Positions 1-64,000 of a stretch of 64,000 nucleotides of DNA are shown piece by piece. The notes below the pieces were generated by a model. That model saw nothing but the letters and a program-made list of their open reading frames with translations, ran no database searches and was not told the DNA's origin. Position 1 is the first letter of the stretch, and every line of letters begins with the position of its first letter. A program made the translations under genes and the position numbers. This DNA is from an uncultured Acidobacteriota bacterium (GTDB taxonomy: Bacteria > Acidobacteriota > JAQAZP01): positions 1,312,001-1,376,000 of the forward strand of contig CAWIIB010000001.1 in assembly GCA_963836075.1 (NCBI GenBank). Reading direction: 5' to 3'.

Positions 1-315
1 GGTGAGCCGCTGCGGTTCGCCGCCGGCCGCCGGAATGACATAGACATCCAGATTGCCGCCGTAGGCCCCGGAAAAGGCGATCTGCTTCCCGTCGGGAGAG
101 AAGTTGGGGAAATACTCGTTACCGTCATGGGTGGTGAGCCGGACGGCGGTTCCACCCCCGGAGGCTACCGTCCACAGGTCACGTTCGGCGCAGAAAACGA
201 TGCTGTTGCCATGGATATCGGGTTGCTGGAAATAGCCGTCACCGGCCATGGCCCACGGGACAGCGGCCAGGATGAAGATCAACGCGAGGCCCAGGAAGCA
301 ACGTGGTCTGTTCAT
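1..315 (-). CDS. Tricorn protease-like (S41) protein, N-terminal part; runs off the window edge
   Basis: Not in the ORF track. Manual translation from ATG at 315 (GGAGGAG RBS): MNRPRCFLGLALIFILAAVPWAMAGDGYFQQPDIHGNSIVFCAERDLWTVASGGGTAVRLTTHDGNEYFPNFSPDGKQIAFSGAYGGNLDVYVIPAAGGEPQRLT, i.e. signal peptide plus PD40-type propeller repeats typical of tricorn N-termini. Confidence 0.85.
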   Translation of the reverse strand, partial: MNRPRCFLGLALIFILAAVPWAMAGDGYFQQPDIHGNSIVFCAERDLWTVASGGGTAVRLTTHDGNEYFPNFSPDGKQIAFSGAYGGNLDVYVIPAAGGEPQRLT

Positions 316-452
316 TAACTCCTCCTCCGGGATATCAGGAAACAAGAAACCGCCTTCCCCCGGCCAGGCCTGTCCCCGGCCGCACCAGATGCTCTTCAAT
401 GCTAAACGTGAAAACAGGGGGATGGTTCATTCCGGGGAGGCGAAGAAAGGGA

Positions 453-1295
453 TCAGGAATCGTGGCCGAGCCTGAAAATCTGATCGATGGCCTCGGCGGC
501 GCCCAGGGGCAGCGAGACGTGACGGTCAGCGGGCACCCGGGGCTCCCGGGGGTTGATGCGGATCAGGGTGGCCGAGGGCGCACCGGCCACCTCTTCCGAC
601 AGGTAGCGGACCGTGGGAACGGCGGTGCCGGCGCCGATTTCGATGATCGCGATCCGCTGTCCGGACTGCCGCAGCCCGCCGAGCCAGTTCCGCATCCGCT
701 GGCCCTGCTGCTGGGCCCGCTCCACGTTCCAGTGCCAGTCGCCGAACATCAGGATGTTCGGCCGGGCCAGCCCTCCGCAGTGGGGGCAGAGCGGCAGGGC
801 GCCATGGGCCTGGAAGGCCTCCTCGTCCACCTGCACCTCGACGCCGGCGGCATCCCAGATGGCGCCGCTGCAGGGTGTGCAGCACTGCAGGTGATGAATC
901 GAGCCGTGACACTCCTCCACCAGCTCGTCGTCGAACCCGGCCCTCTGGAACTGGCCGTCCACGTTGGAGGTGAAGACATGGTAGCCGCCGGGCTTGCTCA
1001 GCCCCAACTGGCGCAGCTGGTGAAAACCCTGGTGCGGGACGGTGCGCCGGTAGAGATTCAACCGGTGGCCATAGAAGGCCCAGGCCAGGGCGGGATCCCG
1101 CTGGAACCACGCGGGATTGGCCATGTCGATGAAGGAGATTCCCAGCTTGGCGATGGGGGGGTAGGCTTTCCAGAACCCTTCGTTCCCGCGAAAGTCGGGC
1201 AGGCCGGAATCGACGCCCATGCCGGCACCGGCGCTGATCAGCAGCGCGTCGGCCTCCCGCACCGCCTCGGCGGCGCGTCTGATCGGTTCATCCAT
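453..1295 (-). CDS. Sir2-family NAD-dependent protein deacylase
   Basis: GAGMGVDSGLPDFRG, TSNVDGQFQRAG, ECHGS, Zn-binding cysteines, RPNILMFGD, EIGAG. Start trimmed to MDEPIRR. Confidence 0.93.
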   Translation of the reverse strand: MDEPIRRAAEAVREADALLISAGAGMGVDSGLPDFRGNEGFWKAYPPIAKLGISFIDMANPAWFQRDPALAWAFYGHRLNLYRRTVPHQGFHQLRQLGLSKPGGYHVFTSNVDGQFQRAGFDDELVEECHGSIHHLQCCTPCSGAIWDAAGVEVQVDEEAFQAHGALPLCPHCGGLARPNILMFGDWHWNVERAQQQGQRMRNWLGGLRQSGQRIAIIEIGAGTAVPTVRYLSEEVAGAPSATLIRINPREPRVPADRHVSLPLGAAEAIDQIFRLGHDS

Positions 1296-1305
1296 GTCGG
1301 GTTCC

Positions 1306-1701
1306 TCAGGCCGACCGTCCCACCCGGTCCACATGCGCGGCCAGCCTCTTCTTCCCCGCGGGATCCAGACGCGAGAAGAAGACTCCCACTTCGTAGCGGT
1401 CTCCTCCGGGAACATCCACGTCCGGAGCGACCCAGACCACCGTGCCCTCGCCCTTGACCGAGACCGGGCCGTTCCCATCACCCGGAATGCCGTTGTCGCC
1501 GGAAAACATGATCTCCAGCTCGAAACGGGTCATCGGCTCCAGCGGCAGATCGGACTTGAAGTAGAGCCCCGATGTGCTGAGGTTCACCGTTTCGAACGAA
1601 GAGAGCCGCAGGTCACCATCAACTCCTCCGAGGGCCGCCCGGAACCGCAGCTTTGACTGAACCCGCGTCGCCCCCCGACGGTCCTGATCGCGCTTCGACA
1701 T
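1306..1701 (-). CDS. PilZ-domain (c-di-GMP receptor) protein
   Basis: RRGATR (RxxxR) and NLSTSG (D/NxSxxG) motifs, GTVVW..YEVGVFF. Start trimmed to MSKRDQ. Confidence 0.8.
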   Translation of the reverse strand: MSKRDQDRRGATRVQSKLRFRAALGGVDGDLRLSSFETVNLSTSGLYFKSDLPLEPMTRFELEIMFSGDNGIPGDGNGPVSVKGEGTVVWVAPDVDVPGGDRYEVGVFFSRLDPAGKKRLAAHVDRVGRSA

Positions 1702-1903
1702 CTGTATGGATCCCTCCCCAACCGGGACAGGGCCGGGGCCCGAAGGCGCACCGGCAATGCCTGTGCATCTGGTGTTCGTTTCCGTTTCCGTGGAAGACAC
1801 TGCCGGGCGGCGGGACACCGCCGCCTCGCTTGAGAGGAGTTTACAGGCAAGCCAGGGGAAAGGTCAAACAGACGGGGAAAGGGCAGGTTGCAAGGCCCAA
1901 TGC

Positions 1904-3322
1904 CTATTTGCCGGTGAGGAACCGCTTCAGCTTGTAGGTGTAGAGCACCAGGGGGAAGATCAGGTCGTAGAGCGATTTGGTGAGCGTGCCGGGTATGGGA
2001 ATGCGCGAGAGGGTGCGCACCACGAAGGCCCAGCGGGGGTAGGAGACCTCCCAGGGGAAGACGTTGTGGTAGTACGCCACTTTTCGCGGCGTGATGGAGG
2101 GCTGGTCGAGCATGGTGACATTCTGGAAGAAGGAGTGGATCTGGCGGTTCGAGATCCAGCCCTTTTCCTTGCACTCGCGGTAGAGGGCAGTGCCCTTGTA
2201 CGGCCGGAACACCGATACAAAGGGGGTCTCCGGGCGGACCTCCCGGTTCAGGGCGATGGTCCGGCGGATATTTTCCTCGGTCTCTCCGGGCAGGCCCACC
2301 ATGTTGAAGGTCCAGAGGCTTATGCCGGCTTCGTGCACCAGCGTGCAGACCTGGCGGATGGTGTCGTTGGAGATCTTCTTCCCCACCACCTTGCTCCGCA
2401 GTTCCTCGTCGCCGCTCTCGATCCCCAGGCGGAACTGGAAGCAGTTGGCCTCCTTCATCCAGCGGATCACGTTTTCATCAAGCTGGTCAAAGCGGGTGGA
2501 GCAGGCAAAGGGCCGGTCCACCCGCCGGGCGTATTCCTCGCAAAAGGACCTGATCCATTTGCGATTGTGGGTGAAGGTCTCGTCCTCGAAAACCACTTGG
2601 CGCACACCCTTGTAGCGGTCCAGGACCTCCACCACCTCGTCCACCACGTGTGACGGGCTCCGCTGGCGGACATAACGGCCGCAACCCTGGTAGATCTTGC
2701 GCAGGGCGTGATTGGCGCAGTAGGGGCAGAGGAAGGGGCAGCCCCGCCCGGTGGAGAAGGAGGCCTTGCCGGTGCGCGAGACGATCTGCTGGTACTCAAA
2801 GAGCTCGCGGTCCGGGAATCCCAGCCAGTCCAGGTCCTCCACCAGGGGCCCCAGCTCGTTCTTCACCACTTCGCCCTCATGGCTGAACCAGAAGTTGAGG
2901 ATCTCCCACGGCTCCCCCCCCCCTTCCAGGGAACTGGCCAGGGCCGTCAGGGCCAGGTCACCCTCGCCGACGCAGATGCCCAGCAGCCCGGGAAGGGCCA
3001 CGGCCTCCTCCGGGGCCATGGTGGCGTGAAGGCCGCCCAGCACCACCAGGGGCCGGGGCTCTTTCATCCCGCCGATCTGCCGCACCACCCTCGACGCCAG
3101 CGGGAACTGGTCACTGGTGGCGGAGACGGCCACCAGGTTGGGGCGGAAGAGTTTCAGCGCCCGCTTGATCACGCCGGGCTGGTAGCTGTTGATATTGAGC
3201 AGCGCGGTCTGGTGGCCGTCGCGGACCAGCATCGACGACAGGTAGCCGATGCCGTAGTTGTAAGCGCGGGCGGCCACCACGGTGTGTGCCGGCGGGAAGG
3301 GATAGATGAAGAGTATTTTCAC
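1904..3322 (-). CDS. B12-binding radical SAM enzyme
   Basis: N-terminal cobalamin-binding region (GIGYLSS, GGLHAT, GEGD), GRGCPFLCPYC CxxxCxxC, FEDETF, GIESG, GLPGET. Confidence 0.92.
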   Translation of the reverse strand: MKILFIYPFPPAHTVVAARAYNYGIGYLSSMLVRDGHQTALLNINSYQPGVIKRALKLFRPNLVAVSATSDQFPLASRVVRQIGGMKEPRPLVVLGGLHATMAPEEAVALPGLLGICVGEGDLALTALASSLEGGGEPWEILNFWFSHEGEVVKNELGPLVEDLDWLGFPDRELFEYQQIVSRTGKASFSTGRGCPFLCPYCANHALRKIYQGCGRYVRQRSPSHVVDEVVEVLDRYKGVRQVVFEDETFTHNRKWIRSFCEEYARRVDRPFACSTRFDQLDENVIRWMKEANCFQFRLGIESGDEELRSKVVGKKISNDTIRQVCTLVHEAGISLWTFNMVGLPGETEENIRRTIALNREVRPETPFVSVFRPYKGTALYRECKEKGWISNRQIHSFFQNVTMLDQPSITPRKVAYYHNVFPWEVSYPRWAFVVRTLSRIPIPGTLTKSLYDLIFPLVLYTYKLKRFLTGK

Positions 3323-4218
3323 CGGCCACCCCCTTCATCCTTCCCCGCCGCCAGGTCCCGGTAGGTCACGATGCTGATGCCCAGCGATTCCACGAATCGG
3401 CGGGCCTCCCCGGAGCAGAGCAGGGCCAGTTCGGTGGCCCAGTGAAAATCCCAGGGACTGCCATAGCCGGCCTCTCGCAACTGGGTGCGCAGATTCGTCC
3501 GCGACCCCTCACCGGGATGGCACATCAGTTCGGCGGTGACCGCCGGACCGTCGGAGAAGGCCTTGACCAGCCGGCGGAATGCCTCGAGGGTCAGCCGGCC
3601 GCTGCAGCCGGTGCCCAGTAACGCGTCGGGCCTGGCGAAAAAATCTCCATAGACCCTGGCGCTGCGCCGCGCGCCCAGGCGGAGCAGCCGGCCCTTCCAG
3701 CCGCTGCCGCCGCCGTCGCCGGGTCCGTTTAACCGGGGCAGCCGAACCGCCGGAATGCCGTATTCCCGCGCCAGACCGGCGAACACCGGAGCCAGCGGGG
3801 GAAAGAGGTGCAGGTGCTGGTGCCCGTCCATGTGATCGGGCCGGATGCCGGTGCCGAGGATCCGCTCCAGCTGGGCCCGCAGTTCGGTGGTCACCCGTTG
3901 CAGGTTGACCCGCCGCAGGACAAAAAAGTCGCCAATGAAATGGCGGTAGTCCGCCGGCAACAGGTTCTCCGGCCCCCGGCCCAGGCCGCCGTCCTCCCAG
4001 GCGGTGAGCGCCCGGCCCTCGGCCAGGGCCAGGTGCGCCCCCACCCCGATGTCGGGACGGGACCGGCACAGCGCGACGCCGCTGTCAAAAGCGGGACCGT
4101 TGGCCAGCAGCGAGAGGCTGCTCACGATCCCCTCGCCCGCGGCCCGGGCCAACCCGCGGTCGATCCCGGGCAACAGCCCCAGGTCGTCGCCGTTGATCAC
4201 CAGCCGCTTGACCGTCAT
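3319..4218 (-). CDS. YdjC/ChbG/HpnK-family carbohydrate deacetylase
   Basis: INGDDLG, GAHL, DHMDGHQHLH, ELMCHPG motifs; 4-bp overlaps with both neighbours. Confidence 0.92.
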   Translation of the reverse strand: MTVKRLVINGDDLGLLPGIDRGLARAAGEGIVSSLSLLANGPAFDSGVALCRSRPDIGVGAHLALAEGRALTAWEDGGLGRGPENLLPADYRHFIGDFFVLRRVNLQRVTTELRAQLERILGTGIRPDHMDGHQHLHLFPPLAPVFAGLAREYGIPAVRLPRLNGPGDGGGSGWKGRLLRLGARRSARVYGDFFARPDALLGTGCSGRLTLEAFRRLVKAFSDGPAVTAELMCHPGEGSRTNLRTQLREAGYGSPWDFHWATELALLCSGEARRFVESLGISIVTYRDLAAGKDEGGGR

Positions 4219-5000
4219 CGCCCTTCCCCCACCGGGGCCGGCCCTGACGGCCTCTGCCCGCCGCGGGTCATCAGGTAGGCCGTCAGTTCCAACAGAATCT
4301 TGACGATCACCGCCGGGGAGGCCAGGGTGGAAACCCCGGCGGTGCGCGGGAAGTATCGCACCCCCACCTCCTCGATGGCAAAACCGGCTTTCCGCGCTTC
4401 GATCAGTACTTCGGCATCGATGAAGGAGCCGTTGGAACGGAGCTCGATGCGCTCCAGCACCTGCCGCCGGAAGAGCTTGAAGGAGAAATTGATGTCGCGG
4501 AAACGGAACCCGAAGAGAAAATTGATCAGCCAGTTGTAAGTCCGGGAGTAGACCGTGCGCAGCAGCGTCTCGTCGCGGTTCAGCCGGTAGCCGGTGACCA
4601 CGTCCACGCCGCCGGCGGCCACCAGCGAAAAGGCGGCGGTCATGTCGGCGAAATCGATGGGGTTGTCCGCGTCGGTGTAAAAGACCAGCTCCATCCGGCT
4701 GGCCGCAAACCCGGCCTTGAGCGCTCCCCCCAGCTTGAGGTTGCGCGGCAGGTGGATCACCCGGACGTGCGGGTCAGCGGCGGCCAGGCGGTCGGCAATC
4801 ACGGCCGTCCCGTCGGTTGAGGCATCGTTGACCACGATCACCTCGTGCTCGACGCCGACGGCGTCCAGCGCGGCGCGGGCACCGCGTACCGACCGCTCGA
4901 TATTCCCCTCCTCGTTGTAGGTGGGGAAGAACACGGAAACCGATTGCGCGGCTCCATCGCCGGCGGCCAGGGCCCGCGCTTTTTCAGACAACTGGATCAT
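4215..5000 (-). CDS. GT2 glycosyltransferase, Dpm1/polyprenol-phosphate sugar synthase-like
   Basis: FFPTYNEE, VNDASTDGT, YTDAD, FKLFRR. Confidence 0.9.
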   Translation of the reverse strand: MIQLSEKARALAAGDGAAQSVSVFFPTYNEEGNIERSVRGARAALDAVGVEHEVIVVNDASTDGTAVIADRLAAADPHVRVIHLPRNLKLGGALKAGFAASRMELVFYTDADNPIDFADMTAAFSLVAAGGVDVVTGYRLNRDETLLRTVYSRTYNWLINFLFGFRFRDINFSFKLFRRQVLERIELRSNGSFIDAEVLIEARKAGFAIEEVGVRYFPRTAGVSTLASPAVIVKILLELTAYLMTRGGQRPSGPAPVGEGR

Positions 5001-6478
5001 CAGACCCGCCGTAACTTGAGCAGCGTCCGCCGGAGCCCGGTGGGGGTCAGGAGCTGGCCCGCCAGACGGGCGGCACGCCGCGGCTTGAGGTAGAAACGGT
5101 AATAGGCCCGTTTTTTCAGGCGTTCGATCTGCTCCCCGGTGAGCCCCTTTTCCGGATCGGCGTAGACCGAGACGTGGAAGCAGTCGAAATCCTCGAAGGG
5201 CTTGTCGATATGCTGGCGTGTCCGGTCATAGAGCGTGGTGTGGGGAAAGGGGGTGGTGATGTCGAACACCGCATCGTCGAAGGGCAGACGCTCGGCGAAC
5301 CGGACGGTGGCCTCGATCTCCTCCGCCGTCTCCGAGTAGGCGCCCATCATGAAATACCCCTGGACCTTCAGCCCCACCGACTTGGCCAGGTGTACCGCCC
5401 GCTCCACCGACTCCACGGTTTCGCGCTTGTCGTAGATCTCCTCCAGCACCCGGGGCACGGCCGACTCCACCCCGATGTTCACCTTGCGCAACCCGGCCTC
5501 CTTCATCAAGAGCAGCTGGTCCCGCTGGGCCAGGTCAGCCCGGATGTTGCAGCACCAGTGGAGGCCCAGACGCCGTTCGATCAACAACTCACAGATCCCG
5601 GCCACCCACTTGCGGTCGAGGATGAACAGCGAGTCCTCGAACATGAAGGCCTCGATCTTGAAACGGTCCCGGATCGCCTCGATCTCGTCCACCACCGGGC
5701 CCGGGCTGCGCTTGCGTATCCGCTTGCCGAAGATGCTGGAGATGGTGGGCTGACAGAAGGTACAGGTGTAGGGGCAGCCCCGGGAGGCAATCACCGAGGT
5801 GCCGCGCAGACCGGGCTTCCAGGAGTCCATGGAGTACCAGCTGCGGAAGTAGTTCTCCATCTCGAAGAGGTGCCGGGCCGGTGGAGGCACGCTGTCCAGG
5901 TCGAGAGTGAAGGGTCGCCGCGGGGTGGTGACCAGTTCCACTTCGCCGTTGCGGCCCTTCCCGCCGCGAAAGGCGATACCCTGGATCGAATCGCTCGGAC
6001 CGCCCGCTTCCAGCAGTTCGGCCAGTGTCTCCTCGCCCTCGCCAATACAGACGGTATCGACGTTGCGGTCCTCCAGTACGCTCTCCGGCAGCACCGTGGG
6101 ATGGGGGCCGCCGAAAATCACCTGGCAGCCGGGGGCCGCCGCCTTGGCCAGGGCAGCGGCGCGCCGGGCTTCGCGCAGGTGCGGCGTGACCACCGAGAGC
6201 CCCACCACGTCGTAGCGCCGCTCCCGGAACCGCTGTTCCAGCATGGCAAAGGGGTCCCGGGCAAAGGAGAGGTCGAGGATCTCCACGTCGGCGTCGGCGT
6301 GCTTTTCCAGCCAGCTGGCAAGATAGCCGATGCCCAGCGGCGGCTGGCCGCTGGGATACTTGACCTCGGGAAAAACCAGGGCCACCTTCGGCCGGCTGCC
6401 GGACCGCTGACGGAGCACTCCCGGCGCCCCGGCCGGCGATCCGTTCCCCGTGATGTCCTGCCCCGCATCAGAGGTCAC
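5000..6478 (-). CDS. B12-binding radical SAM enzyme
   Basis: PPLGIGYLAS, GGPHPT, GEGE, SRGCPYTCTFC, GVES, TPFPHT. Confidence 0.92.
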   Translation of the reverse strand: MTSDAGQDITGNGSPAGAPGVLRQRSGSRPKVALVFPEVKYPSGQPPLGIGYLASWLEKHADADVEILDLSFARDPFAMLEQRFRERRYDVVGLSVVTPHLREARRAAALAKAAAPGCQVIFGGPHPTVLPESVLEDRNVDTVCIGEGEETLAELLEAGGPSDSIQGIAFRGGKGRNGEVELVTTPRRPFTLDLDSVPPPARHLFEMENYFRSWYSMDSWKPGLRGTSVIASRGCPYTCTFCQPTISSIFGKRIRKRSPGPVVDEIEAIRDRFKIEAFMFEDSLFILDRKWVAGICELLIERRLGLHWCCNIRADLAQRDQLLLMKEAGLRKVNIGVESAVPRVLEEIYDKRETVESVERAVHLAKSVGLKVQGYFMMGAYSETAEEIEATVRFAERLPFDDAVFDITTPFPHTTLYDRTRQHIDKPFEDFDCFHVSVYADPEKGLTGEQIERLKKRAYYRFYLKPRRAARLAGQLLTPTGLRRTLLKLRRV

Positions 6479-7878
6479 TGCCCGTCCTCCCCTTCCCGGC
6501 CCGCCCCGCGAAACCAGCGCCAGAGCGCCACAACGGCATAGGCGGCCAGAATACCCATCAGCGGGTCCACCGGCAAGCGGTATCGTATCCCGCCGTGAAA
6601 CAGTGTGTGCAGGCCGATGGTGTAGAGCACCAGCGACACCGGCACCAGGGCCCCGCGGACCCGCCGGCGCCAGGCGAGGTAGACCCCTGACGCGGACAGC
6701 GGCAGCACCAGGCCGTAGGAAAGCAGGCCGGCCAGCAGGTAGAGCGCCCCGCGGGACCGGCTCCCGGTGACCGACATCAGCCAGACGAATCGGCGCACAC
6801 AGAGGGAGGCGAAGTAGGCCGGGTTGGCGCTGATGAAGGCCACTGCCCGGCTGGTGATCAGCCGGTTCCTCTGCACCTCGCTCAACCCCTCCAGGTCAGG
6901 GTATTCCAGCAGTTCGGTTTTCTCAAGGCGGGCCGCCAGCCCGTCGGGGAAACCGAGGCCGGCCTCGAGGAACTCCGGCCGCACCACGTCGGGGTGGTTG
7001 CGCATCCAGAGGTTCAGACCGCCCTTGGTGGGCATCAAAACAAACTCGTCGTGGACCCGGTAGTTGCGCACCACCCAGGGGGAGACCGTCACGGCAAAGG
7101 CCAGGCCGCACAGCAGGACGGCCACCACACCACGGCGGCGGCCCAGGGCGAATAGCATCAGCAGCGCCGCCAGGGGGAGGAAGAGGATGATGCTCGATCG
7201 GGCGAGAAAGGTCAGTCCGGCAAAAATACCCACCAGCAGTGCCAGGGTGGACGGTGACAACCGGCAGCCCCCCCGCTCACCGGCACCGGGCAGGGCAACA
7301 CCCGGACCGGCCACCAGGCAGGTCAGCGCCCAGGCCATGGCGGCGAGGAGCATGACGTAGAGGTTTTCCCCGGCCAGCAGACCGGTGTAATAGACGAGAT
7401 AGGGGTAGAGCGCGGTGATGATCCCGGCAATCACGGCGGTCGGACCGTCGCGGAAACAGCAGCGGGCGGTGCCGTAGATGGCCAGCGCGGCCAGGGCCCC
7501 GAACAGCGCCTGGAGCAGGCGCACCACCAGGTAATTGCCCGGCCCGGCCACCCGGTAGACCAGGCCCAGGGTAACCGGGTAGAGCGGCGGGATGACCGAG
7601 GAGGGCCGCTCCGCAGGAGTGATGCCGAAATGGTGGTCGGGCCGGCGGACCCAGTCCGCCAGGGAGTCGCCGCGCCCGGCATTCCCGGCCCGCTTGAGGT
7701 CCGCATCACTCTGGCGGAAGGAGAGCCCCTGCCCCTGGGCCACACTGGCGGCCAGCCGGTCGTAGAGCCCCTGGTCGCCGCCGGCCGGGAGCAGCCGGTC
7801 CGCGGGGAGCAGCAGGACAAAGACCAGCCGGGCCAGCAGGGCGAGAAGAAAAACCCAGAGTGCCGGGCGCCTGGTCAT
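6475..7878 (-). CDS. GT-C fold membrane glycosyltransferase (ArnT/PMT-like)
   Basis: Multi-TM; GGDQGLY loop acid, PPLYP, SPWVVRNY, RYRLP. Start trimmed to MTRRPALW. Confidence 0.82.
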   Translation of the reverse strand: MTRRPALWVFLLALLARLVFVLLLPADRLLPAGGDQGLYDRLAASVAQGQGLSFRQSDADLKRAGNAGRGDSLADWVRRPDHHFGITPAERPSSVIPPLYPVTLGLVYRVAGPGNYLVVRLLQALFGALAALAIYGTARCCFRDGPTAVIAGIITALYPYLVYYTGLLAGENLYVMLLAAMAWALTCLVAGPGVALPGAGERGGCRLSPSTLALLVGIFAGLTFLARSSIILFLPLAALLMLFALGRRRGVVAVLLCGLAFAVTVSPWVVRNYRVHDEFVLMPTKGGLNLWMRNHPDVVRPEFLEAGLGFPDGLAARLEKTELLEYPDLEGLSEVQRNRLITSRAVAFISANPAYFASLCVRRFVWLMSVTGSRSRGALYLLAGLLSYGLVLPLSASGVYLAWRRRVRGALVPVSLVLYTIGLHTLFHGGIRYRLPVDPLMGILAAYAVVALWRWFRGAGREGEDGQ

Positions 7879-7897
7879 CGGTCTGCCTCCCCGGGAA

Positions 7898-8662
7898 TCA
7901 TCGGAGCTCTTTCCAGAGGCGACGGATCTCGCCGAGGATCTCGGTGACCACCGACGGCCGGACAAAACCGAAGTTCTGCCAGCGGCCGATGTTGTACGAA
8001 GTGGCTCCGTGTGTCCGAGGGTAGTGCTGCACTCCCACCTCGCAGAAACGGCGGCCATCCTTTATCGCCTTGATCAGGATTTCGGCGTCGGCCAGTCCGC
8101 TGGTGGCGCTGATGGTCATGTCCTGGAAGATTTCCCGCCGGAAGACCTTGAACGAGCAGTCCACGTCCCGGACCCGCAGGCCGAAGAGAAAGCGGATCAT
8201 CAGGTTGTAGACCCAGGCGGTGAAGATGCGCATCTTCGGGTCCTGGCGGTCGATCCGGTAGCCCACCACCATGTCCCAGCCCTCGTCGAGACGCTCCAGC
8301 AGGGTGGTGATTTCCCGCATGTCGAACTGGTTGTCGGAGTCGGTGTAGAAGATCAGATCCCTGGTGGAGTTTTCGATCCCCGAACGGAGGGCCGCGCCAA
8401 AACCGCGGTTTTCCGCGTGGCGCACCACCTTGACCCGGGGATCGCGCCGGGCCAGTTCGTCGGACAGCTTCGAGGTTCCGTCACGGCTGCCGTCATCGAC
8501 GATGATGATTTCAAAGTCACGGCAGAACGTCCCCAGCACCTCGGTGGCCTGATTCACCGCCCGCTCGATGTTGTCTTCCTCGTTGTAGGTGGGGAAGAAC
8601 ACCGACACGCTCTGATCGAAGCCTTGCATCACGTTTCCGCTCTCCGTTTCCTCCGGGATCAT
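7898..8662 (-). CDS. GT2 glycosyltransferase, Dpm1-like (paralog of 4215-5000)
   Basis: FFPTYNEE, VDDGSRDGT, YTDSD, DVDCSFKVFRR. Confidence 0.9.
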   Translation of the reverse strand: MIPEETESGNVMQGFDQSVSVFFPTYNEEDNIERAVNQATEVLGTFCRDFEIIIVDDGSRDGTSKLSDELARRDPRVKVVRHAENRGFGAALRSGIENSTRDLIFYTDSDNQFDMREITTLLERLDEGWDMVVGYRIDRQDPKMRIFTAWVYNLMIRFLFGLRVRDVDCSFKVFRREIFQDMTISATSGLADAEILIKAIKDGRRFCEVGVQHYPRTHGATSYNIGRWQNFGFVRPSVVTEILGEIRRLWKELR

Positions 8663-9594
8663 CCCACCCGCCGGGCGACGATCTTCATCTGGTCCCGCGG
8701 GTCGACAGCTATTTCCATCCGCCCCAGGCCGGTGGCGTCCAGCACCGAGCCCACGGTGCGGTGCACCAGGGGCTGGTCACGAAACAGGTTGTTCAGATAG
8801 GCCAGTTTAGCTCTCTTGGGATAGGTCCCCACCTGTTCCACACGAAAGCCGCTCTTCTCCAGCAGACGGGTGACGGTCTCCCGGGTGAAGTAGTAGAGGT
8901 GCATCCGGATAACCGCCCACCAGCGCTCACCCAGCAGCCGGGCCCAGAAGGACTCGGCATCGGGCACCAGCAGCACCAGCAGGGCACCGGGCCGCATGAT
9001 GCGGTGCGCCTCGGCCAGTTCGGCCAGGGGATCGTTCATATGCTCGATCACGTCCCAGAAACTGACCAGCTGGAAGATCCCGTCAGGATAGCCCTGGTCC
9101 CGCAACTGCCCGCCGCTGATCTCCAGCCCCGCCTCGCGGCCCAGTTCCACCATCCAGCTGTTCAGTTCCACGCCCCGCGCCGGGTCCCAGCCGCGTCGCC
9201 GGGCCGCTTCGAGGAAATAGCCTGACCCGCAGCCCACGTCGAGAACCGGTCCCGGGGGACCGTGCTCTTCCAGTTCCATGAGATCGTGCTCGAAATGCTC
9301 CACCCGCTCCTCGCGCAGCGAAGCGTAGCGCTCGTCCCGCAGGCGGCGGTAGATCCCCGCCCCGCCGGCCTGGGTGGGCCGGGGACTGACATAGACCAGC
9401 CCGCAGCGCACACAGCGGACAATGCGGTGGTGGCGCTGGACCCCCAGGCTTACCGAGGCGTAGGTGTAGTCGAACTCCTCCAGCCGGGGGTCGGCGTCCC
9501 CGCGCTGGAGGTTCGACTGCCAGACCGTCCGGGCCTCCCTGCTGCCGCAGAGCATGCAGTGGACCTGTTCAAGACCGTTCTCCGGATCAGTCAT
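8659..9594 (-). CDS. Class I SAM-dependent methyltransferase with N-terminal Zn-finger
   Basis: CMLC...CVRCGL, VLDVGCGSG, WDVIEH, HLYYF. Confidence 0.9.
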   Translation of the reverse strand: MTDPENGLEQVHCMLCGSREARTVWQSNLQRGDADPRLEEFDYTYASVSLGVQRHHRIVRCVRCGLVYVSPRPTQAGGAGIYRRLRDERYASLREERVEHFEHDLMELEEHGPPGPVLDVGCGSGYFLEAARRRGWDPARGVELNSWMVELGREAGLEISGGQLRDQGYPDGIFQLVSFWDVIEHMNDPLAELAEAHRIMRPGALLVLLVPDAESFWARLLGERWWAVIRMHLYYFTRETVTRLLEKSGFRVEQVGTYPKRAKLAYLNNLFRDQPLVHRTVGSVLDATGLGRMEIAVDPRDQMKIVARRVG

Positions 9595-9634
9595 CCGGTC
9601 AACCTTTCATCAAAAACCGGCACGGTTCAAGGGA

Positions 9635-11131
9635 TCAGGGACGCTCCAGACGGTAGAGCAGCAAGTCGCGCCCGAAGGACCACCGCCCGGCGATACGCCA
9701 CCCGCCCGCCAGGATCTCTTCCCGGTGGGCGATCTCGGCGGCCGGCGTCGAGCCGTCCAGACCCGCCTGGACCCAGGCGGCTCGTCCGCCAAGGGAGGCA
9801 TACCGTTCAGGGCTGCAGGCCAGAGCCTTGGCGTTTCCCGGCACCGCCTCCCCGGTGGTGTAGTAGTGCCGCAACGCCAGTATGTTCTCGCAGCCCACGA
9901 ACTCGCCGGGCCGGGCCTGCTGCTCCAGGTGAGCCGCCAGGCCCTGCCAGTCCTCGCGGTGCACCACATCGGTGGGCAGCCGCCAGGCGGTCCCCAGGGA
10001 GACCAGGTTCGCCCCGGCCAGGAGCAGCGCCGCCGGCCAGAAAAGTCGGCCCCGGCGCCCGGCGGTCACACCCCGGGCGATCAGGATGACAAATCCCGGC
10101 AGCGCTGCCGCCAGGTAACGGGCCCCCAGGTTGAGCTGGAAGAACACCGCTCCCAGGGCCACGGGTAGCAGCAGCACCGCCGCGGCCAGGGCCACGCCCT
10201 CCCGTGCGGGCCCCTGCCCTGTCCGCCATGCCCGGACAAGAAAATAGGCCGCCCCCCCGGCTCCTGCCGCCAGCAGCGCCACCGACAGCGGATCGCCGAG
10301 GATGGCCCGGACGGCCTGACGGCCAAAATTCGCGAAATGATACCCCATCGAGAAGTGGAGATAAACACCGGCCAGCTTTTTGGCCAGGGCGAGCGGGGAG
10401 TCGAGGAGAAAGGCCCGGGTGCCGGCCTGGCGCAGAAACCCGGCCAGCACCGGCGTGGCCAGCAGCAGCATCAGCGCCTGGAGCCGCAGGAGACGGGAGG
10501 TCAGGGCGGCCGGAATTTCGCCGTTGGCCAGGCGGCGCCAGATGAGATAGCCCCAGTGCGAGAGGGGAACCAGCCAGCCCAGGTGGTGGGTGTAGACGCA
10601 GGCCAAACAGGCGGTGACCCACAGAACACCGGCCATCCGTCCCCGGACCGCCGCCCCCCCGGTGCCGCAAAGCATGGCCAGGGCCAGGTGGGCAAAAACA
10701 GCGGCGGCGCCCAGCAGGGAATACATCCGCACCTCCCCGCCGCTCTGGACGAGACAGGGCGAGAGGGCGGCGATCAGACCGGCGGCCCAGCCACCGGCCC
10801 GGCCCAGCAGTTGCCGTCCCAGAAGACAGATTCCGGCCACGGCCAGACACCCGAAGACCAGGGAGAGCGACCGGGCCGCGGCGTCACCACCGCCAAACAG
10901 CGCCCCCCAGGCCTTGAGCAGCAGGTAGTAGAGCGGCGGGTGGACATCGGCAGCGCCGATAACGGAGACCGCGGCGATCCGTCCGGCATCCTGGGCGGCA
11001 AAGGCCAGCGAGTAGGCCTCGTCGCCCCACAGGCTGCGCGTAGCGATGCCGGGCAGCCTGACCAGGGCGGCCAGCAACACACAGATTGTTATCGGGATGG
11101 CTTTCCGAAGTCCCGCCCGTTCTTCGCTCAT
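9635..11131 (-). CDS. GT-C fold membrane glycosyltransferase (PMT_2-like)
   Basis: SLWGDEAYS, DVHPPLYY, EVRMY, YTHH, multi-TM. Confidence 0.85.
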   Translation of the reverse strand: MSEERAGLRKAIPITICVLLAALVRLPGIATRSLWGDEAYSLAFAAQDAGRIAAVSVIGAADVHPPLYYLLLKAWGALFGGGDAAARSLSLVFGCLAVAGICLLGRQLLGRAGGWAAGLIAALSPCLVQSGGEVRMYSLLGAAAVFAHLALAMLCGTGGAAVRGRMAGVLWVTACLACVYTHHLGWLVPLSHWGYLIWRRLANGEIPAALTSRLLRLQALMLLLATPVLAGFLRQAGTRAFLLDSPLALAKKLAGVYLHFSMGYHFANFGRQAVRAILGDPLSVALLAAGAGGAAYFLVRAWRTGQGPAREGVALAAAVLLLPVALGAVFFQLNLGARYLAAALPGFVILIARGVTAGRRGRLFWPAALLLAGANLVSLGTAWRLPTDVVHREDWQGLAAHLEQQARPGEFVGCENILALRHYYTTGEAVPGNAKALACSPERYASLGGRAAWVQAGLDGSTPAAEIAHREEILAGGWRIAGRWSFGRDLLLYRLERP

Positions 11132-11235
11132 ACGCTCCAGATCCTCTAACTGTTGGTGGGGCCGCGTGTTACTGACGCAAATCGGGAGTATAGCATTGTT
11201 GCCGTGGTTTCAGAACCGGCGTGAGGTAGCCACAA

Positions 11236-13449
11236 TCAGGCAAAACCGGAGGGATCCACCTCGCCCTCGCTCCCCCTGGGGAGGTGCGTGAGCAGCGGGC
11301 AGTCCTCGTCCCTGTTGTCGAGATGGGCCTCGGCGTGGATCTGCTCCACGGCACGGGACACGCTGCGGTAGAAATTCTCGTGGCCGACTTTGTCGTAGAG
11401 GTGCGTCCTCTTCATCACCCGGAGCACCTTGTCATTGCAGCCGCTGACCGAGAACTTGACCCCCGCCTCGTGCAGGCGGTCGGCCAGCAGGGAGAGGATA
11501 TCCTCGCCCGATGCGTCCAGTTCGTTGATCCCGTTGCCCACCAAAACCACGTGCTTCACCTGGGGCATGGCGGTCACCTGGTCGATCAGCTTGTCCTCGA
11601 GGTAGCTGACATTGGCGAAGATCAGCGACCCGCTGAAGCGGATCACCACGATGTGGTCGCAGGTCTGGAGCTTCCACAGTTCAGCGTTGCGGAAGGAGCC
11701 GTCAGGGTGTTTGGAGAGCACGGCCACTTCCGGCTTCATGTTGCGCAGCAGGTAGAGGACGACGGAGAGCAGCACACCGATGATGATCCCCCGGTCGAGG
11801 TGCGGGGCGAAGAGCAGGGTGGCGACAAAGCTGATCACCGAGATGATCCCGTCATAGGGCTGGGCCCGGTAGGCGTGGATGAAACCGGAGACGTTGAGCA
11901 GCCCGATCACCGCCATCATGATGATCGCCGCCAGCACCGCCTGCGGCAGATGGTAGAGCAGCGGGGTGAAGAAGAGCAGGGTGATCACCACGATCAGGGA
12001 ACTGATCACGTTGGAAAACCCGCTGACCCCGCCGGCCTGGAGATTCACCGCCGACCTGGAAAAAGAACCCGACACGGGGTAGCTCTGCCCCACCGAACCG
12101 AGGATGTTCCCCAGCCCCTGGCCGATCAGTTCCTGGTTGGGATCAAGGCGCTGACCCGTCTTGGCCGCCATGGCCTTGGCGATGGAGATGGCCTCCATGA
12201 AGCCCAGCAGGGAGATGATCACCGCCATGGGAAAGAGCCGCAGCACGATACTCCCGTCGGGCCGCGGCAGGGCCATTTTGGGCAGCCCCTGGGGGATGAC
12301 CCCCACCACCGCGCCTCCGCCGCTCATCCGCAGGGCGCTCTCGTCCAACGCGCCATTTCCCACCCTGATACGCCAGGTCCGGCCGTCATCCCCCAGCCCG
12401 CCGGGAACCTCCCCCCGGAGAAAAAACCGGTATGCCGATTCGGCCGCGGGACCTGGTGGTATTCCGGCAAACTTGAACTTGCGCAGCACGGCGCGGAACC
12501 GGGTCGATTCCTCCTTCAACTCGTCTATTTCCAGGTTGAGCAGTTCCAGGCGGTGCCGCAGCTTGACCAGTTCCGCATACATCGCCTCACCTTCGGCATG
12601 AGACGCTTCCTGGTATTGTCCGTCAACCCGGGTGCGCTCCACCGCGGCCTCGGTCATCTTCTCCAGGCTCCGGTTATAGCCGCTGACCATCCTCCGCACC
12701 TCGGACGCCTGAATCGCTTCCAGGGCGGCCGGCTGGTCGTGCTCGAATCCGATGGCCCAGGAGATGATCGTGGTCACCACCACCGCCACCAGCACGTTGG
12801 GAATCCGCGGATTGAACTTTTTCAAACCGGCCATCAGGGCGAAGGCCAGCGCAGCCAGGGCGAGGGTGGGCCAGTGGGTATAATCCCAGGCGGCAACAAC
12901 CACGTTCCAGATGGTTTCGTAATGGTGTTCGGCCTTGTCCACGTAAACGCCAAAGACTTTCGACAGCTGGGAGGAGGCAATGATCAGGGCCGCGGCGTTG
13001 GTAAACCCGTTGACCACCGGGTGGGAGAGGAAGTTGACCACCAACCCCAGGCGGAAGACCCCCAGCAGGAACTGGAAGATACCCACCAGCAGGGCGAGAA
13101 TGATGGCGTAGCCGATGAAGGCTTCGCTGCCCGCGGTGGCCAACGGTTCCAGAGCCGTGGCGGTCATCAGCGAGACCACCGCCACCGGGCCGGTGGCCAG
13201 CTGGAAGCTGGAACCGAAGAGTGAGGCGACCATCGGCGGTAAAAAGGCCGCGTAGAGACCGTAGTACGCCGGCAGACCGGCCAACTGGGCATAGGCCATG
13301 GACTGGGGAATGAGCACCAGGGCCACGGTGAGCCCGGCAATCACATCGGCACGGGCCGCCGCCCCGGTGTAGCCCTTGAACCATCCGATGAAGGGCAGGA
13401 ACCGCACCAGCAAACCGGCCCGACGGAGCCGTAGCCGGACCACCGTCAT
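11236..13449 (-). CDS. SulP/SLC26 anion transporter with C-terminal STAS domain and a large internal insertion
   Basis: AGLTVALVLIPQSMAYA, NQELIGQG, GSFSRSA, STAS (IRFSGSLIFAN..DASG). Exact start uncertain. Confidence 0.93.
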   Translation of the reverse strand: MTVVRLRLRRAGLLVRFLPFIGWFKGYTGAAARADVIAGLTVALVLIPQSMAYAQLAGLPAYYGLYAAFLPPMVASLFGSSFQLATGPVAVVSLMTATALEPLATAGSEAFIGYAIILALLVGIFQFLLGVFRLGLVVNFLSHPVVNGFTNAAALIIASSQLSKVFGVYVDKAEHHYETIWNVVVAAWDYTHWPTLALAALAFALMAGLKKFNPRIPNVLVAVVVTTIISWAIGFEHDQPAALEAIQASEVRRMVSGYNRSLEKMTEAAVERTRVDGQYQEASHAEGEAMYAELVKLRHRLELLNLEIDELKEESTRFRAVLRKFKFAGIPPGPAAESAYRFFLRGEVPGGLGDDGRTWRIRVGNGALDESALRMSGGGAVVGVIPQGLPKMALPRPDGSIVLRLFPMAVIISLLGFMEAISIAKAMAAKTGQRLDPNQELIGQGLGNILGSVGQSYPVSGSFSRSAVNLQAGGVSGFSNVISSLIVVITLLFFTPLLYHLPQAVLAAIIMMAVIGLLNVSGFIHAYRAQPYDGIISVISFVATLLFAPHLDRGIIIGVLLSVVLYLLRNMKPEVAVLSKHPDGSFRNAELWKLQTCDHIVVIRFSGSLIFANVSYLEDKLIDQVTAMPQVKHVVLVGNGINELDASGEDILSLLADRLHEAGVKFSVSGCNDKVLRVMKRTHLYDKVGHENFYRSVSRAVEQIHAEAHLDNRDEDCPLLTHLPRGSEGEVDPSGFA

Positions 13450-13612
13450 CGCGCGCCTGGGCTCGCTTTTTCCTCATGAACCCTTGGGTGTTTCAGAATA
13501 GTTCGTGGTTCATCCGGGGCCGGAACACAACGAACCAGGCCCGTCTCACGGGCGGGAATATACCACTAAACATTGCGATCTGGAAGCCGTCCGCCATCAG
13601 TCGCGGCCATCA

Positions 13613-14110
13613 TCAGGCCGGTGTGAGCCCGAAGCGCTGGACGATCCAGTCGGCCAGCGCCATTGTCTCCCCGGGTTTGAACCATACCAGTTCCCCGTCG
13701 GGCGCCGTCCGGCTCACCACGGCCAGCAGCCCCGGGTCTCCGGCGTTGAGCGGGGCGAGGGATGGCGGCACGCACTCGACTTTTGGCGCTTCGGGATTGC
13801 CGCGTCCTTCCCAGAGTACCAGGTCCTTGCCCTGGAACAGAGTCTGGTGCAGCTCCCGCACCATCTCGTCTTCCGGCCGGTTGGTGTGGCACGACCAGCG
13901 GTCCGGCGCGATAATTACGGCAACGGCGCTGCCGGCCTGGCGGTGCTGCCAGGAGTCTTTTCCCGGCGTGTCGAACTCGTGCTCGTGAGAGGTGTGCTTC
14001 ACCGTGGCCAGCACCAGGCCCCGCCGCACCAGTTCCTCGATCAACCCCGACATCAGGGTGGTCTTGCCGCTGTTCTTCCGCCCGACAATGCTCAGGTGCT
14101 CGGCCATCAT
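13613..14110 (-). CDS. mobB: Molybdopterin-guanine dinucleotide biosynthesis protein B
   Basis: GRKNSGKTT Walker A, VKHTSH, DTPGKDSW; adjacent to mobA. Confidence 0.9.
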   Translation of the reverse strand: MMAEHLSIVGRKNSGKTTLMSGLIEELVRRGLVLATVKHTSHEHEFDTPGKDSWQHRQAGSAVAVIIAPDRWSCHTNRPEDEMVRELHQTLFQGKDLVLWEGRGNPEAPKVECVPPSLAPLNAGDPGLLAVVSRTAPDGELVWFKPGETMALADWIVQRFGLTPA

Positions 14111-14696
14111 CCGTTTCCTTCCAGATCGCGCAGCCACTCCAGGTCTTCCACCCGGTTGACGTTGAACAGCGACAGGCCGGGATGGGAGGGGACCACCTTC
14201 ACCCAACAAAGCTCGCGGAACCCGGAGTCGATTTTGTAGTCCCCCTGCTCCAGACGCCGGCGCCAGTAGCCACCGGTATCGCGGTGGTAGAGCGCGGCCA
14301 GCGGTTCGGGCCGGACCCCGCCGCTGAGCGCCGCCACCCGGTCACCGTCGGAAACCCGTTCCACCAGCAACCGCAGGTCTGCGGCTGTGAGCAGCGGCAT
14401 GTCCCCGGCCACCACCAGGGCCCAGCGGGTGGGACAGGCCGGGAGCAGGGCTGCCAGGCCGCCGAGGGGGCCGCACCCGGGCCGGGCGTCGGCAATGATC
14501 CGTCCGGGATCGGGCCAGATACCGTCCAGGTTGTCACCCACCGCAAAGGGCGGTCGGCCCAGTACCTGTTCCAGCAGGCTGCCCGCCCGCTGAAGCAGGG
14601 TCCGCCCCCCACCTCGAAGAGCCGCTTGTCCCGACCCATCCGGGTGGCCCGGCCGCCGGCCAGCACAAACCCGGTCACCTCCTCGATCTCCGCCAC
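14107..14696 (-). CDS. mobA: Molybdenum cofactor guanylyltransferase, apparent frameshift (one G missing in the G6 run at 14605-14610)
   Basis: N-terminus VLAGGRATRMGRDK in one frame; GPLGGL, GDMPLL, PEPLAALY, NVNR in another. GTG start at 14696 with GGGAGG RBS. Confidence 0.85.
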
Positions 14697-14852
14697 TGGC
14701 CCCTCCCTGCTCGCCGCCCGGCAATCCACCGGCCAGCATGAAACGCCACAGGGCCGATGATACACGAGGCGCTGGGCAGGGAAAAGGGTGCCAAATCGTT
14801 GTATACTCTAAAATCCTGATTTTCTAACCACCGTCTTCCGCCGGAGGTTTTC

Positions 14853-16172
14853 TTGATTCAGCTCCTTCCCAGATGTGTCCTGCTGGTCCTGGCCATGCTG
14901 GCCGCTGCCGCCGCTCCGGCAACGGCGACGACGACGCAGGACGAACAGTCCGCCGCCTGGTCACCGCTGAGACCCGGGGAGGCCCCGGCGGCACTGTCCG
15001 CCAGAGCGGCCGAGTTCTTCAACCTGGCTGGCCGGCGCCAGTGGGACGGAGCGGCGTCGATGGTCTCCCGGCGTTCCAGAGACCTTTTCTCCATACCGGA
15101 CGACGCGCTGCCCGAGGCGATCCTGACCCACATCACCTTCAATCCGGGAAGGATTCTCCAGCTGGAACTGACCGGCAAAAGCTGGTATCACCTTTCCCCT
15201 TCCCGCCGGCCGTCAGGAAAGGGCCGCCCCGGGGAATCCGACATCTTCCAGATGGAAATCCTGCTGCAGGATGAGGATTACTACCCGGAGATGACCCTGC
15301 TCTGGATCTTCGAGGACCAGGACTGGCGTCTGCTCAGCGACGACATCTACCACCACTACCTGACCCTGGACATCCCCGGTGACAGCCGGGGTCTCTGCAC
15401 CAGGTTCATGAGGCTGCTGCGCCACGGACAGTGGGCCGAGGCCGCGGAGATGGTATCCGTGCGCACGGCGCGACTCCCGTTCTCGCCGGTTGGCGGCGGA
15501 GCCAGGGAGCTGGTACACGCCCTGACCCTCGTGCCGGGGAAGGACACGTTCAAGGAGTTCGTCCTCACCTTCGACCGGGACAGCTGGTGCGAGATCGGAC
15601 AATACGATGCAGATCAGGGCTGGTTTGAAATGCGGATGCATCGGCTGAGCAGCGGCGTGGAAGAGATCTCCCTGATCTGGGTCCGCGAAGAAGGCAGTTG
15701 GAAGGCGTTCTGCGACGCGGACTACCTCCGCTACCTCGACCTGGAGCCCCCGGAACGGATGCCGCCGGCCCTGCTCGAGACGGTGGAGCGATATCACATC
15801 AACTTCTGCCGCGGCTTCAACCGCCAGTGGTGGGTCGACTGGAGCGACAAGTCCCTGTGGAAAGCCTACGACCTGGGCTCTGAGAAGCTGCGAGCCCGCA
15901 TGTCGTTCAGCGAGTTTGCCACATTTCCGAATCCCCTGCCGGTGCCGCGATTCAACATCAAATACCTCCGGATAGCCGGTTTCGCGGTACGCCAGGGCGG
16001 CCTTGTGGAGGTGGTGGTCATTCTTCGAGGAGGGGGGCCGGGCGCCCGGATGGAGGCACCGGATACCTCCCAGTGGATCGAGGTTGACGGCCACTGGCGG
16101 CGCACCACCGCGGAAGTGGAAGAGATCAGACCTCTTGCACCGCCCACTGCTCATCGACCCACAGGCCGATGA
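14853..16172 (+). CDS. Secreted hypothetical protein with three tandem NTF2-like repeats
   Basis: Signal peptide (LLVLAMLAAAAAPATA); repeated F..L...QW..A..MVS.R and W..E...W segments. Confidence 0.6.
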   Translation: MIQLLPRCVLLVLAMLAAAAAPATATTTQDEQSAAWSPLRPGEAPAALSARAAEFFNLAGRRQWDGAASMVSRRSRDLFSIPDDALPEAILTHITFNPGRILQLELTGKSWYHLSPSRRPSGKGRPGESDIFQMEILLQDEDYYPEMTLLWIFEDQDWRLLSDDIYHHYLTLDIPGDSRGLCTRFMRLLRHGQWAEAAEMVSVRTARLPFSPVGGGARELVHALTLVPGKDTFKEFVLTFDRDSWCEIGQYDADQGWFEMRMHRLSSGVEEISLIWVREEGSWKAFCDADYLRYLDLEPPERMPPALLETVERYHINFCRGFNRQWWVDWSDKSLWKAYDLGSEKLRARMSFSEFATFPNPLPVPRFNIKYLRIAGFAVRQGGLVEVVVILRGGGPGARMEAPDTSQWIEVDGHWRRTTAEVEEIRPLAPPTAHRPTGR

Positions 16173-16497
16173 CCTCCACTGCCGGGTATCGGCCGCGGAT
16201 CAGTTCAACGGCCCGGGAGATCTGTTCCAGCTGGGTTTCCTTGTCCACCGGGTTCCCGGCGCAGTCATGGTGACCCACCACACAGACGGCCCGCGACCCG
16301 TGCTTGTCCACCGAAATGGCGATGCGGTGGAATACCGATTCCAGCAGGCCGGGATCCTCCCCCCCGGCGAGAATGCTGATCGGTCCCGGCTCGGTTATGG
16401 TGTCCACATAGGTGGAACCGAAACGCCGTCGCATGAACTCGTTCACCGGCAGTTGTGTGCGGCCGTCCATACAGTTGATCGCGGTGCAGAAACTCAT
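16126..16497 (-). CDS. Putative small beta-type carbonic anhydrase
   Basis: NCMDGR and GHHDCAGN Zn-ligand motifs. Confidence 0.8.
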   Translation of the reverse strand: MSFCTAINCMDGRTQLPVNEFMRRRFGSTYVDTITEPGPISILAGGEDPGLLESVFHRIAISVDKHGSRAVCVVGHHDCAGNPVDKETQLEQISRAVELIRGRYPAVEVIGLWVDEQWAVQEV

Positions 16498-16511
16498 CCC
16501 TTCCTCTCCAG

Positions 16512-17798
16512 TCAGATTTCCGTGCCCGAGGGTATAATCGCCCCGCGCTGGATGATGGTGATCCCGTCACGGATCCAGTAGTGGTCTTCGCGGACTTCCC
16601 GGTCCTGGGGCTGTGGCCGGATCACCACACCGTCGCCGATGCGGGCGTTCTTGTCGATGATCGTCCGCTCGATGACGCAGTAGCGGCCGATGCCCAGGGC
16701 CGGGATGTCCTCCCCGCCATTGATCATCCGCCGGCTCACGTCCTCACCTTCAAAAAAGTCGGCCCCGTGCATCACCACGTGGTCCAGCCGCGACCCCTCC
16801 CTGATGTTGGAGCGCACCCCGACAATGGAGTCGCTGATCACCGCGCCGGTGATGTCCGACCCCTCCACCACCAGGCTGTCACGGATCTCGGAACGGATGA
16901 TCCGGCTGGGGGGCAGCGAACGGGTGCGCGTGTAGATGGGCCAGCCCGGCTTGTAGAGACTGAACGGGGGCCGGGGCTGGGCCAGGGAGATGTTGGCTTC
17001 GAAAAAGGCCTCGATGGTCCCGATGTCCTCCCAGTGATCGGCGAAGGGGTAGGCCATCACCCGGCGCCGGCCCACGGCCGCGGGGAGGATGTCCTTGCCG
17101 AAATCCTTACGTTCGCGGTCCTCCAGGTCTTCCACCAGGACACTGGTGTCAAAGGAGTAGATCCCCATGGAGGCCAGGTAGCGGTCTTCGCGGATCTCCA
17201 GCCCGCGGGAGCGGAAAAAACTGCCCGGCGCCCGGAAACGGTCCAGCACGTCCGGGTCCGTCGGTTTCTCCACGAACTCCAGCACCTCCCCTTCATCGCT
17301 GACCCGCAACAGCCCCATCCGCGGGGCCTCCTCCCGGCTCACCGGGTAGACCCCGAGGGTGATCCCGGCGCCGCTCTCGCGGTGGTAGCGCACCAGGTCC
17401 CCATAGTCCATGCGGTAGAGGTGGTCACCGGAGAGGATCACCACCTGCTCCGGCTGGTAGTAGGTAGTGTGGTTCAGCGTTGCCCGGACGGCATCGGCGG
17501 TACCCTGAAACCAGTCGGAACTCTGGGGCGTCTGCTCCGCGGCGAGGATATCCACAAAGCCGTCGGAAAAGGTGTCGAAGGCGTAGGTCTGCATGATGTG
17601 GCGGTGCAGACTGGCCGACATGAACTGGGTCAGCACAAACACACGTTCGATCCCGGAATTGATGCAATTGGAGATGGGAATGTCGATCAGCCGGTACTTG
17701 CCGGCGAAACTGACCGCCGGCTTGGCCCGCTCGAGGGTCAGGGGAAAAAGCCGCGTCCCCCGGCCGCCGCCCAGGATCACTGCTGCCACGCGCTTCAC
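16512..17798 (-). CDS. glgC: Glucose-1-phosphate adenylyltransferase
   Basis: ILGGGRGTRLFPLT..RAKPAV, FQGTADAV, LSGDHLYRMDY, FVEKP, WEDIGT. Confidence 0.97.
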   Translation of the reverse strand: MKRVAAVILGGGRGTRLFPLTLERAKPAVSFAGKYRLIDIPISNCINSGIERVFVLTQFMSASLHRHIMQTYAFDTFSDGFVDILAAEQTPQSSDWFQGTADAVRATLNHTTYYQPEQVVILSGDHLYRMDYGDLVRYHRESGAGITLGVYPVSREEAPRMGLLRVSDEGEVLEFVEKPTDPDVLDRFRAPGSFFRSRGLEIREDRYLASMGIYSFDTSVLVEDLEDRERKDFGKDILPAAVGRRRVMAYPFADHWEDIGTIEAFFEANISLAQPRPPFSLYKPGWPIYTRTRSLPPSRIIRSEIRDSLVVEGSDITGAVISDSIVGVRSNIREGSRLDHVVMHGADFFEGEDVSRRMINGGEDIPALGIGRYCVIERTIIDKNARIGDGVVIRPQPQDREVREDHYWIRDGITIIQRGAIIPSGTEI

Positions 17799-17843
17799 GA
17801 GTTCGTACCTCCTCTCCGTAAATGGAAACCGCCGCCCCGGGTC

Positions 17844-18182
17844 TCAGACCTCGATGCCGAAGTAGACCAGCACCAGGTCCCTGTCGCCGGTATTGACCAG
17901 TTCATGTTCTTCGCCCGGTGAAACCGCGATGCAATCCGCAGCGGCCAGGGAAACCTCCCCGCCCTCTCCACGCAACAGGCCCGTTCCGGACTGCACCAGA
18001 AACACCTCGCACATGTCGGGGTGCGCGTGGGCACCGGCCGCCTCTCCGGGAGGGAATACCGCCCTGGAGAAACCGGTGAGGTGGGGGATGTCCCCCCGCC
18101 GGAGAAACACCTTCTTGCGGATCAGCGGATTGTGCGACACCGCCTCCTCCGCCAGCTGGTCCAGTGAGACAATTTTCATCAC
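17844..18182 (-). CDS. Cupin-domain protein
   Basis: HAHPDMCEVF..GTG and PGEEHELVN cupin motifs. Confidence 0.88.
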   Translation of the reverse strand: MMKIVSLDQLAEEAVSHNPLIRKKVFLRRGDIPHLTGFSRAVFPPGEAAGAHAHPDMCEVFLVQSGTGLLRGEGGEVSLAAADCIAVSPGEEHELVNTGDRDLVLVYFGIEV

Positions 18183-18360
18183 GTATGGTATCCGGAATCA
18201 ATCATCCGTCAAGTCGCCGCGCTTCCAAGACGGCTCGCCAGGGGAGAATATCTCGCAACTGTCTATTTTTGCTAGAATAGCATAGATTCAGGGCAACGTG
18301 TAGAGTTGGCAAAGAGCCGTGGAACCTGCCGCCCGGGCCCCTTTCTAGACTGGGAAACGA

Positions 18361-18921
18361 ATGAGCAACTATGTCGACTGGGTCACCCAATGGCCCCTCC
18401 TTTCCGCCGCGGTGCAGTTCGCCATCCTCGGTACGCTGGGCGAGGTTCTCTCCCATTCCATCAGGATGAAAAGAGCGGCCATACCGTGCACACCGCTGCA
18501 GCTGCTGGGGAAAATCGCCGCCTGGGCGCTGCTGGGCGTAATCATCAAGTATGGCTTCAGCGGCATGAAAGGCTTTACCCGGGCGCTGGTGGAGCACCAG
18601 TTGCTGCCCGGCTTCATGGGCCACGGTGTGGGCTGGGCCCTGGGGGTCTCCGTCTTCACCAACCTGCTGTTCGGGCCACAGATGATGTTCTTCCACCGGC
18701 TGGAAGACAACCTGATTCTGGGGACCCGGGGGTTCAAAGGTCTGACCACCGCCTGGTGGACGTTGATCTGGTTCTGGATCCCGGCGCACACGGTGACCTT
18801 CAGCCTCCCTCGCCCCTACCAGATCGGCCTGGCGGCAATCTGGGGGCTGGTGCTGGGGGTGATCCTCGGCGCCAGCAAACAAAAAAACGCCGCCCCGGAA
18901 GGGAGCGGGGCGGCGGATTGA
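18361..18921 (+). CDS. Mpv17/PMP22-like membrane protein
   Basis: Hydrophobic; FWIPAHTVTFSLP motif. Confidence 0.75.
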   Translation: MSNYVDWVTQWPLLSAAVQFAILGTLGEVLSHSIRMKRAAIPCTPLQLLGKIAAWALLGVIIKYGFSGMKGFTRALVEHQLLPGFMGHGVGWALGVSVFTNLLFGPQMMFFHRLEDNLILGTRGFKGLTTAWWTLIWFWIPAHTVTFSLPRPYQIGLAAIWGLVLGVILGASKQKNAAPEGSGAAD

Positions 18922-18947
18922 AATCAGATCAACATTCTGCTTCCGGA

Positions 18948-20900
18948 TCACCTCGCCTCGGCGGATGACCCTTCCACTTCGGCCCACGGCTCGATCCGGC
19001 CGCCGAGGTGCTTACCGAGGAACTCTTCCGCCCGGCCGTAGAAATCGAGACGGTTCTCCGGCCTGGCAAAGCCGTGCCCCTCGTCGGGGTAAACCACGTA
19101 GGCCACTTCCATCTCGCGGGCCCGCATGGCCTCCACCATTTGGTCCGCTTCGCGGATATTGACCCGCGGGTCGTTGGCCCCCTGGGCGATGATCAGCGGC
19201 TTGACGATCTTGTCGGCATGGAACAGCGGCGAGATCTTCTTGTTGTAGGCATCGTCTCCTTCCACATCACCAACCCGCAATGTCAGTTGCTTTTTCATCG
19301 GGGCCCAGTAGGGCGGGATGGAAGCGAACAGGGTCTGCATGTTGGACGGTCCGACGATGTCGACACCGCAGCAGTAGAGATCGGGGGTGAAGACCAGCCC
19401 GGCCAGCACGGCGTAGCCACCGTAGGAGCCGCCGTAGATCGCGATTTTCTTCGGGTCGGCGATGCCCTGGTCGATGGCCCACTTCACCGCGTCGGTGAGG
19501 TCGTGCTGCATGGCGCCGACGCCCCACTCGCCGTTGCCGGCGTTGAGGAACTTCTTGCCATAGCCGGTGGAGGCCCGGAAATTGAGCTGCAGGGTGGCAT
19601 AGCCGCGGTTGGCGAACCACTGGGCCTCACCATTGTAACCCCAGGCATCACGGGCCCAGGGGCCCCCGTGCACGTTGAGCACCAGCGGCAGGTTCTTGCC
19701 CTCCTTGCCCGGGGGCAGGGTGAGAAAGCCGACCATTTCCAGCCCGTCGCGGGCCTTGATCACCACCGGCTCCATGGTGGCCAGGGTGTATTTCTCCAGC
19801 TCGGGCCGGCTGACGAACAGCTTGGCAGCCTTTTTCTCCCCGCGGTCATAGAGGTAATAGGTCACCGGGCCGTCGTCGGTGTCGTAGGCGATGACCCACT
19901 TTTTGTCGGCCAGGTCGCGGTTCGCCAGCCCGAACTCGCCCCGCTGCAGGGTGGCGAGGTAATCGAAGTCGGCCTTGATCGACGAGTCCAGAACCGTCCA
20001 CTCGTTCTTCAGGTAGTTGAAACCCACAGCCTGCACCACGTGGGTGTCGGGGTGGACCTCCACCGCGCCGATGTCCACCTTGTCGTTCTGCGCCAGGGTC
20101 TCCAGTTCCTTGCCGTCGGCCAGCGACACCTTGACCAGCCGGGTGGTGTCGGCGCCGATGGAGGTTGTCACGTAGAGCGCCTTGCCGTCGGCGGTGAAAT
20201 CCACCGGCCCGCCGTTCTCGCCAAAGGGCCAGTTGAGCAGGTCGCGCCAGGGCGAATCCTTGGAGTCGCGCACCCTGAGGATCGTGCTGCCGTCCATGGG
20301 GTTGGTGGCCACCGCGGCCCGGATGACAAAGTCGGCGTCGGTTGCCCAGCCCAGCACATCACCCGGGTTTTCCGTGTCCAGCACCACCGCCCCGGTGGTC
20401 AGATCGATGCGATACATGTCGAAGAGCCTCCGGTCACGGAGGTTCAGCCCCACCAGCAGCTCGTTGGGGTGGTGACGGTCGCCCATCATTCCCTGGGCAC
20501 GGATACCCTGGAACGGTGTCAGGTCGCGAACCACTTTCGACTCCAGGTTGGCCAGGTGGACATGCCAGTTTTCGTCCCCGCCGAAGTCCTGGATATACAT
20601 GATCCCCTTGCTGTCCTCGGACCAGCCGTAACCCCGGATTCCCCGCTTGGTATCATTGGTCACCTGCACTGCTTCCCCGCCTTCCACCGGCTGGACCCAG
20701 ACATTGAGCACCCCATCCTCGGACGGGGCAAGATATGAGATGCGGGTACCGTCAGGCGAGATCTGGGGAGAAGTCTTCTCCGGATTGCCGAAAATCACGT
20801 CCCGGGGGATCAGCTCGGGTTCAGCGGCCTGCAATTGAATTGTCAGCGCGGGCAACAGGGCCAGCACCGCAATTGTCCCAACCAGAAAACTATTCCTCAT
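18948..20900 (-). CDS. S9 family (acylaminoacyl/dipeptidyl) peptidase, secreted
   Basis: Signal peptide, VHGGPW, GGSYGG nucleophile, QGANDPRV, DEGHGF. Confidence 0.95.
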   Translation of the reverse strand: MRNSFLVGTIAVLALLPALTIQLQAAEPELIPRDVIFGNPEKTSPQISPDGTRISYLAPSEDGVLNVWVQPVEGGEAVQVTNDTKRGIRGYGWSEDSKGIMYIQDFGGDENWHVHLANLESKVVRDLTPFQGIRAQGMMGDRHHPNELLVGLNLRDRRLFDMYRIDLTTGAVVLDTENPGDVLGWATDADFVIRAAVATNPMDGSTILRVRDSKDSPWRDLLNWPFGENGGPVDFTADGKALYVTTSIGADTTRLVKVSLADGKELETLAQNDKVDIGAVEVHPDTHVVQAVGFNYLKNEWTVLDSSIKADFDYLATLQRGEFGLANRDLADKKWVIAYDTDDGPVTYYLYDRGEKKAAKLFVSRPELEKYTLATMEPVVIKARDGLEMVGFLTLPPGKEGKNLPLVLNVHGGPWARDAWGYNGEAQWFANRGYATLQLNFRASTGYGKKFLNAGNGEWGVGAMQHDLTDAVKWAIDQGIADPKKIAIYGGSYGGYAVLAGLVFTPDLYCCGVDIVGPSNMQTLFASIPPYWAPMKKQLTLRVGDVEGDDAYNKKISPLFHADKIVKPLIIAQGANDPRVNIREADQMVEAMRAREMEVAYVVYPDEGHGFARPENRLDFYGRAEEFLGKHLGGRIEPWAEVEGSSAEAR

Positions 20901-21031
20901 CGATCAATCCTCCTTGACTGTGGATACACGATACTTTTCCGCCGAACCGGCGAAATATCGAATGATGGGCTTCACTCCCCGATCGGTACTCCCGATAAGA
21001 AAGTGATGTCCGGAAACAACTATAACGCTTT

Positions 21032-23263
21032 ATGATAGCAGATAGTTCAATGGAACTGGTCAATACAGCAAACAGTGGAGCCAACGCACCGGCGGGCCGC
21101 GGGATTCCGGAGAAGGATTCGGTGGTGCAACTGTACGTCCGGCTGAACACGGCCCGCAAACTGGGCGAGTTTTTCTCCAGCGACCACCCCTGTTTTCTGG
21201 AAGCGGTGGAAGGGGCCGCCGAGATCATCAACGGCTTCGGCGAGTATGCCGGAGAATTGAGCTATTCCAGCAACGATGGATCGATCTCCTCCGGGGGCAC
21301 CCGCTTCAAACCGGAAGAACCATACCTAGATGACTTTGCCGCCGCTCTCCGCACCGCGAACATCACCGTGATCCGGTTGGCCCGCGGCGTCGCCGCCGCC
21401 GGACTGGCCAGCTTCACCAGCCTGCTGGCCGCCTGCACCGATCTGGATGTGGGAACCGGCAAGATCCGCCAGTTGATCAGCGGGCTGGTGGCCGACGGGA
21501 TCCGGGTGGGAATGACACCGGCCGGAGGGCCGGCCGTGGAGAGCGTGCCCCTTGGCCAGAGCGTGGAGGAAGCGGTCTGGAAAACCGAAGTACAACGTCT
21601 GTTCGGGGTCATCCCGGCCTGCAAATCTGCCCCGGGTGCCGGCACCGAAACCGGCGAGAACGTGGTTCTGGCCAACATAAACCCCCGCCGGCTGGCCGGG
21701 TTGATCAACACCTTCGATTCCGTCGTAACCGCGGACACGGTGTACGAGAAGTTCCTGATGCCGTATCTTCGACAGGTTGCCGATGGTGAAAGCGGGTCCG
21801 AAGGCCTGATCCCGGACCACGTCCAGCTGCGGTTCATTCAATTTCTCCGGGCGCTCTCCCCCGGTCACCAGGTCCGGTTCACCACCGCGGTTCTGGAGAC
21901 GTCACACTCCTTCACCCCGTTCGCCACAGGTGTCCTCGAGGCCATACCCGTACAGTTGGCCGGCAAGGCCCTGGCCAGGATCAAAACCGAGGAGAACACG
22001 GTCCACCCCCGGATCACCAGCCGGTTCGAAGCGCTGTGCCGTCTCACCGGATGGAACCCCTCGGCCGATGACCAGTCTCCCCAGGCTCCGGGAGAAGTTG
22101 ATATCGACGTCAATACCGTCGATGGTGTCGTCCGCTGCACCCCACGGTTCGAAAAAGCAGCAGCCGGCACGGCTCCACCGGTCAGACGAATCTCCTTTGC
22201 CGCCGAATTCACTCCGGCCGGCAAGCGGAAGGCACTGATTCGGGTGGGGTTGGACCTGCTGGAGAGATCCACCACGCTTGAAGAGGCCCGCGTGCAATCA
22301 CGTGTACTGCCGCAGCTCTTCACCGAAGCGCTGAACGAACGGGACTGGATCGGGTTGAACCGTGACTGGATTGATCTGGTGGCACTGGTGAAAAAGGGCC
22401 AGGCGTCCAGACCATTCCTCACAAAAACGCTCAGGCGGATACGGGAGTCTTTCATCACTGCCCAGACAATGGAGCGAATCGTCATCGGCATCGAAAACTG
22501 CAGTGCTGAAACCGGCGAACTGTTCAAACAGTGGCTTCCGGCACTGGGCCCCGCGGCCGGCGATGCCATGATCAAGGCCCTGATAGAATCCAACAACCGT
22601 TCCCGGCGCCGCCACCTGCTGTCCGCCATCGTCTGCTTCGGACAGGACGCGGTGCCGCTGGCTCTGAAGCGGATCAGCGACCCCCGCTGGTACGTGGTGC
22701 GGAACATGATCACCATCATCCGCGAGGTCGGCGACAAACGGGCGGCCGAGGACCTGCTCACACTCACCAATCACGCCCAGTTCCAGGTGCGCCGGGAACT
22801 GATCAACACGCTCCTCGCCCTGGACCACCCGGAGGGCCTGGAACTGGCGGAAAGCTGTATCCGTTCCGGGGATCGCAAATTGAGATCAGCCAGCATCGGC
22901 CTCCTCGGCTCACACCGCGTTGACGGAGCCCGGAACATTCTGTTGCAGGTCCTGAAGGACCAGGAGAGCCGGGGAGTTCCGTACAGCCAGCCCCAGAAGG
23001 TCAGCGCGATCTGGGCCCTGGGACAGATCGGGAACCGCGCGGTCCTGCCGGAACTGCAGCAATTCCTGAAGAAAAGCCGGATGTTCAAATCGCCGGACAA
23101 ACACGAACTGAAAATGGCCATCTTGCGCAGCCTGCCAGGGTATCAGCTCAAGGATGTGGAAGCGCTGGCCCGATGGGGAATGGCCAACGGTGACGAAGAC
23201 GAGGCCGCCAGCTGCAGCATGCTGGTGAGCAACATCCTGCTGCTCACGGGGGCGGGCAAATGA
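21032..23263 (+). CDS. HEAT-repeat protein
   Basis: DPRWYVVRN, VRREL, AIWALGQIG repeats; ATGA overlap with the HD-GYP gene. Confidence 0.78.
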   Translation: MIADSSMELVNTANSGANAPAGRGIPEKDSVVQLYVRLNTARKLGEFFSSDHPCFLEAVEGAAEIINGFGEYAGELSYSSNDGSISSGGTRFKPEEPYLDDFAAALRTANITVIRLARGVAAAGLASFTSLLAACTDLDVGTGKIRQLISGLVADGIRVGMTPAGGPAVESVPLGQSVEEAVWKTEVQRLFGVIPACKSAPGAGTETGENVVLANINPRRLAGLINTFDSVVTADTVYEKFLMPYLRQVADGESGSEGLIPDHVQLRFIQFLRALSPGHQVRFTTAVLETSHSFTPFATGVLEAIPVQLAGKALARIKTEENTVHPRITSRFEALCRLTGWNPSADDQSPQAPGEVDIDVNTVDGVVRCTPRFEKAAAGTAPPVRRISFAAEFTPAGKRKALIRVGLDLLERSTTLEEARVQSRVLPQLFTEALNERDWIGLNRDWIDLVALVKKGQASRPFLTKTLRRIRESFITAQTMERIVIGIENCSAETGELFKQWLPALGPAAGDAMIKALIESNNRSRRRHLLSAIVCFGQDAVPLALKRISDPRWYVVRNMITIIREVGDKRAAEDLLTLTNHAQFQVRRELINTLLALDHPEGLELAESCIRSGDRKLRSASIGLLGSHRVDGARNILLQVLKDQESRGVPYSQPQKVSAIWALGQIGNRAVLPELQQFLKKSRMFKSPDKHELKMAILRSLPGYQLKDVEALARWGMANGDEDEAASCSMLVSNILLLTGAGK

Positions 23264-23977
23264 CAGAAAGCGGACAAATGTTCGATGCCGACCTCAGGGA
23301 ACTGGACACCGAGTTCAACCGGTTGGCAACGGGTTTTCTTACCAAGCTCGAGATACGGGACAGCAGCGCGGGCCGCTTGATCCACGACAAGGCCGGTGAC
23401 CTGCTCAACTGGTTCCACGGGTTTCCCCAGCCGCTGCGGCTGCTCTCCCGGTTGAGGACACATCACCCGGACAGTTTCAGCCACAGTGTCAACGTCTGTC
23501 TGCTCACCGCCATGCAGGTCGGACCAGGCAAACCTGCCCGAAGAGGAGCGGGAGGCGGCCCTGGCCGGTCTGCTGCACGATGTGGGCAAGGTGGCCGTAC
23601 CCGTGGAGGTGCTGGACAAGAAGGATGCCCTGTCCCGGACAGAGGCGGCAAAGATCAGTATCCACAGCGTTGCCGGCGCCAGGTCGCTGGCGGCAATGCC
23701 CGAACTGCCGCGGCTGGTGGTGGTGGGTGCCTGGGAGCACCACCTGCATTACGACGGCACCGGGGGATATCCCCGGCCCACCAGATGCCGCTCGCCGCAC
23801 CCGGTGAGCCAGATGATCGCCCTGGCCGACTTTTTCGACTCGCTGACCACCTGGAAACCGTACCGGCAGGAGCAGCCCCGGGACCAGGTGCTGCAAATGA
23901 TGATGGAGCGGGAGGGCCGGGTTTTCCATCCCGAGTTGCTGGGGGGCTTTACCGCGCTGATCGGATCTCTCAACTGA
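23260..23977 (+). CDS. HD-GYP domain protein, apparent frameshift (extra G at 23521-23522)
   Basis: HSVNV in the first frame; LLHDVGK, EHHLHYDGTGGYP, ADFFDSLT..KPY in the +1 frame. Removing one G gives MQVDQANLPEEEREAALAGLLHD. Confidence 0.83.
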
Positions 23978-24255
23978 CCGGGGCCAGGTTGGACGATGGT
24001 CGCCCCCCACCCGCCCCGGTCGTTCATGGCCAGGCGCCAGGAGACCACGTCCGGCTGCCGCTCCAGCACTGCTTCCACCGTCTTCCTCAGTGCGCCGGTG
24101 CCCTTGCCGTGGATGATTCGCACCTGGAGAATGCCCCGTTCACGGCAGGCGCGAAGATACTCAGGCACCAGGTCCTTCACGTCCCGGGGGTGAAAGGTGT
24201 GCAGGTCCAGAGTGCCGTCGATGGGGAGTTCCACCGCCTCGCCGTCTTCGAGCAT
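23970..24255 (-). CDS. Smr-domain protein; true end probably 23970, apparent extra base at 23991-23992
   Basis: LDLH, IIHGKGTG.LR, GGWGATIV. Removing one base gives the compact end GATIVNLAPVS* instead of a 229-bp overlap with HD-GYP. Confidence 0.85.
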
Positions 24256-25232
24256 CAGTCCTCCCCCCGGGACACCCCGGGCCGCCAGGGCAGGTTGTCC
24301 AGCTCCACGTTGCCGCCGCTGAGGATGATCCCCACCCGTTTCAGCCCCGGCACCGCAACAAAGGCAGCGGAGAGGGCCGCCGCCACGGCCACCGCCGCGC
24401 TGGGTTCCACCAGCAGCTTGGCCCGCTCCCAGGCCAGCCGCATGGCCGCAATGGTCGCCGTATCATCCACCGTGATCACCCGCTCCACGTGGTCGCGGAT
24501 CACCGGCCAGGTCAACTGGCCGAGGCTGGTCAGCAGGCCGTCGGCCAGGGTGTCCGGTGCGGTCTGGGGGATCAGCCGCCCCGCCTCCATCGACCGGGCC
24601 GCGTCGTCGGCCCCCCGGGGCTCGGCGGCGAAGACCCTGACCCGCGGATCGATCCCCCGGGCGGCGATACAGGTGCCGGAGAGCAGACCACCCCCGCCCA
24701 CCGGAGCGATGACCGCGTCCAGGCCGTCCACCTGCGAGAGCAGCTCCAGAGCCGCTGTTCCCTGGCCGGCGATGATTCGAGGATCGTCGTAGGGGTGGAT
24801 GAAGGTGGCGCCGGTCTCCTCCCGTACAGCAAGGGCGGTGGTCTCGCGGGCGACGAGGGTCGGCGGGCAGAGAACCACCCGCCCGCCGTATTCCTCCACC
24901 GCCCGGCGCTTCACCGGGGAGGCGCTGGTGGGCATGACGATGTGCGCCGCCACGCCACGCAGGCCCGCGGCCAGGGCCAGGGCCTGGGCATGGTTTCCTG
25001 AACTGTGGGTCAATACGCCGCGTGCGGCCTCCCGGTCCCCGAGGCTGAACACCGCGTTGGCCGCCCCGCGGAACTTGAACGCTCCGACCTTCTGCAAGTG
25101 TTCGCACTTGAAAAAGAGGCGCCGTCCGGCCAGGCGGTCAATGGCGGCACAGGTCATCACCGGGGTCAGGTGAGCCCTGCCGGCGATCCGTTCCGCGGCG
25201 GAGCGAATGTCGCTCAGAGTGGCTGCATACAC
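24255..25232 (-). CDS. PLP-dependent serine racemase / threonine dehydratase family
   Basis: GAFKFRGA, SSGNHAQA, PVGGGGL, SGGN. Confidence 0.93.
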   Translation of the reverse strand: MYAATLSDIRSAAERIAGRAHLTPVMTCAAIDRLAGRRLFFKCEHLQKVGAFKFRGAANAVFSLGDREAARGVLTHSSGNHAQALALAAGLRGVAAHIVMPTSASPVKRRAVEEYGGRVVLCPPTLVARETTALAVREETGATFIHPYDDPRIIAGQGTAALELLSQVDGLDAVIAPVGGGGLLSGTCIAARGIDPRVRVFAAEPRGADDAARSMEAGRLIPQTAPDTLADGLLTSLGQLTWPVIRDHVERVITVDDTATIAAMRLAWERAKLLVEPSAAVAVAAALSAAFVAVPGLKRVGIILSGGNVELDNLPWRPGVSRGED

Positions 25233-25243
25233 GCGGAGTCTCC

Positions 25244-26377
25244 TCAGGCGGGCCCGGTATCCAGGTGGTATTCGATGCGGTGCGCCCTGAGATCCTCGAG
25301 CACCGCCTCGAAGATACCCTCGTCCTCGCAGAGCCCCTCGGGCGGGATGACACCGTGCCGGGTGACCGATCCGCCGAGCACCAGCCGCGCCACGGCGGTG
25401 CAGGTGTACCCGGTGGTGCGGGCCATGGAAGATGTGCCGGTGGCGGAATCGTAGCGGTCGAAGAGCGAGTAGCGGTAGGACCGTGCCTCGCCCTCCTCCT
25501 CACCGCGGATCTCCACGGTCATCACGGTGATGTCCTCCTCCCCTTCGCCAAAGGTCCAGAGGGGGAAGAGGATCCTGGCTGTAAGGTCCAGGGGCCGGAC
25601 GCTCACCTCCCCCACCTGCACCGGCTCCTTGCTGAAGAAACCGGTGTCCCGCAGCAGGCGCATGTGCTCGATGTGTCCGGGATAGCGCATGGTCTTCTCC
25701 ACCATGTCGGGAACATCCATGGTGCTGATCAGGGTGCGCAGGCCGTCGGTGTTGAAGGCCACCAGCGTGCCCACCTCGGCGAACTCCACCGGCTCGGGTT
25801 CGGAGAGCGCCGGCCGCTCCACCGTGGCGCCGGAGACCACCAGCCGCGCCGGCCGGGTGTATTCCTCCAGCACATCGATGGGCGAGAACGGGGCCTTGTA
25901 CTGGTAGGGCTCGGTGCGCCGGACCGGAAGCCCGCCCACCAGGCAGCGGTAGGAGTGGACCTTCATCCGCCGGACGTGATGGCCGAGGATGATGTTGCTC
26001 ATCCCCGGTGCCACCCCGCAGTCCACCACCGCGGTGACCTCCCGCCGGCGGGCCAGTTCGTCCAGTTGCAGCGGGTCCTCGGGGAAAAAGGAGATATCCA
26101 CCACGTCGGTGCCGCTCTCGATCACCGCCCGCAGCGTCTCGAAGCCCATGAAGCCGGGGACCGCCCCGATGACCATGTGGAAATCGTCGGAAATCCGGGA
26201 AACGGTCCGGGCGTGGGAAAGGTCGGCACGCATGATCTGGATCCCGGGATGTCCGGCGGCCAGCGCGTCCAGACGCTTCATGTCCATGTCCACCGCGGTC
26301 ACCTCGAAGGCGCCGCTCAAATCCACGGCCATGGCGCTGCCCACCATACCCGCACCCAGAACCGCTATCTTCTTCAT
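25244..26377 (-). CDS. Saccharopine dehydrogenase / lysine 6-dehydrogenase family
   Basis: VLGAGMVG, CGVAPG, FNTDGLRT, KTMRYPGH, SMARTTG. Start trimmed to MKKIAV. Confidence 0.9.
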   Translation of the reverse strand: MKKIAVLGAGMVGSAMAVDLSGAFEVTAVDMDMKRLDALAAGHPGIQIMRADLSHARTVSRISDDFHMVIGAVPGFMGFETLRAVIESGTDVVDISFFPEDPLQLDELARRREVTAVVDCGVAPGMSNIILGHHVRRMKVHSYRCLVGGLPVRRTEPYQYKAPFSPIDVLEEYTRPARLVVSGATVERPALSEPEPVEFAEVGTLVAFNTDGLRTLISTMDVPDMVEKTMRYPGHIEHMRLLRDTGFFSKEPVQVGEVSVRPLDLTARILFPLWTFGEGEEDITVMTVEIRGEEEGEARSYRYSLFDRYDSATGTSSMARTTGYTCTAVARLVLGGSVTRHGVIPPEGLCEDEGIFEAVLEDLRAHRIEYHLDTGPA

Positions 26378-26482
26378 CAAACATCCTCCACTGGAACTGA
26401 ATACTCCGCAGACCACCCGGCCAGGAGAGGAATTATAGTCGGGAACAGCGGCCGGGGGAACAGACCGGTCCGGGGGTGCGGC

Positions 26483-27278
26483 TCACTGCCGCTCTTTCCG
26501 TTTCCCGGCCATCCGGCGGAGCAGGGTCTTCACCAGCGGTGTGCGGAGCAGGGTGACCAGGAGCCGGTTGCGCCAGCCGGTAATCACCACCACCCGGCGG
26601 CGGCGCAGAGCGGTGAGCGAAATATCCACCACCTGCTCGGCGGTCATCCAGAGCCACCGGGGCACCGAGGAGCGGTCGAAGTCGTATTCCGGCGTATCGT
26701 GGAAACCGGTGTAGGTAAACCCGGGACAGAGGGCCTGGACACGGACACCGCTGCCGGCCAGCTCGGCATCCAGCGCCTCGGTGAACAGGTTGAGAAACGA
26801 CTTGGTGGCCGAGTAGACCGCCCCGCGGGGGGTGGGAAGGAAGGCGGCCACCGAGGAGACGTTGATCACCGCCCCTTCGCCGGCCCGGATCATCGCCGGC
26901 AGGGCGGCACGGCAGAGCCGCACCGTGGCGGTCAGGTGCACGTCGATCATCGCTTCCTGCCGGTCCGGATCGACGTCGGCCACCAGGCCCGGAACCCCGA
27001 ACCCGGCGTTGTTCACCAGCAGCGCCAGGGCCGGGCCCCCGGCCACCCGCTCCTCCAGCCGGTGCAGGCTGTCCGGGTCGGCCAGGTCGGCGGGAAGGAC
27101 CTCCACCGGCGCCCCGTGCTGCTCTTCCAGTTCCCGGGCCAGCGCCTCGAGACGATCGGCTCGGCGGGCGGTGAGCAGCAGGTCCGTACCCCTCGGCGGC
27201 CAGTCGCCGGGCATAGACCTCCCCGATGCCGCTGGAGGCGCCGGTGATCAGAGCCGTTCCCTTGAACGTTCCGGCCAT
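26483..27278 (-). CDS. SDR oxidoreductase, apparent frameshift (extra base at 27184-27185)
   Basis: TGASSGIG in one frame; NNAG, YSATK, CPG in another. Removing one G restores AEGYDLLLTARR. Confidence 0.85.
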
Positions 27279-27290
27279 TTTGATATCCGC

Positions 27291-28208
27291 TCAGATTTTC
27301 AGAAGGGCATCAATGATGTCGAGGGTGGCGCCCTTCTGTTTGACCACCATGGTGGGGATGGTGGTGGCACGGACCACCTGCTCGGCGTTGCTGCCCAGCA
27401 GGATGGCCGCCGGTCCGGTGATTCCCCGCCCGCCGATGACCAGCAGGTCGGCCCCGGAGGTCTCGGCGTGGCCGAGGATCGCCTCCGAAACATGCTCGTT
27501 GCAGATGTAGGTGGGCTGGACCTGGATGCCGCGGGTGTCGATGCCGGCGATAAAATCCTTGTAGCGCTTTTCGGTGTTGCCCTTCATGATCTCGGCGAAG
27601 TCCTCGAAGCTCTTTCCGGTCTTGTAGTAGCCGGTGGGCACGTCATAGACTGCGAGGCAGCCCACCGTCGACGTCTCGTCGGTGGCCCGGGCAAAACCGA
27701 TGGCCACTTCCAGCGCTTCCCTGGAGCAGTCCGAAAAATCCACCGGCGCCAGGATCCGCTCCATGTCGTCCAGGGAGCCCTCGGGGACCAGGAGCACCGA
27801 ACAGGGGGCCTTGCGGATCACGATATCCTGACGCAGGTCGCGCTGGTACTTGCGAATCTCCCGGCCCACCACAATCAGGTCCACCAGCTTCTGCTTGGCG
27901 AACTTCATCAACTGACGCAACAGCGTCCCTTCCACGGCATCGAATTCAAGTCCGGCATCGGGGTGCCCATCGACAAAGTGCTCGGCCACCACGTCCCGCA
28001 TCCGGGCCTCCATCGACTCGTCCAGCGGGTCAAGCACCTCGGGATACTCCCTGGAGATCTCCTCCGGCAGATCGAGACTCGACGCGACATGGACAAAGTA
28101 GACCTTCTCCGATCTGGCCATACGGCTCAGCTTTGCTGCGTAACGGATGGTCGAGTGGTCGGCCGGAATCATTTCCAATCCCACCATCAATCTCTTGTAC
28201 TGGTCCAT
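27291..28208 (-). CDS. Tandem-domain universal stress protein
   Basis: DLIVVG..APCSVL; ILAPVDFS..DLLVIGGRG..LGSNAEQV. Confidence 0.9.
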   Translation of the reverse strand: MDQYKRLMVGLEMIPADHSTIRYAAKLSRMARSEKVYFVHVASSLDLPEEISREYPEVLDPLDESMEARMRDVVAEHFVDGHPDAGLEFDAVEGTLLRQLMKFAKQKLVDLIVVGREIRKYQRDLRQDIVIRKAPCSVLLVPEGSLDDMERILAPVDFSDCSREALEVAIGFARATDETSTVGCLAVYDVPTGYYKTGKSFEDFAEIMKGNTEKRYKDFIAGIDTRGIQVQPTYICNEHVSEAILGHAETSGADLLVIGGRGITGPAAILLGSNAEQVVRATTIPTMVVKQKGATLDIIDALLKI

Positions 28209-28338
28209 TGCCTGTCCTTTCCCGCCGGACGGCCGGGCTCGGGCCGTTCCTGCTGCTGTCAAGCGAATCCCGTTTCCACCGGGCCGCGGCCACGCCGCAA
28301 GTTACCCGTTCAATGATATGTTACGAATTCGGGTCATT

Positions 28339-29094
28339 TCAATCCGTGCCGCCGCCCAGGCCAAAATCGGACAGCAGCGGCGGCTCGGCGTCCGCCCGCT
28401 CCAGCAGGCGCAGGGCCGCCTCGATCACCGCGTGCTGCCGCGACGGACTGTCCGGTTTGTCCAGGGGATAGCCGTGGGCAAAGGGGACGAAGAGGGCCCG
28501 CGGCGGACGGACCTTCACCGCCGCCTCGCGCAGCAGGGCCAGGGCCACCGTGGAAATTCCGCGCCGTTCCAGCTCCGCCGCCACCAGGCTCACGGCCTGG
28601 TTGCAGAACGGTCAGACCGGCACCAGCAGCGCCACGTCCACGCCGTCGGCCTGCAGGGCCCGGGCCGCCTCGGGCGCCGTCCGCCGCACCAGCCGGCCCG
28701 GAGCGGTGATCGAACCCATCATCGAGAGGTGCCGCTGGTTCACCGATCCGATCCGTCCCGAGACCACCAGCTCCTCCGCCCGGTCCATGGGGAACGCGAG
28801 GTTGGGATCCTGGCGGATGCCGCTGTGGTCGAAGCTGTCGCTGCGGTGGCTCTCGTCCAGCGATTCCAGCCTGGTCTCCCGGGGGATGAACCGGAAACTG
28901 GGGTCACCGCCGCGGCCGCCGTGGAAGAGGTCCTGGCCCGGGGCGGTGAATCCGGCGCTGCTGACCAGGGCCAGACGGCAACGGTTGAGCGGTTTGCGCA
29001 ACGGCGTCCAGGGCACGGGATCGATCCGGCGCCAGGGGTAGATACGGAGCATGGTGCGCAGGGTCAGGGAGAACTCTTCGAGCCGGCCCATCAT
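28339..29094 (-). CDS. PrdB/GrdB-like selenoprotein (Sec at TGA 28612-28614, U-P-F-C)
   Basis: ORFs 28612-29094 and 28339-28593 are in the same frame and join as DVALLVPV-U-PFCNQAVSLVAAELERRGISTV. LVSSAG, DPSFR, DPNLAFP and PPRALFVPF..G.PL are reductase component B motifs. Confidence 0.9.
28575..28611 (-). promoter_or_regulatory. Bacterial SECIS-like hairpin
   Basis: After UGA: CCGTTCTGCA-ACCAGGC-CGTGA-GCCTGGT-GGCGGCGG. Perfect 7-bp upper stem, 17 nt between UGA and the loop, G at loop position 2. Confidence 0.78.
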
Positions 29095-29534
29095 CCACCT
29101 CCAGTCCCGCTGCCCTCCATCGCGGCGATGAAACCGGGGGGCACCCGGGTAACCTTGCGCTCCCCGTAGTCGAAAAAGACAACACCGGTCTTGGCCCGGG
29201 CAGCTTCCTTGCCGCTGTTCCGGCTGGTGATGCGGTAGAAGAAGTCGCAGCCGCTGCGGCTCAGTTCACCCACTGCCACCTCGATGACCAGGCTGTCCCC
29301 GTGGAACACCTCGGAACGGTAGATCAGCATCGCGTCCACCATCAGCAGTCCCACACCGTCCACATCGTTCTCGGCATACCCCAGCTGACGGAGATAGCGC
29401 ACCCGCGCCTCGTGGACCAGGGAGAGCATGGAATCGTTGCCCAGGTGGCCGCCGTAGTTGATGTGGCCCACCTGAACCTCCAGTTCGGTGGAGAACGGGA
29501 ACAGCGCCGGCAGCTGGAGATTCAATCGGCCCAT
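29091..29534 (-). CDS. Hot-dog fold acyl-CoA thioesterase
   Basis: HINYGGHLGND..HEAR; ATGA-type overlap with the selenoprotein start. Confidence 0.88.
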   Translation of the reverse strand: MGRLNLQLPALFPFSTELEVQVGHINYGGHLGNDSMLSLVHEARVRYLRQLGYAENDVDGVGLLMVDAMLIYRSEVFHGDSLVIEVAVGELSRSGCDFFYRITSRNSGKEAARAKTGVVFFDYGERKVTRVPPGFIAAMEGSGTGGG

Positions 29535-29537
29535 CGG

Positions 29538-30956
29538 TCAGTTCCTCCCCGCCGGCGGCGAAGCAACGGCCTGCACGCGGAACGGCTGCAGTTTGCGGTA
29601 GGTCAGAGACCGCCAGAGCCATTCGGCCGGACCGAAACGGAAGCGCTCCAGCCAGGGCCGGCAGATGGCCAGCTGGATAACCCAGATGGCCAGCACCACG
29701 CCCATCAGCGGGAAACGGTTGACGCGGCCGAACAGCCCCAGGCCGTAACCGTAAAAAAGAAATGTGCAGATCAGCGTGTGCATCAGGTAGTTGGTCAACG
29801 CCATCCGGCCCACCGCCGCCAGCCGGCTGCGCAGTGCGGTAAACAGCCCGGCCTTGCAAACCAGCATCACCAGGCCCACATGGCCCAGGGAGACGAGAAA
29901 ACCGGCGACCAGATTGTAATGGCCGCCCAGGGAAAAGGTGTGGATGAAGTCGAACTCGTGGGCCTTGAGGTCCACAACACTCCAGACGGACAGCGGCAGG
30001 CCGAGGCCATAGCCCCAGAAAATCATCCCCCGGTAAAAACGGGAGGAGCGGTCCGCGGAAAAAACACCGCTCTTCATCAGTCCCATGCCGATGAGCATCA
30101 GGCCGCCCACGTGCCAGTAGACGTTGATGATCCCGGCGACGAGCTGCATGTTGAGCACCACGGGAAAGCGGTCGGCGAAGATTTCGCCGTAGGGGCCGGA
30201 CGAATAGAGATCTACCTCCTCCTGGAGTTGCTCCGGCGTGGGATAGTATTCCTTTTTCATCTCAGTCCAGGAGTCGAGCATCGATTGCTGCATGGCATCC
30301 AGATCCTGCCCCTCGGCCTCCAGCGCTTCCGCTTTCTGGGCGGTGTCGCGCATAAAGCTCATGAAGAGCCCCAGTCCGCTGCTCAGCGGAATTACCACCA
30401 GCATCAGCACGATCCCGGTGATCACCAGTGCCCGGGGGGAGAAACGGCGGAAGAAGTAGATCAGTAATCCGCACACCGCATAGGTGAAGAGGATGTCGCC
30501 GTACCAGAAGATGTAGGCGTGGACCATGCCGATCATCAGCAGCCAGAAACAGCGGCGGAACCAGATGCGGCCGAAACCTGAACCGCGCCGCCGGGCACGG
30601 TCGAACATCAGCACCACACCGGCGCCAAAGAGCATGGAGAAGATCGACATGAATTTCTGCTCGAAGAAGACGTGGGTCGCAAACCAGGTCCAGAGGTTGA
30701 CACCCTCCGCCCCGCCCCAGACCCGGGGATCGAAGTAAACCGCCCCGGGCAGGGCAAAGAAATAGATATTCATCACCAGGATGCCCAGCAGGGCGAATCC
30801 GCGCAGCGTGTCCACCGAATCGATGCGCTCGGCCTCGGCCACCGGTGCGCTCTCCGCGGGCAGGGTCTCCGTAACCGGGGACTCTCCGGAAAGATCGGGG
30901 GTCAACGGATCGCCGGGCAGCTGTTCTTCCATATTTTCACGTCTCCCGGGAGGCAT
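29538..30956 (-). CDS. DUF418 (YeiB-like) membrane protein
   Basis: DTLRGFALLGIL, FSMLFGAG, GDILF.YA, GRMALTNY, GPAEWLWR. Confidence 0.92.
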   Translation of the reverse strand: MPPGRRENMEEQLPGDPLTPDLSGESPVTETLPAESAPVAEAERIDSVDTLRGFALLGILVMNIYFFALPGAVYFDPRVWGGAEGVNLWTWFATHVFFEQKFMSIFSMLFGAGVVLMFDRARRRGSGFGRIWFRRCFWLLMIGMVHAYIFWYGDILFTYAVCGLLIYFFRRFSPRALVITGIVLMLVVIPLSSGLGLFMSFMRDTAQKAEALEAEGQDLDAMQQSMLDSWTEMKKEYYPTPEQLQEEVDLYSSGPYGEIFADRFPVVLNMQLVAGIINVYWHVGGLMLIGMGLMKSGVFSADRSSRFYRGMIFWGYGLGLPLSVWSVVDLKAHEFDFIHTFSLGGHYNLVAGFLVSLGHVGLVMLVCKAGLFTALRSRLAAVGRMALTNYLMHTLICTFLFYGYGLGLFGRVNRFPLMGVVLAIWVIQLAICRPWLERFRFGPAEWLWRSLTYRKLQPFRVQAVASPPAGRN

Positions 30957-30990
30957 TGGAAAGTGTTCGAATATCGCAGGTTATCGATTG

Positions 30991-31019
30991 ATTCTAGGGG
31001 GTGAACCCGGCCGGGTCAA
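30991..31019 (-). promoter_or_regulatory. Sigma70-type promoter of the DUF418-thioesterase-selenoprotein operon
   Basis: TTGACC-17 bp-TAGAAT on the minus strand. Confidence 0.6.
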
Positions 31020-31136
31020 GCGGGGACCGAAGAACGCCGGGACGGTCTGAAAAAACATCAGGTTGTGCTGGCGACCGGGCCGGTCCCTCCCGGCGGTTCA
31101 CTTCTTTTCATGGACAATCAGGATAAAGATGAGTGC

Positions 31137-31165
31137 TTGACGGGAATCGGGCCCTGACCTATGTT
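31137..31165 (+). promoter_or_regulatory. Sigma70-type promoter of the tandem paralog array
   Basis: TTGACG-17 bp-TATGTT. Confidence 0.55.
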
Positions 31166-31240
31166 TCAATGCAACAGATCTGATCGAAAGATAAGCAAAC
31201 CATGGGCACTGCGGGCCGGATGGCCACCAGGAGCAAAACC

Positions 31241-33634
31241 ATGCGCAAGATCACGCTGGCCGTTCTGGTGCTGTTCATCCTGTCCCCCACCGCCGCTGCT
31301 GCGGCCGTAATCCACGTTCCCGGGGACCAACCCACCATCCAGGCCGGCATCGACGCCGCATCACCAGGCGACACCGTGTTGGTGGCCAATGGCACCTACA
31401 CCGGCCCCGGCAACCGCGACCTCGACTTCAACGGCAAGTCGATCATCGTCACGTCGGAAGACGGCCCGGAAACCTGCATCATCGACTGCGATGGCCTGGG
31501 CCGCGGATTCCTCTTCCACAGCGGTGAGGACGAAGACGCGGTGGTCCAGGGCTTCACCATCCGCAACGGCTACCTGACCGATGGATCAGGGGCCGGTATC
31601 CGGATCACAACCGGATCCTCACCTGTGATCAACGGCTGTATCCTCACCGGCAATAATGCCGTCTACCCACGGAGCGGCGGTGCGGTCTGGGCCGACTCGG
31701 GACTGATCAGCGACTGCATCATCCAAAACAACCGGGCCGACGCCGGTGGTGGCCTGTCCCTGGGCGGCGATGCCGTGATCCACAACTGCCTGATCCTGAA
31801 CAACTGGGCCGACGAGGCCGGGGGTGGTGTGGTCACCGGATCCAGCGGAATGCCCACCCTCTCCCAGTGCACCATCACCGGCAACATGTCCGGGGAAGGC
31901 GGCGGCGGTCTGTTCGTGGGCTCCCTGGTGATGACCAACTGCATCGTCTGGGACAACTGGGCCTCCACCTATGGCGCCGACGGCTATGTCTGGGGTTGGA
32001 GTTACCAGCACACCTTCAGCTACAGTTACTCCAATCTGGGCTACTACTGGTATGTGGAGGATTACGCGGTTCTCGATCCCGGACCAGGTGTTTTTAGTGC
32101 CGACCCGCTCTTGGCCACCGGGCCGATGGGATCCTGGTATCTGAGCCAAATCGCGGCGGGACAGCCGGCAACAAGCCCCTGCGTCAACAGCGGTGATCCC
32201 GCCGCCCTGCCTTTCGGAACCACGCGCACCGACCTCCAACCGGACAGCGCAGTGGTGGACATGGGCTACCACCCCCTGCTCGACCAGGGGATGTATATCT
32301 GTCATCAGCCCTCCTCTTTCTATTACTACGATATCGACTTCGGCGATCCGCCTCCCGAGGACCGCACACTGGAGATCTGGCGCTGTGTGGAGGGCACGAT
32401 GGACTGGACCGTGACCAGCAGCGCCGGATGGCTGACCCTCGACCCGCTGTCCGGCAGTTCCACCGGCGAGGTGGACCAGGTGACGGTCAACGTGGACACT
32501 TCGGTGCTGGCCGCCGGCACCCAGCGGGCCGTAATCGTGATCAACGCACCCGGCGCACTGAACAACCCCGTAACCATCCCGGTGACGGTGGCTATCGACG
32601 GTGCCTGGACCCACTGGCGGCTGGCCGTCGGCCCGGGCCCCTCACCGGACAATCCTCCACTGGTCCGTGTCTTCAATGGCACCAATTTCGATCCGGGAAC
32701 GTTGCTGCACGAGTTCCCGGCATATGGGGCCACCGGCTACGGCGTGCGGGTTTCCTGTGGCGATCCGGATGGTGACGGTGTGGACGAAATCGTTACCGGG
32801 GCGGGTCCCGGGGCTCTATACGGACCCCACGTTCGGGGGTTCGAAGCTGACGGCACGCCGTTGCCCGGATTGAGCTTCCTCGCCTACGGCACCAACAAAT
32901 TCGGGGTGAACACGGCCTGCGGCGACCTGGACGGTGACCGTTTCGACGAGATCGTCACCGGCGCCGGACCGGGGGCAGTGTTCGGGCCCCATGTGCGGGG
33001 TTTTCGTTACCACCAGTCAACCGTCACACCATTGGCCGGGGTCAGCTTCTTCGCCTACGGAACCCACCGCTGGGGCGTGAACGTCGACTGCGGCGACCTG
33101 GATGGCGACGGCATGGACGAGATTGTCACCGGCGCCGGGCCGGGAGCGATCTTCGGCCCCCACGTGCGGGGCTGGAACGTGGACGGCGCAACTGCCGCCC
33201 CGATGCCGGAAGTCAGTTTCATGGCCTACGACAGCAATCACTTCGGCGTGAATGTGGCCTGCGGCGACCTGGACAATGACGGTCTGGACGAAATCGTCAC
33301 CGCCCCGGGACCCGGGCCATCGCTGGGCGCATATATTCGCGGCTGGAATGTCGACGGCGGTCAGCTGACCCCGATACCCGGCTGTGACCTGTTCGTCTGG
33401 CCGCCGGGCCAGAGACTACACGGGGCACGGGTCGCCGTCTCCCCACGGGGCCGGTCCGCCAGCACGGGCAAAGAGTTCATCATCGTCGGTTGCGGCCCGG
33501 ATCCGGCAGCCGATTCGGAAATCAAAACCTATAGTTATAACTCCGACCTGGAGCAATTGGACCCCTGGATCTCGTTCACCTCTTTTGACGGATCGGTTTG
33601 GGGCGTGGACGTGGCCGGAGGAGGCATGGAGTAA
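31241..33634 (+). CDS. Secreted beta-helix + BACON-like + FG-GAP-like repeat protein, paralog 1
   Basis: AGGAG RBS, signal peptide, VIHVPGDQPTIQAGID, GGG/N-rich beta-helix, WTVTSSAGWLTL, repeated CGDLDGDG.DEIVTGAGPG..GPHVRG. Confidence 0.85.
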   Translation: MRKITLAVLVLFILSPTAAAAAVIHVPGDQPTIQAGIDAASPGDTVLVANGTYTGPGNRDLDFNGKSIIVTSEDGPETCIIDCDGLGRGFLFHSGEDEDAVVQGFTIRNGYLTDGSGAGIRITTGSSPVINGCILTGNNAVYPRSGGAVWADSGLISDCIIQNNRADAGGGLSLGGDAVIHNCLILNNWADEAGGGVVTGSSGMPTLSQCTITGNMSGEGGGGLFVGSLVMTNCIVWDNWASTYGADGYVWGWSYQHTFSYSYSNLGYYWYVEDYAVLDPGPGVFSADPLLATGPMGSWYLSQIAAGQPATSPCVNSGDPAALPFGTTRTDLQPDSAVVDMGYHPLLDQGMYICHQPSSFYYYDIDFGDPPPEDRTLEIWRCVEGTMDWTVTSSAGWLTLDPLSGSSTGEVDQVTVNVDTSVLAAGTQRAVIVINAPGALNNPVTIPVTVAIDGAWTHWRLAVGPGPSPDNPPLVRVFNGTNFDPGTLLHEFPAYGATGYGVRVSCGDPDGDGVDEIVTGAGPGALYGPHVRGFEADGTPLPGLSFLAYGTNKFGVNTACGDLDGDRFDEIVTGAGPGAVFGPHVRGFRYHQSTVTPLAGVSFFAYGTHRWGVNVDCGDLDGDGMDEIVTGAGPGAIFGPHVRGWNVDGATAAPMPEVSFMAYDSNHFGVNVACGDLDNDGLDEIVTAPGPGPSLGAYIRGWNVDGGQLTPIPGCDLFVWPPGQRLHGARVAVSPRGRSASTGKEFIIVGCGPDPAADSEIKTYSYNSDLEQLDPWISFTSFDGSVWGVDVAGGGME

Positions 33635-33661
33635 AGGTTGGAAGCCAACAGGAGAAAACAG

Positions 33662-36028
33662 ATGCGGTTGTGGCTGCTCGTCCTCTGTATTTTGCTGGTT
33701 TTTGGTCCACCAACTGCCGCAATAGCCGCCGTGATCCACGTTCCCGCCGACCAGCCGACGATCCAGGCCGGCATCGACGCCGCTGCGACCGGCGACACGG
33801 TGCTGGTCGCCGATGGAACATACACCGGCCCTGGCAACCGCGACCTCGATTTTCACGGCAAATCGATTACCGTCACCTCGGAGAACGGCCCGCAGGCCTG
33901 CATTATCCATTGCCAGGAACTGGGCCGGGGATTCCATTTCCACAGCGGGGAGGACGGGAACGCGGTGCTCAACGGAATTTCCATCGGCAACGGGAACATT
34001 TCCGGAGGCGGTGGCGGCATCCTGATCGAGAACTGGTCCGCTCCGGAGATCAGCAACTGCGTGATCAACGGCTGCGACGCCGGGTACGGCGGCGGTGTGG
34101 CAGCATCGGGCGGCCTGATCACCGACTGTGTGATCAATTTCAACGAGGCCCTCACCGGTGGTGGGCTGGCCCTGCAAGGCAATGCCGTGGCCCACAACTG
34201 CCTGATAACCAGCAACTTCGCGGAGGGCGGGGGTGGCCTTTATGCCGGAGTCGAGGGATGCGCCACCGTTTCCAATTGCACGATCAACAGCAATCTGGCA
34301 ATCGACGTCGGCGGCGGAGCAGAGGTTTACAACCTGACGATGACCAACTGCATCATCTGGAACAATACCATCGCGACGATCTACGGCGCCGACATCTATG
34401 TCGGATCCTACGGGGGAAATACCTTCTCTTACAGCTACACCGAGATGGGCACGTACTGGTCCTGGGAGGACTCCTCGGTGCTCGACCCGGGTCCTGGAAA
34501 TTTCTCGGCTGATCCACTTTTCACCGACGGACCCAGCGGGAACCGGTATCTGAGCCAGACCGTCGCCGGTCAGCCGGCAAACAGCCGCTGCGTCGACAAT
34601 GGCGATCCCGCCACGCCGCCCTTTGGCACCACGAGAACCGACCGCGAGGCGGATGTGGGCGTGGTTGATATTGGCTACCACTACCCGCTGGAGGAGGGGC
34701 CACGTATTTGCCACGACCCGGCGTATTTCACCTACGACCTCGACAGTGGCGGCCCGCCTCCCGCGGACCGCACGCTGGAGATCCGGAACTGCGGGGAGGA
34801 GACGATGAACTGGTCGGTGAACAGCACGGCTGGCTGGCTAACCCTCGATCCGCTGTCCGGCAGTTCAGCCGGTGAGATGGATACAGTGACCGTCAGCGTG
34901 GACCCGTCATCGCTGGCCGCCGGCACCGAGCGGGCCGAGATCGTGATCAGCGCACCCGGGGCGCTGAACAGCCCGGTGACCGTCCCGGTGACGCTGGTGC
35001 TGGACGGCCCCTTCCCCTACTGGGGCTACGTGGCCGGTCCCGGCCCGTCTCCCGACAATCCGCCACTGGTCCGGGTCTACGAAGGCTGGGGCTCGCCGAC
35101 GCTGCGGCACGAATTCCCCGCCTATGGCGCCGCCGGGTACGGGGTGCGCGTGGCTTGCGGTGACCCGGATGGCGACGGCGATGGCGAGATCATCACCGGT
35201 GCCGGGCCGGGGGCGATCTACGGCCCCCACGTGCGGGGGTTCGAGCCCGACGGAACCCCGCTGCCGGGCCTGAGCTTCATGGCCTATGGCACGCTGAAAT
35301 ACGGGGTGAACGTCTCCTGCGGTGACCTGGACGGCGATGGCATTGACGAAATTATCGCCGGCGCCGGGCCAGGCGCCGTCTTCGGCCCCCATGTGCGGGC
35401 CTTCAGTTACGACCGCGACACGGCCGCCGTCACCCCACTGGGTGGGGTCAGCTTCTTCGCCTACGGCACCCTCAAGTGGGGTGTAAACGTCGACTGCGGC
35501 GACCTGGACGGCGACGGCATCGACGAGATCGTCAGCGGCGCCGGACCGGGTTCGGGGTTCGGCCCACACGTGCGGGGCTGGAAGGTGGACGGCGGCATTG
35601 CCGCGCCGATGCCGGGGGTCAGTTTCATGGCCTACAGCTACGTGCGTTTCGGCGTGAACATGGCCTGCGGCGACCTGGACGGCGACGGCCTTGACGAGAT
35701 CCTCACCGCACCAGGTCCCGGACCGTCCCTGGGCCCCTACATCCGGGGTTGGAACGTGGACGGCAAACAGGTGACCCCGATCCCCGGCTGCGAAGGTAAT
35801 GCCTGGCCGCCGGGTCAGCGGTTCTACGGGGCTCGGGTGGCAGTGATTCCGGGTGGCCAACCGGCGGAGACCATTCTGGTGGGCGGAGGGCCCGACCCGT
35901 CCGAGTGGTCGGACATTCAAGCATATCTTTACAATCCCGACACCGAGCAGCTCGAACTTCAGTTTTCCTTTGACACATTCGCGGGGACATTGTGGGGTGC
36001 GGATGTGGCCGGCGGCGGTATGGAATAA
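33662..36028 (+). CDS. Secreted beta-helix + BACON-like + FG-GAP-like repeat protein, paralog 2
   Basis: Same architecture as paralog 1; AGGAG RBS; ends GADVAGGGME. Confidence 0.85.
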   Translation: MRLWLLVLCILLVFGPPTAAIAAVIHVPADQPTIQAGIDAAATGDTVLVADGTYTGPGNRDLDFHGKSITVTSENGPQACIIHCQELGRGFHFHSGEDGNAVLNGISIGNGNISGGGGGILIENWSAPEISNCVINGCDAGYGGGVAASGGLITDCVINFNEALTGGGLALQGNAVAHNCLITSNFAEGGGGLYAGVEGCATVSNCTINSNLAIDVGGGAEVYNLTMTNCIIWNNTIATIYGADIYVGSYGGNTFSYSYTEMGTYWSWEDSSVLDPGPGNFSADPLFTDGPSGNRYLSQTVAGQPANSRCVDNGDPATPPFGTTRTDREADVGVVDIGYHYPLEEGPRICHDPAYFTYDLDSGGPPPADRTLEIRNCGEETMNWSVNSTAGWLTLDPLSGSSAGEMDTVTVSVDPSSLAAGTERAEIVISAPGALNSPVTVPVTLVLDGPFPYWGYVAGPGPSPDNPPLVRVYEGWGSPTLRHEFPAYGAAGYGVRVACGDPDGDGDGEIITGAGPGAIYGPHVRGFEPDGTPLPGLSFMAYGTLKYGVNVSCGDLDGDGIDEIIAGAGPGAVFGPHVRAFSYDRDTAAVTPLGGVSFFAYGTLKWGVNVDCGDLDGDGIDEIVSGAGPGSGFGPHVRGWKVDGGIAAPMPGVSFMAYSYVRFGVNMACGDLDGDGLDEILTAPGPGPSLGPYIRGWNVDGKQVTPIPGCEGNAWPPGQRFYGARVAVIPGGQPAETILVGGGPDPSEWSDIQAYLYNPDTEQLELQFSFDTFAGTLWGADVAGGGME

Positions 36029-36051
36029 GAAACAACCAGGAGAGATCACAA

Positions 36052-38370
36052 ATGCCCATGCTCGTCATTTTCATTGGCTCGCTCCTGCTGTGCGGACTGT
36101 CGACGAATGGGTCCGCTGACGTAATCCACGTTCCCGGGGACCAACCCAACATCCAGGCCGGCATCGACACCGCGGTCAGCGGCGACACCGTGCTGGTGGC
36201 CGACGGCATCTGGACCGGTGCGAACAACCGCACCCTCGACTTCCGCGGCAAGGCGATCACGGTGAGCTCGGCCAACGGCCCGGGGTTCTGCACCATCGAC
36301 TGCCTGGAGCAGGGGTGTGCCGTCCACTTCCAGAACGGTGAAGACCTGGACTCCGTTTTCACCGGGTTTACCATCTTCGACGGCCATGGCGAGGGGGGGG
36401 GAGGCATCAGGGTGGAGAGCGGGTGCACACCGCTGATCGCCAACTGCGTGATCCAGGGCTGCCTCGCCTACTATGGTGGTGGCCTGTACCTTGGCGACGA
36501 CGCCGTGATCCGGAACTGCCTGATCCACGACAACCACGCCTACGAGGGTGGAGGGGGGATACACACCAGGATCGATGCCAACCCTTTGGTTACCAGTTGC
36601 ACCATCACCGACAATTTCAGCGGGGAGGTTGGCGGCGGAGTATTCGTGGTGGACAGCATGGTGATGACCAACTGCATCGTCTGGGAGAATGAAGCCTTAT
36701 TTGACGGAGACGAAGGTTACCTGGCGGGATACGGCGCTTCCCCCACCCTCAGTATCAGCTACAACGACCTGGGGCTGTACTGGTATCTCGGGTATTACAC
36801 CTATATCGACAACGGCCCCGGAAACATCACCGCCGACCCGCTCTTCGCCTCCGGGCCGGACGGGGACTGGTTCCTCGGCCAGACCGCGGCTGGCCAGCCG
36901 GCCCAGAGCCCCTGCGTGGACAGCGGCGATCCGGAGGTGACGCCGTTCGGCACCACTCGCACCGACCTCGAACCCGACACCGGCGCACTGGACATTGGCT
37001 ACCACCCGGTAATGCCCGCGGGGATGTATATCTGCCACGAGCCCTATTCCCTGATCTACTTCGCCGAGCTCGGCGACCCGCCGCCGGACGACCGCCAACT
37101 GGAGATCTGGCGCTGCGTGGAGGGAACGCTGGAGTGGACGGTGAGCAGCCCGGCGGACTGGATCACCCTCGCCCCGCTCTCCGGCAGCTCCACCGGCGAG
37201 GTGGACACGGTGACGGTGAGCGTGGATTTCTCAACCCTGGCCGCCGGCACCGAGCTGGCCGAGATCGTGATCAACGCCCCCGGAGCGCTGAACGACCCGG
37301 TGACCATTCCGGTCAGGGTGCACATCCATGGGCCAAACTCGCACTACGGTCTGGTGGCCGGCCCGGGCCCGTCGCCGGACAACCCGCCCCTGGTCCGGGT
37401 GTTCGCCAGCGGTGACCCGCCGGCACTGCTGCACGAGTTCCCGGCGTACGGGGCCGACGGCTACGGCGTGCGGGTCACCTGCGGGGATATGGACGGTGAC
37501 GGCGCCGAGGAGATCGTCACCGGGGCCGGGCCGGGGGCGATCTATGGCCCCCACGTAAGGGGTTTCGAGATCATCGGTGCGCCGCTGCCGGGATTGAGCT
37601 TCATCGCCTACGGCACCCACAAGTACGGGGTGAACGTCTCCTGCGGCGACCTGGACGGAGACCGCTATGACGAGATCGTCACCGGCGCCGGGCCGGGCGC
37701 GGTCTTCGGGCCCCACGTGCGTGGGTTCCAGTATGACCACGAGGCGGGCACCGTGGCCCCGCTGGGCGGAGTGAGTTTCTTCGCCTACGGCACGAACAGG
37801 TACGGCGTCAACGTCGACTGCGGCGACCTGGACGGCGACGGCATGGCCGAGATCGTCACCGGCGCCGGGCCGGGCGCGGTCTTCGGCCCCCACGTGCGGG
37901 GCTGGAACGTGGACGGGGGCACTGCCGCCCCCATCCCCGGGATCAGCTTCATGGCCTACAACAGCAACCACTACGGCGTGAACGTGGCCTGCGGCGACAT
38001 CGACGGCGACGGCCTGGCCGAGATCATCACCGCCCCGGGGCCGGGCCCCTCGCTGGGGGCCTTCATCCGCGGCTGGTCCTTCGACGGCAGCCAGGTGTCG
38101 CCGGTCCCGGGCTGTGACATCTTCGCCTGGCCGCCGGGCGATCGCCTGTGCGGCGCCCGGGTCGCCATGCAGCGAGCGGCCGGCGGTTCAGCCATCGACT
38201 TTAACTACATCCTCGTCGGTGGCGGCCCCGACCCGGCGGCCGACACCGAAGTCCAGGTCTATGTCTACCGTACGGACTCCGAAGAACTGTTCCTGCTCCG
38301 GTCTTTCGAGACCTTTGACGAGGGCATGACCTGGGGCGTGGACGTGACCGGCGGCGGCATGGAGTTCTAG
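36052..38370 (+). CDS. Secreted beta-helix + BACON-like + FG-GAP-like repeat protein, paralog 3
   Basis: Same architecture; AGGAG RBS; ends GVDVTGGGMEF. Confidence 0.85.
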   Translation: MPMLVIFIGSLLLCGLSTNGSADVIHVPGDQPNIQAGIDTAVSGDTVLVADGIWTGANNRTLDFRGKAITVSSANGPGFCTIDCLEQGCAVHFQNGEDLDSVFTGFTIFDGHGEGGGGIRVESGCTPLIANCVIQGCLAYYGGGLYLGDDAVIRNCLIHDNHAYEGGGGIHTRIDANPLVTSCTITDNFSGEVGGGVFVVDSMVMTNCIVWENEALFDGDEGYLAGYGASPTLSISYNDLGLYWYLGYYTYIDNGPGNITADPLFASGPDGDWFLGQTAAGQPAQSPCVDSGDPEVTPFGTTRTDLEPDTGALDIGYHPVMPAGMYICHEPYSLIYFAELGDPPPDDRQLEIWRCVEGTLEWTVSSPADWITLAPLSGSSTGEVDTVTVSVDFSTLAAGTELAEIVINAPGALNDPVTIPVRVHIHGPNSHYGLVAGPGPSPDNPPLVRVFASGDPPALLHEFPAYGADGYGVRVTCGDMDGDGAEEIVTGAGPGAIYGPHVRGFEIIGAPLPGLSFIAYGTHKYGVNVSCGDLDGDRYDEIVTGAGPGAVFGPHVRGFQYDHEAGTVAPLGGVSFFAYGTNRYGVNVDCGDLDGDGMAEIVTGAGPGAVFGPHVRGWNVDGGTAAPIPGISFMAYNSNHYGVNVACGDIDGDGLAEIITAPGPGPSLGAFIRGWSFDGSQVSPVPGCDIFAWPPGDRLCGARVAMQRAAGGSAIDFNYILVGGGPDPAADTEVQVYVYRTDSEELFLLRSFETFDEGMTWGVDVTGGGMEF

Positions 38371-41300
38371 GCACGCCGGGCCACGGCTTTCTTCTCTTCA
38401 CGCAGCAGCTTCACCCCCTCGGCGATCAGGTTGGGGGCGCCGTGATCATCCTCGACACGTCCCTTGACCAGGAAGGGCCCCGAGGCCCGTGACAGCTCGG
38501 CGGCGAACCGGCGGTAGACCCGGGGGAAGAAGGTGGCCTCGAAGCGGCCGTGGGGATCGGAAAAGGTGACAAAGGCCATCGGCTCGTTCTTCTTCTCGGT
38601 GCGGGTGCGCTTGGTGGTCACCTTCCAGCCGAAGCAGTACGCAGTCTTGCCGTCCATCTTCTCGAGGTCCACGGAGCGGACCACCGGACGCTGCCTCGCC
38701 ACCCGTGACAGCCGCTCGGCAAACAGTTCCAGCGGGTGGGCGGTGGCGGTGAGCCCCAGCAGGTCGAGTTCGAGGAGCATCTTCTTCTGCCGGGGGTAGT
38801 CCTCCAGCGGCGGCAGTTTGCCGGCCAGCTGCTCGAAGTTGTGGGGGCACCCCTTGTCCGGCCCGGAGAAGAGCAGCCCGATGAGCCAGAGCAGCTCAGG
38901 CCGGGTGCGGCCGAGACAGTCGAGCGCGCCGCAGCGGGCCAGGGCCTCCAGCTCGGCTTTCTCGGGGCGCAGTTCGCAGCGCCGGGCCAGTTCGTCGATG
39001 GCGGTGAAGGGCCCGTCCTTCGCCCGGGCCTCCACAATGCTCTCCAGCTGTTCGGCGCGCACCCCCTTGACCATCATCAGCCCCACCCGCACCGCCTTGC
39101 CCTCGCCGGTGAAGCGCACCTCGCCCCGGTTGACGCAGGGCAGGATGATCTCCAGCCCCAGGCGCCGCGCCTCTTCCACGTATTCCAGCGACGAGTAGTA
39201 GCCGCCCTGGTTGGAAAGCACCGCGGCCATGAAGTGTGCCGGGTGGTGCGCCTTCCAGTACATGCTCTCGAAGGATTCGAGGGCAAAGGAGGCGGAGTGG
39301 GCCTTGCAGAAGGCGTAGCCGGCAAAGGACTCGATCTGGCGGAAGACCTCGGTGATCACGTCGTCGGGCACGCCGTTCCCGGCGGAGCCGCGGAAGAAGC
39401 GGTGCTTGTATTTCTCCATCCGCTCCCAGTTCCGTTTCTTGGACATGCACTTGCGCAGCCCGTCGGCCTCGGAGAGGCTCATCCCGGCCATCTCGGAGGC
39501 GATGCGGATCACCTGCTCCTGGTAGATCAGGCAGCCGTAGGTGTCGGACAGCACCGGCTCCAGACGGGGGTGGAGAAAGCTCACCGGCTCGAGGCCCAGG
39601 TGGCGGCGCACGTACTGCCGCTTGCCGCCGTGGTTGGAAACACCGGGGCGGATGATGGAGGAGATGGCGGTGAGCACCTCGAAGTCGTCGCAGCGGGTCT
39701 GGCGGATCAGCTGGATCATGCCCGGGGACTCGATGTAGAAACAGCCCTCGCTGTGGCCCTCGCGCATCATCTCCCGGGTCAGCGGGTCGCTGAGACAGCG
39801 CAGCGGGTCGTCGCCGTGGAGGCCCTCCTCCGGCCCCGCCTCGCCGTCCCCCCGCTCAGCGGCCGCCGCCCGCTGGGTCTCGGAGATCACCGCCAGCCCC
39901 TTCTGGCCCAGGATGTCGATCTTCAGCAGGCCGGCGTCCTCCACGGGGTACATCGACCACTGGGTGATGGGCAGGCCCTTGTCGCCCAGCTCCAGCGGCA
40001 TGTGGTCGGTGATCGGCCCGGGGGCCACCACCAGGCCGCAGGGGTGGGTGGCCAGGTGGCGCGGGAAACCGCTGACCCGCCCGGCAGCCTCGAGGATCGA
40101 GCGGAACGGCTCACGGTCCAGCGGCAGCCCGTGGCTCTCCGGCCAGCGATCGGCCGCCTCCCCCACCCCCTCGGCCGAGGCGAAGTGAGGCAGCTTCTTC
40201 ACCACCGCGTCGATCTCACCCACGGGGATGCCCATGGCCGACGCCACCTCGCGGATCGCCGACCGGGCGCGCATGGTGGAGTAGGTGCAGATCATCGCCA
40301 CCCGGTCACGGCCGTAGCGGCGAAAGATGTAGTCCAGCACCTCTTCGCGGTCGTCGGTGCCGAAGTCGATGTCGAAGTCGGGCATCGATTCCCGCTCGAG
40401 ATTGAGAAAGCGCTCGAAAAAGAGATTGTGCCGCAGGGGGTCGACGTGGGTGATGAAGAGACAGAAGGAGACGATGCTGTTGGCCGCCGACCCGCGGCCC
40501 AGACAGGGCATGCCCTCCTGGCGGGCGAAGCGGACGATGTCGTGGCAGACGAGGAAGTAGTCTTCCAGCTCGAGGCGGCAGATCACGTCCAGTTCGCGGT
40601 TCAGGGTGTCGTAGGCCTCACGGGTGATCGGCCGGTAGCGCTGCTCCAGACCCTGGAAGGCCAGCTTGCAGAGCCAGGAGAAGGAGCTCTCCCCCTCGGG
40701 CACCGGAAAGCGGGGCAGCTTGGGCCGGCCGATCTCCAGGTCGACGCGGCAGGACCAGGCGATCTCGGCCGCGTTACGCAGGGCCTGGGGCAGGTCATGA
40801 AACAGGGCGGCCATCTGGGCCGGACTCTTGAAGTGGTTCTCGCGGTCCACCGCGGCGCCGGCGGGGAGGGTGCCCACGGTGGTGTTGGTGCGCATGGCCG
40901 AGAGCAGCCGGTGGGTGAAGTGGTCCTCGGCGGCCAGCAGGTGGACGCGGTTGGCAGCAGCCACCGGGAAACCGAACTTCTCGGCCAGGGTGATCAGACG
41001 GTAGCCGTGGCGGCGGCTGGCCGCGTCACGGATGTTGGTCAGTTCGACGTAGACGTGGTCCGGCCCCTGACGGCCCCGGGAGCAGTCGCGGGCGCCGGCC
41101 AGGGCGCCCAGCAGCTGCTGGTCGGCGGTGAGCACCACCACCCGCGGGGAAAGTTCGGCCAGGCAGGCATCGAGGTCGAAATCCTCTTCCAGGTGCCTGG
41201 CGGTCACCGCCCGGCAGACCTCGGCGTACCCCTCGCGGTCACGGGCCAGCAGCACGGCCCGCCGCCGCGGCCCGGCCTCCCGCCGGGTTCGGCCCGGCTC

Positions 41301-41573
41301 GCGTTTCCTCTCCCCCCGGCCTTCGGCAGCCGCTCCCCCGCTCTCCTGTCCAGCCACGCCCAGTTCCAGCTCGGCGCCATAGATCGGCCGCACCCCCTCG
41401 GCCACACAGGCCTGGTGAAAGGGCACAGCAGCGTAGAGCCCGTTGGTGTCGGTGAGCGCCAGGGCGTCCATCCCCGCCTCCCGAGCAGCAACGGCCAACT
41501 GCTCTACCGTGGCCGTACCGGAGAGGAGGGAGAAATTGGAGTGGCTGTTGAGGTGGACATAGGGGATCGCCAT
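38367..41573 (-). CDS. dnaE2: Error-prone DNA polymerase III alpha (DnaE2 type)
   Basis: PHP domain (HSNFSLL, ALTDTNG), GRGSAANS, PDFDIDF, HPCG, KIDILG, YAFCKAH; linked to lexA and dinB. Confidence 0.9.
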   Translation of the reverse strand: MAIPYVHLNSHSNFSLLSGTATVEQLAVAAREAGMDALALTDTNGLYAAVPFHQACVAEGVRPIYGAELELGVAGQESGGAAAEGRGERKREPGRTRREAGPRRRAVLLARDREGYAEVCRAVTARHLEEDFDLDACLAELSPRVVVLTADQQLLGALAGARDCSRGRQGPDHVYVELTNIRDAASRRHGYRLITLAEKFGFPVAAANRVHLLAAEDHFTHRLLSAMRTNTTVGTLPAGAAVDRENHFKSPAQMAALFHDLPQALRNAAEIAWSCRVDLEIGRPKLPRFPVPEGESSFSWLCKLAFQGLEQRYRPITREAYDTLNRELDVICRLELEDYFLVCHDIVRFARQEGMPCLGRGSAANSIVSFCLFITHVDPLRHNLFFERFLNLERESMPDFDIDFGTDDREEVLDYIFRRYGRDRVAMICTYSTMRARSAIREVASAMGIPVGEIDAVVKKLPHFASAEGVGEAADRWPESHGLPLDREPFRSILEAAGRVSGFPRHLATHPCGLVVAPGPITDHMPLELGDKGLPITQWSMYPVEDAGLLKIDILGQKGLAVISETQRAAAAERGDGEAGPEEGLHGDDPLRCLSDPLTREMMREGHSEGCFYIESPGMIQLIRQTRCDDFEVLTAISSIIRPGVSNHGGKRQYVRRHLGLEPVSFLHPRLEPVLSDTYGCLIYQEQVIRIASEMAGMSLSEADGLRKCMSKKRNWERMEKYKHRFFRGSAGNGVPDDVITEVFRQIESFAGYAFCKAHSASFALESFESMYWKAHHPAHFMAAVLSNQGGYYSSLEYVEEARRLGLEIILPCVNRGEVRFTGEGKAVRVGLMMVKGVRAEQLESIVEARAKDGPFTAIDELARRCELRPEKAELEALARCGALDCLGRTRPELLWLIGLLFSGPDKGCPHNFEQLAGKLPPLEDYPRQKKMLLELDLLGLTATAHPLELFAERLSRVARQRPVVRSVDLEKMDGKTAYCFGWKVTTKRTRTEKKNEPMAFVTFSDPHGRFEATFFPRVYRRFAAELSRASGPFLVKGRVEDDHGAPNLIAEGVKLLREEKKAVARRA

Positions 41574-41753
41574 GGTGGCCGGTATATATCAAGCACAGCG
41601 CTATTCTCTTTCCTGCCGGGCCGCCCGGCGGCGTGCACCTGCACGCCACCGCGGGCCCCTGAGCGTCGGAACCCGGGCGAAACGGTGAAGAGGTACACCT
41701 GCGAAGCACCCGTTCACCAGATCCGCTGGCCCGGCATATAAACCACAAAGGGT

Positions 41754-41806
41754 TTTCGCTTTATTTTCGTCAAAATCAATATAGACGAAAATAAAGCGAA
41801 AGTCAA
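41754..41806 (-). promoter_or_regulatory. dnaE2 promoter with two inverted candidate LexA boxes
   Basis: TTGACT(41806-41801)-17 bp-TATATT(41783-41778); TTTCGCTTTATTTTCG at 41754-41769 (+) and 41801-41786 (-), forming a perfect 18-bp inverted repeat. Confidence 0.8.
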
Positions 41807-41831
41807 GGAGGGATGGAAACAGTGGGGACAG

Positions 41832-43955
41832 TTAGAACGTACCGGTCAGGCTGACGTAGAAACCTCTCCCCGGGGCGGGGATCTCGTCGCCGGCCATCAG
41901 GTCCCCCACCGGCATGGCCGCCTCGCGGGTCAGGTGCTCGTGGTATTCCTTGTCGAAGAGATTCTCGATGCCTGCCTGGAGCTGCAGCCAGCCGGTGAGC
42001 TGGACCCCGCCCCGCAGGTGCCAGACGGCAAAGCCCGGCGTCTCGTCCTCAGGGAAGGTCACGTCCACCCGGGTCTGGGAGTCGACAAAGCGGCCGCCCA
42101 GCTCGGTCCACCAGGGGAATCGCTGGCCGTATTCGGCCCGGGCCGCAGCCCGTCCCTCCAGTGGCGGGATCTCAGGCAGGGGGAACCCGCTCTTGCGGTC
42201 AGTGGCATGCACCCAGGCAATGCTCAAGGGGAAACTCCAGTGCTCCAGCCGGCCGAGCACGGCACCGGCCTCGGCGCCGTAAAGCCGGGCGTCGGTGTTG
42301 ATGAAGCCGCGGATCAGGTCCTCGGTGCCGTCACCGTTGACGTCCTGGCGGTCGATTTCGGTCTGCAGGATGTAGTCGCGCACACCGTCGTTGAAGACGG
42401 AGACAAAGAACAGGCAACGGGATTTCCGCCAGCTGGCACCCAGATCGAACTCCACTTTTTTCTCCGCATCCAGTGCCGGGTTGCCCAGCAGGAAGCCGCC
42501 CGGGGCCGGGGCAAAGGCGAAGTAGCGCTCGGTCATCCCGGCGGCCCTGGAGGCCAGGCCGGCACCAACGTGAACTTCGAGGCCTTCCCGGGGCTCCCAC
42601 TGCAGGACCAGGTTGGCTGAAGGCAGCGTCTCGGTCCGGGCCACATCACCGGCCTCTTCGCCATAAAAGCGGATGTAGTTCTCCCGGACGGTGCGGCCTT
42701 GGAGGCTCGGGTCGTCCACCGCCCCGGCATTGCTCTCCACCCGGTCCAGACGCGCACCGGCCCGCAGATTCCAGTGCGAGGACAGCCGCGAGTTCAGCTC
42801 GGCAAAGCCACCCAGGTCGTCCTGTGAGGTGTCGGGCCAGATGCGGTCGTAAAAGGTCTGACCGGGGGCCACCAGGTAGCGCTCGCGCACGCCGTCCCGG
42901 GCCAGGTCGTAATAGTCGGCACCCAGAGCCAGCATGCTGGCGGCGCCCAGTTCGAGATCGGCCCGCACAAGCCCGGAGAAGGTAATGGAATCGGTTGCCG
43001 ACTCCGCTTCCATCATCCCGCGGTTCGGCTTGCCGGTGTTGTTCATCAGATGGTCGATGGTGGCGTACCCGGCGGAGACCTCGAACCGCCGCAGCGTTTC
43101 GCCGGAGGGCCTTTCGATCCGGTAGCCGGTATTGTAGGTCCAAAGGGTGGAGTCCACCAGGTTCATGGGCAGCGAGGGGAAGTCCACCTGGTCCTCCTGC
43201 ACCCGGTTCACCGCGTTCCACCAGCGGTGGCCCTCCCGGGGCCGCAGGCCAAAGGTCAGCTGGCCGCTCCAGCCCTCCTGGGTGGCCGGCACTTCCGTGC
43301 CGTTGGCCGATTCGTAATCGCCATACTGGATCGTATCCACGGAGCCGGAGTAATCGAATGCCGCCGTGCCCCCCTGGAAACCGGCCCCGCCGGTATAACC
43401 GCTCCGGGCGCTGTCACCGCCGGCAGTGACCCAGCCGCCACATCCGGCCCCCTGCTCGGGATCCCGCTCGTAGTCGGGATTGATCACGATGCGGCCCCCG
43501 GTTCCGGCCGGGCCCAGGGTCACCGAGGACAGCCCCATGACCACCAGCACCTCGCCGGTCACATGGGGGCGGAAGTAGGTTACCGGCGGATCCATCCGCG
43601 CCGGGCAGGCGCCGAAAATGGGCAGGTGCCCCAGCTGGGTCACCACCCGCTCGTACCCCAGCCCCCTGATCACCGGCTCGGTGGCCGAAGCGCCCCGGCG
43701 AACGGCATTCACACCGGGAATCTCAGTCAGTGCCTCCCCCACGTTGGTGTACCGCCCGGAGTTCAGCTCCTCCTCGTCCAGCTTCACCAGCTCAGGACCC
43801 GCCACTCCGGCAGAGACCACGATCTCCTCGTGCACTTCAAGGGGGGGCTCATCCTCCTCACCCTCGCCGCCGGTCTGGGCGGTCGCCAGGACGGAGAAAG
43901 TCGATACCAGGAACAGCACCATGATCATACGAACCAACGACTCACCGCTCCTCAT
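41832..43955 (-). CDS. TonB-dependent receptor, OprC-like (copper)
   Basis: Signal peptide, plug EPVIRG..GACPARMDPP (CxxxM), ENLFDKEYHEHL, terminal Phe. Confidence 0.85.
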   Translation of the reverse strand: MRSGESLVRMIMVLFLVSTFSVLATAQTGGEGEEDEPPLEVHEEIVVSAGVAGPELVKLDEEELNSGRYTNVGEALTEIPGVNAVRRGASATEPVIRGLGYERVVTQLGHLPIFGACPARMDPPVTYFRPHVTGEVLVVMGLSSVTLGPAGTGGRIVINPDYERDPEQGAGCGGWVTAGGDSARSGYTGGAGFQGGTAAFDYSGSVDTIQYGDYESANGTEVPATQEGWSGQLTFGLRPREGHRWWNAVNRVQEDQVDFPSLPMNLVDSTLWTYNTGYRIERPSGETLRRFEVSAGYATIDHLMNNTGKPNRGMMEAESATDSITFSGLVRADLELGAASMLALGADYYDLARDGVRERYLVAPGQTFYDRIWPDTSQDDLGGFAELNSRLSSHWNLRAGARLDRVESNAGAVDDPSLQGRTVRENYIRFYGEEAGDVARTETLPSANLVLQWEPREGLEVHVGAGLASRAAGMTERYFAFAPAPGGFLLGNPALDAEKKVEFDLGASWRKSRCLFFVSVFNDGVRDYILQTEIDRQDVNGDGTEDLIRGFINTDARLYGAEAGAVLGRLEHWSFPLSIAWVHATDRKSGFPLPEIPPLEGRAAARAEYGQRFPWWTELGGRFVDSQTRVDVTFPEDETPGFAVWHLRGGVQLTGWLQLQAGIENLFDKEYHEHLTREAAMPVGDLMAGDEIPAPGRGFYVSLTGTF

Positions 43956-44102
43956 CCTCCTGCACCTCCAGTGGCATCCGTAGTAAGACGACATAATCGA
44001 TCAAGATTATTTCGTATAAGTATCATATTTATTAACATCTTACAGGATGATCACTGAAATTCAAGAGGAAGGGGGGAGGATCAGATGGGGCGGGGGAACC
44101 CG

Positions 44103-44133
44103 CTCACCGGCCGGCTCACGGCCAGCCGGTGAG
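44103..44133. terminator. GC hairpin downstream of the DUF1579 gene
   Basis: CTCACCGGC...GCCGGTGAG inverted repeat; no clear U-tract. Confidence 0.4.
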
Positions 44134-44149
44134 TCGATGGGACAGGCTT

Positions 44150-44773
44150 TTACTTGCGGGTGTAGGTGATCTCCATCGTCTTGAACTCCGTGCCGTCCGG
44201 AGCGGGGCCGTACATCTCCATGACGTGGTGGTCGTCGTCGATGACCCTGAACACCTCGCGCATACTGCTCTTCTTACCGGTCATGAAATCGTCGAACTCG
44301 GCGGTCAGGGTACAGACACCGTCCGTCATCGTCCCCTCGGCAAACAACACCATGGTGCTCATGCTGTCGATCCAGGTGCTGACATACTTTTTCTTGTAGT
44401 TGTCGTAGCCCATGTAGCCGATGCCCTCGAACGGCTGGCCCATCATGTCGCCATTGAAGGCCGTCATCACCCAGCGACCGCCAAGCACCCAGCTGTTGGT
44501 GCAGCTGCCGGTGGAAACCATCGGCTCGGTGCCCGGAGCGGCCCACCACTTGGTGGCGGCGCTCCAGGTGCCGATCATGCCGTTAAGCGCCTTGTGGTTC
44601 TCGGTGGGCGTGGACATTTCGGCCCACCTGGCCATCATCTCCGGGGTCATCCCGGAGACACCACTCTCATCCGTGGTCTCGTCATGGGCCACGACAAAAC
44701 TGCCGGTAAAAATGGCCAGAACCATGGCGGTCAGAAGTATCAGGGTCTTGCTCTTCTTCATCTCATTCTCCAA
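44150..44773 (-). CDS. DUF1579 family secreted protein
   Basis: Signal peptide, P.ENHK.L..MIGTW, PFEGIGYMGYDN, STWIDSMST. Confidence 0.88.
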   Translation of the reverse strand: MENEMKKSKTLILLTAMVLAIFTGSFVVAHDETTDESGVSGMTPEMMARWAEMSTPTENHKALNGMIGTWSAATKWWAAPGTEPMVSTGSCTNSWVLGGRWVMTAFNGDMMGQPFEGIGYMGYDNYKKKYVSTWIDSMSTMVLFAEGTMTDGVCTLTAEFDDFMTGKKSSMREVFRVIDDDHHVMEMYGPAPDGTEFKTMEITYTRK

Positions 44774-44809
44774 ATGTATTGTGTTGCTTTGAGTATGGTG
44801 TCGATTCTT

Positions 44810-44834
44810 ATGATCGACTATATCTGTCTACTAT
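44810..44834. promoter_or_regulatory. 25-bp palindromic operator (IscR/Rrf2 type-1-like) at the DUF1579 promoter
   Basis: ATGATCGACTATATCTGTCTACTAT overlapping the end of the -10 of TTGACA-16 bp-TAAGAT; 20/25 identical to the site at 52293-52317. Confidence 0.6.
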
Positions 44835-44880
44835 CTTACTTGCCCTCCCCTGTTTGTCAATGAAAAATTCTGTCAGAACA

Positions 44881-46122
44881 TCAGGCCGCCAGATCAGGCG
44901 ACCCCGGCTCCCCGTGAGCCCCGACCCGCACCACACCCATGCCGTGCTTACCCCGCAGGCCGTCCACCGCCTCGTAGAGCCGGCGCATGGTGCTGCTGTG
45001 GGTGGTGGAGGGCGCGGTGCGGGCCGCTTCAGCCCGGCTCTCGTAGCGTCCGGCAAAGAGGGGCAGCTGCCAGTTGCCTTCGAGGCAGGAGGCGGCGATG
45101 GCCACCCGCCGCACCCGGACCCGCCGGGTGAACAGGCCGTGAAAGGTCTCGAGGCACTGCTCGAGGATTCGCCCGTCGAGATCGGTGGGCTCGGCGGTGA
45201 CCCCGCCCCGCTGGGCGCGCACCTGGTCGGAATACTGGACAAAAACCGTGAAGCGGCGGGCAGCCAGTTTCTCGCGGCGCAGGCGGGTGCCCAGACGGCC
45301 GGCCAATTGGTGCAGCACCCCGGTGAGCCGGCCCCGGTCGACGCTGTCGGGGTTCAGGGTCTCCTCTTCCCGCCACCGGGACCGGGCATTGGCGGCGGTT
45401 TCGCACCGCACCGGCGTGCGGTCCACACCCCGGGCCCGCTGGTGCAGCGTGCGGCCGGTGGCCGGGCCAAAGACAGAGCCCAGCAGCTCTTCGGGGAAAC
45501 GGGTTACGTCGCCGATGCGGTGCACCGCCATGTCGCGGAGCGCCGCCCCCAGCTTCGGCCCCACGCCGGGCAGCCGGTCAATGGCCAGCGGGGCGAGAAA
45601 GGACTGCTCATACCCGGTGAAGACGTCCACCAGCCGCGCGCACTTGGCCGTGCCCGAAGCCACCTTGCTCACCAGCTTGTTCGCCGCCAGGCCCACCGAG
45701 ACCCCCAGGCCGGTGGCTTCGCGCACCTCGCACTTGATCCGGGCGGCGGCGTCCACCGGACTGCCGAAGAGGAACTGGCAACCGGTGTAGTCGAGAAAGC
45801 CTTCGTCCAGCGAGGCGCGCTCCACCAGCGGGCTGAAGCGCTCGAGGACACTGAAGAGGGATGACGAAGCCCGGGCGTAAAGGTCCCAGTCCACATGGAC
45901 CAGGGATGCGCCGGGACAGACGCGGCGGGCCTGGGCCATGGTCATGCCGGGCCGGACACCTTCGGCCCGGGCCTCGTACGAGGCGGAGACCACCCCGCCC
46001 CGGCTGGCGAGGTGGCCCACAATGACCGGACGCCGGCAATAGGCCGGGTCGCTCACTCGCAGCACGGAGGCGAAGAAGTCATCCGTGTTGATGTGAAGAA
46101 CAGTTGGCGCGTGGGGGTTCAC
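44881..46122 (-). CDS. Y-family DNA polymerase (DinB/ImuB-like)
   Basis: HINTDDFFASV, ASYEAR..GV..GM, SLDEGFLD, NKLVSKVAS, LPGVG, C-terminal QLPLF clamp motif. Confidence 0.9.
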   Translation of the reverse strand: MNPHAPTVLHINTDDFFASVLRVSDPAYCRRPVIVGHLASRGGVVSASYEARAEGVRPGMTMAQARRVCPGASLVHVDWDLYARASSSLFSVLERFSPLVERASLDEGFLDYTGCQFLFGSPVDAAARIKCEVREATGLGVSVGLAANKLVSKVASGTAKCARLVDVFTGYEQSFLAPLAIDRLPGVGPKLGAALRDMAVHRIGDVTRFPEELLGSVFGPATGRTLHQRARGVDRTPVRCETAANARSRWREEETLNPDSVDRGRLTGVLHQLAGRLGTRLRREKLAARRFTVFVQYSDQVRAQRGGVTAEPTDLDGRILEQCLETFHGLFTRRVRVRRVAIAASCLEGNWQLPLFAGRYESRAEAARTAPSTTHSSTMRRLYEAVDGLRGKHGMGVVRVGAHGEPGSPDLAA

Positions 46123-46173
46123 GGCAACAACTCCCTTCAGTCTTTTCGATCAGTTGGAAACGGAATATTGAAT

Positions 46174-46246
46174 GCGGTTCAAGGCCCCGGGGGGATCAGG
46201 GCCGGCACACGGCCTGGGCGCCGGCCCAAACGGAGCCTTGAACCGC
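46174..46246. repeat. Nested inverted repeat between lexA and dinB
   Basis: GCGGTTCAAGGC (46174-46185) / GCCTTGAACCGC (46235-46246) enclosing GGGCCGGC (46199-46206) / GCCGGCCC (46220-46227). Confidence 0.6.
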
Positions 46247-46311
46247 TCCTAGGCATAACCTCATCTGTGGCCCGATAGCGGCGTTAACGACTTCCTCGAA
46301 TCCTGGAAATC

Positions 46312-46917
46312 TCACGTAAACTTGCGCATCAGGCCCACCACCACGCCCTGCACTTGGACCTCGGTCTCGTCCACCAGGATCGGCTCCATGGCGGCGTTGG
46401 CCGGCTGGAGACGGATGGAGCGGCCCTCACGGAACCAGCGCTTGACCGTGACCTCGGTGCCGCCCACCAGGGCCACCACCACCTCGCCGTCCCGTGCCGT
46501 CTCGCGACGCTCGACGATGATCGTGTCACCCTCGAGGATGCCGTCCTCGATCATCGAGTCGCCGCGCACGCGAAGCGCGTAGCTCTCCTCGCCGCGCACC
46601 AGGTCTTCGGGAAGGGTCACCGTCTCGGGCACCGGGCAGGCCTCGATGGGCGAACCGGCGGCAACCATGCCCAGCAGGGGCACCTCCACCGCCACGCCGG
46701 CGTCCCCGCCCTGCCGCGGGGCGGCCGAACGGGTGCGGTGCTTCTCGCGGGTGATCAGCCCCTCGTCCACCATGTTCTCCAGGTGGCGGTGCACCGTGCT
46801 CACCGCCGAGAGCCCCAGGTGGTCGCGGATCTCTTCGATGGAGGGGGAGTAGCCGTGCCGTGTGCGATACCCGGTGAGGAAATCGAGGATCTGCTTCTGC
46901 CTTCTGGTCACCGGCAT
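46312..46917 (-). CDS. lexA: SOS repressor LexA
   Basis: TRRQKQIL..GYSPS..EI, VAAG cleavage site, GDSM, VTVK; GAGGAG RBS. Confidence 0.96.
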   Translation of the reverse strand: MPVTRRQKQILDFLTGYRTRHGYSPSIEEIRDHLGLSAVSTVHRHLENMVDEGLITREKHRTRSAAPRQGGDAGVAVEVPLLGMVAAGSPIEACPVPETVTLPEDLVRGEESYALRVRGDSMIEDGILEGDTIIVERRETARDGEVVVALVGGTEVTVKRWFREGRSIRLQPANAAMEPILVDETEVQVQGVVVGLMRKFT

Positions 46918-46959
46918 GGCGCTCCTCCTCTTTGTGCGGACGCCGTAGGCGTCGGTTGT

Positions 46960-47014
46960 TTTCGCTCTATTTTCGTTCTGCAGTGAATATAGGCGAAACT
47001 AAAACGAAAGTCAA
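46960..47014 (-). promoter_or_regulatory. lexA promoter with two inverted candidate LexA boxes
   Basis: TTGACT(47014-47009)-17 bp-TATATT(46991-46986); TTTCGCTCTATTTTCG 46960-46975 (+) and TTTCGTTTTAGTTTCG 47009-46994 (-). Confidence 0.8.
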
Positions 47015-47056
47015 GCGCTGTTTTCCGGCCCCCTCCCGACATGCTAGACTCCCCCC

Positions 47057-49066
47057 ATGAACGAGGCTGTCGACACATCCACCGGGTGGACCGTCCGGCT
47101 GGCCGTCCTGGCCCTGGCCGCAGCCATACTGGTTTCCGGACTGCTGGCCCTCTACCCGATCCACTCCTTCGACCTCTGGTGGCACCTGCGCACCGGGCAG
47201 CTGATCCTGGAGCAGGGCCATATCCCGCGGGTCGACCCGTTCACCTACACGGCCGAGGGCCGTCCCTGGGTGACCCACGAGTGGCTGGCCGAGATCCTCT
47301 TTTACCTGCTGCACCGGGCCGGGGGCGCGAACCTGCTGGTGATCTGCAAGGCCCTGCTCAGCGGGCTGACCCTGGCCCTGGCCGGCTGGGCCGGCCTGGT
47401 GGGCCACCGGGCACGGGAGCGTCTCCCGGCGGCGGCGCTGGGCATCCTGCTGGCCGCTCCCCTGCTGGCCATCCGTGCCTTTGTCCGGCCCCACCTGCTC
47501 ACCGCCCTGCTGCTGGCCGTCACCCTGCTGCTGCTGCGCAAGGAGTCGGCCACGGCGCGACCGGTCTGGCGCTGGGCCCTGCCGCCCCTCTTCCTGCTCT
47601 GGGCCAACCTGCACTCCGGTTTTCTGCTGGGGTTGGGGCTGGTGGTGCTCTACTGGGCCGGGGAGGCGATCTCCATCCGGATCGGTGCCGCCGCACCGGC
47701 TGCAACACCCTGCTGGCGGGGGCGCCTGCTGGCCCTGGGCGCTTCCCTGCTGGCCACCCTGGCCAACCCGCACCACGTGGAGGCCCTGCTCTACCCGGTG
47801 AGGCTGGTGATCGACCCGGTGGTGACGGGGATGATCGCCGAGCTGCAGTCCCCCCTTGACCCCCGGTTTCGCGGCGCGCTGTTTCTCTGGTTCCTGCTGC
47901 TGTCCGCCGTGGTGCTGGCCCTGCTGCTGCCCGGCCGGCTGCGCCGGCTGCAGTTCTCGCTGATTCTGCCCGGCGCGGTCTTTGCCGTGCTGGCCCTGCA
48001 GGCGGTGCGCAGTGTGAGCGAGCTGGCGGTGCTGATCCCGGCGCTGGTGGCGGCCCACGGTGAACGGCTGGGGACCAGGAGGGCCGTGGCCGCCGCAACG
48101 TCGGCGGTGGTGCTGCTGGGGGCCCTCGGTCTGGGTCTGCTGGCCACAGGCCCGGGCATTCCCATGGGAACCCGGGAGGATCCCCGCCGCACCGGACTGG
48201 GGATCCATCCGGTCAACCTTCCCCGGGCCGCGGTGGAATTCCTCAGCCGGACAGAACCACCGGGCCGGATCTTCAGCACCATGGGGTTCAGCTCCTGGCT
48301 GATCTACCGGCTCTGGCCCGAAAAAAGGGTCTATATCGACGGGAGGCTGGATGTCTTCCCGCCCGAGTTCCTCGAGGGATACGGAATGATGATGACCACG
48401 GGAGCGGGGTGGGATGAAGCGGTGGCGCGCTACGACATTCAACTGGCCCTGGTCAACTACCCCGACCAGGCGACCCCTGGCGGGAGCCTGCAGGGCCGGT
48501 TGCGTCAAGACCCCGACTGGGTCTGCGTCTACTTCAGTGACAACGCCCTGGTCTATGCCCGGCGTACACCGGGAAATGCGGAAATCATCGAACGCTACGG
48601 GATCGCCTTCGATCCCGGGCTGCGCACCAGGGCCTCACTGGCGGCCTTCACCGAGAGCGCCTCCCCGGCGCTCATTCAGCGCACCCTGGTCGTGCTGGAG
48701 CGGATCAGCGCGGTGGCCCCCGGGGAGGAGGCGCCGGTCCTGATCCGGGAACTGCTGCACAATCTGGCGGCGGGACGGGAGGGCGGGACCGGCCAGGTCA
48801 ACGCTCTGCTGGCCAGGGCCGACCAGGAACTTGCCGCCGGAGAGGTGGCGGCGGCCCTGGCCACCCTCGAACAGGCCGCCACCCTGGAACCCGGAAATTT
48901 CCTGGTTCAGCTGCGGCTGGGTGTGCTCCACGCCCGGGAGGGGCGGCTGGAGCAGGCCGAATCCTGTCTCAGACGCGCCGTGGAACTGCGTCCCGGTGAC
49001 GGCGCGGCGAGACAGAACCTGGAGCGTGTCCGGCGTATGCGGGACAGCGACCGGCAAACCGACTAG
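47057..49066 (+). CDS. Multi-TM GT-C-like membrane protein with C-terminal TPR
   Basis: DLWWHLRTG..DPFTY..HEWL, RPHL, LWANLHSG, YIDGRLDV, TPR tail. Confidence 0.78.
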   Translation: MNEAVDTSTGWTVRLAVLALAAAILVSGLLALYPIHSFDLWWHLRTGQLILEQGHIPRVDPFTYTAEGRPWVTHEWLAEILFYLLHRAGGANLLVICKALLSGLTLALAGWAGLVGHRARERLPAAALGILLAAPLLAIRAFVRPHLLTALLLAVTLLLLRKESATARPVWRWALPPLFLLWANLHSGFLLGLGLVVLYWAGEAISIRIGAAAPAATPCWRGRLLALGASLLATLANPHHVEALLYPVRLVIDPVVTGMIAELQSPLDPRFRGALFLWFLLLSAVVLALLLPGRLRRLQFSLILPGAVFAVLALQAVRSVSELAVLIPALVAAHGERLGTRRAVAAATSAVVLLGALGLGLLATGPGIPMGTREDPRRTGLGIHPVNLPRAAVEFLSRTEPPGRIFSTMGFSSWLIYRLWPEKRVYIDGRLDVFPPEFLEGYGMMMTTGAGWDEAVARYDIQLALVNYPDQATPGGSLQGRLRQDPDWVCVYFSDNALVYARRTPGNAEIIERYGIAFDPGLRTRASLAAFTESASPALIQRTLVVLERISAVAPGEEAPVLIRELLHNLAAGREGGTGQVNALLARADQELAAGEVAAALATLEQAATLEPGNFLVQLRLGVLHAREGRLEQAESCLRRAVELRPGDGAARQNLERVRRMRDSDRQTD

Positions 49067-50514
49067 GATCTGACGGGCACGGTCACCGGTTGGGATTCAC
49101 CGGCCGCGCCGGCCATCGCCGGGCCACGGTCACCCACACAGAGAGCCATCAGGTCGGCCGCCCGTTCCAGGTGCTCGAGGGAGAAGACCACCCCGCGCAG
49201 ACGCTCCCGGCCTGCCGTGCTGAGCAGCGGCGAGGAGAGCGCGTCGAACTTGGTGTCCAGGTCCTCCATGGTCATCGGGTCGCGGGGGTCGCCCTTGGGA
49301 ATGTCCACCCGCCGCTCGAGCAGACGGCCGTCGTTCAGTTCGATCTCCACCCGGCAGGGCTGGATCTCGGGGAAGAGCCTCTCGAACTCCTCGCTGGCCA
49401 GCACCTTGATCTTGGGCAACTGCTCCCGCAGCCGCGGGTCCATGATCTTCTCCTCGACGAACTCCTCCGGGGTCACCTTCCCCTCGGCCAGGGCCGCGGC
49501 GATGCAGTAGGGCAGCGAGTGGTCGGCCGCCTCCTTGGTCCGCGGGTCGTACTTGGCCGGGTCGCTGAGGATGTCGGCCGCCCGGGCGATGGTCTCGATG
49601 CGCACCTCCCGCACCTCCTCCGCCTTCAGGGAGTGCTCCTTGATCAGGTAGAGCGCGGCGGTGATCGGCGAGTGGGTCAGTGCCTCAGTGGGGAACGCCT
49701 TCATGCCGCAGTCGACGATCTTGAACCGCTCACCCAGCCCGCCGGTGAGTTTCTCCAGGTCCCAGTCCGGCCCGAGACAGTGAACCATCCCCTCCTTGCC
49801 GTCGATCACGTTTTCCGGACCGGTGTAGCCGTCCCGGGCCAGCAGCGCCGCTTCCACCCCGGCCCTGGTGGCCATGGGGTCCACGGTGTTCTTCATCATC
49901 GACAGCGTGCCGGCCACCGCGGCGCCGAGGGTGAAGTGGTGGCAGGCCGAGATCCCCAGTGCGTGGCGGGTCCGCTCGGCATCGAGGCCCAGCATCCGCG
50001 CAGCCACCAGCGGCGAGGCGTAGGCGGTGAGGCTGGCATGGTGCCAGCCCCGCTCGCGGATACCGGGGATCGCCGCTTCGCAGAGCCGCATCTCGATCTC
50101 GTGGCCCAGCACGATGCCGAGGATCAGCTCCCGTCCGGACAACCCCTGCGCCTCGCAGAGGCTCAGCGCCGCGGGGATGATGTCGCTGGGGTGCGAGGGG
50201 TCCTGCTTCCAGTAGATGTCGTTGTAATCCATGGCACGGATCATCAGCGCATTGAGGAAGGCGGCCTCCACGGCGTGGGTCTTCAGACCCGACCCGATCA
50301 CCGTGCACTCCTCGCGGCAGCCCTTGGCCACGGCCAGTTTCTCGGCGATCTGGTAGTCGGAACTGCGGGCGCCGCCAAAAGCGCAGCCCAGGGAGTCGTA
50401 GAGAAAATGCTTGGCGGCGTCCACAGCTTCCGGGGTCAAGTCTTCGTAACGCAGGCCCGAGGACCACTCGGACAGGGCGTGGCTTACATAACGGTTCATG
50501 ATCCGATCTTTCAC
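49063..50514 (-). CDS. MmgE/PrpD family protein (2-methylcitrate dehydratase-like)
   Basis: MDYND, HPSD, RGWHH, MKAFP, ADHSLPY, KGDP. Confidence 0.92.
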   Translation of the reverse strand: MKDRIMNRYVSHALSEWSSGLRYEDLTPEAVDAAKHFLYDSLGCAFGGARSSDYQIAEKLAVAKGCREECTVIGSGLKTHAVEAAFLNALMIRAMDYNDIYWKQDPSHPSDIIPAALSLCEAQGLSGRELILGIVLGHEIEMRLCEAAIPGIRERGWHHASLTAYASPLVAARMLGLDAERTRHALGISACHHFTLGAAVAGTLSMMKNTVDPMATRAGVEAALLARDGYTGPENVIDGKEGMVHCLGPDWDLEKLTGGLGERFKIVDCGMKAFPTEALTHSPITAALYLIKEHSLKAEEVREVRIETIARAADILSDPAKYDPRTKEAADHSLPYCIAAALAEGKVTPEEFVEEKIMDPRLREQLPKIKVLASEEFERLFPEIQPCRVEIELNDGRLLERRVDIPKGDPRDPMTMEDLDTKFDALSSPLLSTAGRERLRGVVFSLEHLERAADLMALCVGDRGPAMAGAAGESQPVTVPVRS

Positions 50515-50560
50515 TCCATGTGTTGTTTCAGCAAACTCAGCTGGAAAACAGAAATTTCTT

Positions 50561-52210
50561 CTATGTATTGATCCTGCAATAACAGGAAGCCTTGATCTCC
50601 AGGTCGGAGTCGGACCAGACCTGGCGGAACCTCTTGTCCGCCTCGGTGGCCTCGGCAGGGCGGCCGCTGCGGGCCAGGCATTCGGCCAGGCCGTGCAGCG
50701 ACCAGCCGTTCTCCGGGTGCAGGCGCAGGTCCTGGCGGTAGACCGCCTCAGCCTCCTCCACCCGCCCCTGCTCCAGTAGCAACGCCCCCAGGGCGTGCCG
50801 CACCGGCTCCATCCAGCCCCAGGGCTCGTCGTAGATCAGGGCGTCGTCGCGCCGCACGGCCTCACGCAGCAGGTCAAACGCCTGGTCGTAGTTCCCCCGG
50901 CGGTATTCCAGCTCGCCCTCGGCAAAGGGACGGGCCACTTCCAGCACCACCCGGGCGGTGTTGTTTCCGATCAAGTACTCCTCGGGCACCCGGCGGTAGG
51001 CCTTGTCGAACTTGCGCAGCTCGCGCTTCGATTTGCGTACCTCGCCGGTGGCGGCAAAAGCCACGCTGCGGGCGTAGTGCCAGAAGGCCGTGGTCACCGG
51101 AAGGTCCTTTGGCGGTGCCGGTTCGTCGATCAGTTCCTGCCACAGGCCGAAACGGATCATCACGTGCAGCGGCGTGGCCATGAACCCGTCGAGGAACTCG
51201 GGGTAGGCCCGCACCAGTTCCATGGGCACCTCCTGGACCAGTTCCCGGGCCGCGTTCATCGCCAGGCCTTTCTGCCCGGTGAACATGGCGGCGTAGGTCA
51301 GGAAGTGGTAGTTGTGGGCGCGGTACAGGGTGTAAAACCCGTCGTGCCCGGCCTGCCTCACATAACGCAGGTCCGACTCGATCCCCTGCTGGTTGGCGGT
51401 CACCGCCTTTTTGTAATGCCCCAGGCGGATGTCGATGTGGGACGGCATGTGGACCAGGTGCCCGGCACCGGGCACCAGATCGCGCAGGCGGTCGGCCGCA
51501 GCCTGAGCCCGGGCCGGATCTGGGGATGCCTCGCAGGTGTGGATGTAGAAGTGGTTGGCCCCGGGATGTTCAGGTGCCATGGCCAGCACCGTGTCCAGGG
51601 TCTGGAGGATCTCGGGGGTCTCGGGCCTCGGCTCCCCCTCAGTGGACCAGAGATCCCAGGGCCGGAGGTCCATCAGCGCCTCGGCGAAGAGGGATCCCAC
51701 GTCCGGGTCACCGGGATGCCGCTGCCAGACCTCGCGCATGGCGCCGGCGTACGCCTTGTCCAAAGTGGTTCGGTCGGCGGATGGCTGCTCCTCGTAGCGC
51801 TGGGACAGCGCCCCGACCAGGTCACGTTCCACCGCCGTGCCGGCGGCCGCTGTGGCCTGGGCCTTTTTCAGCGCCGTCCACGCCCGTTCCACAGCCGCGG
51901 CGTCCATCTCCATATTGTTGACGTGCGGGCCGCTGGCCAAGGCAATGCCCCACCAGGCCATGGCGCACTCCGGGTCCAGCCTGGCCGCCTCGCGGAACGA
52001 GGCGATGGCGGCCTCGTGGTTGAACCCCCAGCACATCACCAGCCCCTGGTCGAACCAGCGCTGGGCCTCCGCCGAACTGGTGGTCACCTCCCGGTGATAG
52101 CTGCCCAGGTCGTCAAACCGCGGAGCGGCCCCCACCGGACCGACAACACCGGACAGAAACGTAAAGCCAAGTATCCAAAACCGAACAGCCAGAACTCGTG
52201 GAGTCAACAT
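50561..52210 (-). CDS. Secreted TPR-repeat protein with His motifs
   Basis: AAGGAG RBS; AQRWFDQGL..GFNH, HPGANHFYIH, GHLVHMPSHI, YDEP, NGWSL.GL. Confidence 0.82.
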   Translation of the reverse strand: MLTPRVLAVRFWILGFTFLSGVVGPVGAAPRFDDLGSYHREVTTSSAEAQRWFDQGLVMCWGFNHEAAIASFREAARLDPECAMAWWGIALASGPHVNNMEMDAAAVERAWTALKKAQATAAAGTAVERDLVGALSQRYEEQPSADRTTLDKAYAGAMREVWQRHPGDPDVGSLFAEALMDLRPWDLWSTEGEPRPETPEILQTLDTVLAMAPEHPGANHFYIHTCEASPDPARAQAAADRLRDLVPGAGHLVHMPSHIDIRLGHYKKAVTANQQGIESDLRYVRQAGHDGFYTLYRAHNYHFLTYAAMFTGQKGLAMNAARELVQEVPMELVRAYPEFLDGFMATPLHVMIRFGLWQELIDEPAPPKDLPVTTAFWHYARSVAFAATGEVRKSKRELRKFDKAYRRVPEEYLIGNNTARVVLEVARPFAEGELEYRRGNYDQAFDLLREAVRRDDALIYDEPWGWMEPVRHALGALLLEQGRVEEAEAVYRQDLRLHPENGWSLHGLAECLARSGRPAEATEADKRFRQVWSDSDLEIKASCYCRINT

Positions 52211-52292
52211 AGTCTGCTCCTTTTGTATCGAGGCCCGCCGGGGACCCGGGTGCATTCAGGATCGACGCCGATGGCGTGCAACGCCCCTCCAT

Positions 52293-52317
52293 ATAGTAGA
52301 TAGTTTTTGTCGATTAT
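52293..52317. promoter_or_regulatory. 25-bp palindromic operator (IscR/Rrf2 type-1-like) within the TPR gene promoter
   Basis: Minus strand ATAATCGACAAAAACTATCTACTAT spanning TTGACA-18 bp-TACTAT. Confidence 0.6.
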
Positions 52318-52550
52318 GTCAATAGCCATACTCCGGCAAGGATTTTGCAGATTAAGTGATGGAAAGCGTTTGGCAACGGCCGCTTCCCAGGTGAAATCGG
52401 ATAGAGACCGCACTGCTGAACCTCCCCGGTATCAGGAATTACCTGCATTGAGATCTGACCGGTGGGCGGACAGCTGTCGATGAAAACCTTCCGCGGTCCG
52501 GACCGGGCGTTTTCAATCCTGTAATCGGCAGGACAAAATTGGTCAGAAAA

Positions 52551-53216
52551 ATGAGCCAGGCCGACGCCGAACAGACCATGGTGCCGCTCGGTCAGCAACC
52601 GGAAGTGAAAATTCTGGTTGTGGAAGACGACACCAGTGTGGCCACCGTACTTCAGACCCGACTGGAAAGCTTCGGCTACCGGATCTGCGGCGTGGTCAGC
52701 AGCGGGGCCGAAGCCATCGATGCGGCCTTTCGCCGCCACCCCGACCTGGTGCTGATGGATATTCTCCTCGAAGGGAGGATGAACGGCATCGAGGCGGCGC
52801 ACGAGATCAGCAGCCGCAGCGACGTGCCGATCATCTTCCTTTCCTGCCTGGGAGAACGAGACGTGATCGACAGCGCCATCCGGACCAACCCTTACGGCTA
52901 CATGGTCAAGCCCTACGATAACAACGAGCTCCGCTCGGCCATCGAGATCGCCCTGGTCCGGCACCGGGCGTCACGGGAGCAGGAGCGGCTCGTACAGCAG
53001 CTGGAGAAGACCTTGCTCGAGGTGAAGAAGTTGACCGGGCTGCTGCCCATCTGCGCCTCGTGCAAGAAGATTCGCGACGGCGAGGACCACTGGCATCAGA
53101 TCGAGGAGTATATTTCGGACCGCTCGGAAGTCGATTTCACCCACGGGCTCTGCCCGCAGTGCCTCCGCGAATACTACCCTGAGCTGTTCAACGGGCAGGA
53201 AGAGCGTTCTGATTGA
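52551..53216 (+). CDS. Response regulator (REC) with C-terminal CxxC..HGLCxxC module
   Basis: VVEDD, DLVLMD, YMVKP, LPICASCKKIRD..THGLCPQC. Confidence 0.9.
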   Translation: MSQADAEQTMVPLGQQPEVKILVVEDDTSVATVLQTRLESFGYRICGVVSSGAEAIDAAFRRHPDLVLMDILLEGRMNGIEAAHEISSRSDVPIIFLSCLGERDVIDSAIRTNPYGYMVKPYDNNELRSAIEIALVRHRASREQERLVQQLEKTLLEVKKLTGLLPICASCKKIRDGEDHWHQIEEYISDRSEVDFTHGLCPQCLREYYPELFNGQEERSD

Positions 53217-53235
53217 CCGGCGGTGACAAAGGAAA

Positions 53236-53259
53236 ACAGGCGCCCCGCGGGGCGCCTGT
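53236..53259 (-). terminator. Intrinsic terminator (perfect 24-bp palindrome)
   Basis: ACAGGCGCCCCGCGGGGCGCCTGT followed by TTTCCTTT on the minus strand. Confidence 0.7.
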
Positions 53260-53261
53260 CC

Positions 53262-53455
53262 ATCAAGGTGTGCTTGTAGGCCACCTTGTCGACGAAGGGG
53301 ATCAGGATGTGCAGGCCGGCCACCAGGGCGGCCTGGAACTTGCCCAGCCGTTCGACGATGAACGCCGACTTCTGGGGCACGATGCGGATGGTCCGGACAA
53401 AGATGATGAAGACCAGGAAGATGATTCCAATCAGAATGATTGTTCCCACGCCCAT
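53262..53455 (-). pseudogene. Truncated SPFH/band-7 (stomatin/QmcA-like) gene
   Basis: TM + IRIVPQKSAFIVERLGKF..L.AGLHILIPFVDKVAYKHTL, then homology is lost after about 64 aa; sits downstream of nfeD. Confidence 0.8.
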
Positions 53456-53477
53456 GACGAGTCCTCCTTCCATATGA

Positions 53478-53939
53478 TCAGTCGATCATGCGTACTTTCA
53501 GGGTCAGGTTACTCTTGCCCACCACTTCCATCTGGGCCCCCTCGGGGATCTCCTCCTCCGCCCCGGCGTCCCACTGGCTGCCGTTGAACTCCACCCGACC
53601 GGGCCTGTTGGGTTTGATCTCCCGGATCACCGTGGCCCGCCCGCCAGTGAAATCGTCCATTTTCTCGGCGGTGTTCTGTCTGAACCCCACATGGCCGATG
53701 AAAGTCTTGCTCAACCAGTGGCGCAGCGCCACCAACAACAGCGTGGAAGAGACGAGGAAAATCAGCAGCTGCACGTTGATCGAAATGTCAAAGAAGATGC
53801 AGAGCAGGGCCACGATGAAGGCGCCCACGCCAAAGAAAAAGATGATCAGCCCCGGGACGATGAACTCGAGGAGCAGCATCGCCAGCCCGGCGATGAACCA
53901 GATCAGTTCCGGTTTCAGCCAATCCTTCAGACTGTCCAT
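53478..53939 (-). CDS. NfeD-like (YbbJ) membrane protein
   Basis: WFIAG..LLEF..PG TM region, GRVEFNGSQWDA OB-fold. Confidence 0.88.
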   Translation of the reverse strand: MDSLKDWLKPELIWFIAGLAMLLLEFIVPGLIIFFFGVGAFIVALLCIFFDISINVQLLIFLVSSTLLLVALRHWLSKTFIGHVGFRQNTAEKMDDFTGGRATVIREIKPNRPGRVEFNGSQWDAGAEEEIPEGAQMEVVGKSNLTLKVRMID

Positions 53940-54233
53940 CTCTCGCTCCCTTCGCGATATCCGGGCCGCCCCTTTCGGCGCCCCGGTCGGTTTCTCGACT
54001 GTCCGATGAACCGGTTACCGTGTCTCTATTCAGGTTTACGCACCGGCGCACTGTCTATCCGCCCGGCCGGTTGATGGTGAAGAAATCTTTTGATGGGTCC
54101 GTGTAGCCAATCGTGCAGGGAGCATCAAGCACCGGGCGGTTTGCCTTTTCCACTCGCCCGGCTATCATTAATCAGTGACACTCATCAGTTGTGTTGACGG
54201 CAGGGCTTGAAAAATACTGAAGGAGCAGATTCA

Positions 54234-55103
54234 ATGACCGGCAGTGCGGACAACGTGCTCAGCGTGAAACTGGGCCAGTTCAAAGTGAGCCTGATCTGTG
54301 ACGGGCACTACCGTCTGGACGGCGGGGCGATGTTCGGCGTGGTGCCGAAACCGGTCTGGGCCAAACGGATGGAGGCCGACGAGCAGAACCGGATCAGAAT
54401 GGGCCTGAATGCCCTGCTGGTGCAGACCGGGCAGGAAAACATCCTCGTGGAAGCGGGGCTGGGAACCTTCTCCGACGAGAAGCTGCGGCAGCAGATCGCC
54501 CTGGAGCAGCCCTCCACCATCCTCGACGGCCTGGACACGCTGGGTGTGAGGCCGGAGGACATTCAGCACGTGGTGCTGACCCACCTCAACTTCGACCATG
54601 CCGGGCACTGCACCACCAGGGACGAGGACGGTCTGTTCCGTCCCACCTTCCCCGCGGCGCGCTACCATGTGCAGAAATCCGAGTATGACTTTGCCGTGGA
54701 CCCGCCGCGGCGGCTGCAGGCCTCGTACATCCCCCACTCGATCCTGCCGGTGATGGAAGCCGGACAGTGGGACCTGCTGGAAGGCGACGGAGCGATCACC
54801 CGCGGGGTGCGGGTCAGGCACACCGGCGGCCACACCGCCGGCCACCAGGCGGTCTACATCGAGAGCGAGGGAGAGGAACTTGTTTTCTGGGGTGACCTGA
54901 TGCCCACCAGCCGGCACATGGACCCCGGTTACGGCATGGCCTACGACCTTTACCCCATGGACACACTGCGGGTGCGGGCGGAGCTGGCTGAAGACGCCGT
55001 TACCCGCGGGCTGCTTTCGGCCTGGGTCCACGAGCCCGAACTGCGTTTCGGCCGGATCCGGCGTGGTGAGAAGTATTACGAGATCGAGACCGTCACCGGG
55101 TGA
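54234..55103 (+). CDS. MBL-fold metallo-hydrolase (YtnP-like)
   Basis: LDGGAMFGVVPK, THLNFDHAG, GGHTAGH, GDLMP, AYDLYP. Confidence 0.9.
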   Translation: MTGSADNVLSVKLGQFKVSLICDGHYRLDGGAMFGVVPKPVWAKRMEADEQNRIRMGLNALLVQTGQENILVEAGLGTFSDEKLRQQIALEQPSTILDGLDTLGVRPEDIQHVVLTHLNFDHAGHCTTRDEDGLFRPTFPAARYHVQKSEYDFAVDPPRRLQASYIPHSILPVMEAGQWDLLEGDGAITRGVRVRHTGGHTAGHQAVYIESEGEELVFWGDLMPTSRHMDPGYGMAYDLYPMDTLRVRAELAEDAVTRGLLSAWVHEPELRFGRIRRGEKYYEIETVTG

Positions 55104-57388
55104 CCATGACCAAGCGGACTGGAACAATGGAGGCAGTGGCCAACCCCTGGCTGGACAGCTGGCCCCGGGCCGTTTTGATCGTGCTGCTCACCCTGCTGGT
55201 CTACGTGCCGGCCATCACCGGCGGCTATGTCTGGGACGATGACTTCTATGTCACCGGCAACGCCACCCTGCGCTCTGCCGAGGGGCTCAAGCGGATCTGG
55301 ACCGAGCCGGGCGCCGTGCCCCAGTACTACCCGCTGGTCCACACCGGGTTCTGGCTCGAGTATCACCTCTGGGAGCTGGACCCCTACGGCTACCACCTGG
55401 TGAACGTCCTGCTCCACGCCTTTGGCGCGGTGCTGCTCTGGCTCCTGCTCCGCCGGCTGGCCCTCCCCGGGGCCTGGTTCGCCGCCATGATCTTCGCCCT
55501 CCACCCGATAAACGTGGAGTCGGTGGCCTGGATCACCGAACGGAAGAACGTGCTCTCCGGGCTCTTCTATTTCGCCTCGATGCTGGCCTATCTCCGCTGG
55601 GCCGGGATCGGGGAACAACCCGCGCCCGGCCCGGCAAAAGCTCCCCGCCGGGGACGCCCCGAAATGCCGGGCTGGCCGCTCTACGCCGCATCCCTGGCGC
55701 TCTTCCTCTGTGCCCTGCTCAGCAAGTCGGTGACCCTGACCATGCCGGCGGCCGTGCTCCTGCTGCTCTGGTGGAAGCGGGGCCGGGTCGGCGGGAAGGA
55801 CATTCTGCCCCTGCTGCCCTTCTTTGCCGCGGGTATCGCCTCGGGCCTGCTCACGCTCTGGATGGAGGTGACCCATGTGGGGGCCAGCGGGGCCGAGTGG
55901 TCGCTGACCCTGCTGCAGCGACTGCTGCTGGCCGGACGGATTCTGTGGTTCTACGCCTGGAAGATCTTCTGGCCAGCCCAACAGTGTTTCATCTATCCCC
56001 GCTGGGAAATAGATGCTGGTGCCTGGTGGCAGTATCTTTTTCCTGCCGGGGCCGTCTTCGCGCTGGTCTTCTTCTGGCTGATGCGGCGCCGCCTGGGACG
56101 GGGGCCGCTGACTGCCCTGCTCTTTTTCGCCGTCACACTGTCGCCGGCCCTGGGCTTCTTCAACGTCTACCCCATGCGCTACAGCTGGGTGGCCGACCAC
56201 TTCCAGTACCTGGCCGGAATCGGGCTGGTGGTCCTGGCCTGCAGCTGGGCCGCATCGCGTCTCGCCGGAGCCGGCAGCGGAGCCCGGCGTCTCATGGCCA
56301 TTGCCGGGCTGGTCCTGCTGGCCGTCCTCGGCACCCTCTCCTGGCGTCAGGGACACGCCTATGCCGACCGGGAAACCCTCTGGCGCGACACGCTGGTCAA
56401 GAACCCCGACGCCTGGATCGCCCACAACAACCTGGCCGGGCTGCTCACCGAGTCGGGCCGCTACGCCGAAGCCATCGAGCACTACACCGATACGCTGCGC
56501 CTGCGGCCCGACGACCCGGACGTCCACGCCAACCTCGGTCTGACCCTGGCCGGAACCGGAAACCTGGACGCGGCGGCGGCGGAATACCGGCTGGCCCTCG
56601 ACGCGCAGCCGGACAGCGCCGAGCTGCACGCCCGGCTGGCCGAACTGGAAGACGAGCGGGGCAACCTGGAGCAGGTCGTGGAACACTACCGGGAGGCGCT
56701 GCGCATCGAACCGGGAAATGCCCCGCGGCACACCCGCCTGGGGGTGGCACTGGCCGGGCTGGGCCGCACCGCTGAGGCCATTGCCGAATACCGGCAGGCC
56801 CTGAATCTCGACCCCACCCTGGCCGACGCCCACAACAACCTGGGGGCGTCGTTGGCCGACATGGGACAGATACCCGAAGCCGTGGCCCAGTATCTGGAGG
56901 CGCTGCGCCTCGATCCCGATTCAGCCGATGCCCGGGTCAACCTGGGCAACGTGCGGGTGGGCCAGGAACGGCTGGACGAAGCCGTGGCCCTCTACCGGGA
57001 AGCACTGGCCATCAATCCGCAACTGGCCGACGCGCACAACAACCTCGGCTTTGTCACCGCGCTTCAGGGCCGCCTGGAAGAAGCGGTGGAGTATTACCAG
57101 CGCGCGTTGAGGTTGCGCCCCGATTTTGTCAGCGCGCTGAACAACCAGGGCAATGCCCTGGCCGCCCTCGGTTTCCTGGAGCCGGCGGCGGCCAGTTTTT
57201 CCCGGGCCGTGGAGCTCCAGCCCGAATCGGCGGACATCCGCTACAATCTGGCCATGGCCCTGGCCCGCCTCGGCCGGCAGGAGTCCGCCGCAGAACAATT
57301 CCGGGAGGTGCTGCGTATCAATCCGGGTGACGGGCAGGCTCGGGCCATGCTGCACCGGCTGGAGCACGGACCACCCTTCGGGGGCTGA
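55100..57388 (+). CDS. TMTC-like membrane glycosyltransferase with TPR repeats
   Basis: YVWDD, YHLVNVLLH, FALHP.NVESVAWI.ERK, ADHFQY, multiple AHNNLG TPRs. Confidence 0.87.
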   Translation: MTMTKRTGTMEAVANPWLDSWPRAVLIVLLTLLVYVPAITGGYVWDDDFYVTGNATLRSAEGLKRIWTEPGAVPQYYPLVHTGFWLEYHLWELDPYGYHLVNVLLHAFGAVLLWLLLRRLALPGAWFAAMIFALHPINVESVAWITERKNVLSGLFYFASMLAYLRWAGIGEQPAPGPAKAPRRGRPEMPGWPLYAASLALFLCALLSKSVTLTMPAAVLLLLWWKRGRVGGKDILPLLPFFAAGIASGLLTLWMEVTHVGASGAEWSLTLLQRLLLAGRILWFYAWKIFWPAQQCFIYPRWEIDAGAWWQYLFPAGAVFALVFFWLMRRRLGRGPLTALLFFAVTLSPALGFFNVYPMRYSWVADHFQYLAGIGLVVLACSWAASRLAGAGSGARRLMAIAGLVLLAVLGTLSWRQGHAYADRETLWRDTLVKNPDAWIAHNNLAGLLTESGRYAEAIEHYTDTLRLRPDDPDVHANLGLTLAGTGNLDAAAAEYRLALDAQPDSAELHARLAELEDERGNLEQVVEHYREALRIEPGNAPRHTRLGVALAGLGRTAEAIAEYRQALNLDPTLADAHNNLGASLADMGQIPEAVAQYLEALRLDPDSADARVNLGNVRVGQERLDEAVALYREALAINPQLADAHNNLGFVTALQGRLEEAVEYYQRALRLRPDFVSALNNQGNALAALGFLEPAAASFSRAVELQPESADIRYNLAMALARLGRQESAAEQFREVLRINPGDGQARAMLHRLEHGPPFGG

Positions 57389-57409
57389 GATGAACAAGGA
57401 GGTCGGCAC

Positions 57410-58213
57410 ATGACACGCACGGGCGGTACCATCTGGGTCATTCTGGGCATCGTTGCGGCGATCCTGTTGATGCTGGGCCTGATCTACGGCCCGGACCTCT
57501 ACCGCAAGGGTGAATCCATCGTGGCCCCGATCATGCAGTTGACCAAGCTGGATGAGTCGGTGAACGAGCTGGACGCCGCCCTGCCCTTCACACCGCCGGA
57601 CAACGGGGTGGCCAGCGAAGAGCGGTTGCTGGTGTTTCTCGAGGTGCGCCGGCAGCTGGTACCGCACTATGAGGAATGGCTGGCCATCGAGAAGCAGATC
57701 GAGCGGAGCGGAGAGGAGAATTTCGAAACCGCCGGGCAGGTGCTGGGCAGCGTGACCGATGTCTTCGACGCCCAGATCGACACCCTCCGCGGTCTGGGCA
57801 TGTCGCCGGCCGAGTTTCGCTGGTACGAGTTCGCCGTCTATGACGGCTGGCTGGACGAGGTGGAGCTGATGGATGTCACCGGTTCCTCGCTGGCCAATAC
57901 CGGTGAGATCAGCGACATGACCAGAGGCGATCTGGAATTCGTCGATCTGCAGATCTCCCGGCACGGTTCCTCCCCGGCCCTCGCCGCCGTGCGTCAGCGG
58001 CTGGCCGCCCGTCTGGACACCATGGACAACCCGGCCGCCCCGGAAATCGAGGGGGTCGCCATGGAGAACAGTGCGCTCTTCTGGCGGCACCGCGAATCCA
58101 TCGCCCGGCTGAAACTCGATCAGCACAATGACATTCACTCCCGCCTCCGCGAAGGAAAAGACGGAGTGCACATCAACATCAACCGGCCGGCGAAAGCGGA
58201 CGACAGCCAGTAG
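57410..58213 (+). CDS. Membrane-anchored hypothetical protein
   Basis: AAGGAGG RBS, single N-terminal TM, coding-like composition. Confidence 0.65.
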   Translation: MTRTGGTIWVILGIVAAILLMLGLIYGPDLYRKGESIVAPIMQLTKLDESVNELDAALPFTPPDNGVASEERLLVFLEVRRQLVPHYEEWLAIEKQIERSGEENFETAGQVLGSVTDVFDAQIDTLRGLGMSPAEFRWYEFAVYDGWLDEVELMDVTGSSLANTGEISDMTRGDLEFVDLQISRHGSSPALAAVRQRLAARLDTMDNPAAPEIEGVAMENSALFWRHRESIARLKLDQHNDIHSRLREGKDGVHININRPAKADDSQ

Positions 58214-58358
58214 CGCCGCCCTCGGTCAACAAAAAATTCATTCGCGATTTCCCTTCACGACAAACACGTCTTTGCCGATAACTGTACCGGGACAGGGTAC
58301 GGCCGGAACGGTGTTTGCTGCCCGGCCGCCCCGGACGGCCCGTCTGGAGGGAGAGGTC

Positions 58359-60068
58359 ATGAAACCCCGTCGAGATGGCGAATTGAGCCTGCGCCGCTAC
58401 ACACTGCAGGCCCTCAGTCTTCTGGTGGTCCTGCCCTTCCTCACCCTGCTCTACGTCTTCCGCGAGCACCTGGAGGGCAAGGTGCCGGTGCTCCTCCTGG
58501 TGGTAGTCCTCTCCCTGCTCGGTTTCTACCTGCTGTGGGTCCTGATCCGCTCGATCACCAGGCTGCAGCGGGGGCTGGAAAAACTCTCCCGGGGCGAATC
58601 CAACTCGATCAGGATGGACGGTGGACCGTCCCAGCTGCGCGAGATGGCCGAGATCATCACCGCCCTGAACCAGTTGACCATCGACTTCCGGGAGAACGCA
58701 CAGCAGTTGGAGCACTTCATCGACCAGTTCGCCACCCTGGCCGAAATCACCGAATTCACCGCCCGGATACCCGACATCGGCAAACTGCTGCAACTGATCC
58801 TGTCCAAGGCGGTATCCGCCTCCGGTGCGCGCAGAGGATCCGTGCTGCTGCTGCGGGACAACGGCGAAGAAATGGAGATCGTGGCCCATGAGGGGTGGAA
58901 TCTGACCGATCGTGGCAACAGAACGGTGCGCTTGAAGGGATCGGTGGCCGAAAAAGTGATCAGCACCAGCAATCCGCTGCTGGTAAAACACCTGGACCAG
59001 GAGCAGGAACTCCCCCGGACCAACGATTCCGCGACCTATTCCTCGCCGTCCTTCCTGATCATGCCTCTGAAAACCAACAGCGGCACGGTGGGCGCGGTCT
59101 GCCTCTCCGACAAACAGGGCAACGCCCCGTTCACCACCCAGGACCAGCAGTTCCTCACCGTCCTGCTGGGCCAGGTGGGATATGCCGTGGAAAACGCCCG
59201 CCTGCTCAAACAGGCCCGCGAAGCGGCCCACAATCTCAGCCAGACGGTGCACGAACAGGAACTGGAAATCGAGGAAGCACACCACCAGATCCTGCAGTCG
59301 CAGAAACTCTCAGCTCTGGGGCATCTGGCCGGCGGGCTGGCCCACGATTTCAACAATATGCTGCAAGCCATTCTGGGACACACCGCCATCGCCCAGCGAG
59401 GGCTGGAGCATGACCCGCGGCGCAGTGCCGCGCTGGACCATGTCTGCCAGGCGGCCGAACGGGCCGGCGCGCTGATCGGTCAAATGCTGGCCTTTGGCCG
59501 GCGACAGACCCTCCAGACCCGGGTGCTGGGTCTGAACAGCGTGGTGGAAGACCTGATGGAAATGATGGAGCACCTGATCGGCTCCAGCGCGGCGATCGAA
59601 CTGACCATGGACCTGGATCCCGATCCCGGCAAGGTCAATGCCGATCCGCAGCAGGTGGAGCAGGTGCTGATGAACCTCTGCCTCAACGCCCGCGATGCCA
59701 TGCCCGACGGCGGCCGGCTGATCATTCGCACCGGGACAGCGGACCTGGACCGCATTTTTTGCGAACGCCACCCCTGGGCCCACACCGGAACATTCTCTTT
59801 CTTCTCGGTCAGTGACACCGGCTGCGGCATGGACGACGACACGCGCCACCATATCTTCGAGCCGTTTTTCACCACCAAGGACCCGGGACGGGGCACCGGT
59901 CTCGGCCTCTCCACGGCCTACGGGGTGATTAAACAGCACGGCGGGATGATCGACGTGGAGAGCGCTCCCGGCAAAGGAACGACGTTTACGGTCTATTTGC
60001 CGCTGACCAACCGGCCCGCGGAAGTCTTGGAGACTCCCGATGGCCGACCCGCTTTGACGGCCAGCTGA
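58359..60068 (+). CDS. Membrane sensor histidine kinase (HAMP-like + GAF + HisKA + HATPase)
   Basis: Two TMs, GAF (SFLIMPL..VGAV), [25 protein letters not shown]. Confidence 0.92.
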
Positions 60069-60157
60069 CCTGGTCCTCTCCTCCACCAGGCCCCCCTTCT
60101 GTTGTAAACTTTACCGGTAGGCCGCCGGCACGCACCGGCCCAGACCACCACGTCACC

Positions 60158-61798
60158 ATGGAGGGAACCGGAATGCCCCGGAAACAACTATGCACGGCAC
60201 GTCTGACGGCGGCCCTGTTGTCAATACTTCTCCTGGCCACCCCCGCCGCCGGGAACGAACCGCTGCCGCTGATCGTCGACACCGACATGGGGCTGGACGA
60301 CATGCGGGCCATGGCGTTGATCCTCGATGCCGACCAGCTGAAGGTTCACGGTGTGAGCACGGTATTCGGCTCCCAGGAGCCCCGCCGGGGCGGCAAGGCG
60401 ATGATCAGGCTGCTGGGCGGGGTGGGCCACCGGCGGATCCCGGTCTCTCCCGGAGCCGACGAACCACTGGAAGGCAAGTTCGAACCGCCGGCGTGGCGCC
60501 CGCTCTGCGAGACAGCCACCGATAGCCTCTACGGCAATGAAGGGCACATCCTGCTCCACGAAGAGGCCCCACAGATGATCTCCCGGCTGGCCCGCCGGGA
60601 AGGCGACCAGGTCCGGCTGGTCTGTCTCGGCCCACTGACCAACCTGGCCCTGGCCCTGGAGGCCGATCCCGGGCTGCCGGAGGTTGTGCACACCCTGATC
60701 GTGGCCTGTGCCGACACCGCCGCACCGCATTTCAACATCACCGCCGACCCCGAAGCCGCGCAGCGCGTGCTTGCCGCGCCCTGGAAGCGGGTGGTGCTGC
60801 TGGGCGGCTGGGATGATTCCATCGGCGCCGATTTCGCCGATGTCCTGCAGGGGATCGAAAAGGAACGGATCGGTGGACAGACGGCACGGGCCCTGGGGTT
60901 TCTGTGTGGTTCGGCCGAACACCTTGCCCTCGGTGACGAGCTGGCGGCCCTCTACCTGATCAGGCCCTCGCTCTTCAGCGGATCGGAACCGTTCTGCGCA
61001 ACAGTGGCCCTGGAGGGCGCGGAGCGCGGGCTGGTTTCTTCCCGGCCGAGCGGCGGCAGCCCCTGCCGCGTGGAAACCGCCGTTCCGGCCGTGGCCGGGC
61101 CGGTCCTGGTGCGAACCATGCTGGACAGCATCGGCGGCCTGCTGTTTGAGGAAGCGGCTCCGGTCTCCGCCGCCGGCCACCAGCACGATTCCACCGGCAC
61201 CCTGCTCAAACAGTTCCCGCCGCTGGAGCAGAGCGGATACCGGGAAGACGTGGCGCTGATGATGGAGCGCATCATAGAGGCCCACGGCGACGAGGAGTGG
61301 CGCTGGTCGGTGCTCACCGGAGAGATCCACGGCCACCTGGGGATCTATTCGGTGGTCGGGGTGAAGATGGGCATCAGGGCGCTGGAGATTCTTGGGGCCG
61401 CCAGGGAATCGGTTGAGCTGTCCCCCCACTGCGGTTCGCAGCCGCCGCTGAGCTGTCTCCAGGACGGCCTGATGGTCAGCACCGGCGCCACTCCCGGCAG
61501 GGGCCTGCTGCTCTCCTCCACCGGCGCCCTGCTCCTGCCTCCGCTCTATGTCGACGAGGAGCTGGACGACCCGTCCGCCCGGGGCCCCGCGGCAGCAGCC
61601 AGTTTTTACCTCGGGGAACGGATGATCACCATCCGCCTGCTCCCCGATGTCCAGCAACTGATCGGCGAGCGGATCGGTGCGCTGGCCCGGCGCTACGGCG
61701 GGACAACCGGTGAGAACTACTTCACCGCCCTGCGCACCGAAGCCCTGAAACTGCAGCTGGAACTGGACCGCAACGAAATTTTCGAGGTCTTCGAGTAA
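60158..61798 (+). CDS. Nucleoside hydrolase-like domain fused to an FmdE-like domain, secreted
   Basis: DTDMGLDD, LGPLTNLA, FNITADPEAA; then EIHGHLG..G.KMG, PPLSCLQDG..VSTGAT.G. Confidence 0.8.
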   Translation: MEGTGMPRKQLCTARLTAALLSILLLATPAAGNEPLPLIVDTDMGLDDMRAMALILDADQLKVHGVSTVFGSQEPRRGGKAMIRLLGGVGHRRIPVSPGADEPLEGKFEPPAWRPLCETATDSLYGNEGHILLHEEAPQMISRLARREGDQVRLVCLGPLTNLALALEADPGLPEVVHTLIVACADTAAPHFNITADPEAAQRVLAAPWKRVVLLGGWDDSIGADFADVLQGIEKERIGGQTARALGFLCGSAEHLALGDELAALYLIRPSLFSGSEPFCATVALEGAERGLVSSRPSGGSPCRVETAVPAVAGPVLVRTMLDSIGGLLFEEAAPVSAAGHQHDSTGTLLKQFPPLEQSGYREDVALMMERIIEAHGDEEWRWSVLTGEIHGHLGIYSVVGVKMGIRALEILGAARESVELSPHCGSQPPLSCLQDGLMVSTGATPGRGLLLSSTGALLLPPLYVDEELDDPSARGPAAAASFYLGERMITIRLLPDVQQLIGERIGALARRYGGTTGENYFTALRTEALKLQLELDRNEIFEVFE

Positions 61799-61863
61799 GT
61801 TCCGATCAAGAGTTTTCCCTCTGTTTCCGATGAGAAATTCATCATATCGGGAGGACAGGGACC

Positions 61864-62094
61864 ATGATCGGACCGCTCAAACTTGTTGCCAGCATGGCCG
61901 CCCTGGTCCTGGTGGCTGTCCTGCTGGTCACCCTTTCCACCAGCCCGGCCGAAGCCGATCCGGAGGGCGCCCCGGCCGGCGGCGACGGCCCGGGCACCAT
62001 GCCGGCGCCCCACGAGTGGGTGATGGTGCTGTTGCTCTTCGCCCTGGTGATTGCCTACCACCACTGCCGCTCGTCCCACCACCGGCAGCTCTGA
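61864..62094 (+). CDS. Small secreted protein with a CTERM-like sorting tail
   Basis: Signal peptide ending AEA, 14-aa G/P/D linker, MPAPHEW + TM + His/Arg tail; GGAGG upstream. Confidence 0.6.
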   Translation: MIGPLKLVASMAALVLVAVLLVTLSTSPAEADPEGAPAGGDGPGTMPAPHEWVMVLLLFALVIAYHHCRSSHHRQL

Positions 62095-62105
62095 ACTCCT
62101 GCTCA

Positions 62106-62134
62106 TTGCCTGTCCCGGACCCATCTTCTATAAT
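62106..62134 (+). promoter_or_regulatory. Sigma70-type promoter of the DUF362-GT operon
   Basis: TTGCCT-17 bp-TATAAT. Confidence 0.55.
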
Positions 62135-62188
62135 TCTGCCTGACGTTCGCCGAACCCATGTGTAAAACATCAGATAGAGGCCCGAGCC

Positions 62189-63229
62189 GTGGTAAGCCGC
62201 GCCGCAACAGAGCTGGTACAGCCCGAAGTCGCCATCCACCGCGTGGGCCCGTCGGTCCAGGACTCGGTGCGCGCGACGCTGGAAGCGGTGGACTGGGAAT
62301 CGCTCATCCCCGAAGGGGCCGACGTGGCCCTCAAGGTCAACCTGACCCACGACATGCTGATGCCCGGTTCCAACACCTCCCCCTGGGTGGTGGAGGGGGT
62401 GGTGCGGACCATCGGGGAGCGGGTGGGCACCATCTACCTCACCGATGCGGACCAGGTGCTGATCAAGGTGGCCACCGCCTTTCGCCGGTCGGGGCTGGGC
62501 CCGGTCTGCGACAAATACGATTTGAAATTCCACAACCTCTCCAGCGGGCGTTTCGAGATCGTCGAACGGGAGCTGGACGGCGAGACCTTCCGCTTCAAAT
62601 ATCCGGAGTTCCTGCGCGGGGTGACCACCATCACCCTGCCGGTGCTCAAGACCCACTTCCGCTGCATGATCACCGGCGCGCTGAAAAACCAGTACGGCTG
62701 CCTCGAGGTCGCCAGGCACAACTTCCATGACCAGCTCTCGCAATACATCTGCCTGGTCAACGCCGAGGTACGGCCGGCCCTCTCGCTGATGGACGGCACG
62801 GTGGGGATGGAGGGGGACGGCCCCAAATCGGGGCTGCCGCGGGTCTGCGACCTGTTGCTGGCGTCGGCCGACCCGGTGGCCCTGGACACGGCGGCGGCGC
62901 GGGTGATGGGCTTCGACCCGGAACGGATCGAGCACATCGTACTCTGCCACAGGGAGGGGTTGGGCCGGATGGACGGGATCCGCTATCCCGGCCTCGACCC
63001 GGCGGAGGCCAACCTGAACTTCCAGCCGCCACAGGAAAACTTCGTCGCTAAAATCGAAGGACGCCTGCGCCACGCCCCCGGGGCGGGGAAGATTTTCAGC
63101 GGCGGCCTGCTGACCTTCTTTTCGTTGGGCGCCAAACTCTGGTACCTGGTCTGGTACTACATCCTCACCGGGCGCCGACGCCGCAACCGGATTCTGAAAA
63201 CACGCTACGGACCGCAGTTCAAATCATGA
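62189..63229 (+). CDS. DUF362 family protein
   Basis: VALKVNL, PVLKTH, TGALKN.YGC, DGTVGMEGDGP, DPVALD. Confidence 0.88.
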   Translation: MVSRAATELVQPEVAIHRVGPSVQDSVRATLEAVDWESLIPEGADVALKVNLTHDMLMPGSNTSPWVVEGVVRTIGERVGTIYLTDADQVLIKVATAFRRSGLGPVCDKYDLKFHNLSSGRFEIVERELDGETFRFKYPEFLRGVTTITLPVLKTHFRCMITGALKNQYGCLEVARHNFHDQLSQYICLVNAEVRPALSLMDGTVGMEGDGPKSGLPRVCDLLLASADPVALDTAAARVMGFDPERIEHIVLCHREGLGRMDGIRYPGLDPAEANLNFQPPQENFVAKIEGRLRHAPGAGKIFSGGLLTFFSLGAKLWYLVWYYILTGRRRRNRILKTRYGPQFKS

Positions 63230-64000
63230 CCAGTGCCCACCAGCCAGGAGAAGAGAGCCGGCGCGCCCGGCGTCTGGCGGCGCTGCTGCTCATCCTCGCC
63301 CTGGGCTTCGGCCTGCGCGCCGTCTCGCTGGCCCGCCACCACCTGCCGGCGGCCGACGGCTCGGCCACCACCCTGGAAGTGGCGGCCCACCTCAACCAGG
63401 GCCAGGGCTACACCACCAACCGCAAGTGGCTCTTCTTCGAGGAGGACCGGGGGTTCCCCATCCCCGAAGGGAACCGCCAGCCGCTGCTGCCGCTGCTGGT
63501 GGCCCTGATCTTCCTCGCCACTGGACCGAGCCACACCGCCGCCCAGTGGCTGGTGCTGGGCTGCGGGCTGTTGCTGATCCCCATGGTCTACTGCCTCGGC
63601 CGCCGGCTCTACGGCACGCGCACCGGCCTGCTGGCCGCGCTGTTCACCGCCCTTTCCCCGGCCCAGGTCTGGTTCGGCTCCATGGTGGAGGACCAGGTCT
63701 TCTTCCAGCTGGGCTTCATCCTGATGCTGCTGCTCTGGTATCGCTGGTGGGACGCCGGTGAACCGGAGGCCCCGGCCGGAAAGAGCAGGGCCCTGCCCTT
63801 CCTGGTGCTGGGCGGGGTTGCCGGCCTGGCCTGGCTGGCCCGGCCCAACGGCCTGCTGCTCACCGCGGCCCTGGGTCTGAGCATCCCGCTGGTCATCAGC
63901 AGCGTGCCGGCCTGGCGGAATCGCCGCCGCACAATGGCCGCCGGCCTGGCCTGCCTGGCCCTGGTCGGTTTTCTGGCCGTGGCCACCTCGTGGATGGTGC
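63226..64000 (+). CDS. GT-C (ArnT/PMT-like) membrane glycosyltransferase; runs off the window edge
   Basis: Not in the ORF track. Manual translation from the ATG overlapping the DUF362 stop: MTSAHQ..LLLILALGFGLRAV..ADGSATTLEVA.HL.QGQGY..RQPLLP..GLLAALFTALSP..GLAWLARPNG. Confidence 0.8.
   Translation, partial: MTSAHQPGEESRRARRLAALLLILALGFGLRAVSLARHHLPAADGSATTLEVAAHLNQGQGYTTNRKWLFFEEDRGFPIPEGNRQPLLPLLVALIFLATGPSHTAAQWLVLGCGLLLIPMVYCLGRRLYGTRTGLLAALFTALSPAQVWFGSMVEDQVFFQLGFILMLLLWYRWWDAGEPEAPAGKSRALPFLVLGGVAGLAWLARPNGLLLTAALGLSIPLVISSVPAWRNRRRTMAAGLACLALVGFLAVATSWMV

Follow-up and report, generated by a model that had tools for sequence, protein, structure and literature searches.

A gene on the minus strand of the window (the whole 64-kb stretch of DNA analyzed here), located at 28339..29094, appears from its sequence and its relatives to be a real selenium-containing enzyme gene concealed by an apparent stop codon. 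We are highly confident that Sec is inserted at UGA161, and its recoding by SelB and a SECIS is judged near certain. Within the PrdB/GrdB family (PF07355), the gene falls into a branch that stands alone, its product being neither true PrdB nor GrdB. The sequence-only reading of this DNA, which gave no strand, had been right to detect a hidden selenoprotein, one that belongs to a known family. As recoding, the case is textbook, and the operon story specific to this locus fails; modestly new is the evidence that the branch is partner-free and misnamed.

The UGA codon, its hairpin and the read-through protein

The gene comprises 251 codons with UGA read as Sec, starting at an ATG at 29094 or 29091 and ending at a TGA stop (28341-28339). 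A Shine-Dalgarno-like GGAGG precedes the start at 29098..29102 on the minus strand, within the end of the thioesterase gene, and GGAGG was also found in L001 and L002. Reading TGA as Sec across 29094-28339 gave 251 residues with one internal TGA at codon 161 (...DVALLVPV-U-PFCNQAVSLV...), confirming that the in-frame TGA joins two ORFs as LLVPV-U-PFC. The Sec codon (28612..28614, minus strand) encodes residue 161, the first position of UxxC, and the codon for Cys164, the resolving Cys of U-P-F-C, lies at 28603..28605 (minus strand). Gene calling with table 11 split the gene into ORFs of 160 aa (28612-29094) and 84 aa (28339-28593). The plus-strand reading of 28339..29094 was rejected, as it encoded no meaningful protein, and our own filters found no further UGA+SECIS candidates in the 64-kb window.

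The protein search yielded 3528 relatives among 8000 scored candidates, 120 of which were listed. Among these 120, 97 were short forms stopping just before the UGA column, and the 23 full-length relatives (52-71% identity) carried C (19), W (2), or G (2) at that column, where W and G are likely the gene callers' rendering of TGA under other codes. GTDB genomes were then scanned with an alignment of 35 of 121 sequences, from which P0028 and the Trp/Gly forms were excluded, and 507 stretches encoding a relative were retrieved; the best 80 of these 507 are referred to as loci and by L numbers. The sequence-only reading had proposed aligning homologs at the Sec column, and this turned out in its favor, with TGA in 79 and TGC in one (L012) of the best 80 loci. 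In all of these 80 loci, the frame remained open for 83-105 codons beyond the column and the Cys at +3 was kept. The Cys form in L012 was verified at the DNA level, and the SECIS hairpin at the usual spacing is absent there. L018 (10001-10744) contains a second in-frame TGA upstream, near residue 59, and its gene may be broken; L046 carries a partial second copy (14221-14412) at its contig end, possibly an assembly artefact.

SelB-tRNA(Sec) binds the loop of the SECIS and inserts Sec. The bacterial SECIS at 28580..28604 (minus strand) consists of a 7-bp upper stem (28601-28583), the loop CGUGA (28594-28590), and a 2-bp lower extension. The hairpin, ACCAGGC-CGTGA-GCCTGGT, has G as its second loop base and a UGA-to-loop gap of 17 nt, and our own script, rather than bSECISearch, returned a stem of 7, a loop of 5, a spacing of 17, and an energy of -11.2 kcal/mol. 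These values agree with every element of the bacterial consensus as given in the accessible text of PMC13188914 (loop of 3-9 nt, stem of 4-16 bp, G in the first two loop bases, spacing of 16-37 nt, and MFE of at most -7.5). The folding energy was not unusual for 65% GC DNA (z of -0.3 to -1.4 against shuffles) and was dropped as evidence for a SECIS; chance therefore had to be excluded by comparison, and the support comes from conservation.

Under a simple hairpin test, the best hairpin lay at spacing 17/18 in 74 of the 79 TGA loci (within the best 80 of 507) and 68 of the 79 reached -7.5 kcal/mol, compared with 68/635 passes and 3/635 at spacing 17/18 among ordinary called TGA stops of the same loci. 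When columns are counted from the U of the UGA codon, all seven pairs of the upper stem held in 74-79 of the 79 TGA loci. The pair +18:+26 was GC in 44, AT in 29, GT in 5, and AC in 1 of the 79, where an Ala/Thr change goes together with a synonymous third-position substitution, be the codon Ser, Gly or Cys, and the pair +14:+30 was CG in 65 and TA in 8 of them; no other column pairs within -60..+90 (150 columns) covaried as strongly as these two. Third positions were unusually fixed in codons +3 to +7 and +9. On a tree built without the SECIS codons, +18 and +26 needed 13 and 15 changes, respectively, with 11 in common, and the shared fraction of 0.73 exceeded that of the next best partner (0.30-0.37) and the median of the other columns (0.15-0.19). 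A strict independent-pairs covariation test was underpowered, with only 3 supported pairs (p 0.5). In a subset of 36 sequences, 95.7% of cells were paired and double changes numbered 23, versus 8.6 after shuffling (0/500 shuffles as high), a result that leans favorable because the subset was hand-picked for diversity. The Rfam scan of the window gave no match. Overall, the comparison argues that the hairpin is a real SECIS with covariation, and the original description of an element 17 nt past the UGA with a G early in its loop holds.

AlphaFold, run on the read-through alignment, predicted a single alpha/beta domain across the UGA (pLDDT 90.9), in which the last residue is an artefact of the stop being read as Cys. 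Strands are contributed by both halves, and UxxC sits between strand 154-158 and helix 164-177; the two halves are thus modeled as one Rossmann-like alpha/beta domain. A PDB sequence search found nothing below E 0.34, and Foldseek gave no match at E 0.001 or less. VIA-align returned only generic alpha/beta matches (Z 7-9) for both the query and a fused sister form, the C-terminal domain of the latter being barely covered. The top matches were Rossmann-like and periplasmic-binding folds (Z 7-8.9; best 9kpr_B, rmsd 3.5, 135 aligned); none of the top 50 chains listed has a thioredoxin fold.

We consider it extremely improbable that the UGA is a true stop separating two genes or marking a pseudogene, a sequencing error, or a codon read as Cys or Trp. 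In favor of such explanations, two nearby window genes carry frame shifts when compared with their intact counterparts in L001 and L002, namely an SDR gene (26483-27278, minus strand; shift near 27190) and an HD-domain gene (23260-23977, plus strand; shift near 23480-23520), each a pseudogene or an indel error. Insertion of Cys at UGA in a SECIS-dependent manner has also been described in some bacteria, and no selA, selB, selD or tRNA-Sec was found in the 64-kb window. Against them, TGA occupies the equal column in 79 genomes of many phyla (within the best 80 of 507), one predicted domain spans the codon, and what looks like a GTG start for the second ORF is in fact the SECIS loop. TGA is also the commonest ordinary stop among the window genes, which points to table 11 and away from a general reading of TGA as an amino acid. 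Sec machinery genes lay close to the gene in 3 of the best 80 of 507 loci, selB being within 7 kb in L009, with a part of it in L038 as well, and selA at most 9 kb away in L054. A SelB match in L035 proved to be TypA/BipA and was discarded, and a tRNA-Sec scan of 48 of the 80 loci found none.

Family position, reductase partners and gene neighborhood

The query scored 30.6 against the PF07355 GRDB family (gathering cut-off 22), covering profile positions 206-345 of 347. Its best NCBIfam match was TIGR04483 (PrdB), with 107.6 bits at E 6.7e-31 over residues 28-234, versus an equivalog cut-off of 300; the query fell below the cut-off of every NCBIfam model, including TIGR01917, TIGR01918 (33.5 vs 65.45), NF040794 and NF040795. 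Relatives carry the names 'D-proline reductase PrdB' (JGI) and 'selenoprotein B family protein' (RefSeq). In a quick, unrooted tree, 81 rows formed one long branch (SH-aLRT 98-99), far from PrdB and from two Alphaproteobacteria Cys orphans. Plasmids of Haematobacter and Roseomonas carry Cys orphans.

With an E-value limit of 0.001, a profile search gave 2881 cluster representatives; among the best 150, 18 carried an extra helical C-terminal domain of ~150-190 residues. The sister clade that joins a PrdB-like CxxC domain to this all-helical domain includes P0131, P0132, P0155, P0158, P0162, P0165, P0167-P0169, P0173, P0177, P0179, P0184, P0196, P0208, P0209, P0242 and P0254, and Sec versions of the fused form are present in the GOS supplement. 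The model of the sister form is confident, and the C-terminal domain contains the motifs D-[LIV]R-x-YYEEAA ... WF; it has no Pfam family, and its Atlas matches were all unnamed clusters under 0.9. A search for this domain as a partner gene of its own gave no match below E 0.16 in the window and 85 loci. A search for fused forms containing the N-terminal half (281-2000 aa) gave two matches among 1893 candidates and neither was used, one being joined to a PLP-decarboxylase-like protein by a low-complexity linker with the look of a frameshift artefact, and the other ending in off-frame sequence. A distant family member, P0200, has a fused N-terminal HTH_3 domain.

Queries for PrdA, PrdC and GrdE-like proteins, taken from annotated plasmids and with L081, L082 and L085 as positive controls, gave no match in the window and the 80 loci with their 10-kb flanks (1.16 Mb in all), although the queries did recover one another. 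Pfam scans of 53 window proteins likewise found no Gly_reductase, GRDA or thioredoxin domain, in agreement with the statement that no prdA, grdA, grdE or thioredoxin partner occurs in the window. No thioredoxin or other reductant gene recurred near the best 80 of 507 loci. The orphan state had been presented as unusual; the gene is indeed partner-free here, but this is not special to the locus, being the rule across at least 12 phyla among the best 80 of 507 loci. These counts are approximate because the names of L012 (Bifidobacteriaceae), L019 (Bifidobacterium) and L072 (Akkermansia muciniphila) clash with their tree neighbors or flanking genes, L019 and L072 being near copies of Verrucomicrobiota loci.

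Since the partner search covered the window and 10-kb flanks, a pyruvoyl proprotein (PrdA/GrdE) may be encoded elsewhere in the genome, and the gene would then be a true D-proline/glycine-type reductase B subunit, as its top NCBIfam match (TIGR04483) and the JGI name of its relatives would suggest. We nevertheless regard this as quite unlikely, given the score of 107.6 against 300, the 30-32% identity to three true PrdB proteins, and the separate long branch. In addition, prdA or a prdA-like region adjoins prdB in 3/3 canonical loci, compared with 0/80 PrdB-like loci (best 80 of 507). Peptoclostridium acidaminophilum prdB, an orphan according to its annotation, was rejected as such, since an unannotated prdA-like region (L081:7687-8994, plasmid EAL2_808p) sits directly upstream of it.

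In the window, the order on the minus strand is a DUF418/YeiB-like membrane protein gene (29538..30932), a 3-bp gap, a hotdog-fold thioesterase-like gene (PF13279; 29091..29534) whose stop overlaps the selenoprotein start (ATGA), and the PrdB-like gene. A sigma-70-like promoter match, TTGACC-17-TAGAAT, lies upstream of DUF418 (30991..31019, minus strand; a consensus match only), and a second promoter-like match at the selenoprotein stop (28313..28342, minus strand) probably serves the downstream Usp gene. The sequence-only reading had coupled the three genes behind one promoter and suggested acyl or thioester chemistry. The gene order is as it described, and this order recurs in L001 and L002, so that joint chemistry with the two neighbors could be imagined; the functional link found no support and we consider it very improbable. 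Among the best 80 of 507 loci, the synteny was kept in L001 and L002 only. These are the nearest kin (86-88% identical, on one starred branch of the quick tree, L002 being labeled Acidobacteriota) and share the whole region with the window, including the dnaE2, Usp, SDR, PALP and Smr neighbors. The remaining 78 loci had neither the thioesterase nor DUF418 in their flanks (0/78); their upstream sequence reached at least 1 kb in 74 and at least 2.5 kb in 63, with at least 2.5 kb on both sides in 51. The confinement of this order to near kin with whole-region synteny indicates local inheritance, and the two genes are probably co-transcribed with the selenoprotein gene by lineage accident.

Clustering of 1266 called genes, obtained with a crude caller of our own and including false ORFs, revealed no specific partner, the biggest other clusters being generic signaling, ABC and SDR families. 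Of 150 immediate neighbors, 120 (one from each cluster) were scanned with Pfam, as were 67 proteins representing the recurring families; Gly_reductase, GRDA and thioredoxin domains were absent, and the functions were unrelated, with no common theme. Neighbors were on the same strand in 45/76 cases upstream and 36/74 downstream. Elsewhere in the window, 38367-46917 (minus strand) holds one run of lexA-like, Y-family polymerase (IMS), DUF1579, TonB receptor and second dnaE-type alpha subunit genes, which we take to resemble an SOS mutagenesis cassette. Three tandem paralogues of ~800 aa with beta-helix, BACON and FG-GAP domains lie at 31202-38370 (plus strand), with two in L001 and none at the equivalent place in L002. 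An NfeD-like gene at 53174-53939 (minus strand) is followed by a 99-aa ORF without a Pfam match, presumably a stomatin/SPFH start cut short.

Proposed reaction and its implications

The protein is probably not a D-proline or glycine reductase. The non-Stickland function proposed earlier is probable, given the absence of PrdA, PrdC and GrdE matches in the window and 80 loci and the sub-cut-off PrdB score; its acyl/thioester part is not retained. The reading that we cautiously prefer is a Sec/Cys redox enzyme that stands alone and relies on general thiol systems for its recycling, and the chances are about even that it is a thiol-recycled oxidoreductase of the kind outlined here. The selenolate would attack a small substrate that is oxidized or electrophilic, with peroxides, S-oxides and mixed disulfides as the likeliest candidates; Cys164 would then resolve the adduct to a selenenylsulfide, which a general cellular thiol system encoded elsewhere would re-reduce. 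If no pyruvoyl partner takes part, the steps of the PrdB cycle still open to the protein would be selenolate attack, a Se-S bond to Cys164, and its reduction by a thiol from outside. For a gene that is solitary and spread over aerobic and anaerobic phyla, a housekeeping function in redox chemistry or detoxification seems to fit best. GrdB itself reportedly has peroxidase activity, according to the title of a paper cited in PMC3091704.

The main alternative, which we regard as unlikely, is the cleavage of a carbon-heteroatom bond (C-N, C-S or C-halogen) in a substrate that is self-activated, with a selenoether resolved by Cys164, i.e., PrdB/GrdB-type chemistry without the pyruvoyl subunit. The nearest characterized relatives work via selenoether formation and cleavage, according to the accessible parts of PMC3091704 and PMC10298544, and the Rossmann-like fold, whose top 50 listed structural matches include no thioredoxin-fold chain, is compatible with such chemistry. 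A polar core is also common to the query family and true PrdB (H83, D89, D96, N98, P102, R105, E108, M126, G127), which may point to a chemistry in common that involves an amino-acid adduct. On the other hand, no transporter or catabolic gene recurs nearby, and the motifs HGGxD and T[AG]G-U/C-GTCHR, defined from three canonical PrdB proteins and present in 3/3 of them, are replaced in 80/80 PrdB-like loci (best 80 of 507) and missing from the query.

The clade has consequences for annotation. The UGA-split annotation combined with the D-proline reductase name means that Stickland proline reduction may be wrongly credited to genomes of Acidobacteriota, Myxococcota, Verrucomicrobiota, Brocadiaceae and Desulfobacterales. 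More tentatively, the 'proline reductase PrdB' group, so filed for twenty years and among the more common selenoprotein groups of environmental bacteria, may consist of selenoenzymes that have no partner and catalyze a reaction not yet described, perhaps C-N/C-S/C-halogen cleavage independent of a pyruvoyl group; the locus would lie in a tight cross-phylum clade, next to a sister clade with the unnamed helical C-terminal domain. Should the clade truly lack PrdA, it would offer a small, single-chain PrdB/GrdB catalytic domain whose natural Cys forms lend themselves to easy expression, and, as no solved relative was found, a practical route to the structure and selenium chemistry of this domain.

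Comparison with known systems

PrdB-like selenoproteins beyond clostridia have been catalogued since 2005 and hence are already known. The Sargasso Sea data contained 42 'PrdB' versus one GrdA and one GrdB (PMC1088965), and the GOS ocean surface metagenomes contained 235 'PrdB' versus 5 GrdB and 1 GrdA (PMC2398784), an excess that appears to fit poorly with Stickland fermentation. Single 'PrdB' copies were listed in Anaeromyxobacter and Geobacter (PMC1794560), and PrdB was counted among the five most widespread bacterial selenoproteins (PMC9312934, PMC5029168). These figures come from the accessible portions of the respective sources, and in those of the Sargasso and GOS papers the proline-reductase function was assigned by homology, with no remark on missing partners. 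A term search of GOS Dataset S1 found VPVUP 67 times, TPVUP 29 times and TAGUG never; near look-alikes were present (YYPW...SFDHSG...VPVUPMCHQTV), and the exact clade motifs UPMCNQ and UPFCNQ had 0 occurrences. The accessible parts of PMC12013277, PMC13326102, PMC10059138 and 10.1101/2021.03.15.435355 added nothing, and no paper on a PrdA-less PrdB clade or its stand-alone state was found in the literature outside subscription journals and bioRxiv supplements.

With GrdB, GrdF and GrdH (PF07355, TIGR01917, TIGR01918), the query shares the C-terminal PF07355 part and the nature of a UxxC selenoprotein; it differs in having no N-terminal part of ~200 residues and no grdA or grdE, and the GrdB motif blocks described in the accessible text of PMC9751293 are missing. 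With PrdB (TIGR04483), it shares the length of ~240-250 aa, UxxC at the equal column, and a SECIS just 3' of the UGA. The PrdB-like clade differs in carrying LLVPV-U-PxC-NQ where PrdB has TAG-U-GTC-HR, in an extra N-terminal YPWRR motif, in the lack of prdA and prdC nearby, and in its hosts, which include Acidobacteriota, Myxococcota, Verrucomicrobiota, Desulfobacterales and others, but not clostridia. In PrdB, itself a UxxC selenoprotein, Sec attacks proline held on the pyruvoyl group of PrdA, Cys resolves the selenoether, and PrdC re-reduces the enzyme, as described in the accessible parts of PMC3091704, PMC10298544 and PMC13188914. The scheme proposed here would correspond to the Se/S redox half-cycle of PrdB minus the proline-activating pyruvoyl subunit.
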